Assembly (NCBI GenBank): GCA_949106495.1
Contig: CARYZD010000005.1
Coordinates: 32,945 to 96,944, forward strand
Length of the DNA stretch: 64,000 nucleotides
Origin: an uncultured Clostridia bacterium
Lineage (GTDB): Bacteria > Bacillota > Clostridia > TANB77 > CAG-465
Reading direction: 5' to 3'
In this document: positions 1-64,000 of the stretch, piece by piece
How the letters are laid out: each line of letters begins with the position of its first letter
How positions within the stretch are numbered: the first letter of the stretch is position 1
Notes under the pieces: model-generated
The model's database searches: none
The model's input: the letters and a program-made list of their open reading frames with translations, nothing else
Told to the model about the DNA's origin: nothing
Translations under genes and position numbers: made by a program

Positions 1-93
1 ATTTTGTCATAATATATAATATAAATAAAATATATTACCCCTATATACAGAAAAATAGTCAAACATTAAATTTGGCTATTTTCTAATTAAAAA

Positions 94-1368
94 CTATTTA
101 TTTTTCTTAGGTCTACCTACACGTCTTTTCTCTTTAGGCTTTTCTTCTTTTTTAGGTCTACCTACTCTTCTTTTAGGTTTTTCTTCTTCAATTGCCTCTT
201 CTTTGTCTTCATCATCTTCTACTTCATTTTCAATTATATCATCTGTATTTTCTTTTTTGTCTTCGTCATCTATATTTTTACCTAATATTTCATCAAGATT
301 TAATTTGTCTATATCTATGTCCTCATCATCTTCTTGTTCTTCTTTAGGATTTAATATAGCTTCTATTTTCTCTTTAACAGTATCCATTGCTGTCATTTCT
401 TTTGCTTTTTCAAATAAGAACTTATCTACTTCATTTTCATCTTCACTTGCAAGTAATTTAGAATATTCTAAATATTCATCTTCAGTAGCTATTGTTCTGT
501 GAACATCATTAACTTTTGTTTTAATCATCATATCATATATTTCTTTAAACATTTTGATATAATCATTTTCATTAACAATTTCTTTTTCAAAACTCTCATC
601 ATATATTTTTAAAACTTTAGTAAAAATCTTATCTATTACTTTAAAATATCTATATGAATTTTTACAAATATTAATAATTAAATTATATTCGTACATATGC
701 TTGTCTATATCCGATTCAATTCCTTTTATCATTGACTCTATAACATATTCTATTAATTCTCTCTCATCAGATGGTAATTTAGATATATCATAATTATCAT
801 TTATATATCCAACATACTCATCTATTCCTTTAAATAAATCTTTATATAGCTCTTCTTTATATTGGTCTGTTTGAATTGCAGTATCAATATCTTCTGCAAT
901 CTTTATAACTTGATTGTATCTTTGAGCTTTTCCTTCGTCTTTTATATTTTGTTTTACTTCATCTATTGCAGAAGAAATAGATAATAAATTAAATTTTATT
1001 TCTTCTTTAGATTTAAATTTAGATTTTGTAACTCTATCGTATTCCATTTCTAAAAATGTTTTTTGAAGTTCTAGTCTTGTGGTTTTATCTGACGAATTAA
1101 TATTGTCTATAATATCATCTGGATAAGACATTTTTAATTCATACATACTTCTTTGCATAATATCATATTGATATTTTACAAAAACAATTTCTCTTAATAT
1201 ATTTTCTTGATAAGTTTTCTTTTCATCACCCTCAGTCTTTCTAATTACAGATAGGTGTTCATCTATTGCCTTATTCATTTTATTCATGTTAAGCATAATT
1301 ACTACGCTTTGTATTACTCTGTCAAAAAAGTTAATTTTCTTTTTTGAACTTACAACTATATCTGCCAT
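94..1368 (-). CDS. hypothetical protein; acidic C-terminal tail followed by two AT-hook-like motifs (RRVGRPKK x2)
   Basis: 424-aa ORF. The C-terminus reads ...EDDEDKEEAIEEEKPKRRVGRPKKEEKPKEKRRVGRPKKNK. No recognisable enzymatic motifs. Confidence 0.45.
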   Translation of the reverse strand: MADIVVSSKKKINFFDRVIQSVVIMLNMNKMNKAIDEHLSVIRKTEGDEKKTYQENILREIVFVKYQYDIMQRSMYELKMSYPDDIIDNINSSDKTTRLELQKTFLEMEYDRVTKSKFKSKEEIKFNLLSISSAIDEVKQNIKDEGKAQRYNQVIKIAEDIDTAIQTDQYKEELYKDLFKGIDEYVGYINDNYDISKLPSDERELIEYVIESMIKGIESDIDKHMYEYNLIINICKNSYRYFKVIDKIFTKVLKIYDESFEKEIVNENDYIKMFKEIYDMMIKTKVNDVHRTIATEDEYLEYSKLLASEDENEVDKFLFEKAKEMTAMDTVKEKIEAILNPKEEQEDDEDIDIDKLNLDEILGKNIDDEDKKENTDDIIENEVEDDEDKEEAIEEEKPKRRVGRPKKEEKPKEKRRVGRPKKNK

Positions 1369-1577
1369 ATAACAACTCTCCCTCTTTTGTTTAGTAATAT
1401 ATTATCTATAAAATTTATTTAACCTTTTACAATCTACTTATATTATATCTTTTTTTTAAATAATTTCAACCCTTTGAGAGTAAAACTTGTAATTTTTGTA
1501 ACATTTTTATTACGTCAGAAACATGGAACTGTAATAATGTAATATTTATTGCCAAATACTGCCAAATTGAACTATTT

Positions 1578-4500
1578 TTAGACTTCTAGGCTCTTTCTAC
1601 AAACACTTGAATATTTACAAAATTCGCAATAATTTTCCTTCTTATTTGGTGCTATTTTAACATTTCCACTAGATAGTTCCTTACCTATATCTTTTAATAC
1701 AGTTTTGGTATTCTCACATAATTTTTCAAATTCATTTTCTTCTAATACTTTACTTGAATTACGTGTAATACTTACTTTACTTACATCAATAAGACACTCA
1801 TTAGAATTTGTTTCAAAGTTTCTATCCATTTTATTTAATATTTCTAAATCTTTTAAAAATATTCCATTCATTTTTAGTTTTTTCATTAACTCTTTTTTTA
1901 TCTTATCATTATTTTGCTCGTACTGTGAAAGTGAAACTAATTTATCCGATAAATTAAAATATACCATTCCAGCAGGAATAATTTTCTCTTGATTTTTATT
2001 TTCCATAAGAGCAATCATATAACTAATTAGTTGCAATGATAATCCTTCTTTTATTTTATCTATTTTTAACTCTTTACTACTAGATTTATAATCAACTACT
2101 CTAATATACATACTGTCTCTTAAATTTAGCATATCTACTCTATCTATTTTACCTATTATTTTCATTACTTTTCCATTGTCAAGCTCTATTTCCATAGGTA
2201 AAAATACACCATTTTCTTTAAATTCAATTTCATATCCATATGGTTCAAATTCACTTTGGTTAAAACCTAACGCAACTACTCTAATTACTTTTTTCATTGT
2301 ATTGGTTAATTTTCTTTTTAAAACCATATACTTTACACTTTGTTTTTGCTTAGACAAATTTTTATCTATAGAATCATAGATAATATCATCTAGTATTTTC
2401 TCGTATTGTGGTTTTAAATTTTCTAAATCTTCTTCTAAAATTTCTCTCCAAGATATATTTTTGTCAAGCAGTGTTTTTGAAAAAGCTTCTAATACTCCAT
2501 GCATAAAACTTCCAAGTTCTAATACATTTAATTTTGCCTCTTTATTTGGACATACTTTTAAAATATATTGCATAAAGTATGAAAAAGGGCATTTTTTATA
2601 CTGTTCAAGCTTACTAACACTTGTTTTAAAACTATCACTATATATAATACTTAAAACTTCACTGTTTAAATTTGAATCATCTTTTTTAAATTCTAATATA
2701 TTTGAATATCTTTCATCATTTTTAAAATACACATAAGCACTATATATTTTAGATATATCATCATTTTCTTTTATATCTCTAATAGATTTAATTAGCCACA
2801 TAAACAATTCATCTTTAGATGTCATCTCATATATATTAGTTATACTATTATCATTTGTAACATCACCTTTTATATATATTTTTGCAATTTGACTAATAAG
2901 TGTTATTAAACTAGATTTTCTTGTTGCTTTACCATCTAAATTTGCAGCAGGTATATATATATATAACTTTTCAGTAATATTATTTAAAGCTTCATATATA
3001 TTAAAATATCCCATGTTTAGCTTACTAATTGTTGTTTCTTTTATATCTATTTGCTTATCTTTTAATTTCTCTAATTCATTATCTGTAAATAATATATCTT
3101 CATCTACTTTTTCTGGAAATTTTCCTTCAACAACCCCAATAAAGAAAGCAATTTTTTTAGATTCAGTTTTTGTAACATTAATATCTACAAGCTCTATTTT
3201 GTCTTTAGTTGGTGGTATTGTTTTTATTTTTATATCTTTTACAACTAGATTAAAAATATTACTAAATTCTTCTATATTAAGCTCTTCATCTTTATATATT
3301 TTTACTATTGAGTCAAATACATCAATAAGTGATTTCCAAACTTGACCTTCAAAATTATTTATATCTAAACTAAATGTATCTTGCTTTAATGGTTCAATTA
3401 ATTTTAAATAATTTTCAAATATATTATTTTCCTTTAAATGTACATATATTTTTTCTATTATATCTTTTGCTGTACCTGATTTAATATCTAATACAAAAGA
3501 ATACATTGATACAATTTTATCTTTTATATTATTTAAGTTTTCTATATCATAAGTATTTTTTTCGTTATTAAGTTCAAATTTCTTATCTACTAAGTATTTA
3601 TTTACATTAAATTCATTCATATAGTTTTCAAGTAAATATATATCTTTTAAATCTATATCTGTTATTCCTTGTTTTAAAATATTAAAAATAAGTTCTAGAT
3701 TTAATCCTTTAACAGATAAGTTTAATAATCCTTGTATATATTTAGTTAAAATCGAATCTGCTATACTCTTACTTTTTGAAACATATATTTCTAAATTATT
3801 TGCGTAAAAAATTCTAGATATTACTTTTTCATATTCATCTGGTTTTGTAGTATATATTGCAAAATCTGAATACTTATATCCTTCTTTTATTTTTTGAGCT
3901 ATGTTTTTGGCAACAGCTTCTATTTCTTTTAAAATATTTGTATGTATCATTATTTCAAAATTTTGAGTTTCTATTTTTTCATTTTTGTCATTAGTATTTG
4001 AAAATAAGTTATTTGCTACATATTTTAAATCTTCTTTTGCATTAGATTTATTCTCATATTTTACAATATTTTCTAGTGAGATATTGTTTTTATCTGCTAG
4101 AGTACAAATTCTTTTATATGTTTTATTTGGAGTTTCAAAAATACTTGAAGAAATATATATATCTTCAATTCTTGAAATATCTGTATTTAAAGATAGTGTA
4201 ATATCTATTCTTTTTTTCATTAACATATCTATAAACTTATATTCACTATTTGAAAAGTTATTATATCCATCAAAATATATAGATAAATTTTTATTATCCC
4301 TAAACCATTCACTTTTTTCTATATTAGCTAAGAACATATCCATCTCTTCAACACTATCTATATATACAGTTGTAATTTTTTCTAAATATTTTTCATAAAC
4401 AGATAATATCTCACTAAATTTAGAATCTGTTCTTTTATCTCCTGTTTTTAGATTAAAATAATCTGCTATATCTATTTCACTTTTTCTAAGTAAATCCATA

Positions 4501-4868
4501 TATATATCTAATATATCTAAAAAGCCTGGGTACTTTTTTACTTTCTTAAAAATATTAAATAATTCTGAATTTTCTTTTATTACTTGAGTAAGTATTATTT
4601 TTCTATCAAGTTTAGACATATATTTATCTTCTATATGTAAATTTTGAAGCTTTAATTCCGTAGAAATAAATTCTGAAATGGTGGTAATGTTTACCCCTAT
4701 TACTCCAGATTTATTTAGTATTTTCATGTATTCTTCTTCTGCTTTAGCTCTTGATTGTGATGGAACAAACAATATTACTTTTTTATCTTCTTTTAAATCT
4801 TGTTCAATCATTTGATATATATGAGTTGTTTTTCCTGTTTTAGATTTTCCTAAAATACAATTAATCAT
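1578..4868 (-). CDS. addB: ATP-dependent helicase/nuclease subunit B (AddB/RexB)
   Basis: 1096 aa. N-terminal Walker A GKSKTGKT followed by ILFVPSQ, the AddB pattern. C-terminal nuclease motif GKIDRVD. A four-Cys Fe-S cluster (C...CEFCKYSSVC) as in Bacillus AddB. Confidence 0.85.
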   Translation of the reverse strand: MINCILGKSKTGKTTHIYQMIEQDLKEDKKVILFVPSQSRAKAEEEYMKILNKSGVIGVNITTISEFISTELKLQNLHIEDKYMSKLDRKIILTQVIKENSELFNIFKKVKKYPGFLDILDIYMDLLRKSEIDIADYFNLKTGDKRTDSKFSEILSVYEKYLEKITTVYIDSVEEMDMFLANIEKSEWFRDNKNLSIYFDGYNNFSNSEYKFIDMLMKKRIDITLSLNTDISRIEDIYISSSIFETPNKTYKRICTLADKNNISLENIVKYENKSNAKEDLKYVANNLFSNTNDKNEKIETQNFEIMIHTNILKEIEAVAKNIAQKIKEGYKYSDFAIYTTKPDEYEKVISRIFYANNLEIYVSKSKSIADSILTKYIQGLLNLSVKGLNLELIFNILKQGITDIDLKDIYLLENYMNEFNVNKYLVDKKFELNNEKNTYDIENLNNIKDKIVSMYSFVLDIKSGTAKDIIEKIYVHLKENNIFENYLKLIEPLKQDTFSLDINNFEGQVWKSLIDVFDSIVKIYKDEELNIEEFSNIFNLVVKDIKIKTIPPTKDKIELVDINVTKTESKKIAFFIGVVEGKFPEKVDEDILFTDNELEKLKDKQIDIKETTISKLNMGYFNIYEALNNITEKLYIYIPAANLDGKATRKSSLITLISQIAKIYIKGDVTNDNSITNIYEMTSKDELFMWLIKSIRDIKENDDISKIYSAYVYFKNDERYSNILEFKKDDSNLNSEVLSIIYSDSFKTSVSKLEQYKKCPFSYFMQYILKVCPNKEAKLNVLELGSFMHGVLEAFSKTLLDKNISWREILEEDLENLKPQYEKILDDIIYDSIDKNLSKQKQSVKYMVLKRKLTNTMKKVIRVVALGFNQSEFEPYGYEIEFKENGVFLPMEIELDNGKVMKIIGKIDRVDMLNLRDSMYIRVVDYKSSSKELKIDKIKEGLSLQLISYMIALMENKNQEKIIPAGMVYFNLSDKLVSLSQYEQNNDKIKKELMKKLKMNGIFLKDLEILNKMDRNFETNSNECLIDVSKVSITRNSSKVLEENEFEKLCENTKTVLKDIGKELSSGNVKIAPNKKENYCEFCKYSSVCRKSLEV

Positions 4869-4869
4869 A

Positions 4870-5445
4870 TTACTCCTCTATTTTTTCTTCATCTTTTGTT
4901 GTATCTTCGTAATCTGATACTAGCATTTGTTCATCTTTTATTTTTATATTTTCGTAATTTGGAAGTTCTTCTACACTATTTATACCACATGAACGTAAAA
5001 ACTCATTTGACACACTGTATGCAGCTGGTCTTCCAGGTAAATTAAGTCTTGCAACTTCTTCAATAAGTCCACATTCTAAAAGTCTACTTACTGCAAAGTC
5101 ACTATTTACTCCTCTAATGTTTTCTATTTCAGTTTTGGTAATTTTAGGATTATATGCAATTATTGCTAAAGTTTCTTGTGCTGATATAGATAAGTTTTGT
5201 CTTTTGGCATTTTCCACAAATTTATTTACTTGCTCATAATATTTATTATTTGTAACAAGTTGTATCATTCCGTTAATATCTATTAACTTTACACCATTAT
5301 TTTCTGTATATCTATTCTTTAAATTATCCACACTTTTAATAATCTCTTCTTCATTTATTTCTAATGTTTTTGCTAACTCTTCTGTAGTTATTTCTCTACC
5401 AAGTGCAAATAGTATTGCTTCCATTACATTTTCTAAATTTTCCAT
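4870..5445 (-). CDS. scpB: segregation and condensation protein B (ScpB-like)
   Basis: 191 aa. Tandem winged-helix pattern similar to B. subtilis ScpB (ILFALGREITTEELAKTL ... LAIIAYNPKITKTEIENIRGVNSDFAVSRLLECGLIEEV). RBS AGGAGAG upstream. Its stop lies 1 nt from the addB start codon. Confidence 0.75.
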   Translation of the reverse strand: MENLENVMEAILFALGREITTEELAKTLEINEEEIIKSVDNLKNRYTENNGVKLIDINGMIQLVTNNKYYEQVNKFVENAKRQNLSISAQETLAIIAYNPKITKTEIENIRGVNSDFAVSRLLECGLIEEVARLNLPGRPAAYSVSNEFLRSCGINSVEELPNYENIKIKDEQMLVSDYEDTTKDEEKIEE

Positions 5446-5570
5446 ATTCTCTCTCCTATCTTTTTTATTAGATTATATCAAAAAGAATATTATTTTTAAA
5501 GGGTTTTATTAAGAAATAATTATTACACATATTGTACTTATTTTTGTTATAATATATAATTAAATTAACA

Positions 5571-6083
5571 TTGGAGGTATATATGAAAAATAAAAAAATC
5601 ATAATAATATGTTTAAGTATACTTGTTATTATAGCTACAATTTTTCTTACTTTTGTACTTATAGAAGATTATCTTCCTAAAAAGCAAGTAAAATTACCAG
5701 AAAATGAAAGTGTTCAAATATCAACTCTAAAAGAAATTTATGAAGATTTTATATCTCAATTTGAAAATCTAAAAAATTCAACTATTACTTTTGAAGATAA
5801 TGCTTTTTTAAATTTAGTAACAAGGCAAAAATTTAGTGAAAAAAGTATAGAAGAATTAAATTCTGTTGTAAAAGATTATAATGGTGATGACTCTATCTGT
5901 ACTGTATCAGTTAAATATTCAAATGGAATACTTGAACTAACAGTAAATGAATATATTGGAGTATATTCATATAACAATTATACAGGAACAACTACATATA
6001 CATTAGAATTTAAAAATAATAAGATAAATTATACTAGAGGAAAAACAATGTCGACTTTTAATGATTTTGCACCTCAAGAATAA
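5571..6083 (+). CDS. hypothetical membrane-anchored protein (N-terminal TM helix)
   Basis: 170-aa ORF with RBS GGAGG. A hydrophobic N-terminal segment is followed by a soluble domain. The true start may be the Met at 5583. Confidence 0.4.
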   Translation: MEVYMKNKKIIIICLSILVIIATIFLTFVLIEDYLPKKQVKLPENESVQISTLKEIYEDFISQFENLKNSTITFEDNAFLNLVTRQKFSEKSIEELNSVVKDYNGDDSICTVSVKYSNGILELTVNEYIGVYSYNNYTGTTTYTLEFKNNKINYTRGKTMSTFNDFAPQE

Positions 6084-6103
6084 ATATAAGTTAATTTAGT
6101 TAA

Positions 6104-6150
6104 AAAAATGAGATTTAAGTTTTATTTTTACTTAAATCTCATTTTAATTT
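6104..6150. terminator. intrinsic terminator hairpin, bidirectional
   Basis: Perfect inverted repeat aaatgagatttaagt / acttaaatctcattt, flanked by an A-run on one side and a T-run on the other. It lies after the stop of the 5571..6083 gene. Confidence 0.6.
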
Positions 6151-6473
6151 CTATTATTTGTTAGACAATATTATTTTAATTTTTTGATTTCTTTTATTTC
6201 TAAATTTAATAATGACGATAAAAACTCTCTTAAAAATTTTTCATTTCCTTTATGGGCAAATATTCTTTTAAATACTATATCTATTTTTACTGATAATTTA
6301 TTTTCTTCTATCACTTGATATCCTTTCCAAGGATATAACAAATTTGTGTATATTTCAATATTGAATTATTCTTTTTTACTTTTTAGATTAAATTTATTTT
6401 TAGATTTAATATTCATGAACAATAAAATTATATAACTCAAAGTTTAATATGTAAATACTTTATTACCTTATCA

Positions 6474-6770
6474 TTATTTTCTTTTTGTATTAACAAATGT
6501 ATTGTATATTATTACTCCAATCAATACTAAATAAAGTATTAAAATTATTATTGCCTCTATATTTAAAGAAATAATTTTTCCAACAAAAAACGCTATTTCA
6601 CTAGTTGTTAGATAATTTCTATTTAATGCAAATATAAAAGACCATATTGGTAGTATCAAAGACAAAATACTTTGTAATAATCCAAATATCTTATTTTTCT
6701 TTGTAATAGTCACAATAATTCCAAATATAAAGCTAACTATTAACACTATCCAATAAATTCCCCATAACAT
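6474..6770 (-). CDS. small hypothetical membrane protein (about 3 TM helices)
   Basis: 98-aa hydrophobic ORF. RBS-like GGAGGTAG upstream. Confidence 0.35.
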   Translation of the reverse strand: MLWGIYWIVLIVSFIFGIIVTITKKNKIFGLLQSILSLILPIWSFIFALNRNYLTTSEIAFFVGKIISLNIEAIIILILYLVLIGVIIYNTFVNTKRK

Positions 6771-6921
6771 ATACTCTACCTCCTACAATCTTATAACAAA
6801 TTTATATCTATAATAAAACATAATTATAAGGAAATTAACAATACTTAATTTCCATTTAATATTTAAAATAAAAAACATCTGTTATTTTAGTTTTTTTACA
6901 GTTAAAAACACTTTTTCTTCC

Positions 6922-6950
6922 TTGTCTTTAATATACTTTTATGTTATAAT
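6922..6950 (+). promoter_or_regulatory. putative sigma-A promoter upstream of clpE (TTGTCT-17 nt-TATAAT)
   Basis: -35-like TTGTCT at 6922-6927 and -10 TATAAT at 6945-6950 with a 17-nt spacer, about 40 nt upstream of the clpE RBS. Confidence 0.35.
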
Positions 6951-6988
6951 CTTTATATTATTTTAATAATAAAATAATAGTATAGGAG

Positions 6989-9334
6989 ATGATAAAAAAT
7001 ATGCTATGTTCTGTATGCAAAAAAAATCTTGCTGTAGTATTTATTAACAAACTAGATAAAGAAGGTAAATCTACAGGCGAAACTACAGGATTATGTATTG
7101 AATGTGCTAAAAAACAAGGTATAGATCCTCTTGCTAATATTATGAAAGAAATGTCTAATATGAATGAGGAAGATTTAGAAAGCATGTCTAGTCAATTTGA
7201 TAGTATGCTTGGTTCTTTAGATGGAATAAATGAGCTTTCAGGTTTAGATGATGATGATGAAAATAAATCTAATAGCTTAGGAAATATATTTGGTAATATC
7301 TTACCTTTTGCTAAAAATAATAGTAAAAAAGAAGAAACAAACAATACAAAAAATGATAAAACTAAAAAGAATAAAAAAACAAAATATTTAGATACATTTG
7401 GTGAAAACCTAACAGAAAAAGCAAGACAAGACAAATTAGATAAAGTTATTGGTAGAGACATAGAACTACAAAGAATGATACAAATTTTAAATCGTCGTTC
7501 TAAAAACAACCCTGCTCTAATTGGTGAACCTGGTGTTGGTAAAACAGCAGTTATTAATGCTTTAGCTATGAAAATTGTTGCAGGTGAAGTTCCAGGCAAA
7601 TTAATAAACAAAGAAGTTTATTTAATAGATATGACCTCTCTTGTTGCTGGTACTCAATTTAGAGGACAATTTGAATCAAGAGTTAAAGGTTTAATTGATG
7701 AATGTAAATCTTTAGGAAATGTAATTCTTGCAATAGACGAAGTTCATAACATTGTTGGTGGTCTTGAGCATGATAACTCAATGAACGCTGCAAATATGCT
7801 AAAGCCAGCTCTAGCTAATGGTTCTGTACAATTAATTGGTGCCACTACTCTAAAAGAATATAGACAATATATTGAAAAAGATAGTGCATTAGAAAGAAGA
7901 TTTCAACCAGTTATGGTAGATGAGCCAAATGAAGAAGACTGCTTTAAAATATTAAAAGGTATTAAAGGATATTATGAGAATTTCCATAAAGTAACAATAC
8001 CTGATGATACAATTAGATATGCTGTTAATTTATCTTGCAAATATATACATGATAGATTTCTACCAGATAAAGCAATTGACCTTTTAGACGAGGCTTGTGC
8101 TAGAGTTAACCTTGAAGATTTAAATCTTGCTAAAATTGAAAAACTTCAAAAAGAACTTGATGAAGCTATTGCTCAAGAACAAGAAATTCAAGAAGAGCTT
8201 GCTAAAGCTGCAGATGTTCAAGAAAATCCTGGTAACTCAGATAACTCTGTTTACGAGAGAGCTGCAAAAAATAAAGAAATTAAATGTAAGTTAAAAACTA
8301 CACTTGATGAACTTATTGCAAATTCTAAACCACAAGAAGTTACTTATGATAATATAGCTCAAGTTGTTGAACTATGGACTAAAATTCCAGTAATGAGAAT
8401 AAAAACCTCAGATACTGAAAAACTACTTTCATTAAAAGAAAATTTATCTAAAAAAATTATTGGTCAAGATTACGCAATAAACAAATTGTCTAGTGCAATA
8501 CTTAGAAAAAGAGCTAATATTACTTCAACTAAAAGACCTCCATCATTTATATTTGTTGGACCTACTGGTGTTGGTAAAACAGCTCTTGTAAAATCACTTG
8601 CATATGAACTTTTTGATAATGAAGATGCAGTTATTAAGCTGGATATGTCTGAATATATGGAATCTAATTCTACTTCAAAATTAATTGGCTCTCCTCCAGG
8701 ATATGTTGGTTATGATGAAGCAGGACAATTAACTGAAAAAATCCGTAGAAATCCTTATAGTATTGTATTATTTGATGAAATTGAAAAAGCACATCCTAGT
8801 GTATATAATATACTACTTCAAATATTAGATGAAGGTATACTTACAGATTCACAAGGAAGAAGTGTTTCTTTCAAACACACTATAATAGTACTTACTTCTA
8901 ATCTTGGAACAAACTTTAAATCTGATGGATATGGTTTTGCTAATATTCATATGGAAAATGAAATGCTTGAGAATAAAACAGCTGAAGCTTTAAAAGAATT
9001 CTTTAGCCCTGAATTTTTAAATAGAATTGATGATATCGTTACATTTAATAAATTAGACGATAAAACAATTCTTAAAATTTCAGAACTTATGATTAAAGAA
9101 TTACAAGAGGATACAAAAACTAAAAATATACTATTTGAATACACACCAGAAGTTGTTAAATTTATTGCTGATAGAGGTCATAGTGATAAATTTGGTGCAA
9201 GACCTTTAAGACGTGCTATTCAAACATATATTGAAGACATACTTGCAATTGGATTTATTAAAAATGAAATTAAAGAAGATAAAGTTTATACTTTAGATGT
9301 AGATAAAAAGAATAATACAATTGTTATTAAATAA
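6989..9334 (+). CDS. clpE: ATP-dependent Clp protease ATP-binding subunit ClpE (N-terminal zinc ribbon, two AAA+ modules)
   Basis: N-terminal CxxC...CxxC (MLCSVCKK...GLCIECAKKQG), the ClpE hallmark. D1 has GEPGVGKT/IDEVH; D2 has GPTGVGKT, LFDEIEKAH and GARPLRR. The start may be the Met at 7001. Confidence 0.85.
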   Translation: MIKNMLCSVCKKNLAVVFINKLDKEGKSTGETTGLCIECAKKQGIDPLANIMKEMSNMNEEDLESMSSQFDSMLGSLDGINELSGLDDDDENKSNSLGNIFGNILPFAKNNSKKEETNNTKNDKTKKNKKTKYLDTFGENLTEKARQDKLDKVIGRDIELQRMIQILNRRSKNNPALIGEPGVGKTAVINALAMKIVAGEVPGKLINKEVYLIDMTSLVAGTQFRGQFESRVKGLIDECKSLGNVILAIDEVHNIVGGLEHDNSMNAANMLKPALANGSVQLIGATTLKEYRQYIEKDSALERRFQPVMVDEPNEEDCFKILKGIKGYYENFHKVTIPDDTIRYAVNLSCKYIHDRFLPDKAIDLLDEACARVNLEDLNLAKIEKLQKELDEAIAQEQEIQEELAKAADVQENPGNSDNSVYERAAKNKEIKCKLKTTLDELIANSKPQEVTYDNIAQVVELWTKIPVMRIKTSDTEKLLSLKENLSKKIIGQDYAINKLSSAILRKRANITSTKRPPSFIFVGPTGVGKTALVKSLAYELFDNEDAVIKLDMSEYMESNSTSKLIGSPPGYVGYDEAGQLTEKIRRNPYSIVLFDEIEKAHPSVYNILLQILDEGILTDSQGRSVSFKHTIIVLTSNLGTNFKSDGYGFANIHMENEMLENKTAEALKEFFSPEFLNRIDDIVTFNKLDDKTILKISELMIKELQEDTKTKNILFEYTPEVVKFIADRGHSDKFGARPLRRAIQTYIEDILAIGFIKNEIKEDKVYTLDVDKKNNTIVIK

Positions 9335-9376
9335 TGAAAATAAACTCTTTGATTTTTCAAAGAGTTTATTTTTCTA

Positions 9377-10510
9377 TTACTCAACTGGTTCAGAAGAATA
9401 CCAATAATAGTTTCCAACTGAATCTAATTTAAATGTATGTTTATATTTTCTTCCATTACTTTCTAAATAAGAATTTAATAATTCTTCTTTTGTTTTATTT
9501 TCAAATTTACTTTCTCCATCAATAAATTCTTCTAAAATATTAGACTTAACTACATTCTTTTGTTCAGCATCATTATATATACTCCACTTATTCCCTTCTG
9601 GTCCATAACTTGTGCTACTAGCTGCAATAAATAAATCATATATATATATTTCGCTTCCATCATCATTTTGGTCACAATTTGATATTTTAGTTTTATAGAT
9701 AAAACTACTACCACCACCACCTTGATAACTATGACCATAAAAGCAATTATCTTCTGCTACATATTCATAAACATACCCCAAATGAGTCTCTACATCAATT
9801 AAAGGTACTTCTTTATCTACACCATATACACTTTGATATGCTCTTGTTACATCATCAATTTTAAACATATCAACACTATAATTTCCATTACTTGTATACA
9901 TTTCATAATCAAATTTATTATCTAGTTTATCTTTAATATTATCAACACTTTTAAATTCTGGTTTACAATTCATAAAAATAAATAATAATCTTTCATTATC
10001 TGATAAAGTATCGTAATTTGTAATATCATTATTATATACTAGTGTTGTAAGACTAATTTTAGAAAGTTTTTTATACAACATATTAATGAAATCTCCATTT
10101 GGTGATAAATTTAATTTTACTTTTCCTTTCTCATCTTCTTTTTGATTATTATCTGTTTCTTCTACATTGTTTTGTGGTTCATCATATACATCTACCTTTT
10201 TATTTTCTTTATAAATATAAAAAGATAATAAAACTATTGTGGCTATAAGAGCACCAATTAAAATTAAAAGAATAGATGTAAAAATACTTGGTTTTCTATA
10301 CTCTACAACTATTTCCCTATCACCTTTTCTTTTATTTTCATCTTTCTTTTCCACATATTTAATTTTTTCTTCTTTTTTTGTTACTTCTTTTACTGTATTC
10401 TTTGTTACATTATTTATTTCTGTATTATTAATTATTTCTTTATTTACTTCATTTTGTTCTGGATTATTTTCATTTTCTTCTAAATTATTGTTTGAATTAT
10501 TTTCATCCAT
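9377..10510 (-). CDS. hypothetical single-pass membrane protein with N/E-rich cytoplasmic N-terminus and extracellular domain
   Basis: 377 aa. Low-complexity N-terminus, one hydrophobic helix (IFTSILLILIGALIATIVLLSFYIY), then a C-terminal soluble domain. Confidence 0.4.
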   Translation of the reverse strand: MDENNSNNNLEENENNPEQNEVNKEIINNTEINNVTKNTVKEVTKKEEKIKYVEKKDENKRKGDREIVVEYRKPSIFTSILLILIGALIATIVLLSFYIYKENKKVDVYDEPQNNVEETDNNQKEDEKGKVKLNLSPNGDFINMLYKKLSKISLTTLVYNNDITNYDTLSDNERLLFIFMNCKPEFKSVDNIKDKLDNKFDYEMYTSNGNYSVDMFKIDDVTRAYQSVYGVDKEVPLIDVETHLGYVYEYVAEDNCFYGHSYQGGGGSSFIYKTKISNCDQNDDGSEIYIYDLFIAASSTSYGPEGNKWSIYNDAEQKNVVKSNILEEFIDGESKFENKTKEELLNSYLESNGRKYKHTFKLDSVGNYYWYSSEPVE

Positions 10511-10565
10511 AAAAATATCCCCCTATATTTTTTAGATTAACATAACCCAAAACAATTTTCAATAC

Positions 10566-11165
10566 TTAGCTTTCTAAATCTTCTATAAAACTATTTAGTT
10601 CTTCTCTTGAATTAATATATGTCCCTTTTTTTACCATTTTCTTCAATTCGTCTCTTAAGTTATCTATATTAACATCATCTAATGTCATATATAATGTATT
10701 TTTATTCTCACCTTGTATAGAATAAATATTTATTTTATTATCCTCAAGAATTATCTTAAAATGATTAGGACAATTTCCGCTTAAAGTTCTAGAATATACT
10801 ATTTTATTTTCACTTTCGCTTTTTATATTATATTCAAGTCCTTTCTTCTCTTGGTATTTTTTCTCATCTGCTTTTACTTTATCTATAGTAGTACCATATT
10901 CAACTTTACTTTTAGTTACATCTTCCTTACAAACAGTATAATTATCCTCATATACTACAGTTATATCGTAAGTTTTAGTTGACGCAGTAACTACCAAATC
11001 ACTATTTCTTGCTACACTATAATTTTTAGCAAAATCTAAAACACTAGTATTATCTATTTCTAATTTATCAAAAGATACTGTTTTTACATATCCAAAACCA
11101 ATACCCAAAAAAAGTAATAATACTAAAGCTAAACAATATAATATTTTATTTTTAAAATTCATCAT
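10566..11165 (-). CDS. hypothetical secreted/lipoprotein-like protein
   Basis: 199 aa with an N-terminal signal-like hydrophobic segment. Probably co-transcribed with 9377..10510. Confidence 0.4.
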   Translation of the reverse strand: MMNFKNKILYCLALVLLLFLGIGFGYVKTVSFDKLEIDNTSVLDFAKNYSVARNSDLVVTASTKTYDITVVYEDNYTVCKEDVTKSKVEYGTTIDKVKADEKKYQEKKGLEYNIKSESENKIVYSRTLSGNCPNHFKIILEDNKINIYSIQGENKNTLYMTLDDVNIDNLRDELKKMVKKGTYINSREELNSFIEDLES

Positions 11166-11212
11166 AATATCACCTACAAATATGTTTTACACATTTGTAT
11201 ATAATATACATT

Positions 11213-13351
11213 TTAAAACACTATTGCTCCATTTTTTTCAGTTAAAAATAATTTACAGTTTAAATTATTAAAAATTTCTATTACTTTCTCACTTGGATGA
11301 CCATAAACAGATTTTTGTGCAGAAAATATAGCATTTTTTATATTTAATTCATTAACAAAACTTTCACTACTTGAAGTATTTGAACCATGATGTGCTACTT
11401 GATATACATATATATTTTTTAGTTTTTCTTTTATTTCTACATTTTTATCATTGTTTAAATATGCTTTTAATATATATTGTTCTGTATTCTTAGTACTGTC
11501 TCCTAAAAATAAATAATTTTTATTTATAATAGTTATTAAATATACTGTTGAATTAGCATTTAACATATCATTATCTTTTATATAATAATTTATGGGTGGT
11601 GCTAAAATATCTATATTTATATCGTAAATTTTAATATTATCATTTTCTTTTAATTTTATTATTCCTATTTTATTATCTTTTAAAAGCTTTTCTAACTTAT
11701 TACATTCATCTACTTTAGTATATGGAATACTATAGCAAACACTTTTTATTTTTATATTATTTTTTATTAAATTTTCTATTCCATTCATGTGGTCTGAATG
11801 CATATGAGTTATTAATATCATATCTATTTTATTTATATTTTTAGCTTTAAAAAAATTATTCATAATATTTCCTGCTATATTTTGAGTAGAGCCAATATCT
11901 ACAATTATATTTTTAGTATATCTATGAATAAGAGCCATATTTCCTTGTCCAACATTAAAGTATATAACATAGGTTTCAAAATACATTGTATACATATACC
12001 AAAATAATATAACTATTACACAAATAATTCTTATAATTTTAATATACAATCTTACTTTTCTTCTATAATTCCAAAAGTATATAATAATATGTTTTTGATA
12101 TAAATAAAAAATTATAGTTAAATAAAAACATATAAAAACTATAAAATTAGGTTTGGGAACTGTAATATTTAAATAATTTAAATTATCTAATAAATTTACT
12201 TGGAATATAATTAAACAAATTAGTTTATCACAAATTAATATAAGTAAATCAGATAGAATTGGAATAAAAAACAGTATAAATAAAGAAAAAATTGAATACA
12301 TCAAAATATTTAATATAAATGATATAAAAGTATTTGAAAAAACAGACATTAAAGTAAGCTTTTGAAAATAATATAGTTGAAATGGAATTATGAGTATCTG
12401 AGCGCTTAAAGTTAGAGAAATATTTAGAATTATGTATTTTACTACTTTTGATTTCATCTTTATTTTTATTTCTAACCAAGAAGTAATAGTATCATTAAAT
12501 AGCTTAATACTAAGAACAGATAAAAAAGAAAAAATAATACCTATATTAAAAATATAATATGGATTTAATATTAATATAAAAAATAATGTTAATAAATACT
12601 TTATTTTAAAATTTATTTTGTTATTAATTATAGATAATAAATACATAATAATTGCTCTTAACAAAGATATATTAAATAGTGAAATAAAATAAAAATATGT
12701 TATAATCATTAAATTTAAAAATATCTTTTTCTTACTACTTGTGATTTTTTCAAAAGTACTAATTAAACAAATTAAATGAGTTCCAGAAATACATAACATA
12801 TGACCAAGTCCAATATTAACAAATTTTTGTTTAATATCTTTATTTAAAAATTTATGTTCTCCATACATTAAACTTTTAATCATATTACTATTTATATTGC
12901 TTAATTTACCATCTAATTTACTAGATATATTATCTCTTATATAATTAATACAGTTTAAAAATAGTTTATTACATTTATATTCTTTTAGTATTTTTATGCA
13001 ATATATTTTAGAAACAATTTTATTAGAATTCAAATATAATTTATAATCAAATTCATAAGGATTATTATATTTCTTTAACTCATAATTACTAGATATAATT
13101 GTTAATTTATCTCCTGCTTTATATTTTTTATTTGTATCTTTAATATCTAATAAAAATGTATCTTTATTAAATTTGACTTTATATTCTATTTTATCTTCTT
13201 CCACTTTATTTACATCTAATATATGTACATCTATACTTTTGTTTTTCCACTCTTTATATTTAAAATTATATACATATATACAATTTATAATTCTAATTAT
13301 CAAAACTATTATAATTAATAATTTTATTACTTTTTTAAATTTTCTTTTCAT
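11213..13351 (-). CDS. comEC: DNA internalization-related competence protein ComEC/Rec2 (polytopic membrane domain + metallo-beta-lactamase domain)
   Basis: 712 aa with many TM helices. C-terminal MBL motif ITHMHSDHMNG (HxHxDH) and a later HHGS, as in ComEC. Confidence 0.8.
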   Translation of the reverse strand: MKRKFKKVIKLLIIIVLIIRIINCIYVYNFKYKEWKNKSIDVHILDVNKVEEDKIEYKVKFNKDTFLLDIKDTNKKYKAGDKLTIISSNYELKKYNNPYEFDYKLYLNSNKIVSKIYCIKILKEYKCNKLFLNCINYIRDNISSKLDGKLSNINSNMIKSLMYGEHKFLNKDIKQKFVNIGLGHMLCISGTHLICLISTFEKITSSKKKIFLNLMIITYFYFISLFNISLLRAIIMYLLSIINNKINFKIKYLLTLFFILILNPYYIFNIGIIFSFLSVLSIKLFNDTITSWLEIKIKMKSKVVKYIILNISLTLSAQILIIPFQLYYFQKLTLMSVFSNTFISFILNILMYSIFSLFILFFIPILSDLLILICDKLICLIIFQVNLLDNLNYLNITVPKPNFIVFICFYLTIIFYLYQKHIIIYFWNYRRKVRLYIKIIRIICVIVILFWYMYTMYFETYVIYFNVGQGNMALIHRYTKNIIVDIGSTQNIAGNIMNNFFKAKNINKIDMILITHMHSDHMNGIENLIKNNIKIKSVCYSIPYTKVDECNKLEKLLKDNKIGIIKLKENDNIKIYDINIDILAPPINYYIKDNDMLNANSTVYLITIINKNYLFLGDSTKNTEQYILKAYLNNDKNVEIKEKLKNIYVYQVAHHGSNTSSSESFVNELNIKNAIFSAQKSVYGHPSEKVIEIFNNLNCKLFLTEKNGAIVF

Positions 13352-13444
13352 AACTATATATTAATACCAAAACTTATTTTTTTCCATTAAATATAACATT
13401 AATTTTATGTCTAGTTTTATCATATACTCTATCAGGAGGTTTTT

Positions 13445-14521
13445 ATGATAACAACTAGTTTATGTATGATTGTAAAAAATGAGGAAAAAGTATTAGAAAG
13501 ATGCTTAAATTCAGCAAAAGATATTGTTGATGAAATAATTATAGTAGATACTGGTTCAACTGACAAAACTAAAGAAATAGCAAATAAATTTACAAGTAAA
13601 GTTTATGATTTTAAATGGATTGACGATTTTGCAGCTGCAAGAAATTATTCATTTTCAAAAGCTACTAAAGACTTTATTTTATGGTTAGATGCAGATGATG
13701 TAATTTTAGATGAAGACAAACAAAAATTTATAGATTTAAAGAATTCATTAAATTCATCTATAGATATTGTAATGATGAAATACAATGTTGGATTTGATGA
13801 AAATGGTAATGTAAATTTTTCATATTATAGAGAAAGACTAATAAAAAGAGAAAAAAACTATAAATGGGAAAGTCCAATACACGAAGTTATTGTTCCAAGT
13901 GGTAACTTATACTATTCAAATATTTGTATAACACATAAAAAAGAAGAAACTAAATACTCAAAAAGAAATCTTGAAATATTTGAAAAACTACTATCTAAAA
14001 ATATTGAGCTTGATGCAAGACAACTATATTATTATTCAAGAGAATTAATGTATAATTCTCAATATGAAAAAGCAATATCATATTTTAATATATTCTTAAA
14101 TAATAAGAACGCATGGATAGAAAACAAAATAAATGCATGTATAGATTTAAGTAATTGTTATAAAGAAATTGGAAATAATGAAATGGCCATCTCTTCCCTA
14201 TTTCGTTCTTTTGAATATGATACTCCTAGAGCTGAAATATGTACAAATATAGGAATATATTTTATGGAGAAAGAAAACTATGAACTTGCAATCTATTGGT
14301 TTAAACAAGCAACTAGAATAAAACCAAATTTACAAAGTGGTGCTTTTGTACAAATAGATTATTACAAATATATTCCATATCTTAATATTTGTGTTTGTTA
14401 TAATAGACTTGGAAAAGATAAAATTGCATGTAAATATAATGAAAAAGCTGGAAAATTTAAGCCAAACAGCATTGCATATAAAAATAATAAAGAATACTTT
14501 AAAAAAATAAAAATTTGTTAA
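13445..14521 (+). CDS. family 2 glycosyltransferase with C-terminal TPR repeats (spore-surface protein glycosylation type)
   Basis: N-terminal GT-A pattern (CMIVKNEE...IIIVDTGSTDKT...DADD). The C-terminal half looks like TPR-like repeats. Sits immediately upstream of a collagen-like protein gene. Confidence 0.75.
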   Translation: MITTSLCMIVKNEEKVLERCLNSAKDIVDEIIIVDTGSTDKTKEIANKFTSKVYDFKWIDDFAAARNYSFSKATKDFILWLDADDVILDEDKQKFIDLKNSLNSSIDIVMMKYNVGFDENGNVNFSYYRERLIKREKNYKWESPIHEVIVPSGNLYYSNICITHKKEETKYSKRNLEIFEKLLSKNIELDARQLYYYSRELMYNSQYEKAISYFNIFLNNKNAWIENKINACIDLSNCYKEIGNNEMAISSLFRSFEYDTPRAEICTNIGIYFMEKENYELAIYWFKQATRIKPNLQSGAFVQIDYYKYIPYLNICVCYNRLGKDKIACKYNEKAGKFKPNSIAYKNNKEYFKKIKIC

Positions 14522-15934
<1,413 letters not shown>

Positions 15935-15944
15935 TTTATATAAA

Positions 15945-15975
15945 AGATGCTTAGAAAACTAAGCATCTTTTTCTA
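15945..15975 (+). terminator. intrinsic terminator after the collagen-like gene
   Basis: Hairpin agatgcttag-aaaa-ctaagcatct followed by a T-run. Confidence 0.6.
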
Positions 15976-16089
15976 TTTTTATATCCAATTAATATGTAAT
16001 TTGTTTCCTTGACTTTTTATTTTAATCAGTATATACTTAAGTTGGTATTAATATTATTAAATATAGTAATAAAAAAGGAGGCTATTTTT

Positions 16090-16665
16090 ATGATTGAAAT
16101 TAGATGGCATGGCCGTGGTGGTCAAGGTGCAAAAACTGCTTCTCTTCTACTTGCAGATGCAGCGTTTAATACTGGAAAATATATTCAAGGTTTTCCTGAA
16201 TATGGTCCTGAAAGAATGGGTGCACCAATAACAGCATACAACAGAATAAGTGATACACCTATTAGAGTTCATTCAAACATATATGCACCAGATTATGTAG
16301 TAGTTGTTGACGATACTCTATTAGAAACTGTTGATGTAACAAATGGTTTAAAAGATACTGGTGCAATTTTAGTAAATACAAACAAAAAACCAGAACAATT
16401 AGTACAATATTTAAATGGATATAAAGGAAAAATTTATACAATTGATGCTACAAAAATTAGTATGGATTGTTTAAAGGCAAATTTCCCAAATACAGCTATG
16501 CTTTCAGCTATTATTAAAATAACTGGAGTAATGACAAAAGAAGAATTATTAACTGATATGAAAGAATCTTTCAAACATAAATTTGCAAGAAAACCTGAAG
16601 TTATTGAGCCTAATATGCAAGCTATTGAAAGAGCATACGATGAAGTTGCAGGAGGTAATGAATAA
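16090..16665 (+). CDS. porC: 2-oxoacid (pyruvate-type):ferredoxin oxidoreductase gamma subunit
   Basis: MIEIRWHGRGGQGAKTASLLLADAA... is a typical POR gamma N-terminus. RBS AAAAGGAGG. In-frame start at 16090; the ORF track starts at 16009. Confidence 0.8.
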   Translation: MIEIRWHGRGGQGAKTASLLLADAAFNTGKYIQGFPEYGPERMGAPITAYNRISDTPIRVHSNIYAPDYVVVVDDTLLETVDVTNGLKDTGAILVNTNKKPEQLVQYLNGYKGKIYTIDATKISMDCLKANFPNTAMLSAIIKITGVMTKEELLTDMKESFKHKFARKPEVIEPNMQAIERAYDEVAGGNE

Positions 16666-16934
16666 TGGGAGAAATTGGATTTGGAGGAAATATTTTAAAA
16701 GATGGGAATTCAGTTGAATTTAAAACTGGTTCTTGGAAAAATAAATACCCAGTACATTCTAAAGAAAAATGCAAAAATTGTATGTTTTGCGTTGGGTACT
16801 GCCCTGATGATTGTATAAGACACAAAGATGGTATTTTAGAAGGAATAGATTACGACTATTGTAAAGGATGTGGAGTATGTGCAAAAGTATGTCCTTTCAA
16901 AGCAATAGAAATGAAATCTAAAGAAGAAGAATAA
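16665..16934 (+). CDS. porD: 2-oxoacid:ferredoxin oxidoreductase delta subunit (2x[4Fe-4S] ferredoxin)
   Basis: Two CxxCxxCxxxCP motifs (CKNCMFCVGYCP; CKGCGVCAKVCP). Its start overlaps the porC stop. Confidence 0.8.
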   Translation: MGEIGFGGNILKDGNSVEFKTGSWKNKYPVHSKEKCKNCMFCVGYCPDDCIRHKDGILEGIDYDYCKGCGVCAKVCPFKAIEMKSKEEE

Positions 16935-16944
16935 GGAGGAAATT

Positions 16945-18120
16945 ATGGCTATAAGAGAAAGATTAAGTGGTAATGAAGCTGTTGCTACAGCTATGAAACA
17001 AATAAATCCAGATACTGTTGCTGCCTACCCTATTACACCTTCTACAGAGGTTCCACAGTATTTTTCAAACTTTGTTGCAAATGGAGAAGTTACAACAGAA
17101 TTTATTGCTGTTGAAAGTGAACATAGTGCAATGAGTGCTTGTATTGGTGCTTCTTCTGCTGGTGGTAGAGTTATGAGTGCAACATCATCTCAAGGTCTTG
17201 CATATATGTTTGAAATGTTATATATTGCAGCTGGAATGAGACTTCCAATTACACTAATATGTGCAAATAGAGCTCTATCTGCTCCATTAAACATTCACAA
17301 TGACCATTCTGATTCTATGGGAGTTAGAGATGCAGGATTTATTCAATTATATTGTGAAAATAACCAAGAAGCATATGATAATGCTATTATGGCAGTAAAA
17401 ATTGCAGAAAAGGCAAATCTTCCAGTCATGGTTTGCTATGATGGATTTATTACATCTCACTCTGTTGAAAATATAATGTTAATTGAAACAGAAGATGTTA
17501 AAAAATTTGTTGGAGAAAGAAAACCAACTCAATATTTGTTAGATGAAGAAAGAAATATTTCAATGGGACCTATGGATTTACAAAAATATTATTTTGAACA
17601 TAGAAAACAACTTGCAGAAGCTATGAGAGGAGCTAAAGATATTATAAAAGAAGTATCCGAAGAATTTTATAAACTTACTGGAAGAAAATATGATTTATAT
17701 GAAAATTATGGAATGCAAGATGCAGAAATTGGTATAGTAGCATTAAGTTCTACAGCTGGTACTGCTAAAGATGCAGTAGACACATTAAGAAAAGCTGGTG
17801 TTAAAGCAGGTCTAATAAAACCTAGAGCATTTAGACCTCTACCTTTTGAAGAACTTCCAAAAGAATTAAAAAATTTAAAAGCATTAGCTATAATGGATAA
17901 ATGTGATAGTGTTAATGGATATGCTGCTCCACTATTTACAGAACTTACATCTGCAATGTATAGTCAAGGACTTACTGTTCCAACTGTAAACTATATATAT
18001 GGACTTGGTGGTGTAGATGTTAAAGTTGACGATATTCTTTCTGTATATAAAAAATTAAATGAAATATCTAAAAATGGTAATGTTGAAAATACAACTTACT
18101 ATTTAGGATTTGAAGATTAG
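16945..18120 (+). CDS. porA: 2-oxoacid:ferredoxin oxidoreductase alpha subunit
   Basis: 391 aa, collinear with POR/VOR alpha subunits. RBS AGGAGG. Confidence 0.8.
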   Translation: MAIRERLSGNEAVATAMKQINPDTVAAYPITPSTEVPQYFSNFVANGEVTTEFIAVESEHSAMSACIGASSAGGRVMSATSSQGLAYMFEMLYIAAGMRLPITLICANRALSAPLNIHNDHSDSMGVRDAGFIQLYCENNQEAYDNAIMAVKIAEKANLPVMVCYDGFITSHSVENIMLIETEDVKKFVGERKPTQYLLDEERNISMGPMDLQKYYFEHRKQLAEAMRGAKDIIKEVSEEFYKLTGRKYDLYENYGMQDAEIGIVALSSTAGTAKDAVDTLRKAGVKAGLIKPRAFRPLPFEELPKELKNLKALAIMDKCDSVNGYAAPLFTELTSAMYSQGLTVPTVNYIYGLGGVDVKVDDILSVYKKLNEISKNGNVENTTYYLGFED

Positions 18121-18132
18121 GAGGTATTACAA

Positions 18133-19086
18133 ATGGCATATAATTTAAAAGACGCTGTAGAAAAAGAATCTAGATTTACATCTGGACATAGAATGTGTGC
18201 TGGATGTGGTGCTCCTCCAGCAGTAAGAAATATATTAAGAGCATTAAAACCAGAAGATAATGCTGTTGTATCATGTGCAACAGGATGTTTAGAAGTATCA
18301 AGTTGTATTTACCCATATACTTCATGGAAACATGTATCATTTATACATACTGCTTTTGAATGTGCATCTGCTACACTTTCTGGTGCTGAAAAAACATATA
18401 ATGCTCTAAAAAGAGCAGGAAAAATAACTAATACTACTAAGTTTATTGCATTTGGTGGTGATGGTGGTACACTAGATATAGGTCTTCAATCTTTATCTGG
18501 TGCAATGGAAAGAGGACACGATATTACTTATGTATGTTATGATAATGGGGCATATATGAATACAGGAACTCAACGTTCTTCTTCTACTCCACACTTTGCA
18601 GATACTACAACTTCTCCTGCTGGAAAAGTTGTACCTGGTAAAATGCAACCAAGAAAAGATTTAACAGAAATAATGGTAAAACATAATCTTCCATATGTTG
18701 CACAAACAGCTTTGTTTGGTAACTTAAGTGATATATATACTAAATCTGAAAAAGCAATATATACAGAAGGTCCAACTTTCATTGCTGCTTTTGCTCCTTG
18801 TCCTAGAGGATGGGGATATCCTTCAGAAGATTTAGCAGAAATTGAAAAACTTGCTGTTATGACTTGCTTCTGGCCTTTATATGAAGTTGAAAATGGTGTT
18901 TATAAAGTTAACTTTAAGCCAGCTAAAAAACTTCCTGTAATTGAATTTATTAAAACTCAAAAAAGGTTTAAACATATGTTAAAACCTGGTAATGAATGGA
19001 TGATAGATGAATTACAAGCAGAAATAGATAGAAAATGGGAATATATTTTAATGATGGAAGAAATAACAAATAAAAAAGAAGATTAA
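18133..19086 (+). CDS. porB: 2-oxoacid:ferredoxin oxidoreductase beta subunit (TPP-binding)
   Basis: A Cys cluster (CAGCG...C...C) and a GDG-type TPP motif (FGGDGGTLDIG). RBS GGAGG. Confidence 0.8.
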   Translation: MAYNLKDAVEKESRFTSGHRMCAGCGAPPAVRNILRALKPEDNAVVSCATGCLEVSSCIYPYTSWKHVSFIHTAFECASATLSGAEKTYNALKRAGKITNTTKFIAFGGDGGTLDIGLQSLSGAMERGHDITYVCYDNGAYMNTGTQRSSSTPHFADTTTSPAGKVVPGKMQPRKDLTEIMVKHNLPYVAQTALFGNLSDIYTKSEKAIYTEGPTFIAAFAPCPRGWGYPSEDLAEIEKLAVMTCFWPLYEVENGVYKVNFKPAKKLPVIEFIKTQKRFKHMLKPGNEWMIDELQAEIDRKWEYILMMEEITNKKED

Positions 19087-19095
19087 AAGTATTAT

Positions 19096-19123
19096 GAGAG
19101 GACTTATAGGTCCTCTCTTTTAT
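19096..19123. terminator. bidirectional intrinsic terminator between convergent porB and aroF
   Basis: Hairpin gagaggac-ttatag-gtcctctc with T-runs on both strands. It overlaps the aroF stop. Confidence 0.6.
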
Positions 19124-20136
19124 ATTATTCTATCTACAGACTCAGCAATAGGTCTTAATCTATTAACTATATCATCATACATATCTGGTGTAATTGATTG
19201 CTTTCCATCACACAATGCTTTCTCAGGATTATTATGCACCTCAATAATAAGTCCATCTGCTCCAATTGCAACTGCAGCTTTGGATAAAGGTTCAACCATC
19301 CATCTTAAACCTGCTGCATGACTTGGGTCAACGATAATAGGTAAATGACTCAATTTTTTAATCATTGGAATTGCTGATATATCTAATGTATTTCTTGTGG
19401 TTGTTTCATATGTTCTTATCCCTCTTTCGCAAAGAATAACATTTGAATTTCCTTCAGACATAATATATTCTGCAGACATTAACCATTCTTCTATTGTTGC
19501 TGCAATTCCTCTTTTTAAAAGAATTGGCTTATTTAACTTTCCGGCTTTTTTTAATAAATCAAAATTTTGCATATTTCTTGCACCAATTTGTATAACATCT
19601 ACATCTTTTTCAAAGACTTCTAAATCATCTATAGACATGAGTTCTGTTACAATCTTAAGTCCTGTTGCCTCTCTTGCTTTTTTTAGCATTTCTAATCCTT
19701 CATATTTTAATCCTTGAAAAGCATATGGAGAGGTTCTAGGTTTGAATGCTCCACCTCTTAAAAATTTAGCACCACTTGCTTTTACTTTTTTTGCAATTTC
19801 AATTACTTGTTCCTCACTTTCTACAGAACAAGGACCAGCAATCATCATTAATTTTCCATTACCAATTATTACTTCATCACCTATTTTTATAACTGTATCT
19901 TCTGGATGAAATTTTCTACTAGCTCTTTTATATGCTTCTTTAACAACACATACATCTATAACTCCGTCTAAATTTTTAATTTTTTCTATATCAATAACTT
20001 TTGTATTTCCAATAGCACCTAGTATTATTTCCTCTTTTGAGGTATTTTCTACAACAGTTAATCCTAACTCTTCTATTTTTTCTTTAATTTCTAAAATAAC
20101 TTTTTCATCTACATCTTTTTTTAATTTAATAATCAT
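19120..20136 (-). CDS. aroF: 3-deoxy-7-phosphoheptulonate (DAHP) synthase, type I-beta with N-terminal ferredoxin-like regulatory domain
   Basis: 338 aa. Core motifs GPCSVES, KPRTSPY and LxDPSH-like (IVDPSHAAG), characteristic of KDO8PS-like DAHP synthases. About 90-aa N-terminal extension. RBS AGGAGG. Confidence 0.85.
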   Translation of the reverse strand: MIIKLKKDVDEKVILEIKEKIEELGLTVVENTSKEEIILGAIGNTKVIDIEKIKNLDGVIDVCVVKEAYKRASRKFHPEDTVIKIGDEVIIGNGKLMMIAGPCSVESEEQVIEIAKKVKASGAKFLRGGAFKPRTSPYAFQGLKYEGLEMLKKAREATGLKIVTELMSIDDLEVFEKDVDVIQIGARNMQNFDLLKKAGKLNKPILLKRGIAATIEEWLMSAEYIMSEGNSNVILCERGIRTYETTTRNTLDISAIPMIKKLSHLPIIVDPSHAAGLRWMVEPLSKAAVAIGADGLIIEVHNNPEKALCDGKQSITPDMYDDIVNRLRPIAESVDRII

Positions 20137-20150
20137 AATAAATTCCTCCT

Positions 20151-20470
20151 ATCAAAAAGAGAGCCTCATAATCAAATGAGACTCTCCATACTATTCATAT
20201 TTTAAGTTTATTTATTGAATATTTTTATATTAGTATTCCGCGGCTAACTAATATCATTTTAATACTCAAATATCATTTTATTGTTACTCATTTGATTAGA
20301 TTGTATGTTTTTTAGGTACGCAAAAAATCTTACGCTAAAATAATAGCCTAAGAATCCAAAGTAAAAATAAAAGTTGTTAACTAATATTTCATTTGCTACC
20401 ATAAAAAACTCTCTCCTTTCTTTCTGAGTAATTTATTCTATATTAACATTACATCAAAAAATTGTCAATA
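20151..20470 (-). promoter_or_regulatory. aroF 5' leader: promoter (TTGACA-17-TAATAT) plus a terminator hairpin immediately upstream of the RBS (candidate attenuator / riboswitch-type leader)
   Basis: On the minus strand, -35 TTGACA (20463-20468) and -10 TAATAT (20440-20445). About 290-nt leader. Hairpin gagagtctcatttgat-tatgaggctctc plus UUUUUGAU ends 1 nt before the AGGAGG RBS. An AUUAGUUAGCCGCGG segment partly resembles a T-box, but no full consensus is present. Confidence 0.4.
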
Positions 20471-20480
20471 CTAATTTTTA

Positions 20481-21689
20481 TCATTTTTTTTCTATTTTAG
20501 TTGTAATAGTACTTGCATAATCTATTTTTGAGCCATAAATTTCTTTAAGTTTATCCATTGTCTTTGTAACTTTTTCCTTCCTTTTGACAATCTCTTTTTT
20601 AGATTTATTTTCTTCAACAATAGAGAAAATATCTAATTGTTCTTGAACATTGTTTTCTTTAAGTCCTGAAACTCCAACACATATATATCTTATACTTGTT
20701 CCATTTGTATAATTATCTTTAAAAAGTTCAATTATATTTTTAGAAATTACATCATAAGCATTAGTATATTCAATTTTTCTTTGTCTAGAATTAGATATAA
20801 AATTACAATCTCTTAAAACAATTGATACAACATTTGCTTTCATATTTAATTTCCTTAATGAAAAAGATACATTGCTTGTTAATTTTAAAAACTCTCTTTC
20901 TATAGCTTCTTTATCTGATATATCTGTTTCAAAAGTTATCCCTTTACTAATACTCTTTCTTTCACTTTTTTCATAATAGTATTTAACAGGCTCATTGTCA
21001 ATACCATTAGAATAATTATATATCTGTTCCCCTAACTTTCCTAAATGTTTTACTATTCTATATTTATTACTATTTGCTAAATCTCCTATTGTTTTAATTC
21101 CTAATTTTTTTAGCTTTTCATTTGTGTTCTTACCAACATATAATAACATATTAACTGGTAAATTATATATTTTTTCTTTATAATTATCATAATCTAGTAC
21201 AGTTATTGCATCAGGCTTTTTTAAGTCGCTTCCAAGTTTTGCAAGTGATTTTGTAAATGATACTCCAACAGAAATTGTTAACCCAAATTTAGATTTTATT
21301 TCTTCTTTAATTTTATATGCAATTTCATATGGACTACCAAATATTGCAGTACTTTCTGTTACATCTAAAAATGATTCATCTATACCAAATTTTTCTACTC
21401 TATCTGTATATTTTCTATATACTTCATTTACAAGTTTAGAATACTTAACATATTCTTCATAATGTGGTTTTAAAAGTACTAAATTAGGACATTTATTTAA
21501 TGCAGAGTATACTGTTTCTGGAGTATAAACACCATATTTTTTAGCTATTTGATTTTTTGCAAGTATTATTCCATGTCTTTTATTTGGATCTCCAGATACT
21601 GCCATTGGAATATTTTTTAGTTCTGGTCTATTTAACATTTCTACAGAAGCAAAAAAATTATTTAAATCACAATGAAGTATAGCTCTCAT
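20481..21689 (-). CDS. dinB: Y-family DNA polymerase (DNA polymerase IV / DinB-like)
   Basis: 402 aa. N-terminus ILHCDLNNFFASVE plus DESFLDV and SVGVS motifs, typical of the UmuC/DinB family. Confidence 0.8.
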   Translation of the reverse strand: MRAILHCDLNNFFASVEMLNRPELKNIPMAVSGDPNKRHGIILAKNQIAKKYGVYTPETVYSALNKCPNLVLLKPHYEEYVKYSKLVNEVYRKYTDRVEKFGIDESFLDVTESTAIFGSPYEIAYKIKEEIKSKFGLTISVGVSFTKSLAKLGSDLKKPDAITVLDYDNYKEKIYNLPVNMLLYVGKNTNEKLKKLGIKTIGDLANSNKYRIVKHLGKLGEQIYNYSNGIDNEPVKYYYEKSERKSISKGITFETDISDKEAIEREFLKLTSNVSFSLRKLNMKANVVSIVLRDCNFISNSRQRKIEYTNAYDVISKNIIELFKDNYTNGTSIRYICVGVSGLKENNVQEQLDIFSIVEENKSKKEIVKRKEKVTKTMDKLKEIYGSKIDYASTITTKIEKK

Positions 21690-21754
21690 ACCTTATCACC
21701 ACCCAGACAATTATATATTAGAAAAAAATTTTGGTCAAGAAAAAAAGAGCAGTT

Positions 21755-22162
21755 TTACTGCTCCATTGAAACCCCGTATAACTTATCTACATTATTAGAT
21801 AAATCACTTAAAAATTGTATTTTCTTTTTATAATCATTAAAATATGAACAAAGTAATAAACTATCCTCAATATTTCCATTATATCTAATAGTATAACCGA
21901 TTCCATTAACATCTTTTATTTCTTCATTTATGATTATTTTCTCTTTTTCTAATACATCTTTAGCTCCATCTACATACTTAATCATTACAACATTATTAAT
22001 TTTTATATTTTCCTCACTAAGTTTTTGAACAATGTCATTAAATATATTAAGTACTAATTTTATCTTAACCAAAATTCTGTCATCATCAATATTTGAAAGT
22101 TTTTCTGCATAAAATTTAAACTCATCATTAGTTATAATAATTTTGTATTTAACCCCGTTCAC
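21755..22162 (-). CDS. hypothetical protein (GTG start), upstream of the Y-family polymerase
   Basis: 135-aa ORF overlapping the preceding small ORF by 14 nt. No recognisable motifs. Confidence 0.3.
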   Translation of the reverse strand: MNGVKYKIIITNDEFKFYAEKLSNIDDDRILVKIKLVLNIFNDIVQKLSEENIKINNVVMIKYVDGAKDVLEKEKIIINEEIKDVNGIGYTIRYNGNIEDSLLLCSYFNDYKKKIQFLSDLSNNVDKLYGVSMEQ

Positions 22163-43084: not shown

Positions 43085-45241
43085 TTATATTATTTCAAAA
43101 TCTATTTGTTTTGTTAAAACATCTGATTTTATTAACCTTGCTTTTACTTTATCTCCTATCTTATATTTTTTAGAAGTCCTTTTCCCTATTAGCATTCTTG
43201 AAGACTCATCATAAAGAAAATAATCTCCTGGTATGTCATTAAAAGATACAAAGCCTTCAATTGTATTTTCTAGTTTAATAAATATACCAAATGATGTAAT
43301 TGAACATACTGTAGCATTAAATTCTTGACCAATAAAATCTCTCATATATATTGCCGAATATAAGCTATCAAAATCTCTTTCAATCTTAGTAGAATTTTTC
43401 TCCATTTCAGATGAACTTTTAGCATAGTCTTCAGCTTGTTTTTCATATCTTAATAGTTCATTCTTTTTAAATACTAACTTATTATCTATTGCCTTAGATA
43501 TAATTCTATGTATAAATAAATCTGGATATCTTCTTATTGGTGAAGTAAAATGACAATAATATTTAGCATTAAGTCCAAAATGTCCTAAACATTCATTACT
43601 ATACTTAGCAAGTTTTAATGACCTAAGCATATATGTTGATATTATATCTTTATCCTCATCTTTTTCAAATTTATTTAATATATCTGATAACGCTTTTGGA
43701 TGAACATCCTTTATACCTTTTATTCTTAATTTATAATTTGATAAAATCAAATTTAAATCTCTTAACTTCTCTTCATCTGGTTTTTCATGTATACGATAAA
43801 TAAATGGTAATTCTAAATAATAATATTTTTCTGCAACAATCATATTTGTAACTAACATAAACTCTTCTATTATTTGGTTTGCAAAAGTTATTGGATATGG
43901 TTCAATTTTTACTACATCTTCATTATCATCTAAAACAATATGAGTTTCAGGAATATTAAAATTAATACAACCTTCTTTTGTTCTCTTCTCATTTAATATT
44001 TTAGCTAATTCTTCCATTAAAAGCAAGTCTTCTTTATACATTCCATATTCTTTAGTAAGTTCTTCATCTTCCTGATTTGAAATTACTTTATATACTTTAT
44101 TATATGACATTTTCTTAGTTACTTTTATTACAGCTTTAAATACTTCTGAGCTTAAAACTTCTCCATTTTTAGATATTATCATATCCACTGCAAGAGAAAG
44201 TCTTTCCTCACCTGCATTTAAACTACAAATACCGTTGGATAATTCTTTAGGAAGCATTGGTATAACTTTTCCTGGAATATATATACTAGTTCCCCTAGCT
44301 ATTGCCTCTTTATCTAAAGCTGTCTTTTCTCTTACATAATGGCTTACATCTGCAATATATACTGAAAGTATATAATCTCCATTATCCTTTTTCTTAACAG
44401 AAACAGCATCATCTAAATCTTTTGCATCTGAAGAATCTATTGTATATACTCGCTCTTTAGTTCTATCTACTCTGTTTATCTTTTCTTCATTTAATACCAT
44501 ATGAGGAATATGTTTTAATTCTTCTTGTATATTTTGGTTAAATGTTTCCATTTTATCTAAATCATATGATACATATAATGATTTTGCATCAATATGGGCA
44601 TCTTTTGAATCTCCAATAATTTTTTCTATCTTTCCTTCTGCTTTATTATTTTCTGTAGGATATTTTGTAATTAATACCTGTACCACTTGCCCTGTTTTAT
44701 AATTTTGTGAATTCTTTTTAGAAATATATATATCATTAATACTATCATCTATTGGTATTACAAAACCAAAATTTTTAGATTTAGAAAATCTTCCTATTAC
44801 AGAAGTAGTATTTCTTTTTAATACCTTTACAACTTTTCCTTCTCTACTTTTTCCCGAATTATTAATTACCTCAACTAAAATTTCATCTTCATCCATTGCA
44901 CCATTTGAATTTCTAGAAGATATATATACATCTTCTCCATATTCTACAAGACCAAAGCCAAATCCAGATGATTTTGCTTGATACTTACATTTAATTAAAT
45001 GTGATTTAGAATATGGTACATATCTTTTACTATCATCTATATAAAAGATTCCTTCTTTTTCTAATTCATCAAGTATTTTATCTAGTTGCTTAACATCTGC
45101 TTGTGGAATAGCAAATAGTGCAATAATTTGCTTTTTAGTTGCAAGTTCATAATCACTACTTAAAAAGAAGGAAGTTAATACTTCCTTCCTTGTAGTATAT
45201 TTATCTTTTTGAATTTTATTAACTATCTTTTTACTCTTCAT
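43085..45241 (-). CDS. rnr: ribonuclease R (RNase II/R family: cold-shock domains, RNB catalytic domain, S1 domain)
   Basis: 718 aa. RNB motifs (DDAVSV, HYVREKTALDKEA), a C-terminal S1-like domain, and a K-rich tail. Confidence 0.9.
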   Translation of the reverse strand: MKSKKIVNKIQKDKYTTRKEVLTSFFLSSDYELATKKQIIALFAIPQADVKQLDKILDELEKEGIFYIDDSKRYVPYSKSHLIKCKYQAKSSGFGFGLVEYGEDVYISSRNSNGAMDEDEILVEVINNSGKSREGKVVKVLKRNTTSVIGRFSKSKNFGFVIPIDDSINDIYISKKNSQNYKTGQVVQVLITKYPTENNKAEGKIEKIIGDSKDAHIDAKSLYVSYDLDKMETFNQNIQEELKHIPHMVLNEEKINRVDRTKERVYTIDSSDAKDLDDAVSVKKKDNGDYILSVYIADVSHYVREKTALDKEAIARGTSIYIPGKVIPMLPKELSNGICSLNAGEERLSLAVDMIISKNGEVLSSEVFKAVIKVTKKMSYNKVYKVISNQEDEELTKEYGMYKEDLLLMEELAKILNEKRTKEGCINFNIPETHIVLDDNEDVVKIEPYPITFANQIIEEFMLVTNMIVAEKYYYLELPFIYRIHEKPDEEKLRDLNLILSNYKLRIKGIKDVHPKALSDILNKFEKDEDKDIISTYMLRSLKLAKYSNECLGHFGLNAKYYCHFTSPIRRYPDLFIHRIISKAIDNKLVFKKNELLRYEKQAEDYAKSSSEMEKNSTKIERDFDSLYSAIYMRDFIGQEFNATVCSITSFGIFIKLENTIEGFVSFNDIPGDYFLYDESSRMLIGKRTSKKYKIGDKVKARLIKSDVLTKQIDFEII

Positions 45242-45255
45242 ATAATCCTTTACCT

Positions 45256-45492
45256 TTATTTAATTATTGAAAATGTTGTAGCAAAGCATAATATACCAAA
45301 AATTATAGCTAAAACAACTGTTATTTTAGATAATTTTCCATCTAAAGTTTTTGACTTGTTTGAACCATAAAAAGTATTGTTTCCTGTAACAGCTGATTGT
45401 TGATCTTTACTTGATTGTAGCATTACAACTATTGTAAGAACTATACCAACTAATATTGTAGCTATTGCTAATGTCCAATCTATCCAACCCAT
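45256..45492 (-). CDS. secG: preprotein translocase subunit SecG
   Basis: 78 aa with two TM helices and a Gly-rich loop. The conserved secG-rnr arrangement supports the call. Confidence 0.75.
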   Translation of the reverse strand: MGWIDWTLAIATILVGIVLTIVVMLQSSKDQQSAVTGNNTFYGSNKSKTLDGKLSKITVVLAIIFGILCFATTFSIIK

Positions 45493-45557
45493 ATTGTATT
45501 CCTCCTAATTAAAACATGTCTTGTTTACTTGGATATTATAACATAAAAAATTACAAA

Positions 45558-47537
45558 TTACAAGTTAATATATTCGTTTTCTTCTACAGTATCGAGTATA
45601 TTATATATTTTGCTACTATTTATTATATTATTCACATAAACATACTTAATATATACATCATTTAATGATTTTTTATATACTTCTATTGCATATTCATTTT
45701 TACTATGAAATTCTTTAAGTTTATTTATTTCTTTAATCATATCCTCTAAGTATAATTCATATCCATTTTTTATATTATCTTTATAATTAATAATAACCAA
45801 TTCATCTAAATACTTATACACATAATACACATAATCTTCAATTGTATATTTATTATTTTTTTCATATTTAATCTCATTTAGAATATTATTATATATTTTA
45901 TTTATTATTTCATATTTTTTATTAGTATTATCTATTCCATATATATCTTCTTTTATTTCTAAAATACTTACATAAGTATTACATGCAGTAGTATAGTCTC
46001 TAATATATTCTAAATCATATGGATCATATTTTAATGCCAACTCGCATTTATTTATTACTTTTTCCTGCTTCTCTAATGAATTATTTAAATTATCTACTTC
46101 AAATGGAAAAATGAAAAATGCTACTACCTGCATAGATAATAATATAAATACTAAAATAAAAATTACTATATTAATTATCTTGTATGCTTTTTTACACTCT
46201 TCTTCATCTATTTTAATCATCGCCATAATAATTGCAAACACATAAAGCATAAATGTATATGTTAAGAATACATCAAATGTGGCAAAAATTATCAAAGTAA
46301 CAAACATAATTAAATAATTTTTATTTTGAGCTTTTTTTATTAAATAACAAATTAATATAAGTATTGAAGTTATTCCAATCAGTCCACCCTCAAGAAATAC
46401 TTGAATAAAAAAGCTATGTGTTTCAAGTGATATATATTGCATATCTTGTACTGTTTCATACATTGTTCTAAAAGCATTTCCACCCATACCAAATATTGCA
46501 TTTAATGGAGAACTAAAAATTAGTTTTAGTGCATCCTTATAATATGTAAATCTTAGTTTAGTACTATCAAAGTTATTAAAATATTCTATAATTCTATCAA
46601 ATATACTAGCATAATTATTAGTACTGTTTATATATAAAATTCCAAGTAAAATAAATAATATACAACCAAAATAAAATTTAAATTTACTATTTTTACTAAC
46701 TAAATTTATTTTAAAATAAATGTAAAATGCTGTAATAATTAATGCTATTAAAATTATAAATATACCATGTATTTCTGTTAAGGAAGCAACAACAAGTGAA
46801 TATACAATGCAAAATAAAATATCTATTATATTTTTATATTTTTTATTAATTATACATATACAAATTGTTGATACAATATATAATAATAATGCCATTTTAG
46901 ATTGTGTAATTAACATTATAATAGTAAAAAATACAATTGATACATAGTTAATTATTTTATTTTTTTTCTTAATTTCTTTATTTTCAAATAATTTATTAAT
47001 TACATAAAGAGATGATATCACACAAAGTATAGCAAGTAAATTAGAATATTGAAATATACTTCCAATTCTTGTACTTTCTTCTTGTATATATCCCCCACCT
47101 AAAAATTTAAGAGGCATTTCAAATATCTTATATGACATTTCATCTAGTGCAAAAATACCACAGATAATAGTAAAAACACATAAAGCTTTAATATACTTTT
47201 CTTTATTTTCTGAATTAGAAATTATAATATATACTAAATACATGCTATAAATTCTACTTGCTATATTAATTGCGCCAGATATAGTAGCTGTATTTTGAAT
47301 AAATAAAGGAATAAAATATGATATTATAAGCATTAAAAAAGATGTACCAATAAATTTATTTAATTTTATTCTTCCTTGACTAAATATATAATATAATATT
47401 GATATTAGTTGTATAATATATATTCCTATTAAACTATCTTCTTTATAATATCCACCTTTTCTTATTCCAATAAAAAACATTATAAATATTAATATATATT
47501 CTAATATATTTTTTATTTTCTTATGATTTATATTCAT
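45558..47537 (-). CDS. O-antigen ligase (Wzy_C)-family polytopic membrane protein with C-terminal soluble repeat domain
   Basis: 659 aa with 10 or more TM helices. The periplasmic loop with ...SLETHSFFIQVFLEGGLIG is typical of O-antigen ligase/polymerase. C-terminal ~180-aa Y/N/K-rich soluble domain. Confidence 0.6.
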   Translation of the reverse strand: MNINHKKIKNILEYILIFIMFFIGIRKGGYYKEDSLIGIYIIQLISILYYIFSQGRIKLNKFIGTSFLMLIISYFIPLFIQNTATISGAINIASRIYSMYLVYIIISNSENKEKYIKALCVFTIICGIFALDEMSYKIFEMPLKFLGGGYIQEESTRIGSIFQYSNLLAILCVISSLYVINKLFENKEIKKKNKIINYVSIVFFTIIMLITQSKMALLLYIVSTICICIINKKYKNIIDILFCIVYSLVVASLTEIHGIFIILIALIITAFYIYFKINLVSKNSKFKFYFGCILFILLGILYINSTNNYASIFDRIIEYFNNFDSTKLRFTYYKDALKLIFSSPLNAIFGMGGNAFRTMYETVQDMQYISLETHSFFIQVFLEGGLIGITSILILICYLIKKAQNKNYLIMFVTLIIFATFDVFLTYTFMLYVFAIIMAMIKIDEEECKKAYKIINIVIFILVFILLSMQVVAFFIFPFEVDNLNNSLEKQEKVINKCELALKYDPYDLEYIRDYTTACNTYVSILEIKEDIYGIDNTNKKYEIINKIYNNILNEIKYEKNNKYTIEDYVYYVYKYLDELVIINYKDNIKNGYELYLEDMIKEINKLKEFHSKNEYAIEVYKKSLNDVYIKYVYVNNIINSSKIYNILDTVEENEYINL

Positions 47538-47605
47538 TAGCCTACCTCGTTAAGAAAATTATATATTATTTATACTAAATTTACAAGAAAAAAGAGTAGC
47601 CAATG

Positions 47606-47794
47606 CTACTCTTCATCTAAATTATTAAGACCATATTCTATTAATTGATTAACTATATTATTGATAGATATTCCATTTTTTTCTGATATCAAAGAAATTT
47701 TATCAAATGTATTTCCACTCATTCTTATAGTTCTAGCAATACTATCTTTTGTTTTATTATTTACAACTATTTTTAACTTTCCCATAATTATCAC
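47606..47794 (-). CDS. small hypothetical protein (62 aa), possibly DNA-binding
   Basis: RBS-like sequence upstream. No confident family assignment. Confidence 0.3.
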   Translation of the reverse strand: MIIMGKLKIVVNNKTKDSIARTIRMSGNTFDKISLISEKNGISINNIVNQLIEYGLNNLDEE

Positions 47795-47907
47795 CTATAC
47801 TTATTATAAGTAGTTTTCAGGATAATATAAGCACATATTTAGGTATACTTTAGGTGTACAAATGTGTTTTTTGGTGTTATACTATAAATATATGGAGGTT
47901 ATAAGCT

Positions 47908-48057
47908 ATGAGACGAGAATTAAAAAGATATATTATTATATGTACAATTATAATTTTTATAACTATTTTCAATATAATAATGCTTATACTTAATATTTAC
48001 AATTTTAATAAATTAAATAAACATTATACCAATATACAAATAGAAAAAGCTGAATAA
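47908..48057 (+). CDS. putative 49-aa small hydrophobic membrane peptide (not in the ORF track)
   Basis: GGAGG (47894-47898) plus 9 nt plus ATG. Sequence MRRELKRYIIICTIIIFITIFNIIMLILNIYNF.... The stop is embedded in a terminator hairpin (aaagctgaat-aataa-attcagcttt + T-run). Confidence 0.35.
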   Translation: MRRELKRYIIICTIIIFITIFNIIMLILNIYNFNKLNKHYTNIQIEKAE

Positions 48058-48074
48058 TAAATTCAGCTTTTTAA

Positions 48075-48965
48075 CTATTGTGTAACTTCTTGTACTATAT
48101 TTCTTTGTCCATCATCAGTAATTCCTGCTCCCACATTTGGATTTATAGATGAATATGCAACATCAATTAAAAATATAATTACAAGTACTATACATACACA
48201 TTCTCTTACTTGTTTAGGTATTTTAGAAATTAACGACTGCATATGTGGTGCAACTACATATAAGCATAAACATCCTCCTATGCCAAATAGTGTTATACCT
48301 TCAAAACATATTCTACCATTTATATTTAGGAAATATCCTGTATAATCCCACCATCTCATACCATGACTAATTTCAAGATAAAGTGATGTAAAATATTCTA
48401 TTGTTCCACAAAGTAACATTACAACAAAAAATGTAATTATGGGATTATCTGTTATTTTTTTATACTTTTTTGGTAAGAAAAGTAAAAATAATATAACAAT
48501 ACATCCTGAGCCATATATTGGAAGCCATGGTCCAATCATTGTTCCCCTATTTACAAATCGTCCATCTTTAAAAAGATAAATTGCTACTTCCCAAAGCCAT
48601 CCAAAAAATGAAAAAGTAAAAAACATTAATATAAGTGATGTTAAACTATACTTTTGATAGTAGTTAAACATTTCATCTGCATTTTTTAAATATCTTCTCT
48701 TTACTCCTGGATAACAATCATTATTTTCTGGATTTTCCATTAAATATGAATCATTTAACAACTCATATCCTTCTTGTTCATTCTCTTTATAGTCTCTTTT
48801 AGCTTCTGTATAAAATTCAACTATACTTGCTGTATAATATGGGTTATATGCTATTACACCTAATATACCTAACGTTATTATGTCTAAAACTTGATAAATA
48901 AAAAATGATAAATCTAACATTAATAATTTTCTCTTTTTTCCATTCATCATTTTTCTTGAAAGCAT
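48075..48965 (-). CDS. putative ABC-transporter type IV family membrane protein (DUF1113-like)
   Basis: 296 aa. MIGPWLPIYGSGCIVILF...WWDY pattern shared with the 61345..62016 ORF. Confidence 0.45.
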   Translation of the reverse strand: MLSRKMMNGKKRKLLMLDLSFFIYQVLDIITLGILGVIAYNPYYTASIVEFYTEAKRDYKENEQEGYELLNDSYLMENPENNDCYPGVKRRYLKNADEMFNYYQKYSLTSLILMFFTFSFFGWLWEVAIYLFKDGRFVNRGTMIGPWLPIYGSGCIVILFLLFLPKKYKKITDNPIITFFVVMLLCGTIEYFTSLYLEISHGMRWWDYTGYFLNINGRICFEGITLFGIGGCLCLYVVAPHMQSLISKIPKQVRECVCIVLVIIFLIDVAYSSINPNVGAGITDDGQRNIVQEVTQ

Positions 48966-48971
48966 TATAGC

Positions 48972-49667
48972 CTATTTAGGTTTAATATTTGGATTTTCTG
49001 CCATTATCATTGGAACTAATCTATATGAATATTTTTTTATTAATCCTCCAATAATTGTAAAATCCCATAGTAATTGATATATATCTGTAAGCAGTATTGT
49101 TCTTACAACATTTAAATAGTTTTTCTTTTTAATTACATCTACCATTCTTTTAAATGGTGTTTTATAATATATTCTTGATTCCATAAATACTCTTGCTTGG
49201 CACACCTTAAGTGGTTTTGCAATAAATATTTTATATAAAAATTGTATTAGTAATATTATTATTCCTAAAGTAATTGTTTTCTTTGATGTTACAAAAAAGT
49301 CTACTATATATTTAACTATCTTAAATAAAAATTGTTCAGCATGAGTTATACCATCAAATATTGTTCTAAAAAATCCTCCTGTTACACTCTCTTTAAATTT
49401 TACTTCTTCAATCTTATCTGTTTTAAAAATTAAATTTAATACTTCTGCTGTGACATCCAAATTCGAACCAGATATTAAATCACTTTCTATATCACTAACT
49501 TCACTTTGGATAACTGCGTCTTCTCTTAATAAATTCTTAAGTCCATTAAATGAAGTTGTATAACTTCCTGCAACAATCATCATAATAAGACAAACAAATA
49601 CTAATGTAAAATAGTTTTTTCTTATTGTATTTCTTGCCTGTTTTCTAATCTCTTTATTCGATTTCAT
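48972..49667 (-). CDS. hypothetical membrane protein
   Basis: 231 aa with two to three hydrophobic helices. No recognisable motifs. Confidence 0.35.
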   Translation of the reverse strand: MKSNKEIRKQARNTIRKNYFTLVFVCLIMMIVAGSYTTSFNGLKNLLREDAVIQSEVSDIESDLISGSNLDVTAEVLNLIFKTDKIEEVKFKESVTGGFFRTIFDGITHAEQFLFKIVKYIVDFFVTSKKTITLGIIILLIQFLYKIFIAKPLKVCQARVFMESRIYYKTPFKRMVDVIKKKNYLNVVRTILLTDIYQLLWDFTIIGGLIKKYSYRLVPMIMAENPNIKPK

Positions 49668-49753
49668 AAAGCATTTCTCCTATAAATTATATTAGCATAA
49701 TTTATAATATTTTACAATATATTTTCTGACAAAAGCAGACACAATAATGTCTG

Positions 49754-50947
49754 TTAATTTTTATAATTTTTCTCAATTAATTTTAATTGTATATATACTA
49801 TAACACACATTGGTAAAAATATACCACAAACACCTGCTAAAGCATACTGTAACTTTATATTACCCAAATAATTTATAACATATACAAGTGGTATATATAA
49901 GAATCTTGCACCAGTTGATGCAACAGACATTACACTAGTTTGAATTTCATTTCCAGTTGACTCTTGTAAAGATGTACTTAAATTGGCTTCTACAAGTCCA
50001 TGAACAAAACCATTTAAAGCAAATAACCATACTGTTATAATATTTGTTTTAAATACTAAAACAAACATCCATAAAAATTCAATAAATATTGGAATAATAA
50101 ACTTATTAGATGTTTTAGAGTTTATCATCTTTTCTGATACTTTTCCTCCAATTATTTGCATTATTTGATTTAATACCCATCCCATACTTACAATTTCAAT
50201 AGGAACTCCTACCATTATTAGAAGTGGAGTAAATACCCAAATTTGTGAATGTGTAATCTCTTTTCCTAAGATGTAACTTATTAAATATGTTCTTGCCTTT
50301 TTTTCTCTAACTATTTCTTTTATAGTGAAGATAATATCTTTTAATGGATTTTTATGTTTTACTTCTGCCTTTTTGTTATAATCTTTTATTCCAAATGCAA
50401 TTATTCCACCTAAAAAATATGGAATAAAAGAAAGTCCTATTGTAAGTCTTAAGCTATATTTTGCAATAAATCCACCAAGTACTACGACAATTAATAATGC
50501 TACATATCTTGCTGTATGTATTTTTACATTAATTTTTCTAAATAATTTTCCAGACTCATCAAGTTTGTCGCAATTAAATTTAATGAAACTCTGGTCAACT
50601 CCATTTGTCATTGCCATAAATACACCTAATAAACATTCAGATAAAAGTACCATATATACATCTTGCGAAAATGCATATATAATAAATACAATTGCAACAC
50701 CAATGTCCCCAATTATATTTAATGCTTTCCTGTTAAATCTATCTGCAATATATCCCATTGGAATATCTAGACACACTATTACAATTGTGAAAGCCATCTG
50801 TACGAAGCCAATAGCAGTTTGATTCATTCCAATTGAGTTCCAAAAAATTGTTATTGTTGCAACAGAAAAACCAGCTCCAATAGAAGTTAATATAGTTTCT
50901 AAAATTATTCTAATTAAGTTTTTTCTGTATTCATTTTTAGAAATCAT
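49754..50947 (-). CDS. MFS transporter
   Basis: 397 aa with about 12 TM helices. MFS-like DRFNRK loop motif. Confidence 0.7.
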   Translation of the reverse strand: MISKNEYRKNLIRIILETILTSIGAGFSVATITIFWNSIGMNQTAIGFVQMAFTIVIVCLDIPMGYIADRFNRKALNIIGDIGVAIVFIIYAFSQDVYMVLLSECLLGVFMAMTNGVDQSFIKFNCDKLDESGKLFRKINVKIHTARYVALLIVVVLGGFIAKYSLRLTIGLSFIPYFLGGIIAFGIKDYNKKAEVKHKNPLKDIIFTIKEIVREKKARTYLISYILGKEITHSQIWVFTPLLIMVGVPIEIVSMGWVLNQIMQIIGGKVSEKMINSKTSNKFIIPIFIEFLWMFVLVFKTNIITVWLFALNGFVHGLVEANLSTSLQESTGNEIQTSVMSVASTGARFLYIPLVYVINYLGNIKLQYALAGVCGIFLPMCVIVYIQLKLIEKNYKN

Positions 50948-50949
50948 AA

Positions 50950-51115
50950 CATCTCCTCCTTTCTTTTTTAATTGGATACACTAAAAAAGTAAAAAAAGAC
51001 CCATAGATTTGTCTTTTTAAGACTCCTCTATGAGTTTATACGCTCAAATAAAGTGTACCAATTTTTTAATTGGCTGTGTAGCTTCCTTTATAGGTTATAC
51101 ACACTCTTAATGTTT
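50950..51115 (-). promoter_or_regulatory. MFS transporter 5' leader: promoter TTGACA-18-TATAAT and ~165-nt leader with a terminator-like hairpin just upstream of the RBS (candidate riboswitch/attenuator)
   Basis: Minus strand: hairpins ccaatt-aaaa-aattgg and aagac-aaatctatgg-gtctt plus UUUUUUU, then AAGGAGGAG plus ATG. A long-range inverted repeat (aattggatacact / agtgtaccaatt) brackets the leader. Confidence 0.3.
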
Positions 51116-51196
51116 TATTATTATAACATAGCATTTGTAATTATGTCAAGTAATATTTTAATAATTATATTTAAACACAAAAAAGAGTAGATTACT

Positions 51197-51743
51197 CTAC
51201 CCTTTCAAATTAAATTTTTTTACCATATTTTTAGTTGCAAATTTACCTTCTACTTTATCTAAGAATACTATACCGTCTAAATGGTCTACCTCGTGTTGAA
51301 CAAGTCTTGCAAAATATCCATTTACAACTCTTTGTACCTTAGTTCCTTTTTCAGTATAATATTCTAAAAATATAGATTTATATCTTTTAACTTTTCCTGT
51401 GATTTCTGGAACACTAGCACAAGCTTCATATTGTAAATCTGTATCTGCTCCATTAATTATTTTTAATCTAGGATTAATCATTACTGTTAATGGTATTTCT
51501 TCCATATCTTTATAGCTATTATTACCATTTTCATTTAATTTAACTTTAATTGCAATTATTCTTAAATCCACACCAACTTGTGGTGCTGCAAGACCGAATG
51601 CACCTTCATATTCTAATGTTGTCTTTAAATCTTCTATGAATTCTACTAATTCAGGTTCTTTTATTCCGTTTTAAATCCACTTCTTTGCATTTCTTTTCTA
51701 ATATAGGATTTCCTATCTCACTAATTTTTAAAACTCTTTTCAT
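51197..51743 (-). CDS. def: peptide deformylase, interrupted by a single-base frameshift at ~51660-51672 (A-homopolymer)
   Basis: RBS AAGGAAG plus 7 nt plus ATG at 51743. The first frame gives MKRVLKISEIGNPILEKKCKEVDLK then a stop. The next frame gives ...EPELVEFIEDL...GLAAPQVG (PDF motif 1), continuing to EACASVPE (motif 2) and QHEVDHLDG (motif 3). Confidence 0.75.
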
Positions 51744-51872
51744 TTTCATACTTCCTTAAATATTAATCTTTAGAATATCATTATAATGTTATGTTAACAT
51801 TATAACATTTAGTGATATATATGTCAAACAAAAAAGAAGAGCAAACATTATATTCACTCTTCTTTTCTATTT

Positions 51873-51949
<77 letters not shown>

Positions 51950-52031
51950 ATCAGTACCTGTTTGGTACTCTAATATAATAACACAGTACGACCTAAAAAT
52001 CAAGTATTTTTTTACATATTTTTATAATTTT

Positions 52032-53150
52032 CTATAAATTATTAGTATCAATTACAAATAAAGGTACTTCCATTTCTTCTTTAGTCAAGCCTGCATGTCT
52101 TGCCTCCATAAGGAATCCACCTTTTTCCCACTCTATCGCTTTATCTGAAATTGCAAAAGCCATATATTCTCCTACAACGTCATCTATTCTAGAATTTTTT
52201 ATACCTTTTCCAAATAGTTCTTTTTCAAGTATTTCCTTTTTAGACATAAGTATAAAATCTTTTCCAAAAATTTTGTTAAATTCTTGTGGAAATATATTAA
52301 TATATTCTTCTTTTACAAAGAAATTTACAGCTCTTGATTCTATACTTGGTTTTCTTACTAACATATCTTGTATTTTAGGATAATCTTCTAAGTATACAGC
52401 TTGTATATCAACTAAACCATGGTCTGCCATAACTACAATTAATGTATCGTCTAATATTTCAGCTAATTCACAGACCAAACTATTTATATATCTTATATTT
52501 TCTTTTACATACTCATGGTCTACACCAAGTGCATGCATTACTGAGTCTGGTTCTTCAAGATATGTATAAATAAAATCTTGAACATCATTTTTAGCTATTT
52601 CTTTTACTCTTTGTAGCATTTCTTCACAGCTATATACAAATTCATCTGTATCTGAATATTTAGATATATCATGAGAAGTAACAACACCGTTTGTAGTTTC
52701 TTTAATAATATCAAAAATATGTTTATATCCCATATATTTTTGAGCTGCATTACAATCTGCTACTTCCTCATTACTATCTTGATATTTATTTGTAAATACA
52801 GTAATATTTGCATCATATTCTTTAAAGTACATATCCCATCCAAGCCATGCATGTTCAATAGGTGTTTTACCACTTTCTATTGTTGGTATTGCACACCCTG
52901 TTGTACTAGGACATACTGAAGAAATTGGTCCTTCATAATGCTTCATTAAAAAGTCTGTATCTCTTAAGTGTTCTTTTATAGATGATACACCCATTCCATC
53001 AAATACCATAAGTACAATATTTTTAAATCTCTTTTCTAGTTTTTTATCTAATAGTTCTAAACTTTTATGTCCATTATCATAACCATAATATTTAAGTATT
53101 GATGATATAACAGATAATATACTATTATCATAATCTGGGTATTTAATCAT
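52032..53150 (-). CDS. alkaline-phosphatase-superfamily metalloenzyme (nucleotide pyrophosphatase/phosphodiesterase-like)
   Basis: 372 aa. VLMVFDGMG near the N-terminus, with MADHG and HxxxH-like motifs typical of the AlkP core. Confidence 0.55.
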   Translation of the reverse strand: MIKYPDYDNSILSVISSILKYYGYDNGHKSLELLDKKLEKRFKNIVLMVFDGMGVSSIKEHLRDTDFLMKHYEGPISSVCPSTTGCAIPTIESGKTPIEHAWLGWDMYFKEYDANITVFTNKYQDSNEEVADCNAAQKYMGYKHIFDIIKETTNGVVTSHDISKYSDTDEFVYSCEEMLQRVKEIAKNDVQDFIYTYLEEPDSVMHALGVDHEYVKENIRYINSLVCELAEILDDTLIVVMADHGLVDIQAVYLEDYPKIQDMLVRKPSIESRAVNFFVKEEYINIFPQEFNKIFGKDFILMSKKEILEKELFGKGIKNSRIDDVVGEYMAFAISDKAIEWEKGGFLMEARHAGLTKEEMEVPLFVIDTNNL

Positions 53151-53163
53151 ATATAATTGCCTC

Positions 53164-54774
53164 CTATAGACTCTTTTCCTTTTTCATTAAGTCAGAGTTT
53201 TGCTCTAAGTACTCATCATAAGTACATCTTTTATCTACAATTCCATCTTCTGTAATCTCAATTATTCTATTTGCTACAGTTTGAACAAATTGATGGTCAT
53301 GTGATACAAATACAAGTTCTGCATTTGTTCTAATTAAGCCTTCATTTAAAGCTGTAATACTTTCAAGATCTAAATGGTTTGTTGGCTCGTCTAAGAATAA
53401 TAAGTTTGGTGCTTCAAGCATTGCTCTTGCAAACATACATCTTGCTTTTTCTCCACCAGAAAGTACACCGATTTTCTTTAACGCTTCGTCTCCTGAAAAT
53501 AACATTCTTCCAAGGAAACTTCTAACAACAGTTTCATCTGTTATACCATAGTCATCTCTTAACCATTCTGTTATATTTTTATCTACTTTAAAATATTCTT
53601 CATTATCTTGTGGTACATATGATGGTTTTATTGTTTGACCAAATGTAATTGTTCCAGTATCTGGTTTAACTTTTCCCATTATTATATTAAATAATGCAGT
53701 TTTAGCAATTCCATTTGCACCTACTAATGCTATTTTATCTCCTTTTAATATTTTAAAAGAAACATTTTTTAATAATTGTTCTCCATCAACATTTAATGAT
53801 ACATCTTCTACAGATAATATCTCTCTACCAGATTCCCTTTCAGGTTTAAAATCTATAAATGGATATCTTCTAGTAGATGGTTTTATTTCATCTAATTCAA
53901 TTTTTTCTAATGTTTTCTTTCTTGATGTAGCTTGTTTAGACTTAGAAGCATTTGCGCTAAATCTTCTAATAAAGTCTTCAAGTTCTTTAATTTTTTCTTC
54001 TTTTTTCTTATTTGCATCTTTCATTTGTTTTAATGCAAGTTGAGAAGATTCATACCAGAAATCATAGTTTCCAACAAATATATTAATTTTTCCATAGTCT
54101 ATATCTAAAATATGTGTACATACTTTATTTAAGAAATATCTATCGTGAGATACTACAATTACTGTATTTTCAAAATTAATTAAAAACTCTTCAAGCCAGC
54201 TTATTGCTGCCATGTCTAGGTTATTTGTTGGTTCATCAAGTATTAATACATCTGGATTTCCAAATAATGCTTGTGCAAGTAATACTTTAACTTTTTCAGG
54301 TCCAGATAATTCTTTCATTAAGCATTCATGATATTCTGTATCAATTCCAAGTCCTGTTAATAATTGTGCTGCATCAGTATCTGCCATCCACCCATTTAAT
54401 TCTGCAAACTCTGCTTCTAGTTCTCCTGCTCTTATTCCGTCCTCATCACTAAAATCTGGTTTTGCATATAATGCATCTTTTTCTTGCATTATTTCATATA
54501 ATCTCTCATTACCACGTATAACTGTATCAATAACTTTTACTTCATCATACATATAGTGATCTTGTTTTAATATACCAAGTCTTTCGTCTTTTGTTTTATA
54601 CACTTCTCCTTCACTTGGTTCTAAATCCCCTGTTAATACTTTTAAAAATGTAGATTTACCGGCACCATTAGCACCAATAACTCCATAACAGTTGCCAGGT
54701 GTAAACTTTACGTTTACATCTTCATATAATACTCTTTTTCCAAATCTTACTGTAACTCCGTTTGTTCCTAACAT
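53164..54774 (-). CDS. ABC-F family ATPase (two ABC domains, no TM domain; translation-factor/ribosome-protection type)
   Basis: 536 aa. Two Walker A motifs (GANGAGKST; GANGIAKT), two LSGGE signatures, and an inter-domain linker rich in K/E. Confidence 0.85.
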   Translation of the reverse strand: MLGTNGVTVRFGKRVLYEDVNVKFTPGNCYGVIGANGAGKSTFLKVLTGDLEPSEGEVYKTKDERLGILKQDHYMYDEVKVIDTVIRGNERLYEIMQEKDALYAKPDFSDEDGIRAGELEAEFAELNGWMADTDAAQLLTGLGIDTEYHECLMKELSGPEKVKVLLAQALFGNPDVLILDEPTNNLDMAAISWLEEFLINFENTVIVVSHDRYFLNKVCTHILDIDYGKINIFVGNYDFWYESSQLALKQMKDANKKKEEKIKELEDFIRRFSANASKSKQATSRKKTLEKIELDEIKPSTRRYPFIDFKPERESGREILSVEDVSLNVDGEQLLKNVSFKILKGDKIALVGANGIAKTALFNIIMGKVKPDTGTITFGQTIKPSYVPQDNEEYFKVDKNITEWLRDDYGITDETVVRSFLGRMLFSGDEALKKIGVLSGGEKARCMFARAMLEAPNLLFLDEPTNHLDLESITALNEGLIRTNAELVFVSHDHQFVQTVANRIIEITEDGIVDKRCTYDEYLEQNSDLMKKEKSL

Positions 54775-54893
54775 TTTACTCTCCTTTAAAATACCAGTAT
54801 ATTTTACTATAAAACTAAAAAAAAAGCAAGTTCATAATATATCATAAAAAGACTTGAAACATTATTGTTCCAAGTCTTTTGGTATTTTTAGTT

Positions 54894-55949
54894 TTATATC
54901 TCATTATCTTTCTCATTTAATTTAGCTATTGTTTCTTCTCTATTTTTCTTAGACATAGCTGTTACATTTTCATTAGTATATCCAACTAATGCTTCTGGTC
55001 TTCTTCCAACTAATTCGTTAAATGTATTTGTATATTGTTCATTATTTGCTTTTCCAGAAGCAGAAACTTGTGCTATTGTATGTAATCTTCCATCTTTAGT
55101 CATCATCATTATTGACATAGTAGATTTAACTCCATTTACATAGTTATCATGTAAGTATATCCAAGCTATATCTTTATATTTTATTACATCATATGGTGCA
55201 CAATAACTTACTAAATAATTATCCATAAATAATACTTTAGTTTTATTAAATTCAGCATTGTTTCCTGAAGATAATTCTAATGCAATTTGAGTTAAATCAT
55301 ACTTTTTAGCAATTTTATTTACACTAAATCTAGTACTTATTAAATTAATAATAAAGCATATTAATAAAATATTTGTTGCCATAGCTGCCATTGCGCCAAT
55401 ACCATAAAATATTTGGTAACTATCATTTGGTGTCTTTTTAGCATTTAAAACATATGGTACAAATGCCTCATTGAAATTATATGAGTTTAAGTCTTCTGTC
55501 TCATATATTTCATTATATGTATCAATTGCAAGTTGTTTTAAATCTGATGGCATATTCTCTGTTACACCCTTCATTTCAACAAACTCTAATTCCTCATCTT
55601 CTTCCCATTGTTTTGATATATCATTATATTGAGATTTAGATAAATTTAAAACAAACAAATAATTTTCTCCAAGAGCCAAATAATATTCATCTGTAACACT
55701 ACTATCTACACTATATGTAGCAAAACAATCTGTAATTGCATAAATTTTACTATTTGCATATACTTGTGTATCTGTAACATCTTCAATGTTTACATCACTT
55801 GATATTTTTCTTGATTTTATAATAGTACCAAGTGCAAAGCAAAATATACAAACTAGTAAAGTAACAAGTGCAATATTTCTCATATACTTGTTTTTTCTAA
55901 ATACTTTTAATAATTGTTTTTTATTTTCATTTTCCATAATATAAATCAC
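54894..55949 (-). CDS. hypothetical membrane protein (two TM helices flanking an extracytoplasmic domain)
   Basis: 351-aa ORF. No recognisable motifs. Confidence 0.35.
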   Translation of the reverse strand: MIYIMENENKKQLLKVFRKNKYMRNIALVTLLVCIFCFALGTIIKSRKISSDVNIEDVTDTQVYANSKIYAITDCFATYSVDSSVTDEYYLALGENYLFVLNLSKSQYNDISKQWEEDEELEFVEMKGVTENMPSDLKQLAIDTYNEIYETEDLNSYNFNEAFVPYVLNAKKTPNDSYQIFYGIGAMAAMATNILLICFIINLISTRFSVNKIAKKYDLTQIALELSSGNNAEFNKTKVLFMDNYLVSYCAPYDVIKYKDIAWIYLHDNYVNGVKSTMSIMMMTKDGRLHTIAQVSASGKANNEQYTNTFNELVGRRPEALVGYTNENVTAMSKKNREETIAKLNEKDNEI

Positions 55950-56045
55950 CTATTATAATATTACAATACAGAAAAAACTTTGTCAATAATTATTAGTTAT
56001 TGATTTTTTTATTATTTTATTGTAGCATTAAATTGGTGATAAATT

Positions 56046-56588
56046 ATGAAAAAAATAGACAAAAAAGAATTACAAGAACAATCTAAAAAGAAGGCTAAAC
56101 TTGCTTTTGAAGATTACAAAGCATTTGCATTAAAAGGAAATGCCTTAGACCTAGCAATAGGTGTTGTTTTAGGTGGTGCATTTACTACTATAGTTAATAC
56201 ACTTGTATCTGCTCTTATTACTCCGCTAATTAGTATAATTACAAGTAATGTTGACTTATCTAAATTATTTATTACTTTAAAAGGTGGACATTTTGATACT
56301 TTAGAAGCTGCCAAAACTGCTGGAGCAATAACTTTAAACTATGGAGAAATACTAACTGCAATAATTAACTTTATTATAGTATCTATAGTTTTATTCATAA
56401 TAGTTAAAACATTAACAAAAGCAAACAAAAAAGATACTGAAAAAGTAGAGATTACAACTAAAACTTGCCCATATTGTTTAAGTACTATTCCACTTCAAGC
56501 AACAAGATGTGCACATTGTACAAGTATATTAGAAGAAAATACTAATAATATTAAAATTGATAATGAAGAACAAAAAAACCACGAATAA
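56046..56588 (+). CDS. mscL: large-conductance mechanosensitive channel MscL with C-terminal zinc-ribbon extension
   Basis: KGNALDLAIGVVLGGAF...ITPLIS is the MscL TM1 signature. The extra C-terminal ~40 aa carry CPYC...CAHC. Confidence 0.8.
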   Translation: MKKIDKKELQEQSKKKAKLAFEDYKAFALKGNALDLAIGVVLGGAFTTIVNTLVSALITPLISIITSNVDLSKLFITLKGGHFDTLEAAKTAGAITLNYGEILTAIINFIIVSIVLFIIVKTLTKANKKDTEKVEITTKTCPYCLSTIPLQATRCAHCTSILEENTNNIKIDNEEQKNHE

Positions 56589-56613
56589 TCGTGGTTTTTT
56601 ATTTTCAAATTAA

Positions 56614-56892
56614 TTATTTTTTGTTAACTAATTCTTTTAAAGCTTTTCCAGCTTTGAATACTGGAGCTTTAGAAGCTGGTATTTTTATTTCAGCTTTAGT
56701 TTGTGGGTTTCTTCCTTTTCTAGCAGCTCTTTGTCTTACTTCGAAAGTTCCGAATCCAACTAATTGTACTTTTTCTCCGTTTCTAAGTGCTTCTTCAACA
56801 CTAGTTACGAAAGCGTCTAAAGCAGTTTCAGCAGCTTTTTTAGTTAATTTGCTTTCTTCTGCGATTTTAGCAATTAATTCAGCTTTATTCAT
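56614..56892 (-). CDS. hup: DNA-binding protein HU
   Basis: [19 protein letters not shown]...[41 protein letters not shown] is the canonical HU sequence pattern. Confidence 0.85.
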
Positions 56893-56919
56893 CATTATCC
56901 CTCCTATTAATCACTTTAT

Positions 56920-56956
56920 ACTTAGTTTATACTACAAAAGAGTAGTAATGTCAACA
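56920..56956 (-). promoter_or_regulatory. putative sigma-A promoter of hup (TTGACA-18-TATAAA)
   Basis: Minus strand: TTGACA at 56949-56954 and TATAAA at 56925-56930. An upstream palindromic aaaaaaacg-tc-gttttttt serves as a bidirectional terminator. Confidence 0.4.
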
Positions 56957-56997
56957 CTTTTCCCCCTTTTTCTAGCAAAAAAACGTCGTTTTTTTAC

Positions 56998-58587
56998 TTA
57001 AATTCTAAACAATTTACATAGTTTGTTTCCATAAGGTAGCTGCTGTATTTCTTCTTTGTTTAATACTCTTAATAATACTACTAAAATAGCATATACTAAA
57101 ACACCTACGCCAATTGATAGAAGTGTAGATATTGTATTGCCTAAATGTATAATAATGAATAATTTATATGCTAGAAATACAGATATTCCCATAAAAGTAC
57201 TTGCAATAAATGGTTTTATTAGTACTTCTTTTAAAGGCATTTTTTCTTTTAATGTTTTATATAGCACAAATGTAGATATAATAAACGCTGTTGAACTATA
57301 TATTATACTTGTAACTGCTGGTACTACTTCTCCAAACATTGGTATAAATATTACATTTAATATATATTTAATTGCAGTTCCTACAAGAAGTGCAAATCCA
57401 GGTACAGCAAGTTTTCCAATTCCTTGTAATGCTCCTGTTACTGTTTGACTTAACACTGAGAAGAATAATAGCCAACACTCAATTTGTAATAAGTATGCTC
57501 CCTCTGGTGCATTTGGAAATATCATTTTAAATATTGGTGTAGCAAGTACAAATAGTCCAAATGTACAAGGAAGAGCTATTAAAGATGATATTTTTAACGA
57601 ATATTCAATCTTATTAATTGCTTCATCTTTTCTATGTCTTGCTATTGCAGATGAAATAAATGGTACAAGTGCTACAGAAAATGCAACATTTATAGATAAT
57701 GGAACTGCAAGTAAAATATCTACTTTACCAGATAATATTCCATACTTAGCATTTGCTGTCATTATATCATAACCATATTTTTGAAGTCCGTTTACAACTG
57801 TAACAACATCAATAAGACCTGCTAGTGCAGACACAACACTTCCAAAAGAAATTGGTATAGCATATGATATTAATTTTCTTGCTATTTTTTTTCTTGGTTC
57901 TATTGCAAATTTTTCTGAGTTATTTATCTCTTTCCATATCTCATTTCTATTTTTTTTATAATATCTTACTAAATATAAGAATGCTGCAGATGTAGCAACT
58001 GTTGTCGCAAGTGTAGAACCAGCTGCCATTATTTCAGGACTCTGTCCTATAAGCATAAATACAAATATAACTGAAAATACACAATTTATTATTTGTTCTA
58101 TAATTTGAGCTTTACTATATTCACTCACATTTTCCATACCAATAAAGTAACCTCTAAGTACAGCTGACATAGATACAAAGATTATTGCAGGAGATAATGC
58201 CATAAGAGTATATTTTACTCCTGGATTATTTAGTACTGTATTAGATATAAATCCTGCTCCAAAAAATAATGATAAAGCAAAAATAGTTGCAATGCTTACA
58301 AATACTAAAAAGGCTGTTTTAAAAATTCTATGAGCACCTTTTCTATCTCCTAATGTTATTTTTTCAGATACAAGTTTAGATATAGTATTTGGTATACCCA
58401 TTGTAGCAATAGCAAGTATAAAAGTATATACCATATATCCTGAACCATAATAACTATTACCCACATCTGAAAATTGTGGTATATTAGTTTGAATAATTCT
58501 ATAAATAAATCCTAATATTTTAATTAATATTTGAGAGCCCATTATGACAAATACGCCCTTCATAAAAGATTGCTTCTTTATAGCCAA
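56998..58587 (-). CDS. MOP-superfamily flippase (polysaccharide biosynthesis protein / SpoVB-like)
   Basis: 529 aa with about 14 TM helices. Architecture typical of Wzx/MurJ/SpoVB proteins. Confidence 0.65.
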   Translation of the reverse strand: MAIKKQSFMKGVFVIMGSQILIKILGFIYRIIQTNIPQFSDVGNSYYGSGYMVYTFILAIATMGIPNTISKLVSEKITLGDRKGAHRIFKTAFLVFVSIATIFALSLFFGAGFISNTVLNNPGVKYTLMALSPAIIFVSMSAVLRGYFIGMENVSEYSKAQIIEQIINCVFSVIFVFMLIGQSPEIMAAGSTLATTVATSAAFLYLVRYYKKNRNEIWKEINNSEKFAIEPRKKIARKLISYAIPISFGSVVSALAGLIDVVTVVNGLQKYGYDIMTANAKYGILSGKVDILLAVPLSINVAFSVALVPFISSAIARHRKDEAINKIEYSLKISSLIALPCTFGLFVLATPIFKMIFPNAPEGAYLLQIECWLLFFSVLSQTVTGALQGIGKLAVPGFALLVGTAIKYILNVIFIPMFGEVVPAVTSIIYSSTAFIISTFVLYKTLKEKMPLKEVLIKPFIASTFMGISVFLAYKLFIIIHLGNTISTLLSIGVGVLVYAILVVLLRVLNKEEIQQLPYGNKLCKLFRI

Positions 58588-58606
58588 AGCTTTTTCCTCC
58601 TTAAAT

Positions 58607-60277
58607 TTATCTTAAGTAACACCCACCACCAATAAATTCTCTTAGTATTGATGTACTAGGTATTAAGTCTGGTTCTATTCCAATAAAATTCCTTAATGTA
58701 TTTAATAATCTTCTTGCTTCTGAATAATATACACTTTCATCTGTAATTTTTAAAAGTAGCTTTTCTGCAACTGGTTTTAATGCAGCCCATTCATATATTA
58801 AACTTGTATTTAATATATAATCTGCCTTATCTACAAATGGGAAAATATTTTCTTCATCTCCCTTACGTATTTTATTCCATAAATCCATTGTTTTTTCAAC
58901 ACTTACTCCACGAGTAGCATTATCTCTTACAAATCTTCTCATCATTCTTAAATCATTAGATGAAAGCATTGTATATGCATCAAATCTTATACTTACCATA
59001 GGTGCAACATATAATTTAAATATCTTATCTTTAGGTATAAATTCTGAAGATTTAGGATTTAAAGCATGAATTCCTTCTATAATTAATATATCATTATCTC
59101 CTAGCTTAATTGGTTTATTTATATATTCTTTCTTTTGAAGCTTAAAATTAAATGTTGGTATTACAACTTTATTTCCCCTTAATAGTCCAAGCATTTGCTT
59201 TTTAAATAATTCTATTTCAAGATTTTCAAAACATTCATAATCTTCTTTTCCATCTTTTCCAATAGGAATATTTCCTACATCTTTAAAATAATTGTCCATA
59301 CTAATTACTATTGCATTTTTCTTTTTAACCATAAGTGTATCTGCAAGTCTTTGGGCCGATGTCGTCTTTCCAGATGAAGATGGACCTGCAAGCATTACTA
59401 TTTTTACAGAATTTGTTCTTGTTATTCTTCTTGTAATTTCAAAGAACTCATTTGTATGATAAAGTTCTGCTCGTCTAATTACTTGGTCTATATTATCTTC
59501 GACTATTTTCTTGTTTAAATCATTCACGCTTTCAACAGATGTAACTTTACAAACTTCTGCAAATTTATTTGAAAGTTCAAACATACGATTTGTTTCAATC
59601 TCATACTTAACATCTTCTATATTATCTTTTTCAGGAAGCATAAGTATTACACCATTTTTATATTTTCTAAGGTCAAATCCTTTTATACACCCAGTATACA
59701 TTGCTACTGCTCCATATAAATATGTATAAAAATCATCAACATAATATACAGTATAATTTTCATTCAAACTTAAATCTACAATATTTTTAACCTGTTCTCT
59801 ATTATTCAAAAAATTAGCAATTCTTCTACTACTTCCTTTTTCTTTCATAATTCTATAATTTGCTGATATTATTTTTTCCATTTCTTCTTTTATATCTTTA
59901 ACCATCGAAGAAGTAATTTCCTCATCTTGCTTTACAAATGCAAAATAATCCCTTCCAGTTTTATTTGAAAATTTAAAATGTAATTTTATTTTAAGTCTAT
60001 GTACAGCCATAAGAAATATGAATTTAAGTGTTCGACTATAAATTCTTTCCCCTTCTCTTGTACTATATGTTATAAAACTACATGTACAATCTTCAATCAA
60101 ATGATACATTATAGATCTTTCTTTATTATTAATTTTAACAGCAAGTATATCCTCATTAATTTCTATTCCAGATTTTTCAATTGCTTCACTAATTCTTGTT
60201 TCTGGTTCAACCATTACTTTCTTTCCATTATCAAAAGTTACTTTTACTAAATTTCTTCTCATATTAAACATCTCCAT
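58607..60277 (-). CDS. uridine kinase/phosphoribulokinase-family nucleoside kinase with N-terminal TGS-like domain
   Basis: 556 aa. Walker A LAGPSSSGKTT in the C-terminal half. Pattern typical of Clostridial 'uridine kinase-like AAA' proteins. Confidence 0.6.
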   Translation of the reverse strand: MEMFNMRRNLVKVTFDNGKKVMVEPETRISEAIEKSGIEINEDILAVKINNKERSIMYHLIEDCTCSFITYSTREGERIYSRTLKFIFLMAVHRLKIKLHFKFSNKTGRDYFAFVKQDEEITSSMVKDIKEEMEKIISANYRIMKEKGSSRRIANFLNNREQVKNIVDLSLNENYTVYYVDDFYTYLYGAVAMYTGCIKGFDLRKYKNGVILMLPEKDNIEDVKYEIETNRMFELSNKFAEVCKVTSVESVNDLNKKIVEDNIDQVIRRAELYHTNEFFEITRRITRTNSVKIVMLAGPSSSGKTTSAQRLADTLMVKKKNAIVISMDNYFKDVGNIPIGKDGKEDYECFENLEIELFKKQMLGLLRGNKVVIPTFNFKLQKKEYINKPIKLGDNDILIIEGIHALNPKSSEFIPKDKIFKLYVAPMVSIRFDAYTMLSSNDLRMMRRFVRDNATRGVSVEKTMDLWNKIRKGDEENIFPFVDKADYILNTSLIYEWAALKPVAEKLLLKITDESVYYSEARRLLNTLRNFIGIEPDLIPSTSILREFIGGGCYLR

Positions 60278-60434
60278 AAAAAATTAAATTACATTTTAGC
60301 ATATTTTTAAATAAATTTCAATGTTTAGTAAATTTTTAAAGCATGTATTATTTAATATTTATATTATATCGTTGTTTACATACTTTTTCTACTATATCTT
60401 GCTTTTTTTGTTAAATTATACTATAATTTTGACT

Positions 60435-61331
60435 ATGAAAGAAATAAAATTATGTAATTTAAAAAGAAATGAAAAATTATTATTCTATATAAAAGAGCAA
60501 TTTCCAAATCTTACTACTTCTGCTCTTCATAAAGCATTAAGAAACAAGGATATTAAGGTAAATGGAAAAAGAATTACAGATGCAAATTATATATTAAATA
60601 ATAATGATATATTAACAATATATATTGATGATAATATATTGTATGGACTTCCAAAAGAGCTTAATATTGAGTACGAAGATGAAAATATACTTGTTGCATA
60701 TAAGCCACAAGGTATTTTATCTAATAATGAAGAAAATAAACAAACTGAGCCTACCTTTGAAGATTTTGTAAAAAAATCAAAAGGTGAAAATATTAAAATA
60801 TGTCATAGATTAGATAGAAATACGTCAGGTCTTATTATATTTTCTAAAAACGATAAATCATATACAGAGCTACTTGATGGTTTTAAAAATGGATATATAA
60901 CAAAAGAATATATTGCCTATGTTTATGGAAGTAATTTTAATAAAAATTCATATCACTATGAAAACTATTTATTAAAAGATGAAAAAAATGGTTATGCTAA
61001 AATTTATGATAAAAACATACCTGGCTCTCAAAAAATAATAACAGATGTTTTTGTCGAAAATGTATACAAAAAGGAAAATTATTCCATACTAAGAGTATTA
61101 ATTCATACTGGAAAAACTCACCAAATTAGAGCTTTACTTTCAAGTATTTCTTATCCAATAATTGGTGACTCTAAATATGGTAAAAATGAAATAAATAAAA
61201 AATTTAAAAAATATAAACAACTTTTATTTGCAGTTAAATATAGTTTTAGTTTTCCAGAAAATTCCTATCTTAATTATTTGAATAAAGTTAAGATAAGTCT
61301 AAATAATGAGTTATATAACAAATTAATTTAG
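60435..61331 (+). CDS. RluA-family pseudouridine synthase (S4 domain + catalytic domain)
   Basis: Catalytic motif HRLDRNTSGLIIFSK and C-terminal HQIRALL. The ORF track starts at 60321, but that N-terminus is a hydrophobic artefact, so the Met at 60435 is the likely start. Confidence 0.75.
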   Translation: MKEIKLCNLKRNEKLLFYIKEQFPNLTTSALHKALRNKDIKVNGKRITDANYILNNNDILTIYIDDNILYGLPKELNIEYEDENILVAYKPQGILSNNEENKQTEPTFEDFVKKSKGENIKICHRLDRNTSGLIIFSKNDKSYTELLDGFKNGYITKEYIAYVYGSNFNKNSYHYENYLLKDEKNGYAKIYDKNIPGSQKIITDVFVENVYKKENYSILRVLIHTGKTHQIRALLSSISYPIIGDSKYGKNEINKKFKKYKQLLFAVKYSFSFPENSYLNYLNKVKISLNNELYNKLI

Positions 61332-61344
61332 AAGGTGAAATTTA

Positions 61345-62016
61345 ATGCAAAACTCCTCAAATGAGTATCACTTAGTTCCATTTAAGAAAAATAAAATATC
61401 AATATATGAAATGATATTAGTTTTTGCTATTGCTTCTATAATAGGATATTTTATTGAAACTGGATATGTATTTTTTAGTGTAGGTAAATTAGTAAAACGA
61501 GGTATGTTAATTGGACCATATTGTCCAATTTATGGGTTTGGTGCTTTAATTCTTTATTCCTGTTTTTATAATATAAAATCTAACACAAAAAATCTACCTA
61601 TAATATTTATAATATCTTCTTTAATATTAGGTTCATTTGAGCTCATTTGTGGGTTAATATTTAAATATACTTTAAATATAGAAATGTGGAATTATTCTAA
61701 TAAGCCACTAAACGTTTTAAATTATACAACAGTTCCAATATTAATTGGCTGGGGAATTCTTGGTACAATATATGTATTTTTTGTCCATCCATTAATTTTG
61801 AATTGTATTAATAAGTTAAAACCTATACTAATACATAAAATCTCATTATTAATTTGTTTTATATTAATTTGTGACTTTTTAATATCTGTAATAATTATTA
61901 AAAATAATCCTTTTATTTTAGACAATTTAGTAAATCCTAATAATAATACAGGTTATGTATATGAGAAAAATGAAGAGAATTTAATTTCTCTTCATTTTCA
62001 TTTCTACTTGTCTTAA
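61345..62016 (+). CDS. putative ABC-transporter type IV family membrane protein (DUF1113-like), paralog of 48075..48965
   Basis: 223 aa. RGMLIGPYCPIYGFGALILY and WNYS motifs shared with the other copy. Confidence 0.45.
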   Translation: MQNSSNEYHLVPFKKNKISIYEMILVFAIASIIGYFIETGYVFFSVGKLVKRGMLIGPYCPIYGFGALILYSCFYNIKSNTKNLPIIFIISSLILGSFELICGLIFKYTLNIEMWNYSNKPLNVLNYTTVPILIGWGILGTIYVFFVHPLILNCINKLKPILIHKISLLICFILICDFLISVIIIKNNPFILDNLVNPNNNTGYVYEKNEENLISLHFHFYLS

Positions 62017-62821
62017 ATTTACAAAGCCTAAATTTTTAAATCTATTAGTTATCTTTTTCTCATTGCATAATAAGTATTCTCTTACTAAATGCCATGTATT
62101 ATGATAACATCTAGATAAATAATACTTTAACTTTTTTAATTGTCTTTCTTGCTCTATGTCAAGTTCTAATGTAAATGGCTTATCCTCTATATTTTCATAT
62201 AGTAATTGTGCAACAATGTATGCAAGTAAATTATTTAAAACTGGATATTCAATAGAATTTATAATAGATATTTGGTTTCCTGTTACACATACTTTTTTAC
62301 AATCAATTCCATAATGAAATATATAGTATAACCCATCTTTTCTCATTGTATTTTCTAGTGTTTTCCTTCTTGACATTCCTTTTACTAGATTATAATATAA
62401 CTGCATTTCATACTGTTCTTTATCTATTCTTGGAATATTCATGTTTGGAACAACTTCAAGTACTGTACTATACTCATATACAGGATTACTAACTTCAAGC
62501 GTTATATTATCACTAACTGGAACATTAATTTTACCAACTGTATTCATAATAGTATCTAAATTATTCTCTACCTCTTTTTCATCTTTATCATGAAAATACA
62601 AATTAATACTATTAACTTTTTCTATTAAAAATTCTATTTCCTTATTTTTAAATTCTATTCCGATATTTTAAATAATTAATTATATCATATGCCTTAATTT
62701 TAACTTCTTTTTCTGTATATTCTAATGGTGCATCTAATAATAAATTACTTTTATGAAAAAACTTATTCCACATCCTTTTAAAAAAGCTTAGCTTTTCATT
62801 CTTTTTATAACTATTACTCAT
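61981..62821 (-). CDS. hypothetical protein, apparently frameshifted near 62660-62675
   Basis: AGGAGG plus ATG at 62821 opens a 57-aa ORF. The 206-aa ORF continues in another frame with no ATG (only TTG). The switch is at an A/T homopolymer. Confidence 0.3.
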
Positions 62822-62970
62822 AGTTATACACCTCCTATTAAATTATTAATTTTATCTTCATGCTTATAATACGAGATATATTATACCACATTTTTATTTT
62901 TATGTAAAGAATTCCATTCATAAGGTATATAAAATACATTTTATTAATATATTTTATAAGAGGTGATTTT

Positions 62971-63954
62971 ATGATTAATGTTGCAATAGTTGGTGCAACT
63001 GGCGTTGTTGGAGAAATGTTTTTAAAAGTACTTGAAGAAAAAAAATTAAAAATAGATAAATATACATTATTTGCATCTAAAAGGTCAAAAGGTAAAAAAG
63101 TAAAATTTATGGAAAAAGAATATGAAGTTCAAGAATTAACAGAGGATAGTTTTAAAAATGAGAAGTTTGATTATGCATTGTTTTCTGCAGGAGCTTCTAC
63201 TTCAGAAAAATATGCAAAAATTGCAGCTCAAAATGGTTGTATAGTTATAGATAATAGTTCTTGTTTTAGAATGGATAAAACTGTTCCATTAATTGTACCA
63301 CAAGTAAATATGGAAGATGCATATGAACACTTTAATATCATTGCAAATCCAAACTGTTCAACTATTCAAGCTGTATTGCCATTAAAAGTACTTGATGATA
63401 AATATAAAATTAAAAGAGTAATTTATTCAACTTATCAAGCTGTATCTGGTGCAGGAAAAAAAGGAATAGATGATTTATTAAATAATACAACCCAAAAATT
63501 TCCTTATCCGATTGTAAATAACTGTTTACCACAAATAGACGTGTTTACAGAAAATGGTTATACTAAAGAAGAAATTAAGATGATTGAAGAAACTAGAAAA
63601 ATACTAAAAAAGCCTAAACTTCCTGTAACTGCTACTTGTGTAAGAGTTCCTGTATTAAATAGCCATGCAGAAAGTATAAATGTTGAACTTGAATACGATT
63701 TTAAAATAGATGATATTAAAAAATATTTAAACAATTCTGAAGGAATAATAGTAATGGATGATCCAGATAGACAAATATATCCTTTAAATACCTTTGCTTC
63801 TGGAACAGATGAAGTATATATTGGTAGAATTAGACGTGACTATACTGTTGAAAATGGTATTAACTTTTGGTGTGTAGCAGACAATATTAGAAAAGGTGCT
63901 GCATCAAATGCTATTGAAATACTAGAAAAACTAATAGAAAAAGACTTGGCGTAA
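62971..63954 (+). CDS. asd: aspartate-semialdehyde dehydrogenase
   Basis: 327 aa. N-terminal NAD(P)-binding VAIVGATGVVG and active-site NPNCST (Cys). Confidence 0.9.
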   Translation: MINVAIVGATGVVGEMFLKVLEEKKLKIDKYTLFASKRSKGKKVKFMEKEYEVQELTEDSFKNEKFDYALFSAGASTSEKYAKIAAQNGCIVIDNSSCFRMDKTVPLIVPQVNMEDAYEHFNIIANPNCSTIQAVLPLKVLDDKYKIKRVIYSTYQAVSGAGKKGIDDLLNNTTQKFPYPIVNNCLPQIDVFTENGYTKEEIKMIEETRKILKKPKLPVTATCVRVPVLNSHAESINVELEYDFKIDDIKKYLNNSEGIIVMDDPDRQIYPLNTFASGTDEVYIGRIRRDYTVENGINFWCVADNIRKGAASNAIEILEKLIEKDLA

Positions 63955-63972
63955 AATCCAAGTCCTTTTTTG
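63943..63972 (+). terminator. intrinsic terminator after asd
   Basis: Hairpin gacttgg-cgtaaaat-ccaagtc plus TTTTTT, overlapping the asd stop. Confidence 0.6.

Positions 63973-64000: not shown

What the first reader, a model, noticed from the sequence alone, without database searches (positions are those of the whole stretch)
1578..5445. scpB translationally coupled to addB, with neither scpA nor addA adjacent
A ScpB-like gene (4870..5445) ends 1 nt before the addB start codon, and the addB RBS GAGGAG lies inside the scpB 3' end. In Firmicutes scpB almost always follows scpA, and addB is almost always followed by addA. Here the neighbours are an unrelated membrane protein gene upstream of scpB and a 424-aa AT-hook protein gene downstream of addB. 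Either both partner genes are relocated, or this is a noncanonical chromosome-maintenance operon pairing a kleisin-associated subunit with a recombination nuclease.
Basis: partly seen in the sequence, partly recalled or inferred. Interest (0 to 1): 0.55.

Follow-up and report, generated by a model that had tools for sequence, protein, structure and literature searches.

The report
Conserved scpB-addB operon, addA elsewhere
In a group of uncultured, very AT-rich gut Clostridia, the chromosome-condensation gene scpB and the DNA-repair nuclease gene addB form a tight two-gene operon, while addB's usual partner addA lies at another conserved site in relatives; this looks like an ordinary gene-order variant, not a new system.

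Summary
scpB (4870-5445, minus strand) passes the ScpB HMMs. Its TAA stop lies 1 nt before the ATG of an intact addB (1578-4868), and GAGGAG forms the last two scpB codons. Neither addA nor scpA is in the 64-kb window. In assemblies of the same species, the 10 kb downstream of addB carries the 424-aa gene, spoIIE and dnaE.

The scpB-addB pair was found in every related locus examined, down to 39% AddB identity. These are eight MAG species representatives plus metagenome contigs from several studies. A promoter in front of scpB is conserved.

In relatives where both genes could be traced, an intact addA sits elsewhere, always after tsaE and before pgeF. It lies about 8.5 kb upstream of scpB-addB in two loci and on another contig in a third MAG. 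A large group of addA genes with no nearby addB mirrors the AddB tree and is probably this group's addA. I did not find addA in this window's own genome, and scpA was not located anywhere.

Tight spacing is common here (14 of 38 same-strand pairs have gaps of 20 nt or less), and addA is itself coupled to the unrelated pgeF. The best reading is a compact housekeeping operon with relocated partners. Interest is low to moderate.

The parts
5472..5500 (-). Promoter-like site of the scpB-addB unit: -35-like TTTAAA (5500-5495), 17-nt spacer, extended -10 TGaTATAAT (TG at 5480-5479, TATAAT at 5477-5472)
   Evidence: Consensus scan. The scan alone is not above chance in AT-rich DNA (67 sites found against 66 expected). 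However, CTTTAAAAA...TTTGATATAAT is the only conserved block in an otherwise divergent intergenic region across 7 species (alignment A2).
5453..5457 (-). scpB ribosome-binding site AGGAG, 7 nt before the ATG
   Evidence: Sequence. ATAGGAGAG is conserved in 6 of 7 species.
4870..5445 (-). scpB: SMC-ScpAB complex subunit B, 191 aa
   Evidence: PF04079 E 8.7e-47; TIGR00281 119 bits against a cutoff of 89.2. Aligns to Geobacillus ScpB 3W6J_B over residues 6-163, E 2e-26.
4873..4878 (-). GAGGAG: the last two codons (Glu-Glu) of scpB, serving as the Shine-Dalgarno sequence for addB, 4 nt before its ATG
   Evidence: Sequence. (G)AGGAG/GAGGAA-stop-1 or 2 nt-ATG is kept in 6 members of the window's group and in L136.
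1578..4868 (-). addB: helicase-nuclease AddAB subunit B, 1096 aa, apparently intact
   Evidence: ADDB_N plus PDDEXK_1 domains. TIGR02773 matches end to end at E 1e-167, but its 560 bits are below the 904-bit equivalog cutoff. Aligns to 3U44_B at E 1.5e-88. Walker A GK(S/T), Cys760/1081/1084/1090, D909-R-x-D912 and D926-Y-K928 are invariant or nearly so in 117 clade homologues.
1442..1469 (-). Separate promoter-like site for the 424-aa gene: TTGAAA, 16 nt, TATAAT
   Evidence: 11 of 12 match to consensus. GGTTGAAATTAT...AGATATAATATAAGTAG is nearly invariant in 7 species, and a conserved TTAC-repeat element lies upstream (alignment A3).
94..1368 (-). Clade-restricted 424-aa helical protein with an acidic linker and two C-terminal AT-hook-like GRP motifs. 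It is always downstream of addB and upstream of spoIIE. Function unknown.
   Evidence: No Pfam, NCBIfam or PDB hit. Only 40 hits, mostly fragments, among 1.84 billion representatives. The N-terminal ~320 aa are near-invariant in 10 species. The single-sequence AF2 model is poor, with pLDDT 43.
5571..6083 (+). Divergently transcribed small protein with a hydrophobic N-terminus (170 aa from TTG; called as 166 aa in other assemblies). This is the 'upstream neighbour' of scpB.
   Evidence: ORF list. Only a weak sub-threshold Wzz hit. Present in same-species contigs but poorly conserved in relatives.
23318..26863 (-). smc, 1181 aa: the SMC partner of ScpB, 18 kb away in the same window
   Evidence: SMC_N E 1.9e-51 and SMC_hinge E 4e-30.

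Best explanation
scpB and addB form a conserved two-gene housekeeping operon in a deep clade of uncultured gut Clostridia with about 24-28% GC. Transcription starts at a conserved sigma-A-type promoter with an extended -10 just upstream of scpB. In the window's group, addB is translated by ribosomes terminating at the scpB stop codon 1 nt upstream, helped by the GAGGAG inside the scpB 3' end. The two proteins then do their ordinary, separate jobs. ScpB joins SMC (encoded 18 kb away) and a ScpA kleisin encoded elsewhere. AddB joins an AddA encoded elsewhere to form a canonical AddAB end-processing helicase-nuclease. The pairing results from genome rearrangement and compaction. An ancestor of the clade had addA-pgeF-comEC-p199 | clpC | scpB-addB. 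In the window's group, addA-pgeF is no longer upstream of comEC and probably sits at the tsaE | addA-pgeF-pgsA-ligA-mfd locus.

Shown: the gene identities, the junction, conservation of the synteny and the promoter, the integrity of the AddB motifs, and unlinked intact addA in relatives.

Inferred: co-transcription, translational coupling, the presence of addA and scpA in this particular genome, and the absence of a functional ScpB-AddB link.
For: Identities and junction.

Synteny: scpB-addB was found in all 8 species-level MAG loci, with AddB 39-77% identical. It was also found in every further locus looked up (L011, L013, L015, L136, L137, L142-147, L156-160). Independent assemblies from several studies rule out a misassembly.

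Junction spacing: 1-3 nt in the window's group and in L136, and 10-71 nt with its own RBS in deeper branches.

Promoter: a conserved promoter footprint lies upstream of scpB, and a separate one lies upstream of the 424-aa gene.

AddB under purifying selection: the Walker A motif, the four Fe-S cysteines and the nuclease motifs are essentially invariant in 117 homologues.

addA in relatives: L136 (MAG CANQUF01) and L137 have a bona fide addA, followed by pgeF, comEC, p199 and an opposed clpC, about 8.5 kb upstream of scpB-addB on the same contig. In MAG GCA_030524345.1, AddB is MDO4283109.1 and AddA is MDO4283123.1, on different contigs. A group of 90 AddA clusters sits at tsaE | addA-pgeF-pgsA-ligA-mfd with no addB within 10 kb. 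These keep the Walker A and nuclease motifs.

Tree congruence: the identity ranking of that AddA group to three anchored lineages mirrors the ranking of the window's AddB group. The AddB values are 49-52, then 43-44, then 41-42%. The AddA values are 51-52, then 47-49, then 46-47%.

Tight coupling is generic here: 14 of 38 same-strand pairs have gaps of 20 nt or less, including unrelated genes. addA overlaps or abuts pgeF: the gap is 1-3 nt in L137 and L138, and the genes overlap by 8-11 nt in L139 and L148.

Precedent for unlinked addA and addB in a Clostridium: C. tetani (PMC1193525).
Against: No addA was tied directly to the window's own genome or to any MAG of its closest group. No scpA was found anywhere, so its existence rests on the established requirement of ScpB for the kleisin. 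Co-transcription and coupling are not measured. The adjacency has persisted over a divergence as deep as 39% AddB identity, which could reflect selection for co-expression rather than mere inertia. AddB evolves faster than its neighbours and faster than the presumed AddA (median 65% against 75% within the group), and this is not explained.
Confidence: 0.78

Rival explanations
1. The operon is a functional chromosome-maintenance module. ScpB, or the whole SMC-ScpAB complex, and AddB would be co-expressed because they cooperate, for example by loading or holding condensin at double-strand breaks that AddAB is processing. The conserved 424-aa AT-hook protein might be a third, DNA-binding component.
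For: The adjacency was found in every clade member examined, across AddB identities of 39-86%. The junction is tightly coupled in the window's group. The 424-aa gene follows addB in 13 of the 14 loci that extend far enough past it, though with an LRR-protein gene (L007) or a 919-aa gene (L011) in between in two of them; L013 has a AAA_14/DUF4143 gene after addB and then ends. smc and dinB are in the same window. From my own knowledge, B. subtilis smc and scpAB mutants are reported to be sensitive to DNA damage.
Against: There is no evidence of interaction. The 424-aa gene has its own strongly conserved promoter. The spacing relaxes to 31-71 nt in deeper branches. Unrelated genes are packed equally tightly elsewhere in the window, and addA is coupled to pgeF. 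In canonical addB-addA loci sampled from other AT-rich organisms, no scpB precedes addB. A search of 8 million full texts found no paper discussing an scpB-addB link.
Confidence: 0.08
2. addA has been lost in the window's lineage. AddB would then be an orphan that either works with another SF1 helicase, such as a PcrA-, UvrD- or RecD2-like enzyme, or is decaying.
For: No addA or pgeF remnant was found in the window, in 10 kb on either side of addB in the same species, or in any of the 8 closest MAG loci. AddB evolves faster than its neighbours. Its TIGR02773 score is below the equivalog cutoff. One relative (L007) has addB split into two ORFs.
Against: All functional motifs of AddB are invariant and its length is constant at 1087-1153 aa in 117 homologues. 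Every relative in which both genes could be traced keeps an intact addA. A large group of addA genes with no nearby addB, from the same human-gut studies, mirrors the AddB phylogeny. By established biochemistry of B. subtilis AddAB, AddB has no motor activity of its own.
Confidence: 0.06
3. The juxtaposition is an assembly or binning artefact, that is, a chimeric contig joining two loci.
For: The sequence comes from metagenome-derived assemblies. Contigs of this species do break nearby, at the collagen-repeat gene.
Against: The identical junction occurs in 14 contigs carrying the identical AddB, from ENA and Logan assemblies of different samples. It also occurs in all related species from independent studies.
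Confidence: 0.01

Closest known systems
Bacillus subtilis addB-addA operon (AddAB helicase-nuclease; structures 3U44, 3U4Q, 4CEH)
   Same: AddB here aligns end to end with B. subtilis AddB at E 1.5e-88. It keeps the N-terminal Walker A site, the RecB-type nuclease motif and the four-cysteine Fe-S cluster signature. Relatives encode an AddA with UvrD-helicase, UvrD_C and PDDEXK_1 domains.
   Different: addB is not followed by addA. It follows scpB instead, and the next genes downstream are the 424-aa orphan gene and spoIIE. In relatives, addA lies upstream or at another locus, coupled to pgeF. The AddB score is below the NCBIfam equivalog cutoff (560 against 904 bits), so it is a divergent member.
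Bacillus subtilis scpA-scpB (ypuG-ypuH) operon of the SMC-ScpAB condensin
   Same: ScpB passes both HMMs and aligns over both winged-helix domains of solved ScpB structures. smc is present in the window.
   Different: No scpA precedes scpB. scpB has its own conserved promoter and is the first gene of the unit. scpA was not found in the window or in any of the loci held.
Clostridium tetani, the one Firmicute with unlinked addA and addB in the survey by Rocha et al. 2005 (PMC1193525)
   Same: It is a low-GC Clostridium in which addA and addB co-occur but do not colocalise. Several AT-rich Clostridium-like metagenome contigs likewise show addA without an upstream addB, some next to dnaE.
   Different: The paper does not describe what flanks addB in C. 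tetani. Whether scpB precedes it there was not tested here.
Helicobacter pylori addA (HP1553) and addB (HP0275), unlinked genes encoding a functional AddAB
   Same: It shows that AddAB can work when its subunits are encoded at separate loci.
   Different: It is an epsilonproteobacterial AddAB type, a distant lineage, with no scpB association known to me.

Membership tests
ScpB (SMC-ScpAB subunit B; PF04079 / TIGR00281) | Scores above the curated family thresholds | tested here: met
   PF04079 scores 159.1 bits against a cutoff of 27.4. The TIGR00281 equivalog scores 119 bits against 89.2.
ScpB (SMC-ScpAB subunit B; PF04079 / TIGR00281) | Tandem winged-helix architecture matching solved ScpB structures | tested here: met
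   Residues 6-163 align to 3W6J_B residues 12-171 at E 2e-26, and also to 4I98_B at E 1.9e-23. This rests on sequence alignment only; no structure was modelled.
ScpB (SMC-ScpAB subunit B; PF04079 / TIGR00281) | SMC partner encoded in the genome | tested here: met
   smc at 23318-26863, with SMC_N and SMC_hinge domains.
ScpB (SMC-ScpAB subunit B; PF04079 / TIGR00281) | ScpA kleisin partner encoded in the genome, usually immediately upstream | tested here: inconclusive
   It is not upstream of scpB, not in the 64-kb window, and not in any locus fetched. The rest of the genome could not be searched.
AddB of Firmicutes-type AddAB (TIGR02773; PF21445 + PF12705) | Full-length match to the AddB family model | tested here: inconclusive
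   Pfam ADDB_N (133 bits) and PDDEXK_1 (140 bits) pass their cutoffs. TIGR02773 matches positions 3-1127 of 1159 at E 1e-167, but its 559.8 bits are below the 903.7-bit equivalog cutoff. The protein aligns end to end with 3U44_B.
AddB of Firmicutes-type AddAB (TIGR02773; PF21445 + PF12705) | N-terminal nucleotide-binding (Walker A) site | tested here: met
   G7-K-S-K-T-G-K13-T14. G7, G12 and K13 are conserved in 115-117 of 117 homologues.
AddB of Firmicutes-type AddAB (TIGR02773; PF21445 + PF12705) | C-terminal RecB-family nuclease motif and four-cysteine Fe-S cluster | tested here: met
   D909, R910, D912, D926, Y927, K928 and C760, C1081, C1084, C1090 are invariant in 117 of 117 homologues.
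AddB of Firmicutes-type AddAB (TIGR02773; PF21445 + PF12705) | AddA partner encoded in the same genome | tested here: inconclusive
   Shown for three related lineages, on the same contig or in the same MAG. Inferred for the window's group from a congruent group of addA genes with no nearby addB. Not shown for this genome.
Canonical addB-addA operon | addA immediately downstream of addB on the same strand | tested here: not met
   The genes downstream are the 424-aa ORF, spoIIE, a 98-aa ORF and dnaE in the same species and in all relatives.
Canonical scpA-scpB operon | scpA immediately upstream of scpB on the same strand | tested here: not met
   Upstream of scpB is a 125-nt intergenic region with a conserved promoter, then a divergent small gene.

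The most novel reading that the evidence does not exclude
The scpB-addB pairing, kept in every member of this Clostridia clade examined, and the clade-specific, highly conserved 424-aa AT-hook protein encoded just downstream, reflect a real functional link between condensin and double-strand-break end processing. For example, ScpB or the AT-hook protein might recruit or regulate AddAB on the nucleoid, possibly during sporulation, given the adjacent spoIIE.
Probability: 0.07. Interest if true: 0.6.

Novelty: new member of a known kind. Interest (0 to 1): 0.27.

Why it matters
If the ordinary reading is right, the finding matters mainly for annotation. In a large group of uncultured gut Clostridia, addA and addB are unlinked, and scpB is not next to scpA. 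Pipelines and readers that rely on the canonical addBA and scpAB operons may therefore wrongly call these systems incomplete. The case also shows that very tight, apparently translationally coupled junctions in compact AT-rich genomes need not signal a shared function. If the pairing were functional, it would give a testable genetic handle on how SMC complexes relate to break repair in bacteria. Nothing found here points that way.

Tried and rejected
1. I looked for addA and scpA inside the window with Pfam scans of most ORFs of 120 aa or more, by ORF size and with a ScpA N-terminal motif search in six frames. Nothing was found.

2. I looked for addA just beyond the window in same-species contigs. 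Only spoIIE and dnaE lie there.

3. tblastn of relatives' AddA and PgeF against the window and all clade loci, to detect remnants or pseudogenes, found none.

4. I tried to tie an AddA directly to the window's species or its nearest MAGs in three ways: by matching contig lengths, by GenBank accession proximity (this worked only for MAG GCA_030524345.1), and by sample co-occurrence (the overlap was only at study level).

5. I tried to assign a function to the 424-aa protein. It has no Pfam, NCBIfam or PDB profile hit. The single-sequence AlphaFold model has pLDDT 43, too poor for a fold search. An exhaustive phmmer search found only clade-internal hits.

6. I considered the 424-aa protein as a divergent kleisin or AddA substitute and rejected this. 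It has no ScpA or UvrD signal, its C-terminus is predicted disordered rather than a winged helix, and it has its own promoter.

7. The simple terminator scan found none in 1-7000. Whether transcription reads through from addB into the 424-aa gene is therefore undetermined.

8. A literature search for scpB together with addB gave no relevant paper.

9. I did not attempt dN/dS, because synonymous sites are saturated at the available divergences.


Full report
**What is in the sequence**

The window has about 24% GC. On the minus strand, a 191-aa ORF (5445..4870) is a clear ScpB. It matches PF04079 at E 8.7e-47 and scores 119 bits against the TIGR00281 equivalog, above the 89.2-bit cutoff. It aligns to solved ScpB 3W6J_B over residues 6-163.

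Its last two codons are GAG GAG. These are followed by TAA (4872-4870), one T (4869) and the ATG (4868-4866) of a 1096-aa ORF ending at 1578.

That ORF is an AddB. It has ADDB_N and PDDEXK_1 domains and matches TIGR02773 end to end at E 1e-167, although its 560 bits are below the 904-bit equivalog cutoff. It aligns to B. subtilis AddB 3U44_B over residues 5-1091 at E 1.5e-88.

Downstream lies a 424-aa ORF (1368..94) with two RRVGRPKK AT-hook-like motifs and no family hit. The gene on the other side of scpB (5571-6083) is divergently transcribed.

**Are the partner genes nearby?**

Pfam scans of the window's ORFs found smc (23318-26863), dinB, RNase R, two FtsH-like genes, comEC and a ClpC-like ATPase, among others. 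They found no UvrD-type helicase-nuclease and no ScpA. A six-frame motif search for the ScpA N-terminus was also empty.

Contigs of the same species that encode the identical AddB continue beyond the window start. They carry the 424-aa gene, spoIIE, a 98-aa ORF, dnaE, and Band_7 and NfeD genes, but no addA.

**Is the arrangement real and conserved?**

The identical junction is present in 14 contigs from different ENA and Logan assemblies.

A scan of one genome per GTDB species returned eight MAGs. All are uncultured gut Clostridia or Clostridiaceae, from Hadza and Brazilian human samples, rabbit and other hosts. Their AddB proteins are 39-77% identical to the window's. All eight have the order comEC, p199, (p377), opposed clpC-like gene, scpB, addB. 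In all eight the 424-aa gene follows addB (after an inserted LRR-protein gene in L007). spoIIE follows in the seven loci that extend that far.

Further homologues down to 42% identity also have scpB directly before addB (L011, L013, L015, L156-160).

The scpB-addB gap is 1-3 nt in the window's group and in L136. It is 10-71 nt, with a separate RBS, in deeper branches.

The region upstream of scpB is poorly conserved except for CTTTAAAAA, a spacer of about 14 nt, and TTTGATATAAT, plus the RBS. This is a phylogenetic footprint of an extended -10 promoter. The addB-to-424 spacer contains a second, nearly invariant TTGAAA-16-TATAAT promoter.

The simplest transcription map is therefore a bicistronic scpB-addB unit followed by a separately promoted 424-aa gene. 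No terminator-like hairpin was detected, so read-through is possible.

**Is AddB functional?**

In 117 full-length clade homologues, the following are invariant or nearly so: the Walker A glycine and lysine, Cys760, Cys1081, Cys1084 and Cys1090, D909-R-x-D912 and D926-Y-K928. Length stays between 1087 and 1153 aa. AddB is thus under purifying selection at all sites known to matter in B. subtilis AddB. Overall, however, it diverges faster than ScpB, the ClpC-like protein and the 424-aa protein.

**Where is addA?**

I scanned the metagenome collection for the AddA/RecB motif III (GDxKQSIYxFR), written in AT-biased codons.

One hit was L110, a human-gut contig. It carries a ClpC-like gene 70% identical to the window's, along with comEC and p199. 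It also carries a genuine 1221-aa AddA with UvrD-helicase, UvrD_C and PDDEXK_1 domains.

Using that AddA as a query gave two anchors on single contigs. These are L136 (MAG GCA_947626975.1) and L137. Both read tsaE (opposed), then addA, pgeF, comEC, p199, an opposed clpC-like gene, then scpB and addB. addA therefore lies about 8.5 kb upstream of scpB-addB on the same strand.

A third anchor came from GenBank accession numbers. AddB P0039 is MDO4283109.1 and is 53% identical to the window's AddB. AddA P0135 is MDO4283123.1. Both belong to MAG GCA_030524345.1 but lie on different contigs. There addA again follows tsaE and precedes pgeF.

The largest AddA group recovered has 90 clusters of about 1226 aa. 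It sits at tsaE | addA-pgeF-pgsA-ligA-mfd with no addB within 10 kb, in human-gut assemblies from the ONAT22-1 and BRZ studies. Members of the window's AddB group occur in those same studies.

The identity ranking of that AddA group to the three anchored lineages is 51-52, then 47-49, then 46-47%. The window's AddB group ranks against the same three lineages in the same order: 49-52, then 43-44, then 41-42%. All these AddA proteins keep the Walker A and nuclease motifs.

No addA or pgeF remnant lies in the window or in its close relatives' loci. Relocation of addA is therefore shown for the clade and inferred for this genome.

scpA was not located anywhere. Its presence elsewhere is inferred from the established dependence of ScpB on the kleisin and from the intact smc and scpB genes.

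**Does the coupling mean shared function?**

The evidence argues against reading function into the junction.

- In this window, 14 of 38 same-strand neighbouring pairs are 20 nt or less apart and 4 are 5 nt or less apart. These include unrelated pairs such as the RNase R gene, a membrane-protein gene and a Methyltransf_4-family methyltransferase gene, probably trmB.
- addA in the relatives is coupled just as tightly to the unrelated pgeF. The two genes are 1-3 nt apart or overlap by 8-11 nt.
- The scpB-addB spacing relaxes in deeper branches.
- In canonical addB-addA loci from other AT-rich organisms, scpB is not upstream of addB.

Unlinked addA and addB already have a precedent in a Clostridium. 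Rocha et al. 2005 found colocalisation in 20 of 21 Firmicutes, the exception being C. tetani (PMC1193525).

In my AT-biased metagenome sample, 9 of 16 full-length addA genes with enough upstream sequence lacked an addB-sized ORF in front. Several of these were next to dnaE instead.

No paper linking scpB and addB was found.

**Verdict**

The finding is real, reproducible and conserved. It is best explained as a compact housekeeping operon created by rearrangement in a clade of uncultured low-GC gut Clostridia, with AddAB and SMC-ScpAB each working canonically from dispersed genes (confidence about 0.78).

Three less likely readings remain:

- a genuine functional link between condensin and end processing, perhaps involving the clade-specific 424-aa AT-hook protein (about 0.08);
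- loss of addA in this lineage, leaving an orphan AddB (about 0.06);
- an assembly artefact, which is effectively excluded.

This is a new gene-order instance of known systems, not a new kind of system. Interest is low to moderate (0.27).

**The 424-aa protein**

This protein is the most unexplained object at the locus. It is confined to this clade: it has only 40 hits, mostly fragments, among 1.84 billion representatives. Its N-terminal ~320 aa are almost invariant across species whose AddB proteins are only 39-77% identical to the window's. It has no detectable relatives of known structure or function.

Noticed in passing
window 94-1368 (-), promoter 1442-1469: The 424-aa protein is restricted to this clade: only 40 hits, mostly fragments, among 1.84 billion representatives. 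Its N-terminal ~320 aa are almost invariant in 10 species, followed by an acidic linker and two GRP AT-hook motifs. It has its own nearly invariant promoter, preceded by a conserved TTAC-repeat element. It lies between addB and spoIIE, directly after addB in 11 of 14 loci. Function unknown.
   Followed up: partly
L136:10001-14611, L137:10001-14468, L138:10001-14617, L139/L148:10001-14528: In relatives, addA sits at a conserved locus after an opposed tsaE-tsaB-rimI cluster. It is tightly coupled to pgeF (Cu-oxidase_4/YfiH family), 1-3 nt apart or overlapping by 8-11 nt. In the largest group pgsA, ligA and mfd follow.
   Followed up: yes
L042, L078, L017, L119, L095 (metagenome loci): Clostridium-like AddA genes (motif NNIFMVGDVKQSIYKFRQA, about 1220 aa) have no addB-sized ORF upstream and are directly followed by dnaE. 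In L078 the spoIIAB-sigF genes lie further upstream. Overall, 9 of 16 AT-rich loci with a full-length addA lacked an upstream addB.
   Followed up: partly
33 loci, e.g. L093, L047, L106, L084, L090, L065: A separate family of shorter (about 1000-1050 aa) AddA-like proteins carries the signature [25 protein letters not shown]. They occur on contigs of 19-31% GC (mostly below 26%) from human-gut, other Ga-numbered (JGI) and further metagenome records. Their organism and partner genes were not examined.
   Followed up: no
L009:17475-19037: A 520-aa bacterial protein with a ubiquitin-family domain (PF00240 E 4.6e-11; Rad60-SLD E 9.6e-8) is encoded just downstream of spoIIE in MAG JBJEXW01.
   Followed up: no
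window 14528-15934 (+), with 13445-14521 (+): A collagen-triple-helix repeat protein (468 aa) follows a GT2/TPR glycosyltransferase gene, and the 14-16 kb stretch that holds it has locally raised GC (about 36%). Other assemblies of the same species break at this gene.
   Followed up: no
window 33427-35136 (-) and 35988-38006 (-): There are two FtsH-like paralogues (AAA + Peptidase_M41) about 850 bp apart, with a PAP2 phosphatase gene between them. The shorter one matches only the first ~80 positions of the M41 model.
   Followed up: no
L007:5376-8671; L143:14915-17056 and 18026-21456: addB is split into 737-aa and 329-aa ORFs in MAG CAJLBR01, and an LRR-protein gene is inserted before the 424-aa gene. 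In one sample of the window's species, spoIIE and dnaE are fragmented. These are either frameshift or assembly errors, or pseudogenes.
   Followed up: no
AddB and AddA protein sets (P0001-P0120; P0121-P0294): Within the window's group, AddB is less conserved (median pairwise identity 65%) than the presumed AddA (75%). It is also less conserved than ScpB, the ClpC-like protein and the 424-aa protein. Rocha et al. 2005 reported the opposite trend for Firmicutes, with AddB slightly more conserved than AddA.
   Followed up: partly
L013:13565-14767, L110:6161-7441, L136:20522-21763: Probably mobile genes sit at the rearrangement points. A AAA_14/DUF4143 ATPase gene lies right after addB in L013 and between pgeF and comEC in L110. 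An IS110 transposase gene lies between clpC and scpB in L136.
   Followed up: no
window 10566-11165 (-): The conserved 199-aa protein downstream of comEC has a weak, sub-threshold BofC C-terminal domain hit (E 6.7e-4). Together with spoIIE, this fits a sporulating lineage.
   Followed up: no

What the first reader, a model, noticed from the sequence alone, without database searches (positions are those of the whole stretch)
20137..20470. aroF leader with terminator hairpin abutting the RBS: candidate attenuator or riboswitch
On the minus strand a good sigma-A promoter (TTGACA-17-TAATAT) lies about 290 nt upstream of the DAHP synthase start. The leader ends with a strong hairpin (gagagtctcatttgat/tatgaggctctc) plus a U-tract, 1 nt before the AGGAGG. 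This is the architecture of T-box and other attenuation leaders that control aromatic amino acid genes. The leader contains an isolated GC island (AUUAGUUAGCCGCGGAAUAC) that partly resembles the T-box AAUUAGGGUGGUACCGCGG. The GGGUGG/UGGN element is absent, so the class is unresolved.
Basis: partly seen in the sequence, partly recalled or inferred. Interest (0 to 1): 0.5.

Follow-up and report, generated by a model that had tools for sequence, protein, structure and literature searches.

The report
Phe/Tyr leader-peptide attenuator of DAHP synthase
The long leader in front of this bacterium's first aromatic-amino-acid gene is not a T-box or riboswitch: it encodes a 47-residue peptide packed with phenylalanine and tyrosine codons, and this most likely lets the translating ribosome decide whether transcription stops at the hairpin, a control device that is widespread but unannotated in Clostridia.

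Summary
The class is not T-box or riboswitch; Rfam gives nothing better than E = 4.

It is 30% Phe/Tyr, with 12 of 19 residues in the block FYFYFGFLGYYFSVRFFAY.

Its 3' part (UAAUCAAAUGAG) pairs with the terminator's 5' arm and loop (CUCAUUUGAUUA), forming an antiterminator. This pairing shows compensatory changes in sister contigs. A hairpin (P1) inside the ORF presents Phe/Tyr codons in its loop.

The same design precedes DAHP synthase in 51 of 80 other species (Clostridium, C. difficile, Pelosinus, Treponema, Oscillibacter). The design is an aromatic uORF, an in-ORF hairpin, ORF-tail-to-terminator pairing, and a terminator. A covariance model built without the window finds the window's leader at E = 8e-8.

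Best explanation: ribosome-mediated attenuation that senses charged tRNA-Phe and tRNA-Tyr.

Precedents are aroR in Corynebacterium and the predicted uORFC-13-1 motif in Acholeplasma. Databases call these peptides "hypothetical". In C. difficile, aroF carries a published but unexplained premature-termination event.

Verdict: a real attenuator, a new member of a known kind, of moderate interest.

The parts
20440..20468 (-). Sigma-A-type promoter: -35 TTGACA (20468-20463), 17-nt spacer, extended -10 TGnTAATAT (20447-20440). The predicted transcription start is near 20433.
   Evidence: The consensus scan gives 10 of 12 matches with an upstream TG. Both hexamers are invariant in the five-sequence clade alignment, even where the upstream gene differs. 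The start site is inferred, not mapped.
20425..20431 (-). R1, a candidate anti-antiterminator. The 5'-UTR segment UUACUCA can pair with UGAGUAA (20290-20284), which overlaps the 3' end of R2.
   Evidence: It pairs with probability about 1.0 in the ribosome-free transcript before R3 is made. It is part of the clade consensus fold, with one compensatory column. On its own the duplex is weak (-9.5 kcal/mol, p = 0.12 against shuffles). Tentative.
20409..20419 (-). Shine-Dalgarno region of the leader ORF (AAAGGAGAGAG), 6 nt upstream of the AUG.
   Evidence: Read directly from the sequence. All 20 Clostridium-type leaders carry an SD-like purine run (GGAGG, GGAGA or GAGG) a few nt upstream of the ORF start (alignment).
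20259..20402 (-). Leader ORF of 47 codons plus stop: MVANEILVNNFYFYFGFLGYYFSVRFFAYLKNIQSNQMSNNKMIFEY.
   Evidence: It has 14 of 47 aromatic residues against 9.6% in the window's proteins. It is the most aromatic of 775 small ORFs in the window. The other two frames carry 7 stops each. The identical peptide occurs on 77 metagenomic contigs, with relatives at 71-89% identity. Synteny is the same where the neighbours of those contigs were read.
20316..20372 (-). Regulatory codon block, codons 11-29 (FYFYFGFLGYYFSVRFFAY): 7 Phe and 5 Tyr codons in 19.
   Evidence: Binomial P = 1.6e-8 against the window's aromatic frequency. An equivalent block is present in 51 of 80 DAHP synthase loci from other species.
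20328..20353 (-). P1 hairpin inside the ORF: UCUUA-G-GCUA [UUAUUU] UAGC-G-UAAGA. Tyr and Phe codons lie in and next to the loop.
   Evidence: -11.0 kcal/mol, p = 0.01 against shuffles. It is homologous to CUGG-G-GCU[..]AGC-G-CUGG in Clostridium. The inner GGCU..AGCG core is the same and the outer stem differs on both strands (4 bp CUGG/CUGG there, 5 bp UCUUA/UAAGA here). Other lineages keep a hairpin at this place with unrelated stems. RNAalifold recovers it.
20287..20298 (-). R2, the antiterminator 5' strand UAAUCAAAUGAG (codons 35-39 of the leader ORF).
   Evidence: It forms 11-12 bp with R3 (-12.3 kcal/mol, p = 0.025 against shuffles). Sister contigs show compensatory changes. The AAUGAG:CUCAUU core is kept across Clostridium-type leaders in three different reading frames.
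20227..20254 (-). Clade-specific hairpin carrying the 'GC island': stem AUAUUAGU/ACUAAUAU, loop UAGCCGCGGAAU. It lies between the leader stop codon and the terminator.
   Evidence: The stem covaries in L085 (..AGC/GCU..), L086 and L088 (with G-U pairs). The loop palindrome CCGCGG becomes CCAUGG in L088. The hairpin is absent from Clostridium-type leaders. Its role is unknown.
20154..20187 (-). Intrinsic terminator: 5' arm GGAGAGUCUCAU (20187-20176), loop UUGAUU (20175-20170), 3' arm AUGAGGCUCUCU (20169-20158), and a U-run ending at 20154. R3, the antiterminator partner CUCAUUUGAUUA, is 20180-20169.
   Evidence: -18 kcal/mol. A terminator follows the aromatic uORF in 54 of 56 loci. Premature termination in the aroF 5' UTR was observed experimentally in C. 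difficile 630 (PMC8237595).
19120..20150 (-). The regulated gene: SD AGGAGG (20150-20145) and the DAHP synthase CDS (20136-19120, 338 aa). It has an N-terminal ferredoxin-like regulatory domain and is monocistronic.
   Evidence: Pfam PF00793 (E = 2e-84) plus PF18152. A convergent gene and a shared terminator at 19096-19117 close the unit.

Best explanation
This is a ribosome-mediated (leader-peptide) transcription attenuator that ties DAHP synthase expression to the supply of charged tRNA-Phe and tRNA-Tyr.

Transcription starts about 297 nt upstream of the gene. The leader is translated from a strong SD into a 47-residue peptide whose codons 11-29 are mostly Phe and Tyr.

Further along the same ORF, codons 35-39 (R2, UAAUCAAAUGAG) are complementary to the distal 5' arm and loop of the terminator (R3, CUCAUUUGAUUA).

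- Scarce Phe or Tyr: the ribosome stalls in the aromatic block, upstream of R2. R2 stays free and pairs with R3 as R3 emerges. The terminator cannot form, and RNA polymerase reads into the DAHP synthase gene.
- Plentiful Phe and Tyr: the ribosome runs on over R2, so R2 is masked or then recaptured by the refolding 5' domain (R1, P1 and flanking helices). R3 pairs with R4 instead, and transcription ends at about 20154.

Shown here: the ORF, its codon bias, the terminator, the antiterminator with covariation, the P1 hairpin, and conservation of the whole design upstream of DAHP synthase genes.

Inferred: that the ORF is translated, that stalling sets the outcome, the timing, and the roles of P1, R1 and the GC-island hairpin.
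For: 1. ORF and codon bias.
- The ORF has a strong SD. It carries 14 of 47 Phe/Tyr residues, 12 of 19 in the block (P = 1.6e-8), and is the most aromatic of 775 small ORFs in the window.
- The bias is specific to this reading frame.

2. Conservation across species.
- At 6 or more aromatic residues in a 12-residue window, 51 of 80 DAHP synthase loci from other species have such a uORF upstream.
- At 8 or more, the count is 31 of 80, against 0 of 80 for reverse complements and 0 of 400 for shuffles.
- This includes high-GC Oscillibacter, where AT bias cannot explain it.
- Counting the window and its four sister contigs too, 56 of 85 sequences have the uORF, and 54 of those 56 have an intrinsic terminator after it.

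3. Antiterminator.
- The duplex between ORF tail and terminator 5' arm beats shuffles at p <= 0.05 in 56% of 54 loci.
- Within the window's own clade the changes are compensatory: L088 AUUCAAAUGAGA:UCUCAUUUGAAU, and L090 CAAUGUGGGA:UCCCAUGUUG.
- Other lineages use unrelated sequences in the same places: Treponema GUGGAAGUC:GACUUCCAC, and Oscillibacter GGUUUGGCUG:CAGCCAAACC.
- In the 20 Clostridium-type leaders, P1 plus the antiterminator are 95% paired, against 21-47% in slid controls.
- The conserved AAUGAG is read in three different frames, so the constraint is on the RNA, not the peptide.

4. Ribosome masking. In the transcript truncated after the terminator loop, the antiterminator probability is about 0.9 with a ribosome at codons 1-32. 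It falls to about 0 with the A site at codons 33-43.

5. Family membership. A covariance model built only from other species' leaders finds this leader at 55 bits, E = 8e-8. It is the only significant hit in 64 kb.

6. Gene association. In Crassaminicella thermophila, two such leaders each head a DAHP synthase gene. One heads a DAHPS-tyrA-aroB-aroA-aroC operon.

7. Experimental support from relatives.
- aroF of C. difficile shows premature termination in a 5' UTR that matches no known riboregulator (PMC8237595).
- The aroR leader (Phe-Tyr-Phe) attenuates aroF in C. glutamicum (PMC11802643).
Against: - There are no expression, 3'-end or ribosome-profiling data for this organism.
- In the window the stop codon lies 24 nt past R2. 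With a 30-nt footprint, a ribosome sitting at the stop codon no longer masks R2: the antiterminator probability returns to about 0.8-0.9.
- Termination under replete conditions therefore needs either timing (the ribosome over codons 33-43 when R3 emerges) or recapture of R2 by R1 and the 5' domain. The R1:R2 duplex is weak here (p = 0.12).
- At equilibrium the full-length leader always folds into the terminator. The switch must therefore be kinetic, which folding programs cannot test.
- Bacillota are classed as having 'runaway' transcription that is insensitive to translation (PMC13323073; Johnson 2020 as summarised in PMC8237595). If that held here, it would work against a ribosome-dependent switch.
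Confidence: 0.8

Rival explanations
1. T-box or metabolite-binding riboswitch. The leader RNA itself binds uncharged tRNA or a small ligand, and this stabilises the antiterminator.
For: The overall layout fits: a long leader, a terminator just before the RBS, and an alternative pairing. Aromatic-amino-acid genes in many Firmicutes are under T-box control (general knowledge). A T-box is indeed found near, though not in, one related locus (L021, opposite strand).
Against: No Rfam family reaches its threshold, and the permissive scan gives only E = 4 and 4.7 chance hits. The same holds for 20 homologous leaders. The GGGUGG/UGGN T-box core is absent. The conserved sequence is accounted for by an ORF with an SD, a frame-specific codon bias and simple hairpins. 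The 'T-box-like' GC island is a clade-specific hairpin loop absent from most family members.
Confidence: 0.03
2. Protein-mediated attenuation. A regulatory RNA-binding protein, or a DNA-binding repressor, recognises the conserved hairpin with the palindromic loop (20254-20227) or P1. The ORF would be incidental.
For: The GC-island hairpin has a covarying stem and a loop palindrome that stays a palindrome (CCGCGG to CCAUGG) in the window's clade. No function in the ribosome model has been assigned to it or to P1.
Against: The GC-island hairpin is missing from most of the family, and L090 lacks its stem, yet the uORF, antiterminator and terminator persist. The enrichment of aromatic codons in frame, across taxa of very different GC content, would be left unexplained.
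Confidence: 0.07
3. The ORF encodes a functional small hydrophobic or membrane peptide. The hairpin is then just an ordinary terminator or a partial terminator between two genes.
For: In low-GC members the aromatic block is about 20 hydrophobic residues flanked by Lys/Arg, which resembles a transmembrane segment. Gene callers predict the ORF and annotators name it 'hypothetical protein'.
Against: The high-GC versions are too short and too charged for a membrane helix (for example MTAIARTAEYGYFYFSFTKFGKAFRGLAENERV). Residues at the P1 stem positions differ between lineages (WG..SAG, LG..SVR, QS..SFG, SFT..GKA) while base pairing is kept. The C-terminal part is read in different frames. In the loci examined the ORF always lies upstream of DAHP synthase, and its tail pairs with the terminator.
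Confidence: 0.04
4. A nascent-peptide arrest sensor. The conserved peptide, together with free Phe or Tyr in the ribosome tunnel, stalls the ribosome (TnaC-like), rather than shortage of charged tRNA doing so.
For: The peptide motif is unusually long and well conserved for a leader peptide (..F-Y-F-x-x-W-G-F-Y-F-S-A-G-Y-F-F-x-K-K..).
Against: Conservation of the non-aromatic positions is explained by the P1 RNA stem. Synonymous sites are fixed (GGC, AGC, GCU) and the amino acids change wherever the stem sequence changes. A stall induced by free amino acid upstream of R2 would cause readthrough when the amino acid is abundant. That is the wrong direction for a biosynthetic gene.
Confidence: 0.04

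Closest known systems
aroR leader peptide upstream of the aroF operon in Corynebacterium glutamicum (Neshat et al. 2014, as summarised in PMC11802643)
   Same: A short translated leader upstream of a DAHP synthase gene, with a Phe-Tyr-Phe pattern. Ribosome stalling at these codons raises transcription of the operon. The window peptide contains FYFYF.
   Different: aroR is from an actinobacterium and is described as carrying only the FYF motif. Here there are 14 aromatic codons spread over 47, an in-ORF hairpin (P1), and an antiterminator strand about 100 nt upstream of the terminator. No sequence relationship was tested or is expected.
uORFC-13-1 motif (Brewer et al. 2021, PMC8632094)
   Same: Found exclusively upstream of aroF (DAHP synthase). 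It has a promoter, an RBS, a start codon and a U-run coding for Phe, lies immediately upstream of an intrinsic terminator, and has one extra base-paired element. It was predicted to act by ribosome-mediated attenuation.
   Different: It was reported only from Acholeplasma and environmental sequences (24 representatives) and was not tested experimentally. The window comes from a spore-forming Firmicute. I could not obtain the seed alignment, so whether the two are one family is open. No Rfam model matched.
pheL-pheA and pheM-pheST attenuators of Escherichia coli, and the trp operon leader (classical leader-peptide attenuation)
   Same: A leader ORF enriched in codons for the end-product amino acid. 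Mutually exclusive antiterminator and terminator helices. The position of the ribosome decides between them. Many Clostridium-type relatives also have a classical 'region 1' that sequesters region 2.
   Different: The leader peptide here is three times longer. The regulatory codons are Phe plus Tyr (plus one Trp in Clostridium). In the window the stop codon lies beyond region 2 instead of just before it. The 5' partner of region 2 is in the UTR or the first codons, not in the regulatory codons. The hosts are Bacillota rather than Proteobacteria.
T-box leaders (Rfam RF00230)
   Same: The overall leader length, and the terminator/antiterminator logic in front of an amino-acid gene in a Firmicute.
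   Different: There is no match to the model, no T-box sequence, and no specifier-loop architecture. The leader contains a translated ORF instead.

Membership tests
T-box leader (RF00230) | Match to the Rfam covariance model at or near its gathering score | tested here: not met
   There is no hit in the window leader at gathering threshold or at E <= 10. There is none in the homologous leaders of 20 loci.
T-box leader (RF00230) | Conserved T-box sequence (..GGGUGGNACCGCG..) forming the antiterminator bulge that pairs with the tRNA acceptor end | tested here: not met
   Reading of 20137-20470 on the minus strand shows no GGGUGG. The CCGCGG island is a hairpin loop between the leader stop codon and the terminator. 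It is not part of the antiterminator.
Known riboswitch classes (Rfam 15) | Match to any riboswitch covariance model | tested here: not met
   The only hits are a plant miRNA model and a Salmonella sRNA model, at E = 4 and 4.7.
Ribosome-mediated (leader-peptide) attenuators | A short ORF with SD and start codon inside the leader, upstream of the terminator | tested here: met
   The ORF is at 20402-20259, with AAAGGAGAGAG 6 nt before the AUG. It is conserved in sister contigs and in 51 of 80 loci from other species.
Ribosome-mediated (leader-peptide) attenuators | Enrichment of codons for the amino acid(s) made by the regulated pathway | tested here: met
   The ORF has 14 of 47 Phe/Tyr residues against a 9.6% background, and 12 of 19 in the block (P = 1.6e-8). 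Across loci, 31 of 80 reach 8 or more of 12, against 0 in the controls.
Ribosome-mediated (leader-peptide) attenuators | An intrinsic terminator, and a mutually exclusive antiterminator whose upstream strand is reached by the translating ribosome | tested here: met
   The terminator is shown. R2 (codons 35-39) pairs with R3 with covariation. Masking simulation shows that only ribosomes at codons 33-43 block the pairing.
Ribosome-mediated (leader-peptide) attenuators | Readthrough depends on translation of the leader and on the supply of the cognate charged tRNA | not testable with these tools
   This needs reporter, term-seq or ribosome-profiling experiments. The only indirect support is premature termination at aroF in C. 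difficile (PMC8237595).
Clostridial aroF leader family (defined here by model R1) | Match to a covariance model built from 20 leaders of other species (aromatic block + P1 + A-tract + AAUGAG) | tested here: met
   Window 20379-20281 (minus strand) scores 55 bits, E = 8e-8, over the full model length, with the P1 pairs canonical. The next hit has E = 0.58. The model also finds 34 of the other loci.
Clostridial aroF leader family (defined here by model R1) | Position directly upstream of a DAHP synthase gene, with a terminator in between | tested here: met
   for the window; for relatives.
uORFC-13-1 motif (Brewer 2021) | Match to the published consensus or seed alignment | not testable with these tools
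   The supplementary text held for the paper does not contain the alignment. The descriptive features (upstream of aroF, promoter, RBS, Phe-coding U-run, terminator) are all present in the window.
uORFC-13-1 motif (Brewer 2021) | Reported host range (Acholeplasma and environmental sequences) | tested here: inconclusive
   The window encodes AddB, a SpoVB-like protein, an exosporium BclB-related protein and ComEC. It is therefore a spore-forming Firmicute, not Acholeplasma. The 'environmental' members of the motif could still overlap with this family.

The most novel reading that the evidence does not exclude
The window leader belongs to a large, so far unannotated family of long Phe/Tyr(/Trp) leader peptides. 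This family would be the main transcriptional control of DAHP synthase across Clostridia and neighbouring lineages, including C. difficile, where it would explain the orphan premature-termination event at aroF.

Two features could be adaptations that let a ribosome-dependent attenuator work in bacteria where RNA polymerase tends to outrun the ribosome:
- a conserved in-ORF hairpin that displays the regulatory codons;
- a 30-110-nt delay spacer before the terminator.

If so, the family would make the question of transcription-translation coupling in Clostridia directly testable.
Probability: 0.4. Interest if true: 0.6.

Novelty: new member of a known kind. Interest (0 to 1): 0.45.

Why it matters
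Leader-peptide attenuation is textbook in Proteobacteria and documented in Actinobacteria. It is considered rare in Bacillota, which mostly use T-boxes and riboswitches and are classed as having transcription uncoupled from translation.

A conserved, translated Phe/Tyr sensor in front of the first aromatic-pathway gene in many Clostridia would have four consequences:
- It assigns a mechanism to an unexplained premature terminator in C. difficile.
- It re-annotates at least 155 'hypothetical protein' clusters as leader peptides.
- It provides a natural reporter for whether ribosomes can influence nascent-RNA folding in these organisms.
- It gives metabolic engineers of Clostridia a lever on flux into the shikimate pathway.

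Tried and rejected
- **Rfam scans.** I scanned the whole window at gathering threshold, the leader at E <= 10, and 20 homologous loci. Nothing relevant came up, so I rejected T-box and known riboswitches.
- **Protein family libraries.** Five leader peptides had no match in Pfam or NCBIfam.
- **Literature search for the peptide motif.** Motif strings returned no paper.
- **Equilibrium folding with a ribosome mask.** On the full-length leader the terminator wins at every ribosome position. This is uninformative because the switch must be kinetic. I replaced it with folding of the transcript truncated after the terminator loop.
- **A classical 'region 1' in the window.** The only candidate, in the 5' UTR, is weak (p = 0.12). 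The equivalent helix is strong in many Clostridium-type relatives.
- **Pair counting on the clade alignment.** I did not run the count of structure pairs on the five-sequence alignment. MAFFT puts L090's R2 and R3 out of register, so I used per-locus duplex energies instead.
- **Comparison with uORFC-13-1.** The published alignment is not in the supplement text that is held.
- **Source organism.** Taxonomy is therefore known only as a spore-forming, roughly 25% GC Firmicute seen in metagenome assemblies.
- **TRAP-like (G/U)AG repeats.** I considered them by eye and found no regular array.
Full report
**Observation.**
- The promoter is TTGACA (20468-20463), a 17-nt spacer, and TAATAT (20445-20440) with an upstream TG. 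It matches 10 of 12 consensus positions.
- The terminator hairpin is GGAGAGUCUCAU/UUGAUU/AUGAGGCUCUCU (20187-20158; 12 bp, -18 kcal/mol), followed by a U-run ending at 20154.
- The DAHP synthase SD AGGAGG lies at 20150-20145 and the ATG at 20136.
- One small correction: three nucleotides, not one, separate the U-tract from the SD.
- The downstream gene is a DAHP synthase with an N-terminal ferredoxin-like regulatory domain (PF00793 E = 2e-84, plus PF18152). It is monocistronic, closed by a convergent gene and a shared terminator.
- The leader as a whole is far more structured than shuffled sequence (z = -6.2).

**The T-box/riboswitch reading fails.**
- No Rfam 15 family reaches its gathering score in the leader.
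- A permissive scan of 20080-20520 returns only a plant miRNA model and a Salmonella sRNA model, at E = 4 and 4.7.
- Twenty homologous loci from other genomes also have no Rfam hit upstream of DAHP synthase.

- The leader contains a 47-codon ORF (20402-20259). The SD AAAGGAGAGAG lies 6 nt before its AUG.
- It encodes MVANEILVNNFYFYFGFLGYYFSVRFFAYLKNIQSNQMSNNKMIFEY.
- Fourteen of 47 residues are Phe or Tyr, against 9.6% in the window's proteins. Twelve of the 19 residues at codons 11-29 are aromatic (P = 1.6e-8).
- The other two frames carry seven stops each.
- It is the single most aromatic of 775 small ORFs in all six frames of the window.

**Conservation across species.**
- I fetched 80 genome loci encoding DAHP synthase relatives at 57-65% identity.
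- 51 of these 80 have a short ORF 200-330 nt upstream of the gene with at least 6 aromatic residues in a 12-residue window.
- At a threshold of 8 of 12 the count is 31 of 80, against 0 of 80 for reverse complements and 0 of 400 for dinucleotide shuffles.
- The lineages include Clostridium sensu stricto, Clostridioides difficile, Haloimpatiens, Pelosinus, Megasphaera, Vulcanibacillus, Acetobacterium, Treponema and Spirochaetaceae MAGs, Monoglobus, and high-GC Oscillibacter (for example MTAIARTAEYGYFYFSFTKFGKAFRGLAENERV). AT-richness therefore cannot be the cause.
- Counting the window and its four sister contigs too, 56 of 85 sequences have the uORF. In 54 of those 56 an intrinsic terminator follows the ORF.
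- In Crassaminicella thermophila two such leaders each precede a DAHP synthase paralog. One heads a DAHPS-tyrA-aroB-aroA-aroC operon.
- A profile of the peptides retrieves 155 protein clusters. Every one that carries a name is called 'hypothetical protein'. Pfam and NCBIfam have no family for them.

**RNA anatomy 1: the antiterminator.**
- Codons 35-39 of the leader ORF (R2, UAAUCAAAUGAG, 20298-20287) are complementary to the distal 5' arm plus loop of the terminator (R3, CUCAUUUGAUUA, 20180-20169). The duplex is -12.3 kcal/mol, p = 0.025 against shuffles.
- Sister contigs carrying leader peptides 71-89% identical keep the pairing through compensatory changes. L088 has AUUCAAAUGAGA:UCUCAUUUGAAU. 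L090 has CAAUGUGGGA:UCCCAUGUUG, with a matching change in the terminator's 3' arm.
- Across the wider set, the ORF tail pairs with the terminator's 5' half better than shuffles at p <= 0.05 in 56% of 54 loci.
- Some lineages use completely different sequences in the same places: Treponema GUGGAAGUC:GACUUCCAC, Oscillibacter GGUUUGGCUG:CAGCCAAACC, and Monoglobus AAAGCCCG:CGGGCUUU.
- In Clostridium-type leaders the conserved AAUGAG is read as N-E, as M-S, or overlaps the stop codon. The constraint is therefore on the RNA, not the peptide.

**RNA anatomy 2: the P1 hairpin.**
- A hairpin lies inside the aromatic block: UCUUA-G-GCUA[UUAUUU]UAGC-G-UAAGA (20353-20328), at -11 kcal/mol and p = 0.01.
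- Clostridium has CUGG-G-GCU[..]AGC-G-CUGG, with the same inner core and a different outer stem.
- Acetobacterium, Oscillibacter, Peptoniphilaceae and others have unrelated stems at the same place, always with Phe/Tyr codons in the loop.
- P1 beats shuffles at p <= 0.05 in 37 of 56 loci.
- The amino acids at the stem positions change with the stem sequence. This explains the apparent peptide conservation.
- RNAalifold on 20 Clostridium-type leaders predicts exactly P1 plus the antiterminator. Those pairs are 95% formed, against 21-47% when slid.

**RNA anatomy 3: a covariance model finds the window.**
- I built a model from those 20 leaders, none from the window's clade.
- It finds the window leader over the model's full length at 55 bits, E = 8e-8. 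This is the only significant hit in 64 kb.
- It also finds 34 of the other loci.

**Mechanism.**
The best-supported reading is classical ribosome-mediated attenuation that senses charged tRNA-Phe and tRNA-Tyr.
- I masked a 30-nt ribosome footprint on the transcript truncated after the terminator loop.
- With no ribosome, or with a ribosome at codons 1-32 (which includes the whole aromatic block), the antiterminator has probability about 0.9.
- With the A site at codons 33-43 the probability falls to about 0.
- So a ribosome held back at Phe/Tyr codons leaves R2 free to capture R3, and the polymerase reads through. A ribosome that proceeds over R2 lets the terminator form.

**Weak points of the mechanism in the window.**
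- The stop codon lies 24 nt beyond R2, so a terminating ribosome no longer covers R2. Termination must then rely on timing or on recapture of R2.
- Before R3 is transcribed, the ribosome-free RNA folds into a rod. In it the 5'-UTR segment UUACUCA (20431-20425) pairs with UGAGUAA (20290-20284) at probability about 1. That duplex alone is weak (p = 0.12).
- Many Clostridium-type relatives have a strong classical 'region 1' at codons about 3-9. One example is CUUAUUAGAAAAGAA:UUCUUUUCUAAUGAG at -18 kcal/mol. In all, 18 of 54 loci reach p <= 0.05. There the antiterminator forms only when ribosomes occupy the 5' end of the ORF. This suggests that ribosomes queued behind the stalled one do the masking.
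- At equilibrium the full leader always folds into the terminator, so the switch is kinetic.
- These timing arguments, and the roles of P1 (perhaps a pause or synchronising hairpin) and of the spacer, are inference.

**The 'GC island'.**
- It is the loop (UAGCCGCGGAAU) of a hairpin (20254-20227) between the leader stop codon and the terminator.
- Its stem covaries within the window's clade, and the loop palindrome CCGCGG becomes CCAUGG in L088.
- It is absent from most of the family.
- I could not assign it a role.

**Comparison with what is known.**
- An experimentally supported precedent is aroR, a Phe-Tyr-Phe leader peptide that attenuates the aroF operon of Corynebacterium glutamicum (PMC11802643).
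- Brewer et al. 2021 predicted a uORF attenuator, uORFC-13-1, exclusively upstream of aroF in Acholeplasma and environmental sequences (PMC8632094). Its description fits this leader, but I could not obtain its alignment.
- The window comes from a spore-forming Firmicute (AddB, SpoVB-like, exosporium BclB-related, ComEC), not from Acholeplasma.
- Fuchs et al. 2021 list aroF among 17 premature-termination events in C. difficile 5' UTRs that match no known riboregulator (PMC8237595). The C. difficile leaders in my set (L009, L056) carry the same uORF, P1, antiterminator and terminator. This gives experimental support for terminator use in a homologue, and shows the mechanism was unassigned there.
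- Searches for the peptide motif, and for leader-peptide or attenuation terms combined with Clostridia and aromatic genes, found no other description. The searchable library is incomplete.

**Verdict.**
The class is a leader-peptide attenuator, not a T-box or riboswitch.
- It is a new member of a known kind. It belongs to a widespread family that databases leave unannotated.
- Interest is moderate. The mechanism is textbook, but a conserved ribosome-dependent attenuator is unexpected in Bacillota. That phylum is classed as having 'runaway' transcription insensitive to translation (PMC13323073; Johnson 2020 as summarised in PMC8237595).
- The family offers a direct test of coupling, and it explains an orphan terminator in a pathogen.

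Noticed in passing
window 20227-20254 (-): A hairpin with a covarying stem has the conserved palindromic loop UAGCCGCGGAAU (CCGCGG becomes CCAUGG in L088). It lies between the leader stop codon and the terminator. It is specific to the window's clade and has no assigned role; it might be a pause signal, a protein site or a kissing loop.
   Followed up: partly
window 20409-20419 and 20154-20165 (-): In the minimum-energy fold of the full-length leader, the leader's own SD region (AAAGGAGAGAG) pairs with the terminator's 3' arm and U-tract (CUCUCUUUUU) while R2 pairs with R3. Readthrough transcripts might therefore shut off further translation of the leader. This could also be a generic purine/pyrimidine match.
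   Followed up: no
L091 and L092 (Crassaminicella thermophila CP042243, 1039100-1057667): There are two DAHP synthase paralogs, each with its own aromatic leader peptide (P0020, P0010), flanking the trp operon. The second heads a DAHPS-tyrA-aroB-aroA-aroC operon. A gap of about 600 nt before trpE may hold a separate regulator.
   Followed up: partly
window 33427-35136 (-) and 35988-38006 (-): Two neighbouring paralogous ORFs (569 and 672 aa) match the first AAA+ module of ClpA/ClpB and, more weakly, FtsH. This is an unusual architecture, with a tRNA-Gln gene nearby (32937-33011).
   Followed up: no
window 13445-15934 (+): A SunS-like glycosyltransferase gene is followed by a collagen-like, exosporium BclB-related glycoprotein gene. 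This suggests a spore-surface glycoprotein locus.
   Followed up: no
window 22928-23212 (-): A 94-aa ORF just downstream of smc carries an RNase III domain (Pfam hits listed for the identical gene in L081). That is far shorter than canonical RNase III. It may be a Mini-III-like enzyme or a fragment.
   Followed up: no
window 19096-19117 (+): A G+C-rich hairpin flanked by T-runs lies between the convergent DAHP synthase gene and a TPP-enzyme (2-oxoacid:ferredoxin oxidoreductase beta-like) gene. It is probably a bidirectional terminator.
   Followed up: no
L021:1724-1926 (-): A bona fide T-box (139 bits) lies on the opposite strand upstream of the Clostridium mediterraneense aroF leader. It serves a divergent gene, not DAHP synthase.
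   Followed up: no
Clostridium-type leaders, e.g. L002, L004, L013: An A-run (Lys-Lys, AAAAAA) directly after the aromatic block is highly conserved in low-GC members, including the window (CUAAAAAAC, 20315-20307). It could pair with U-runs, act as a slippery or slow-translating site, or be a peptide feature. Unexplained.
   Followed up: no
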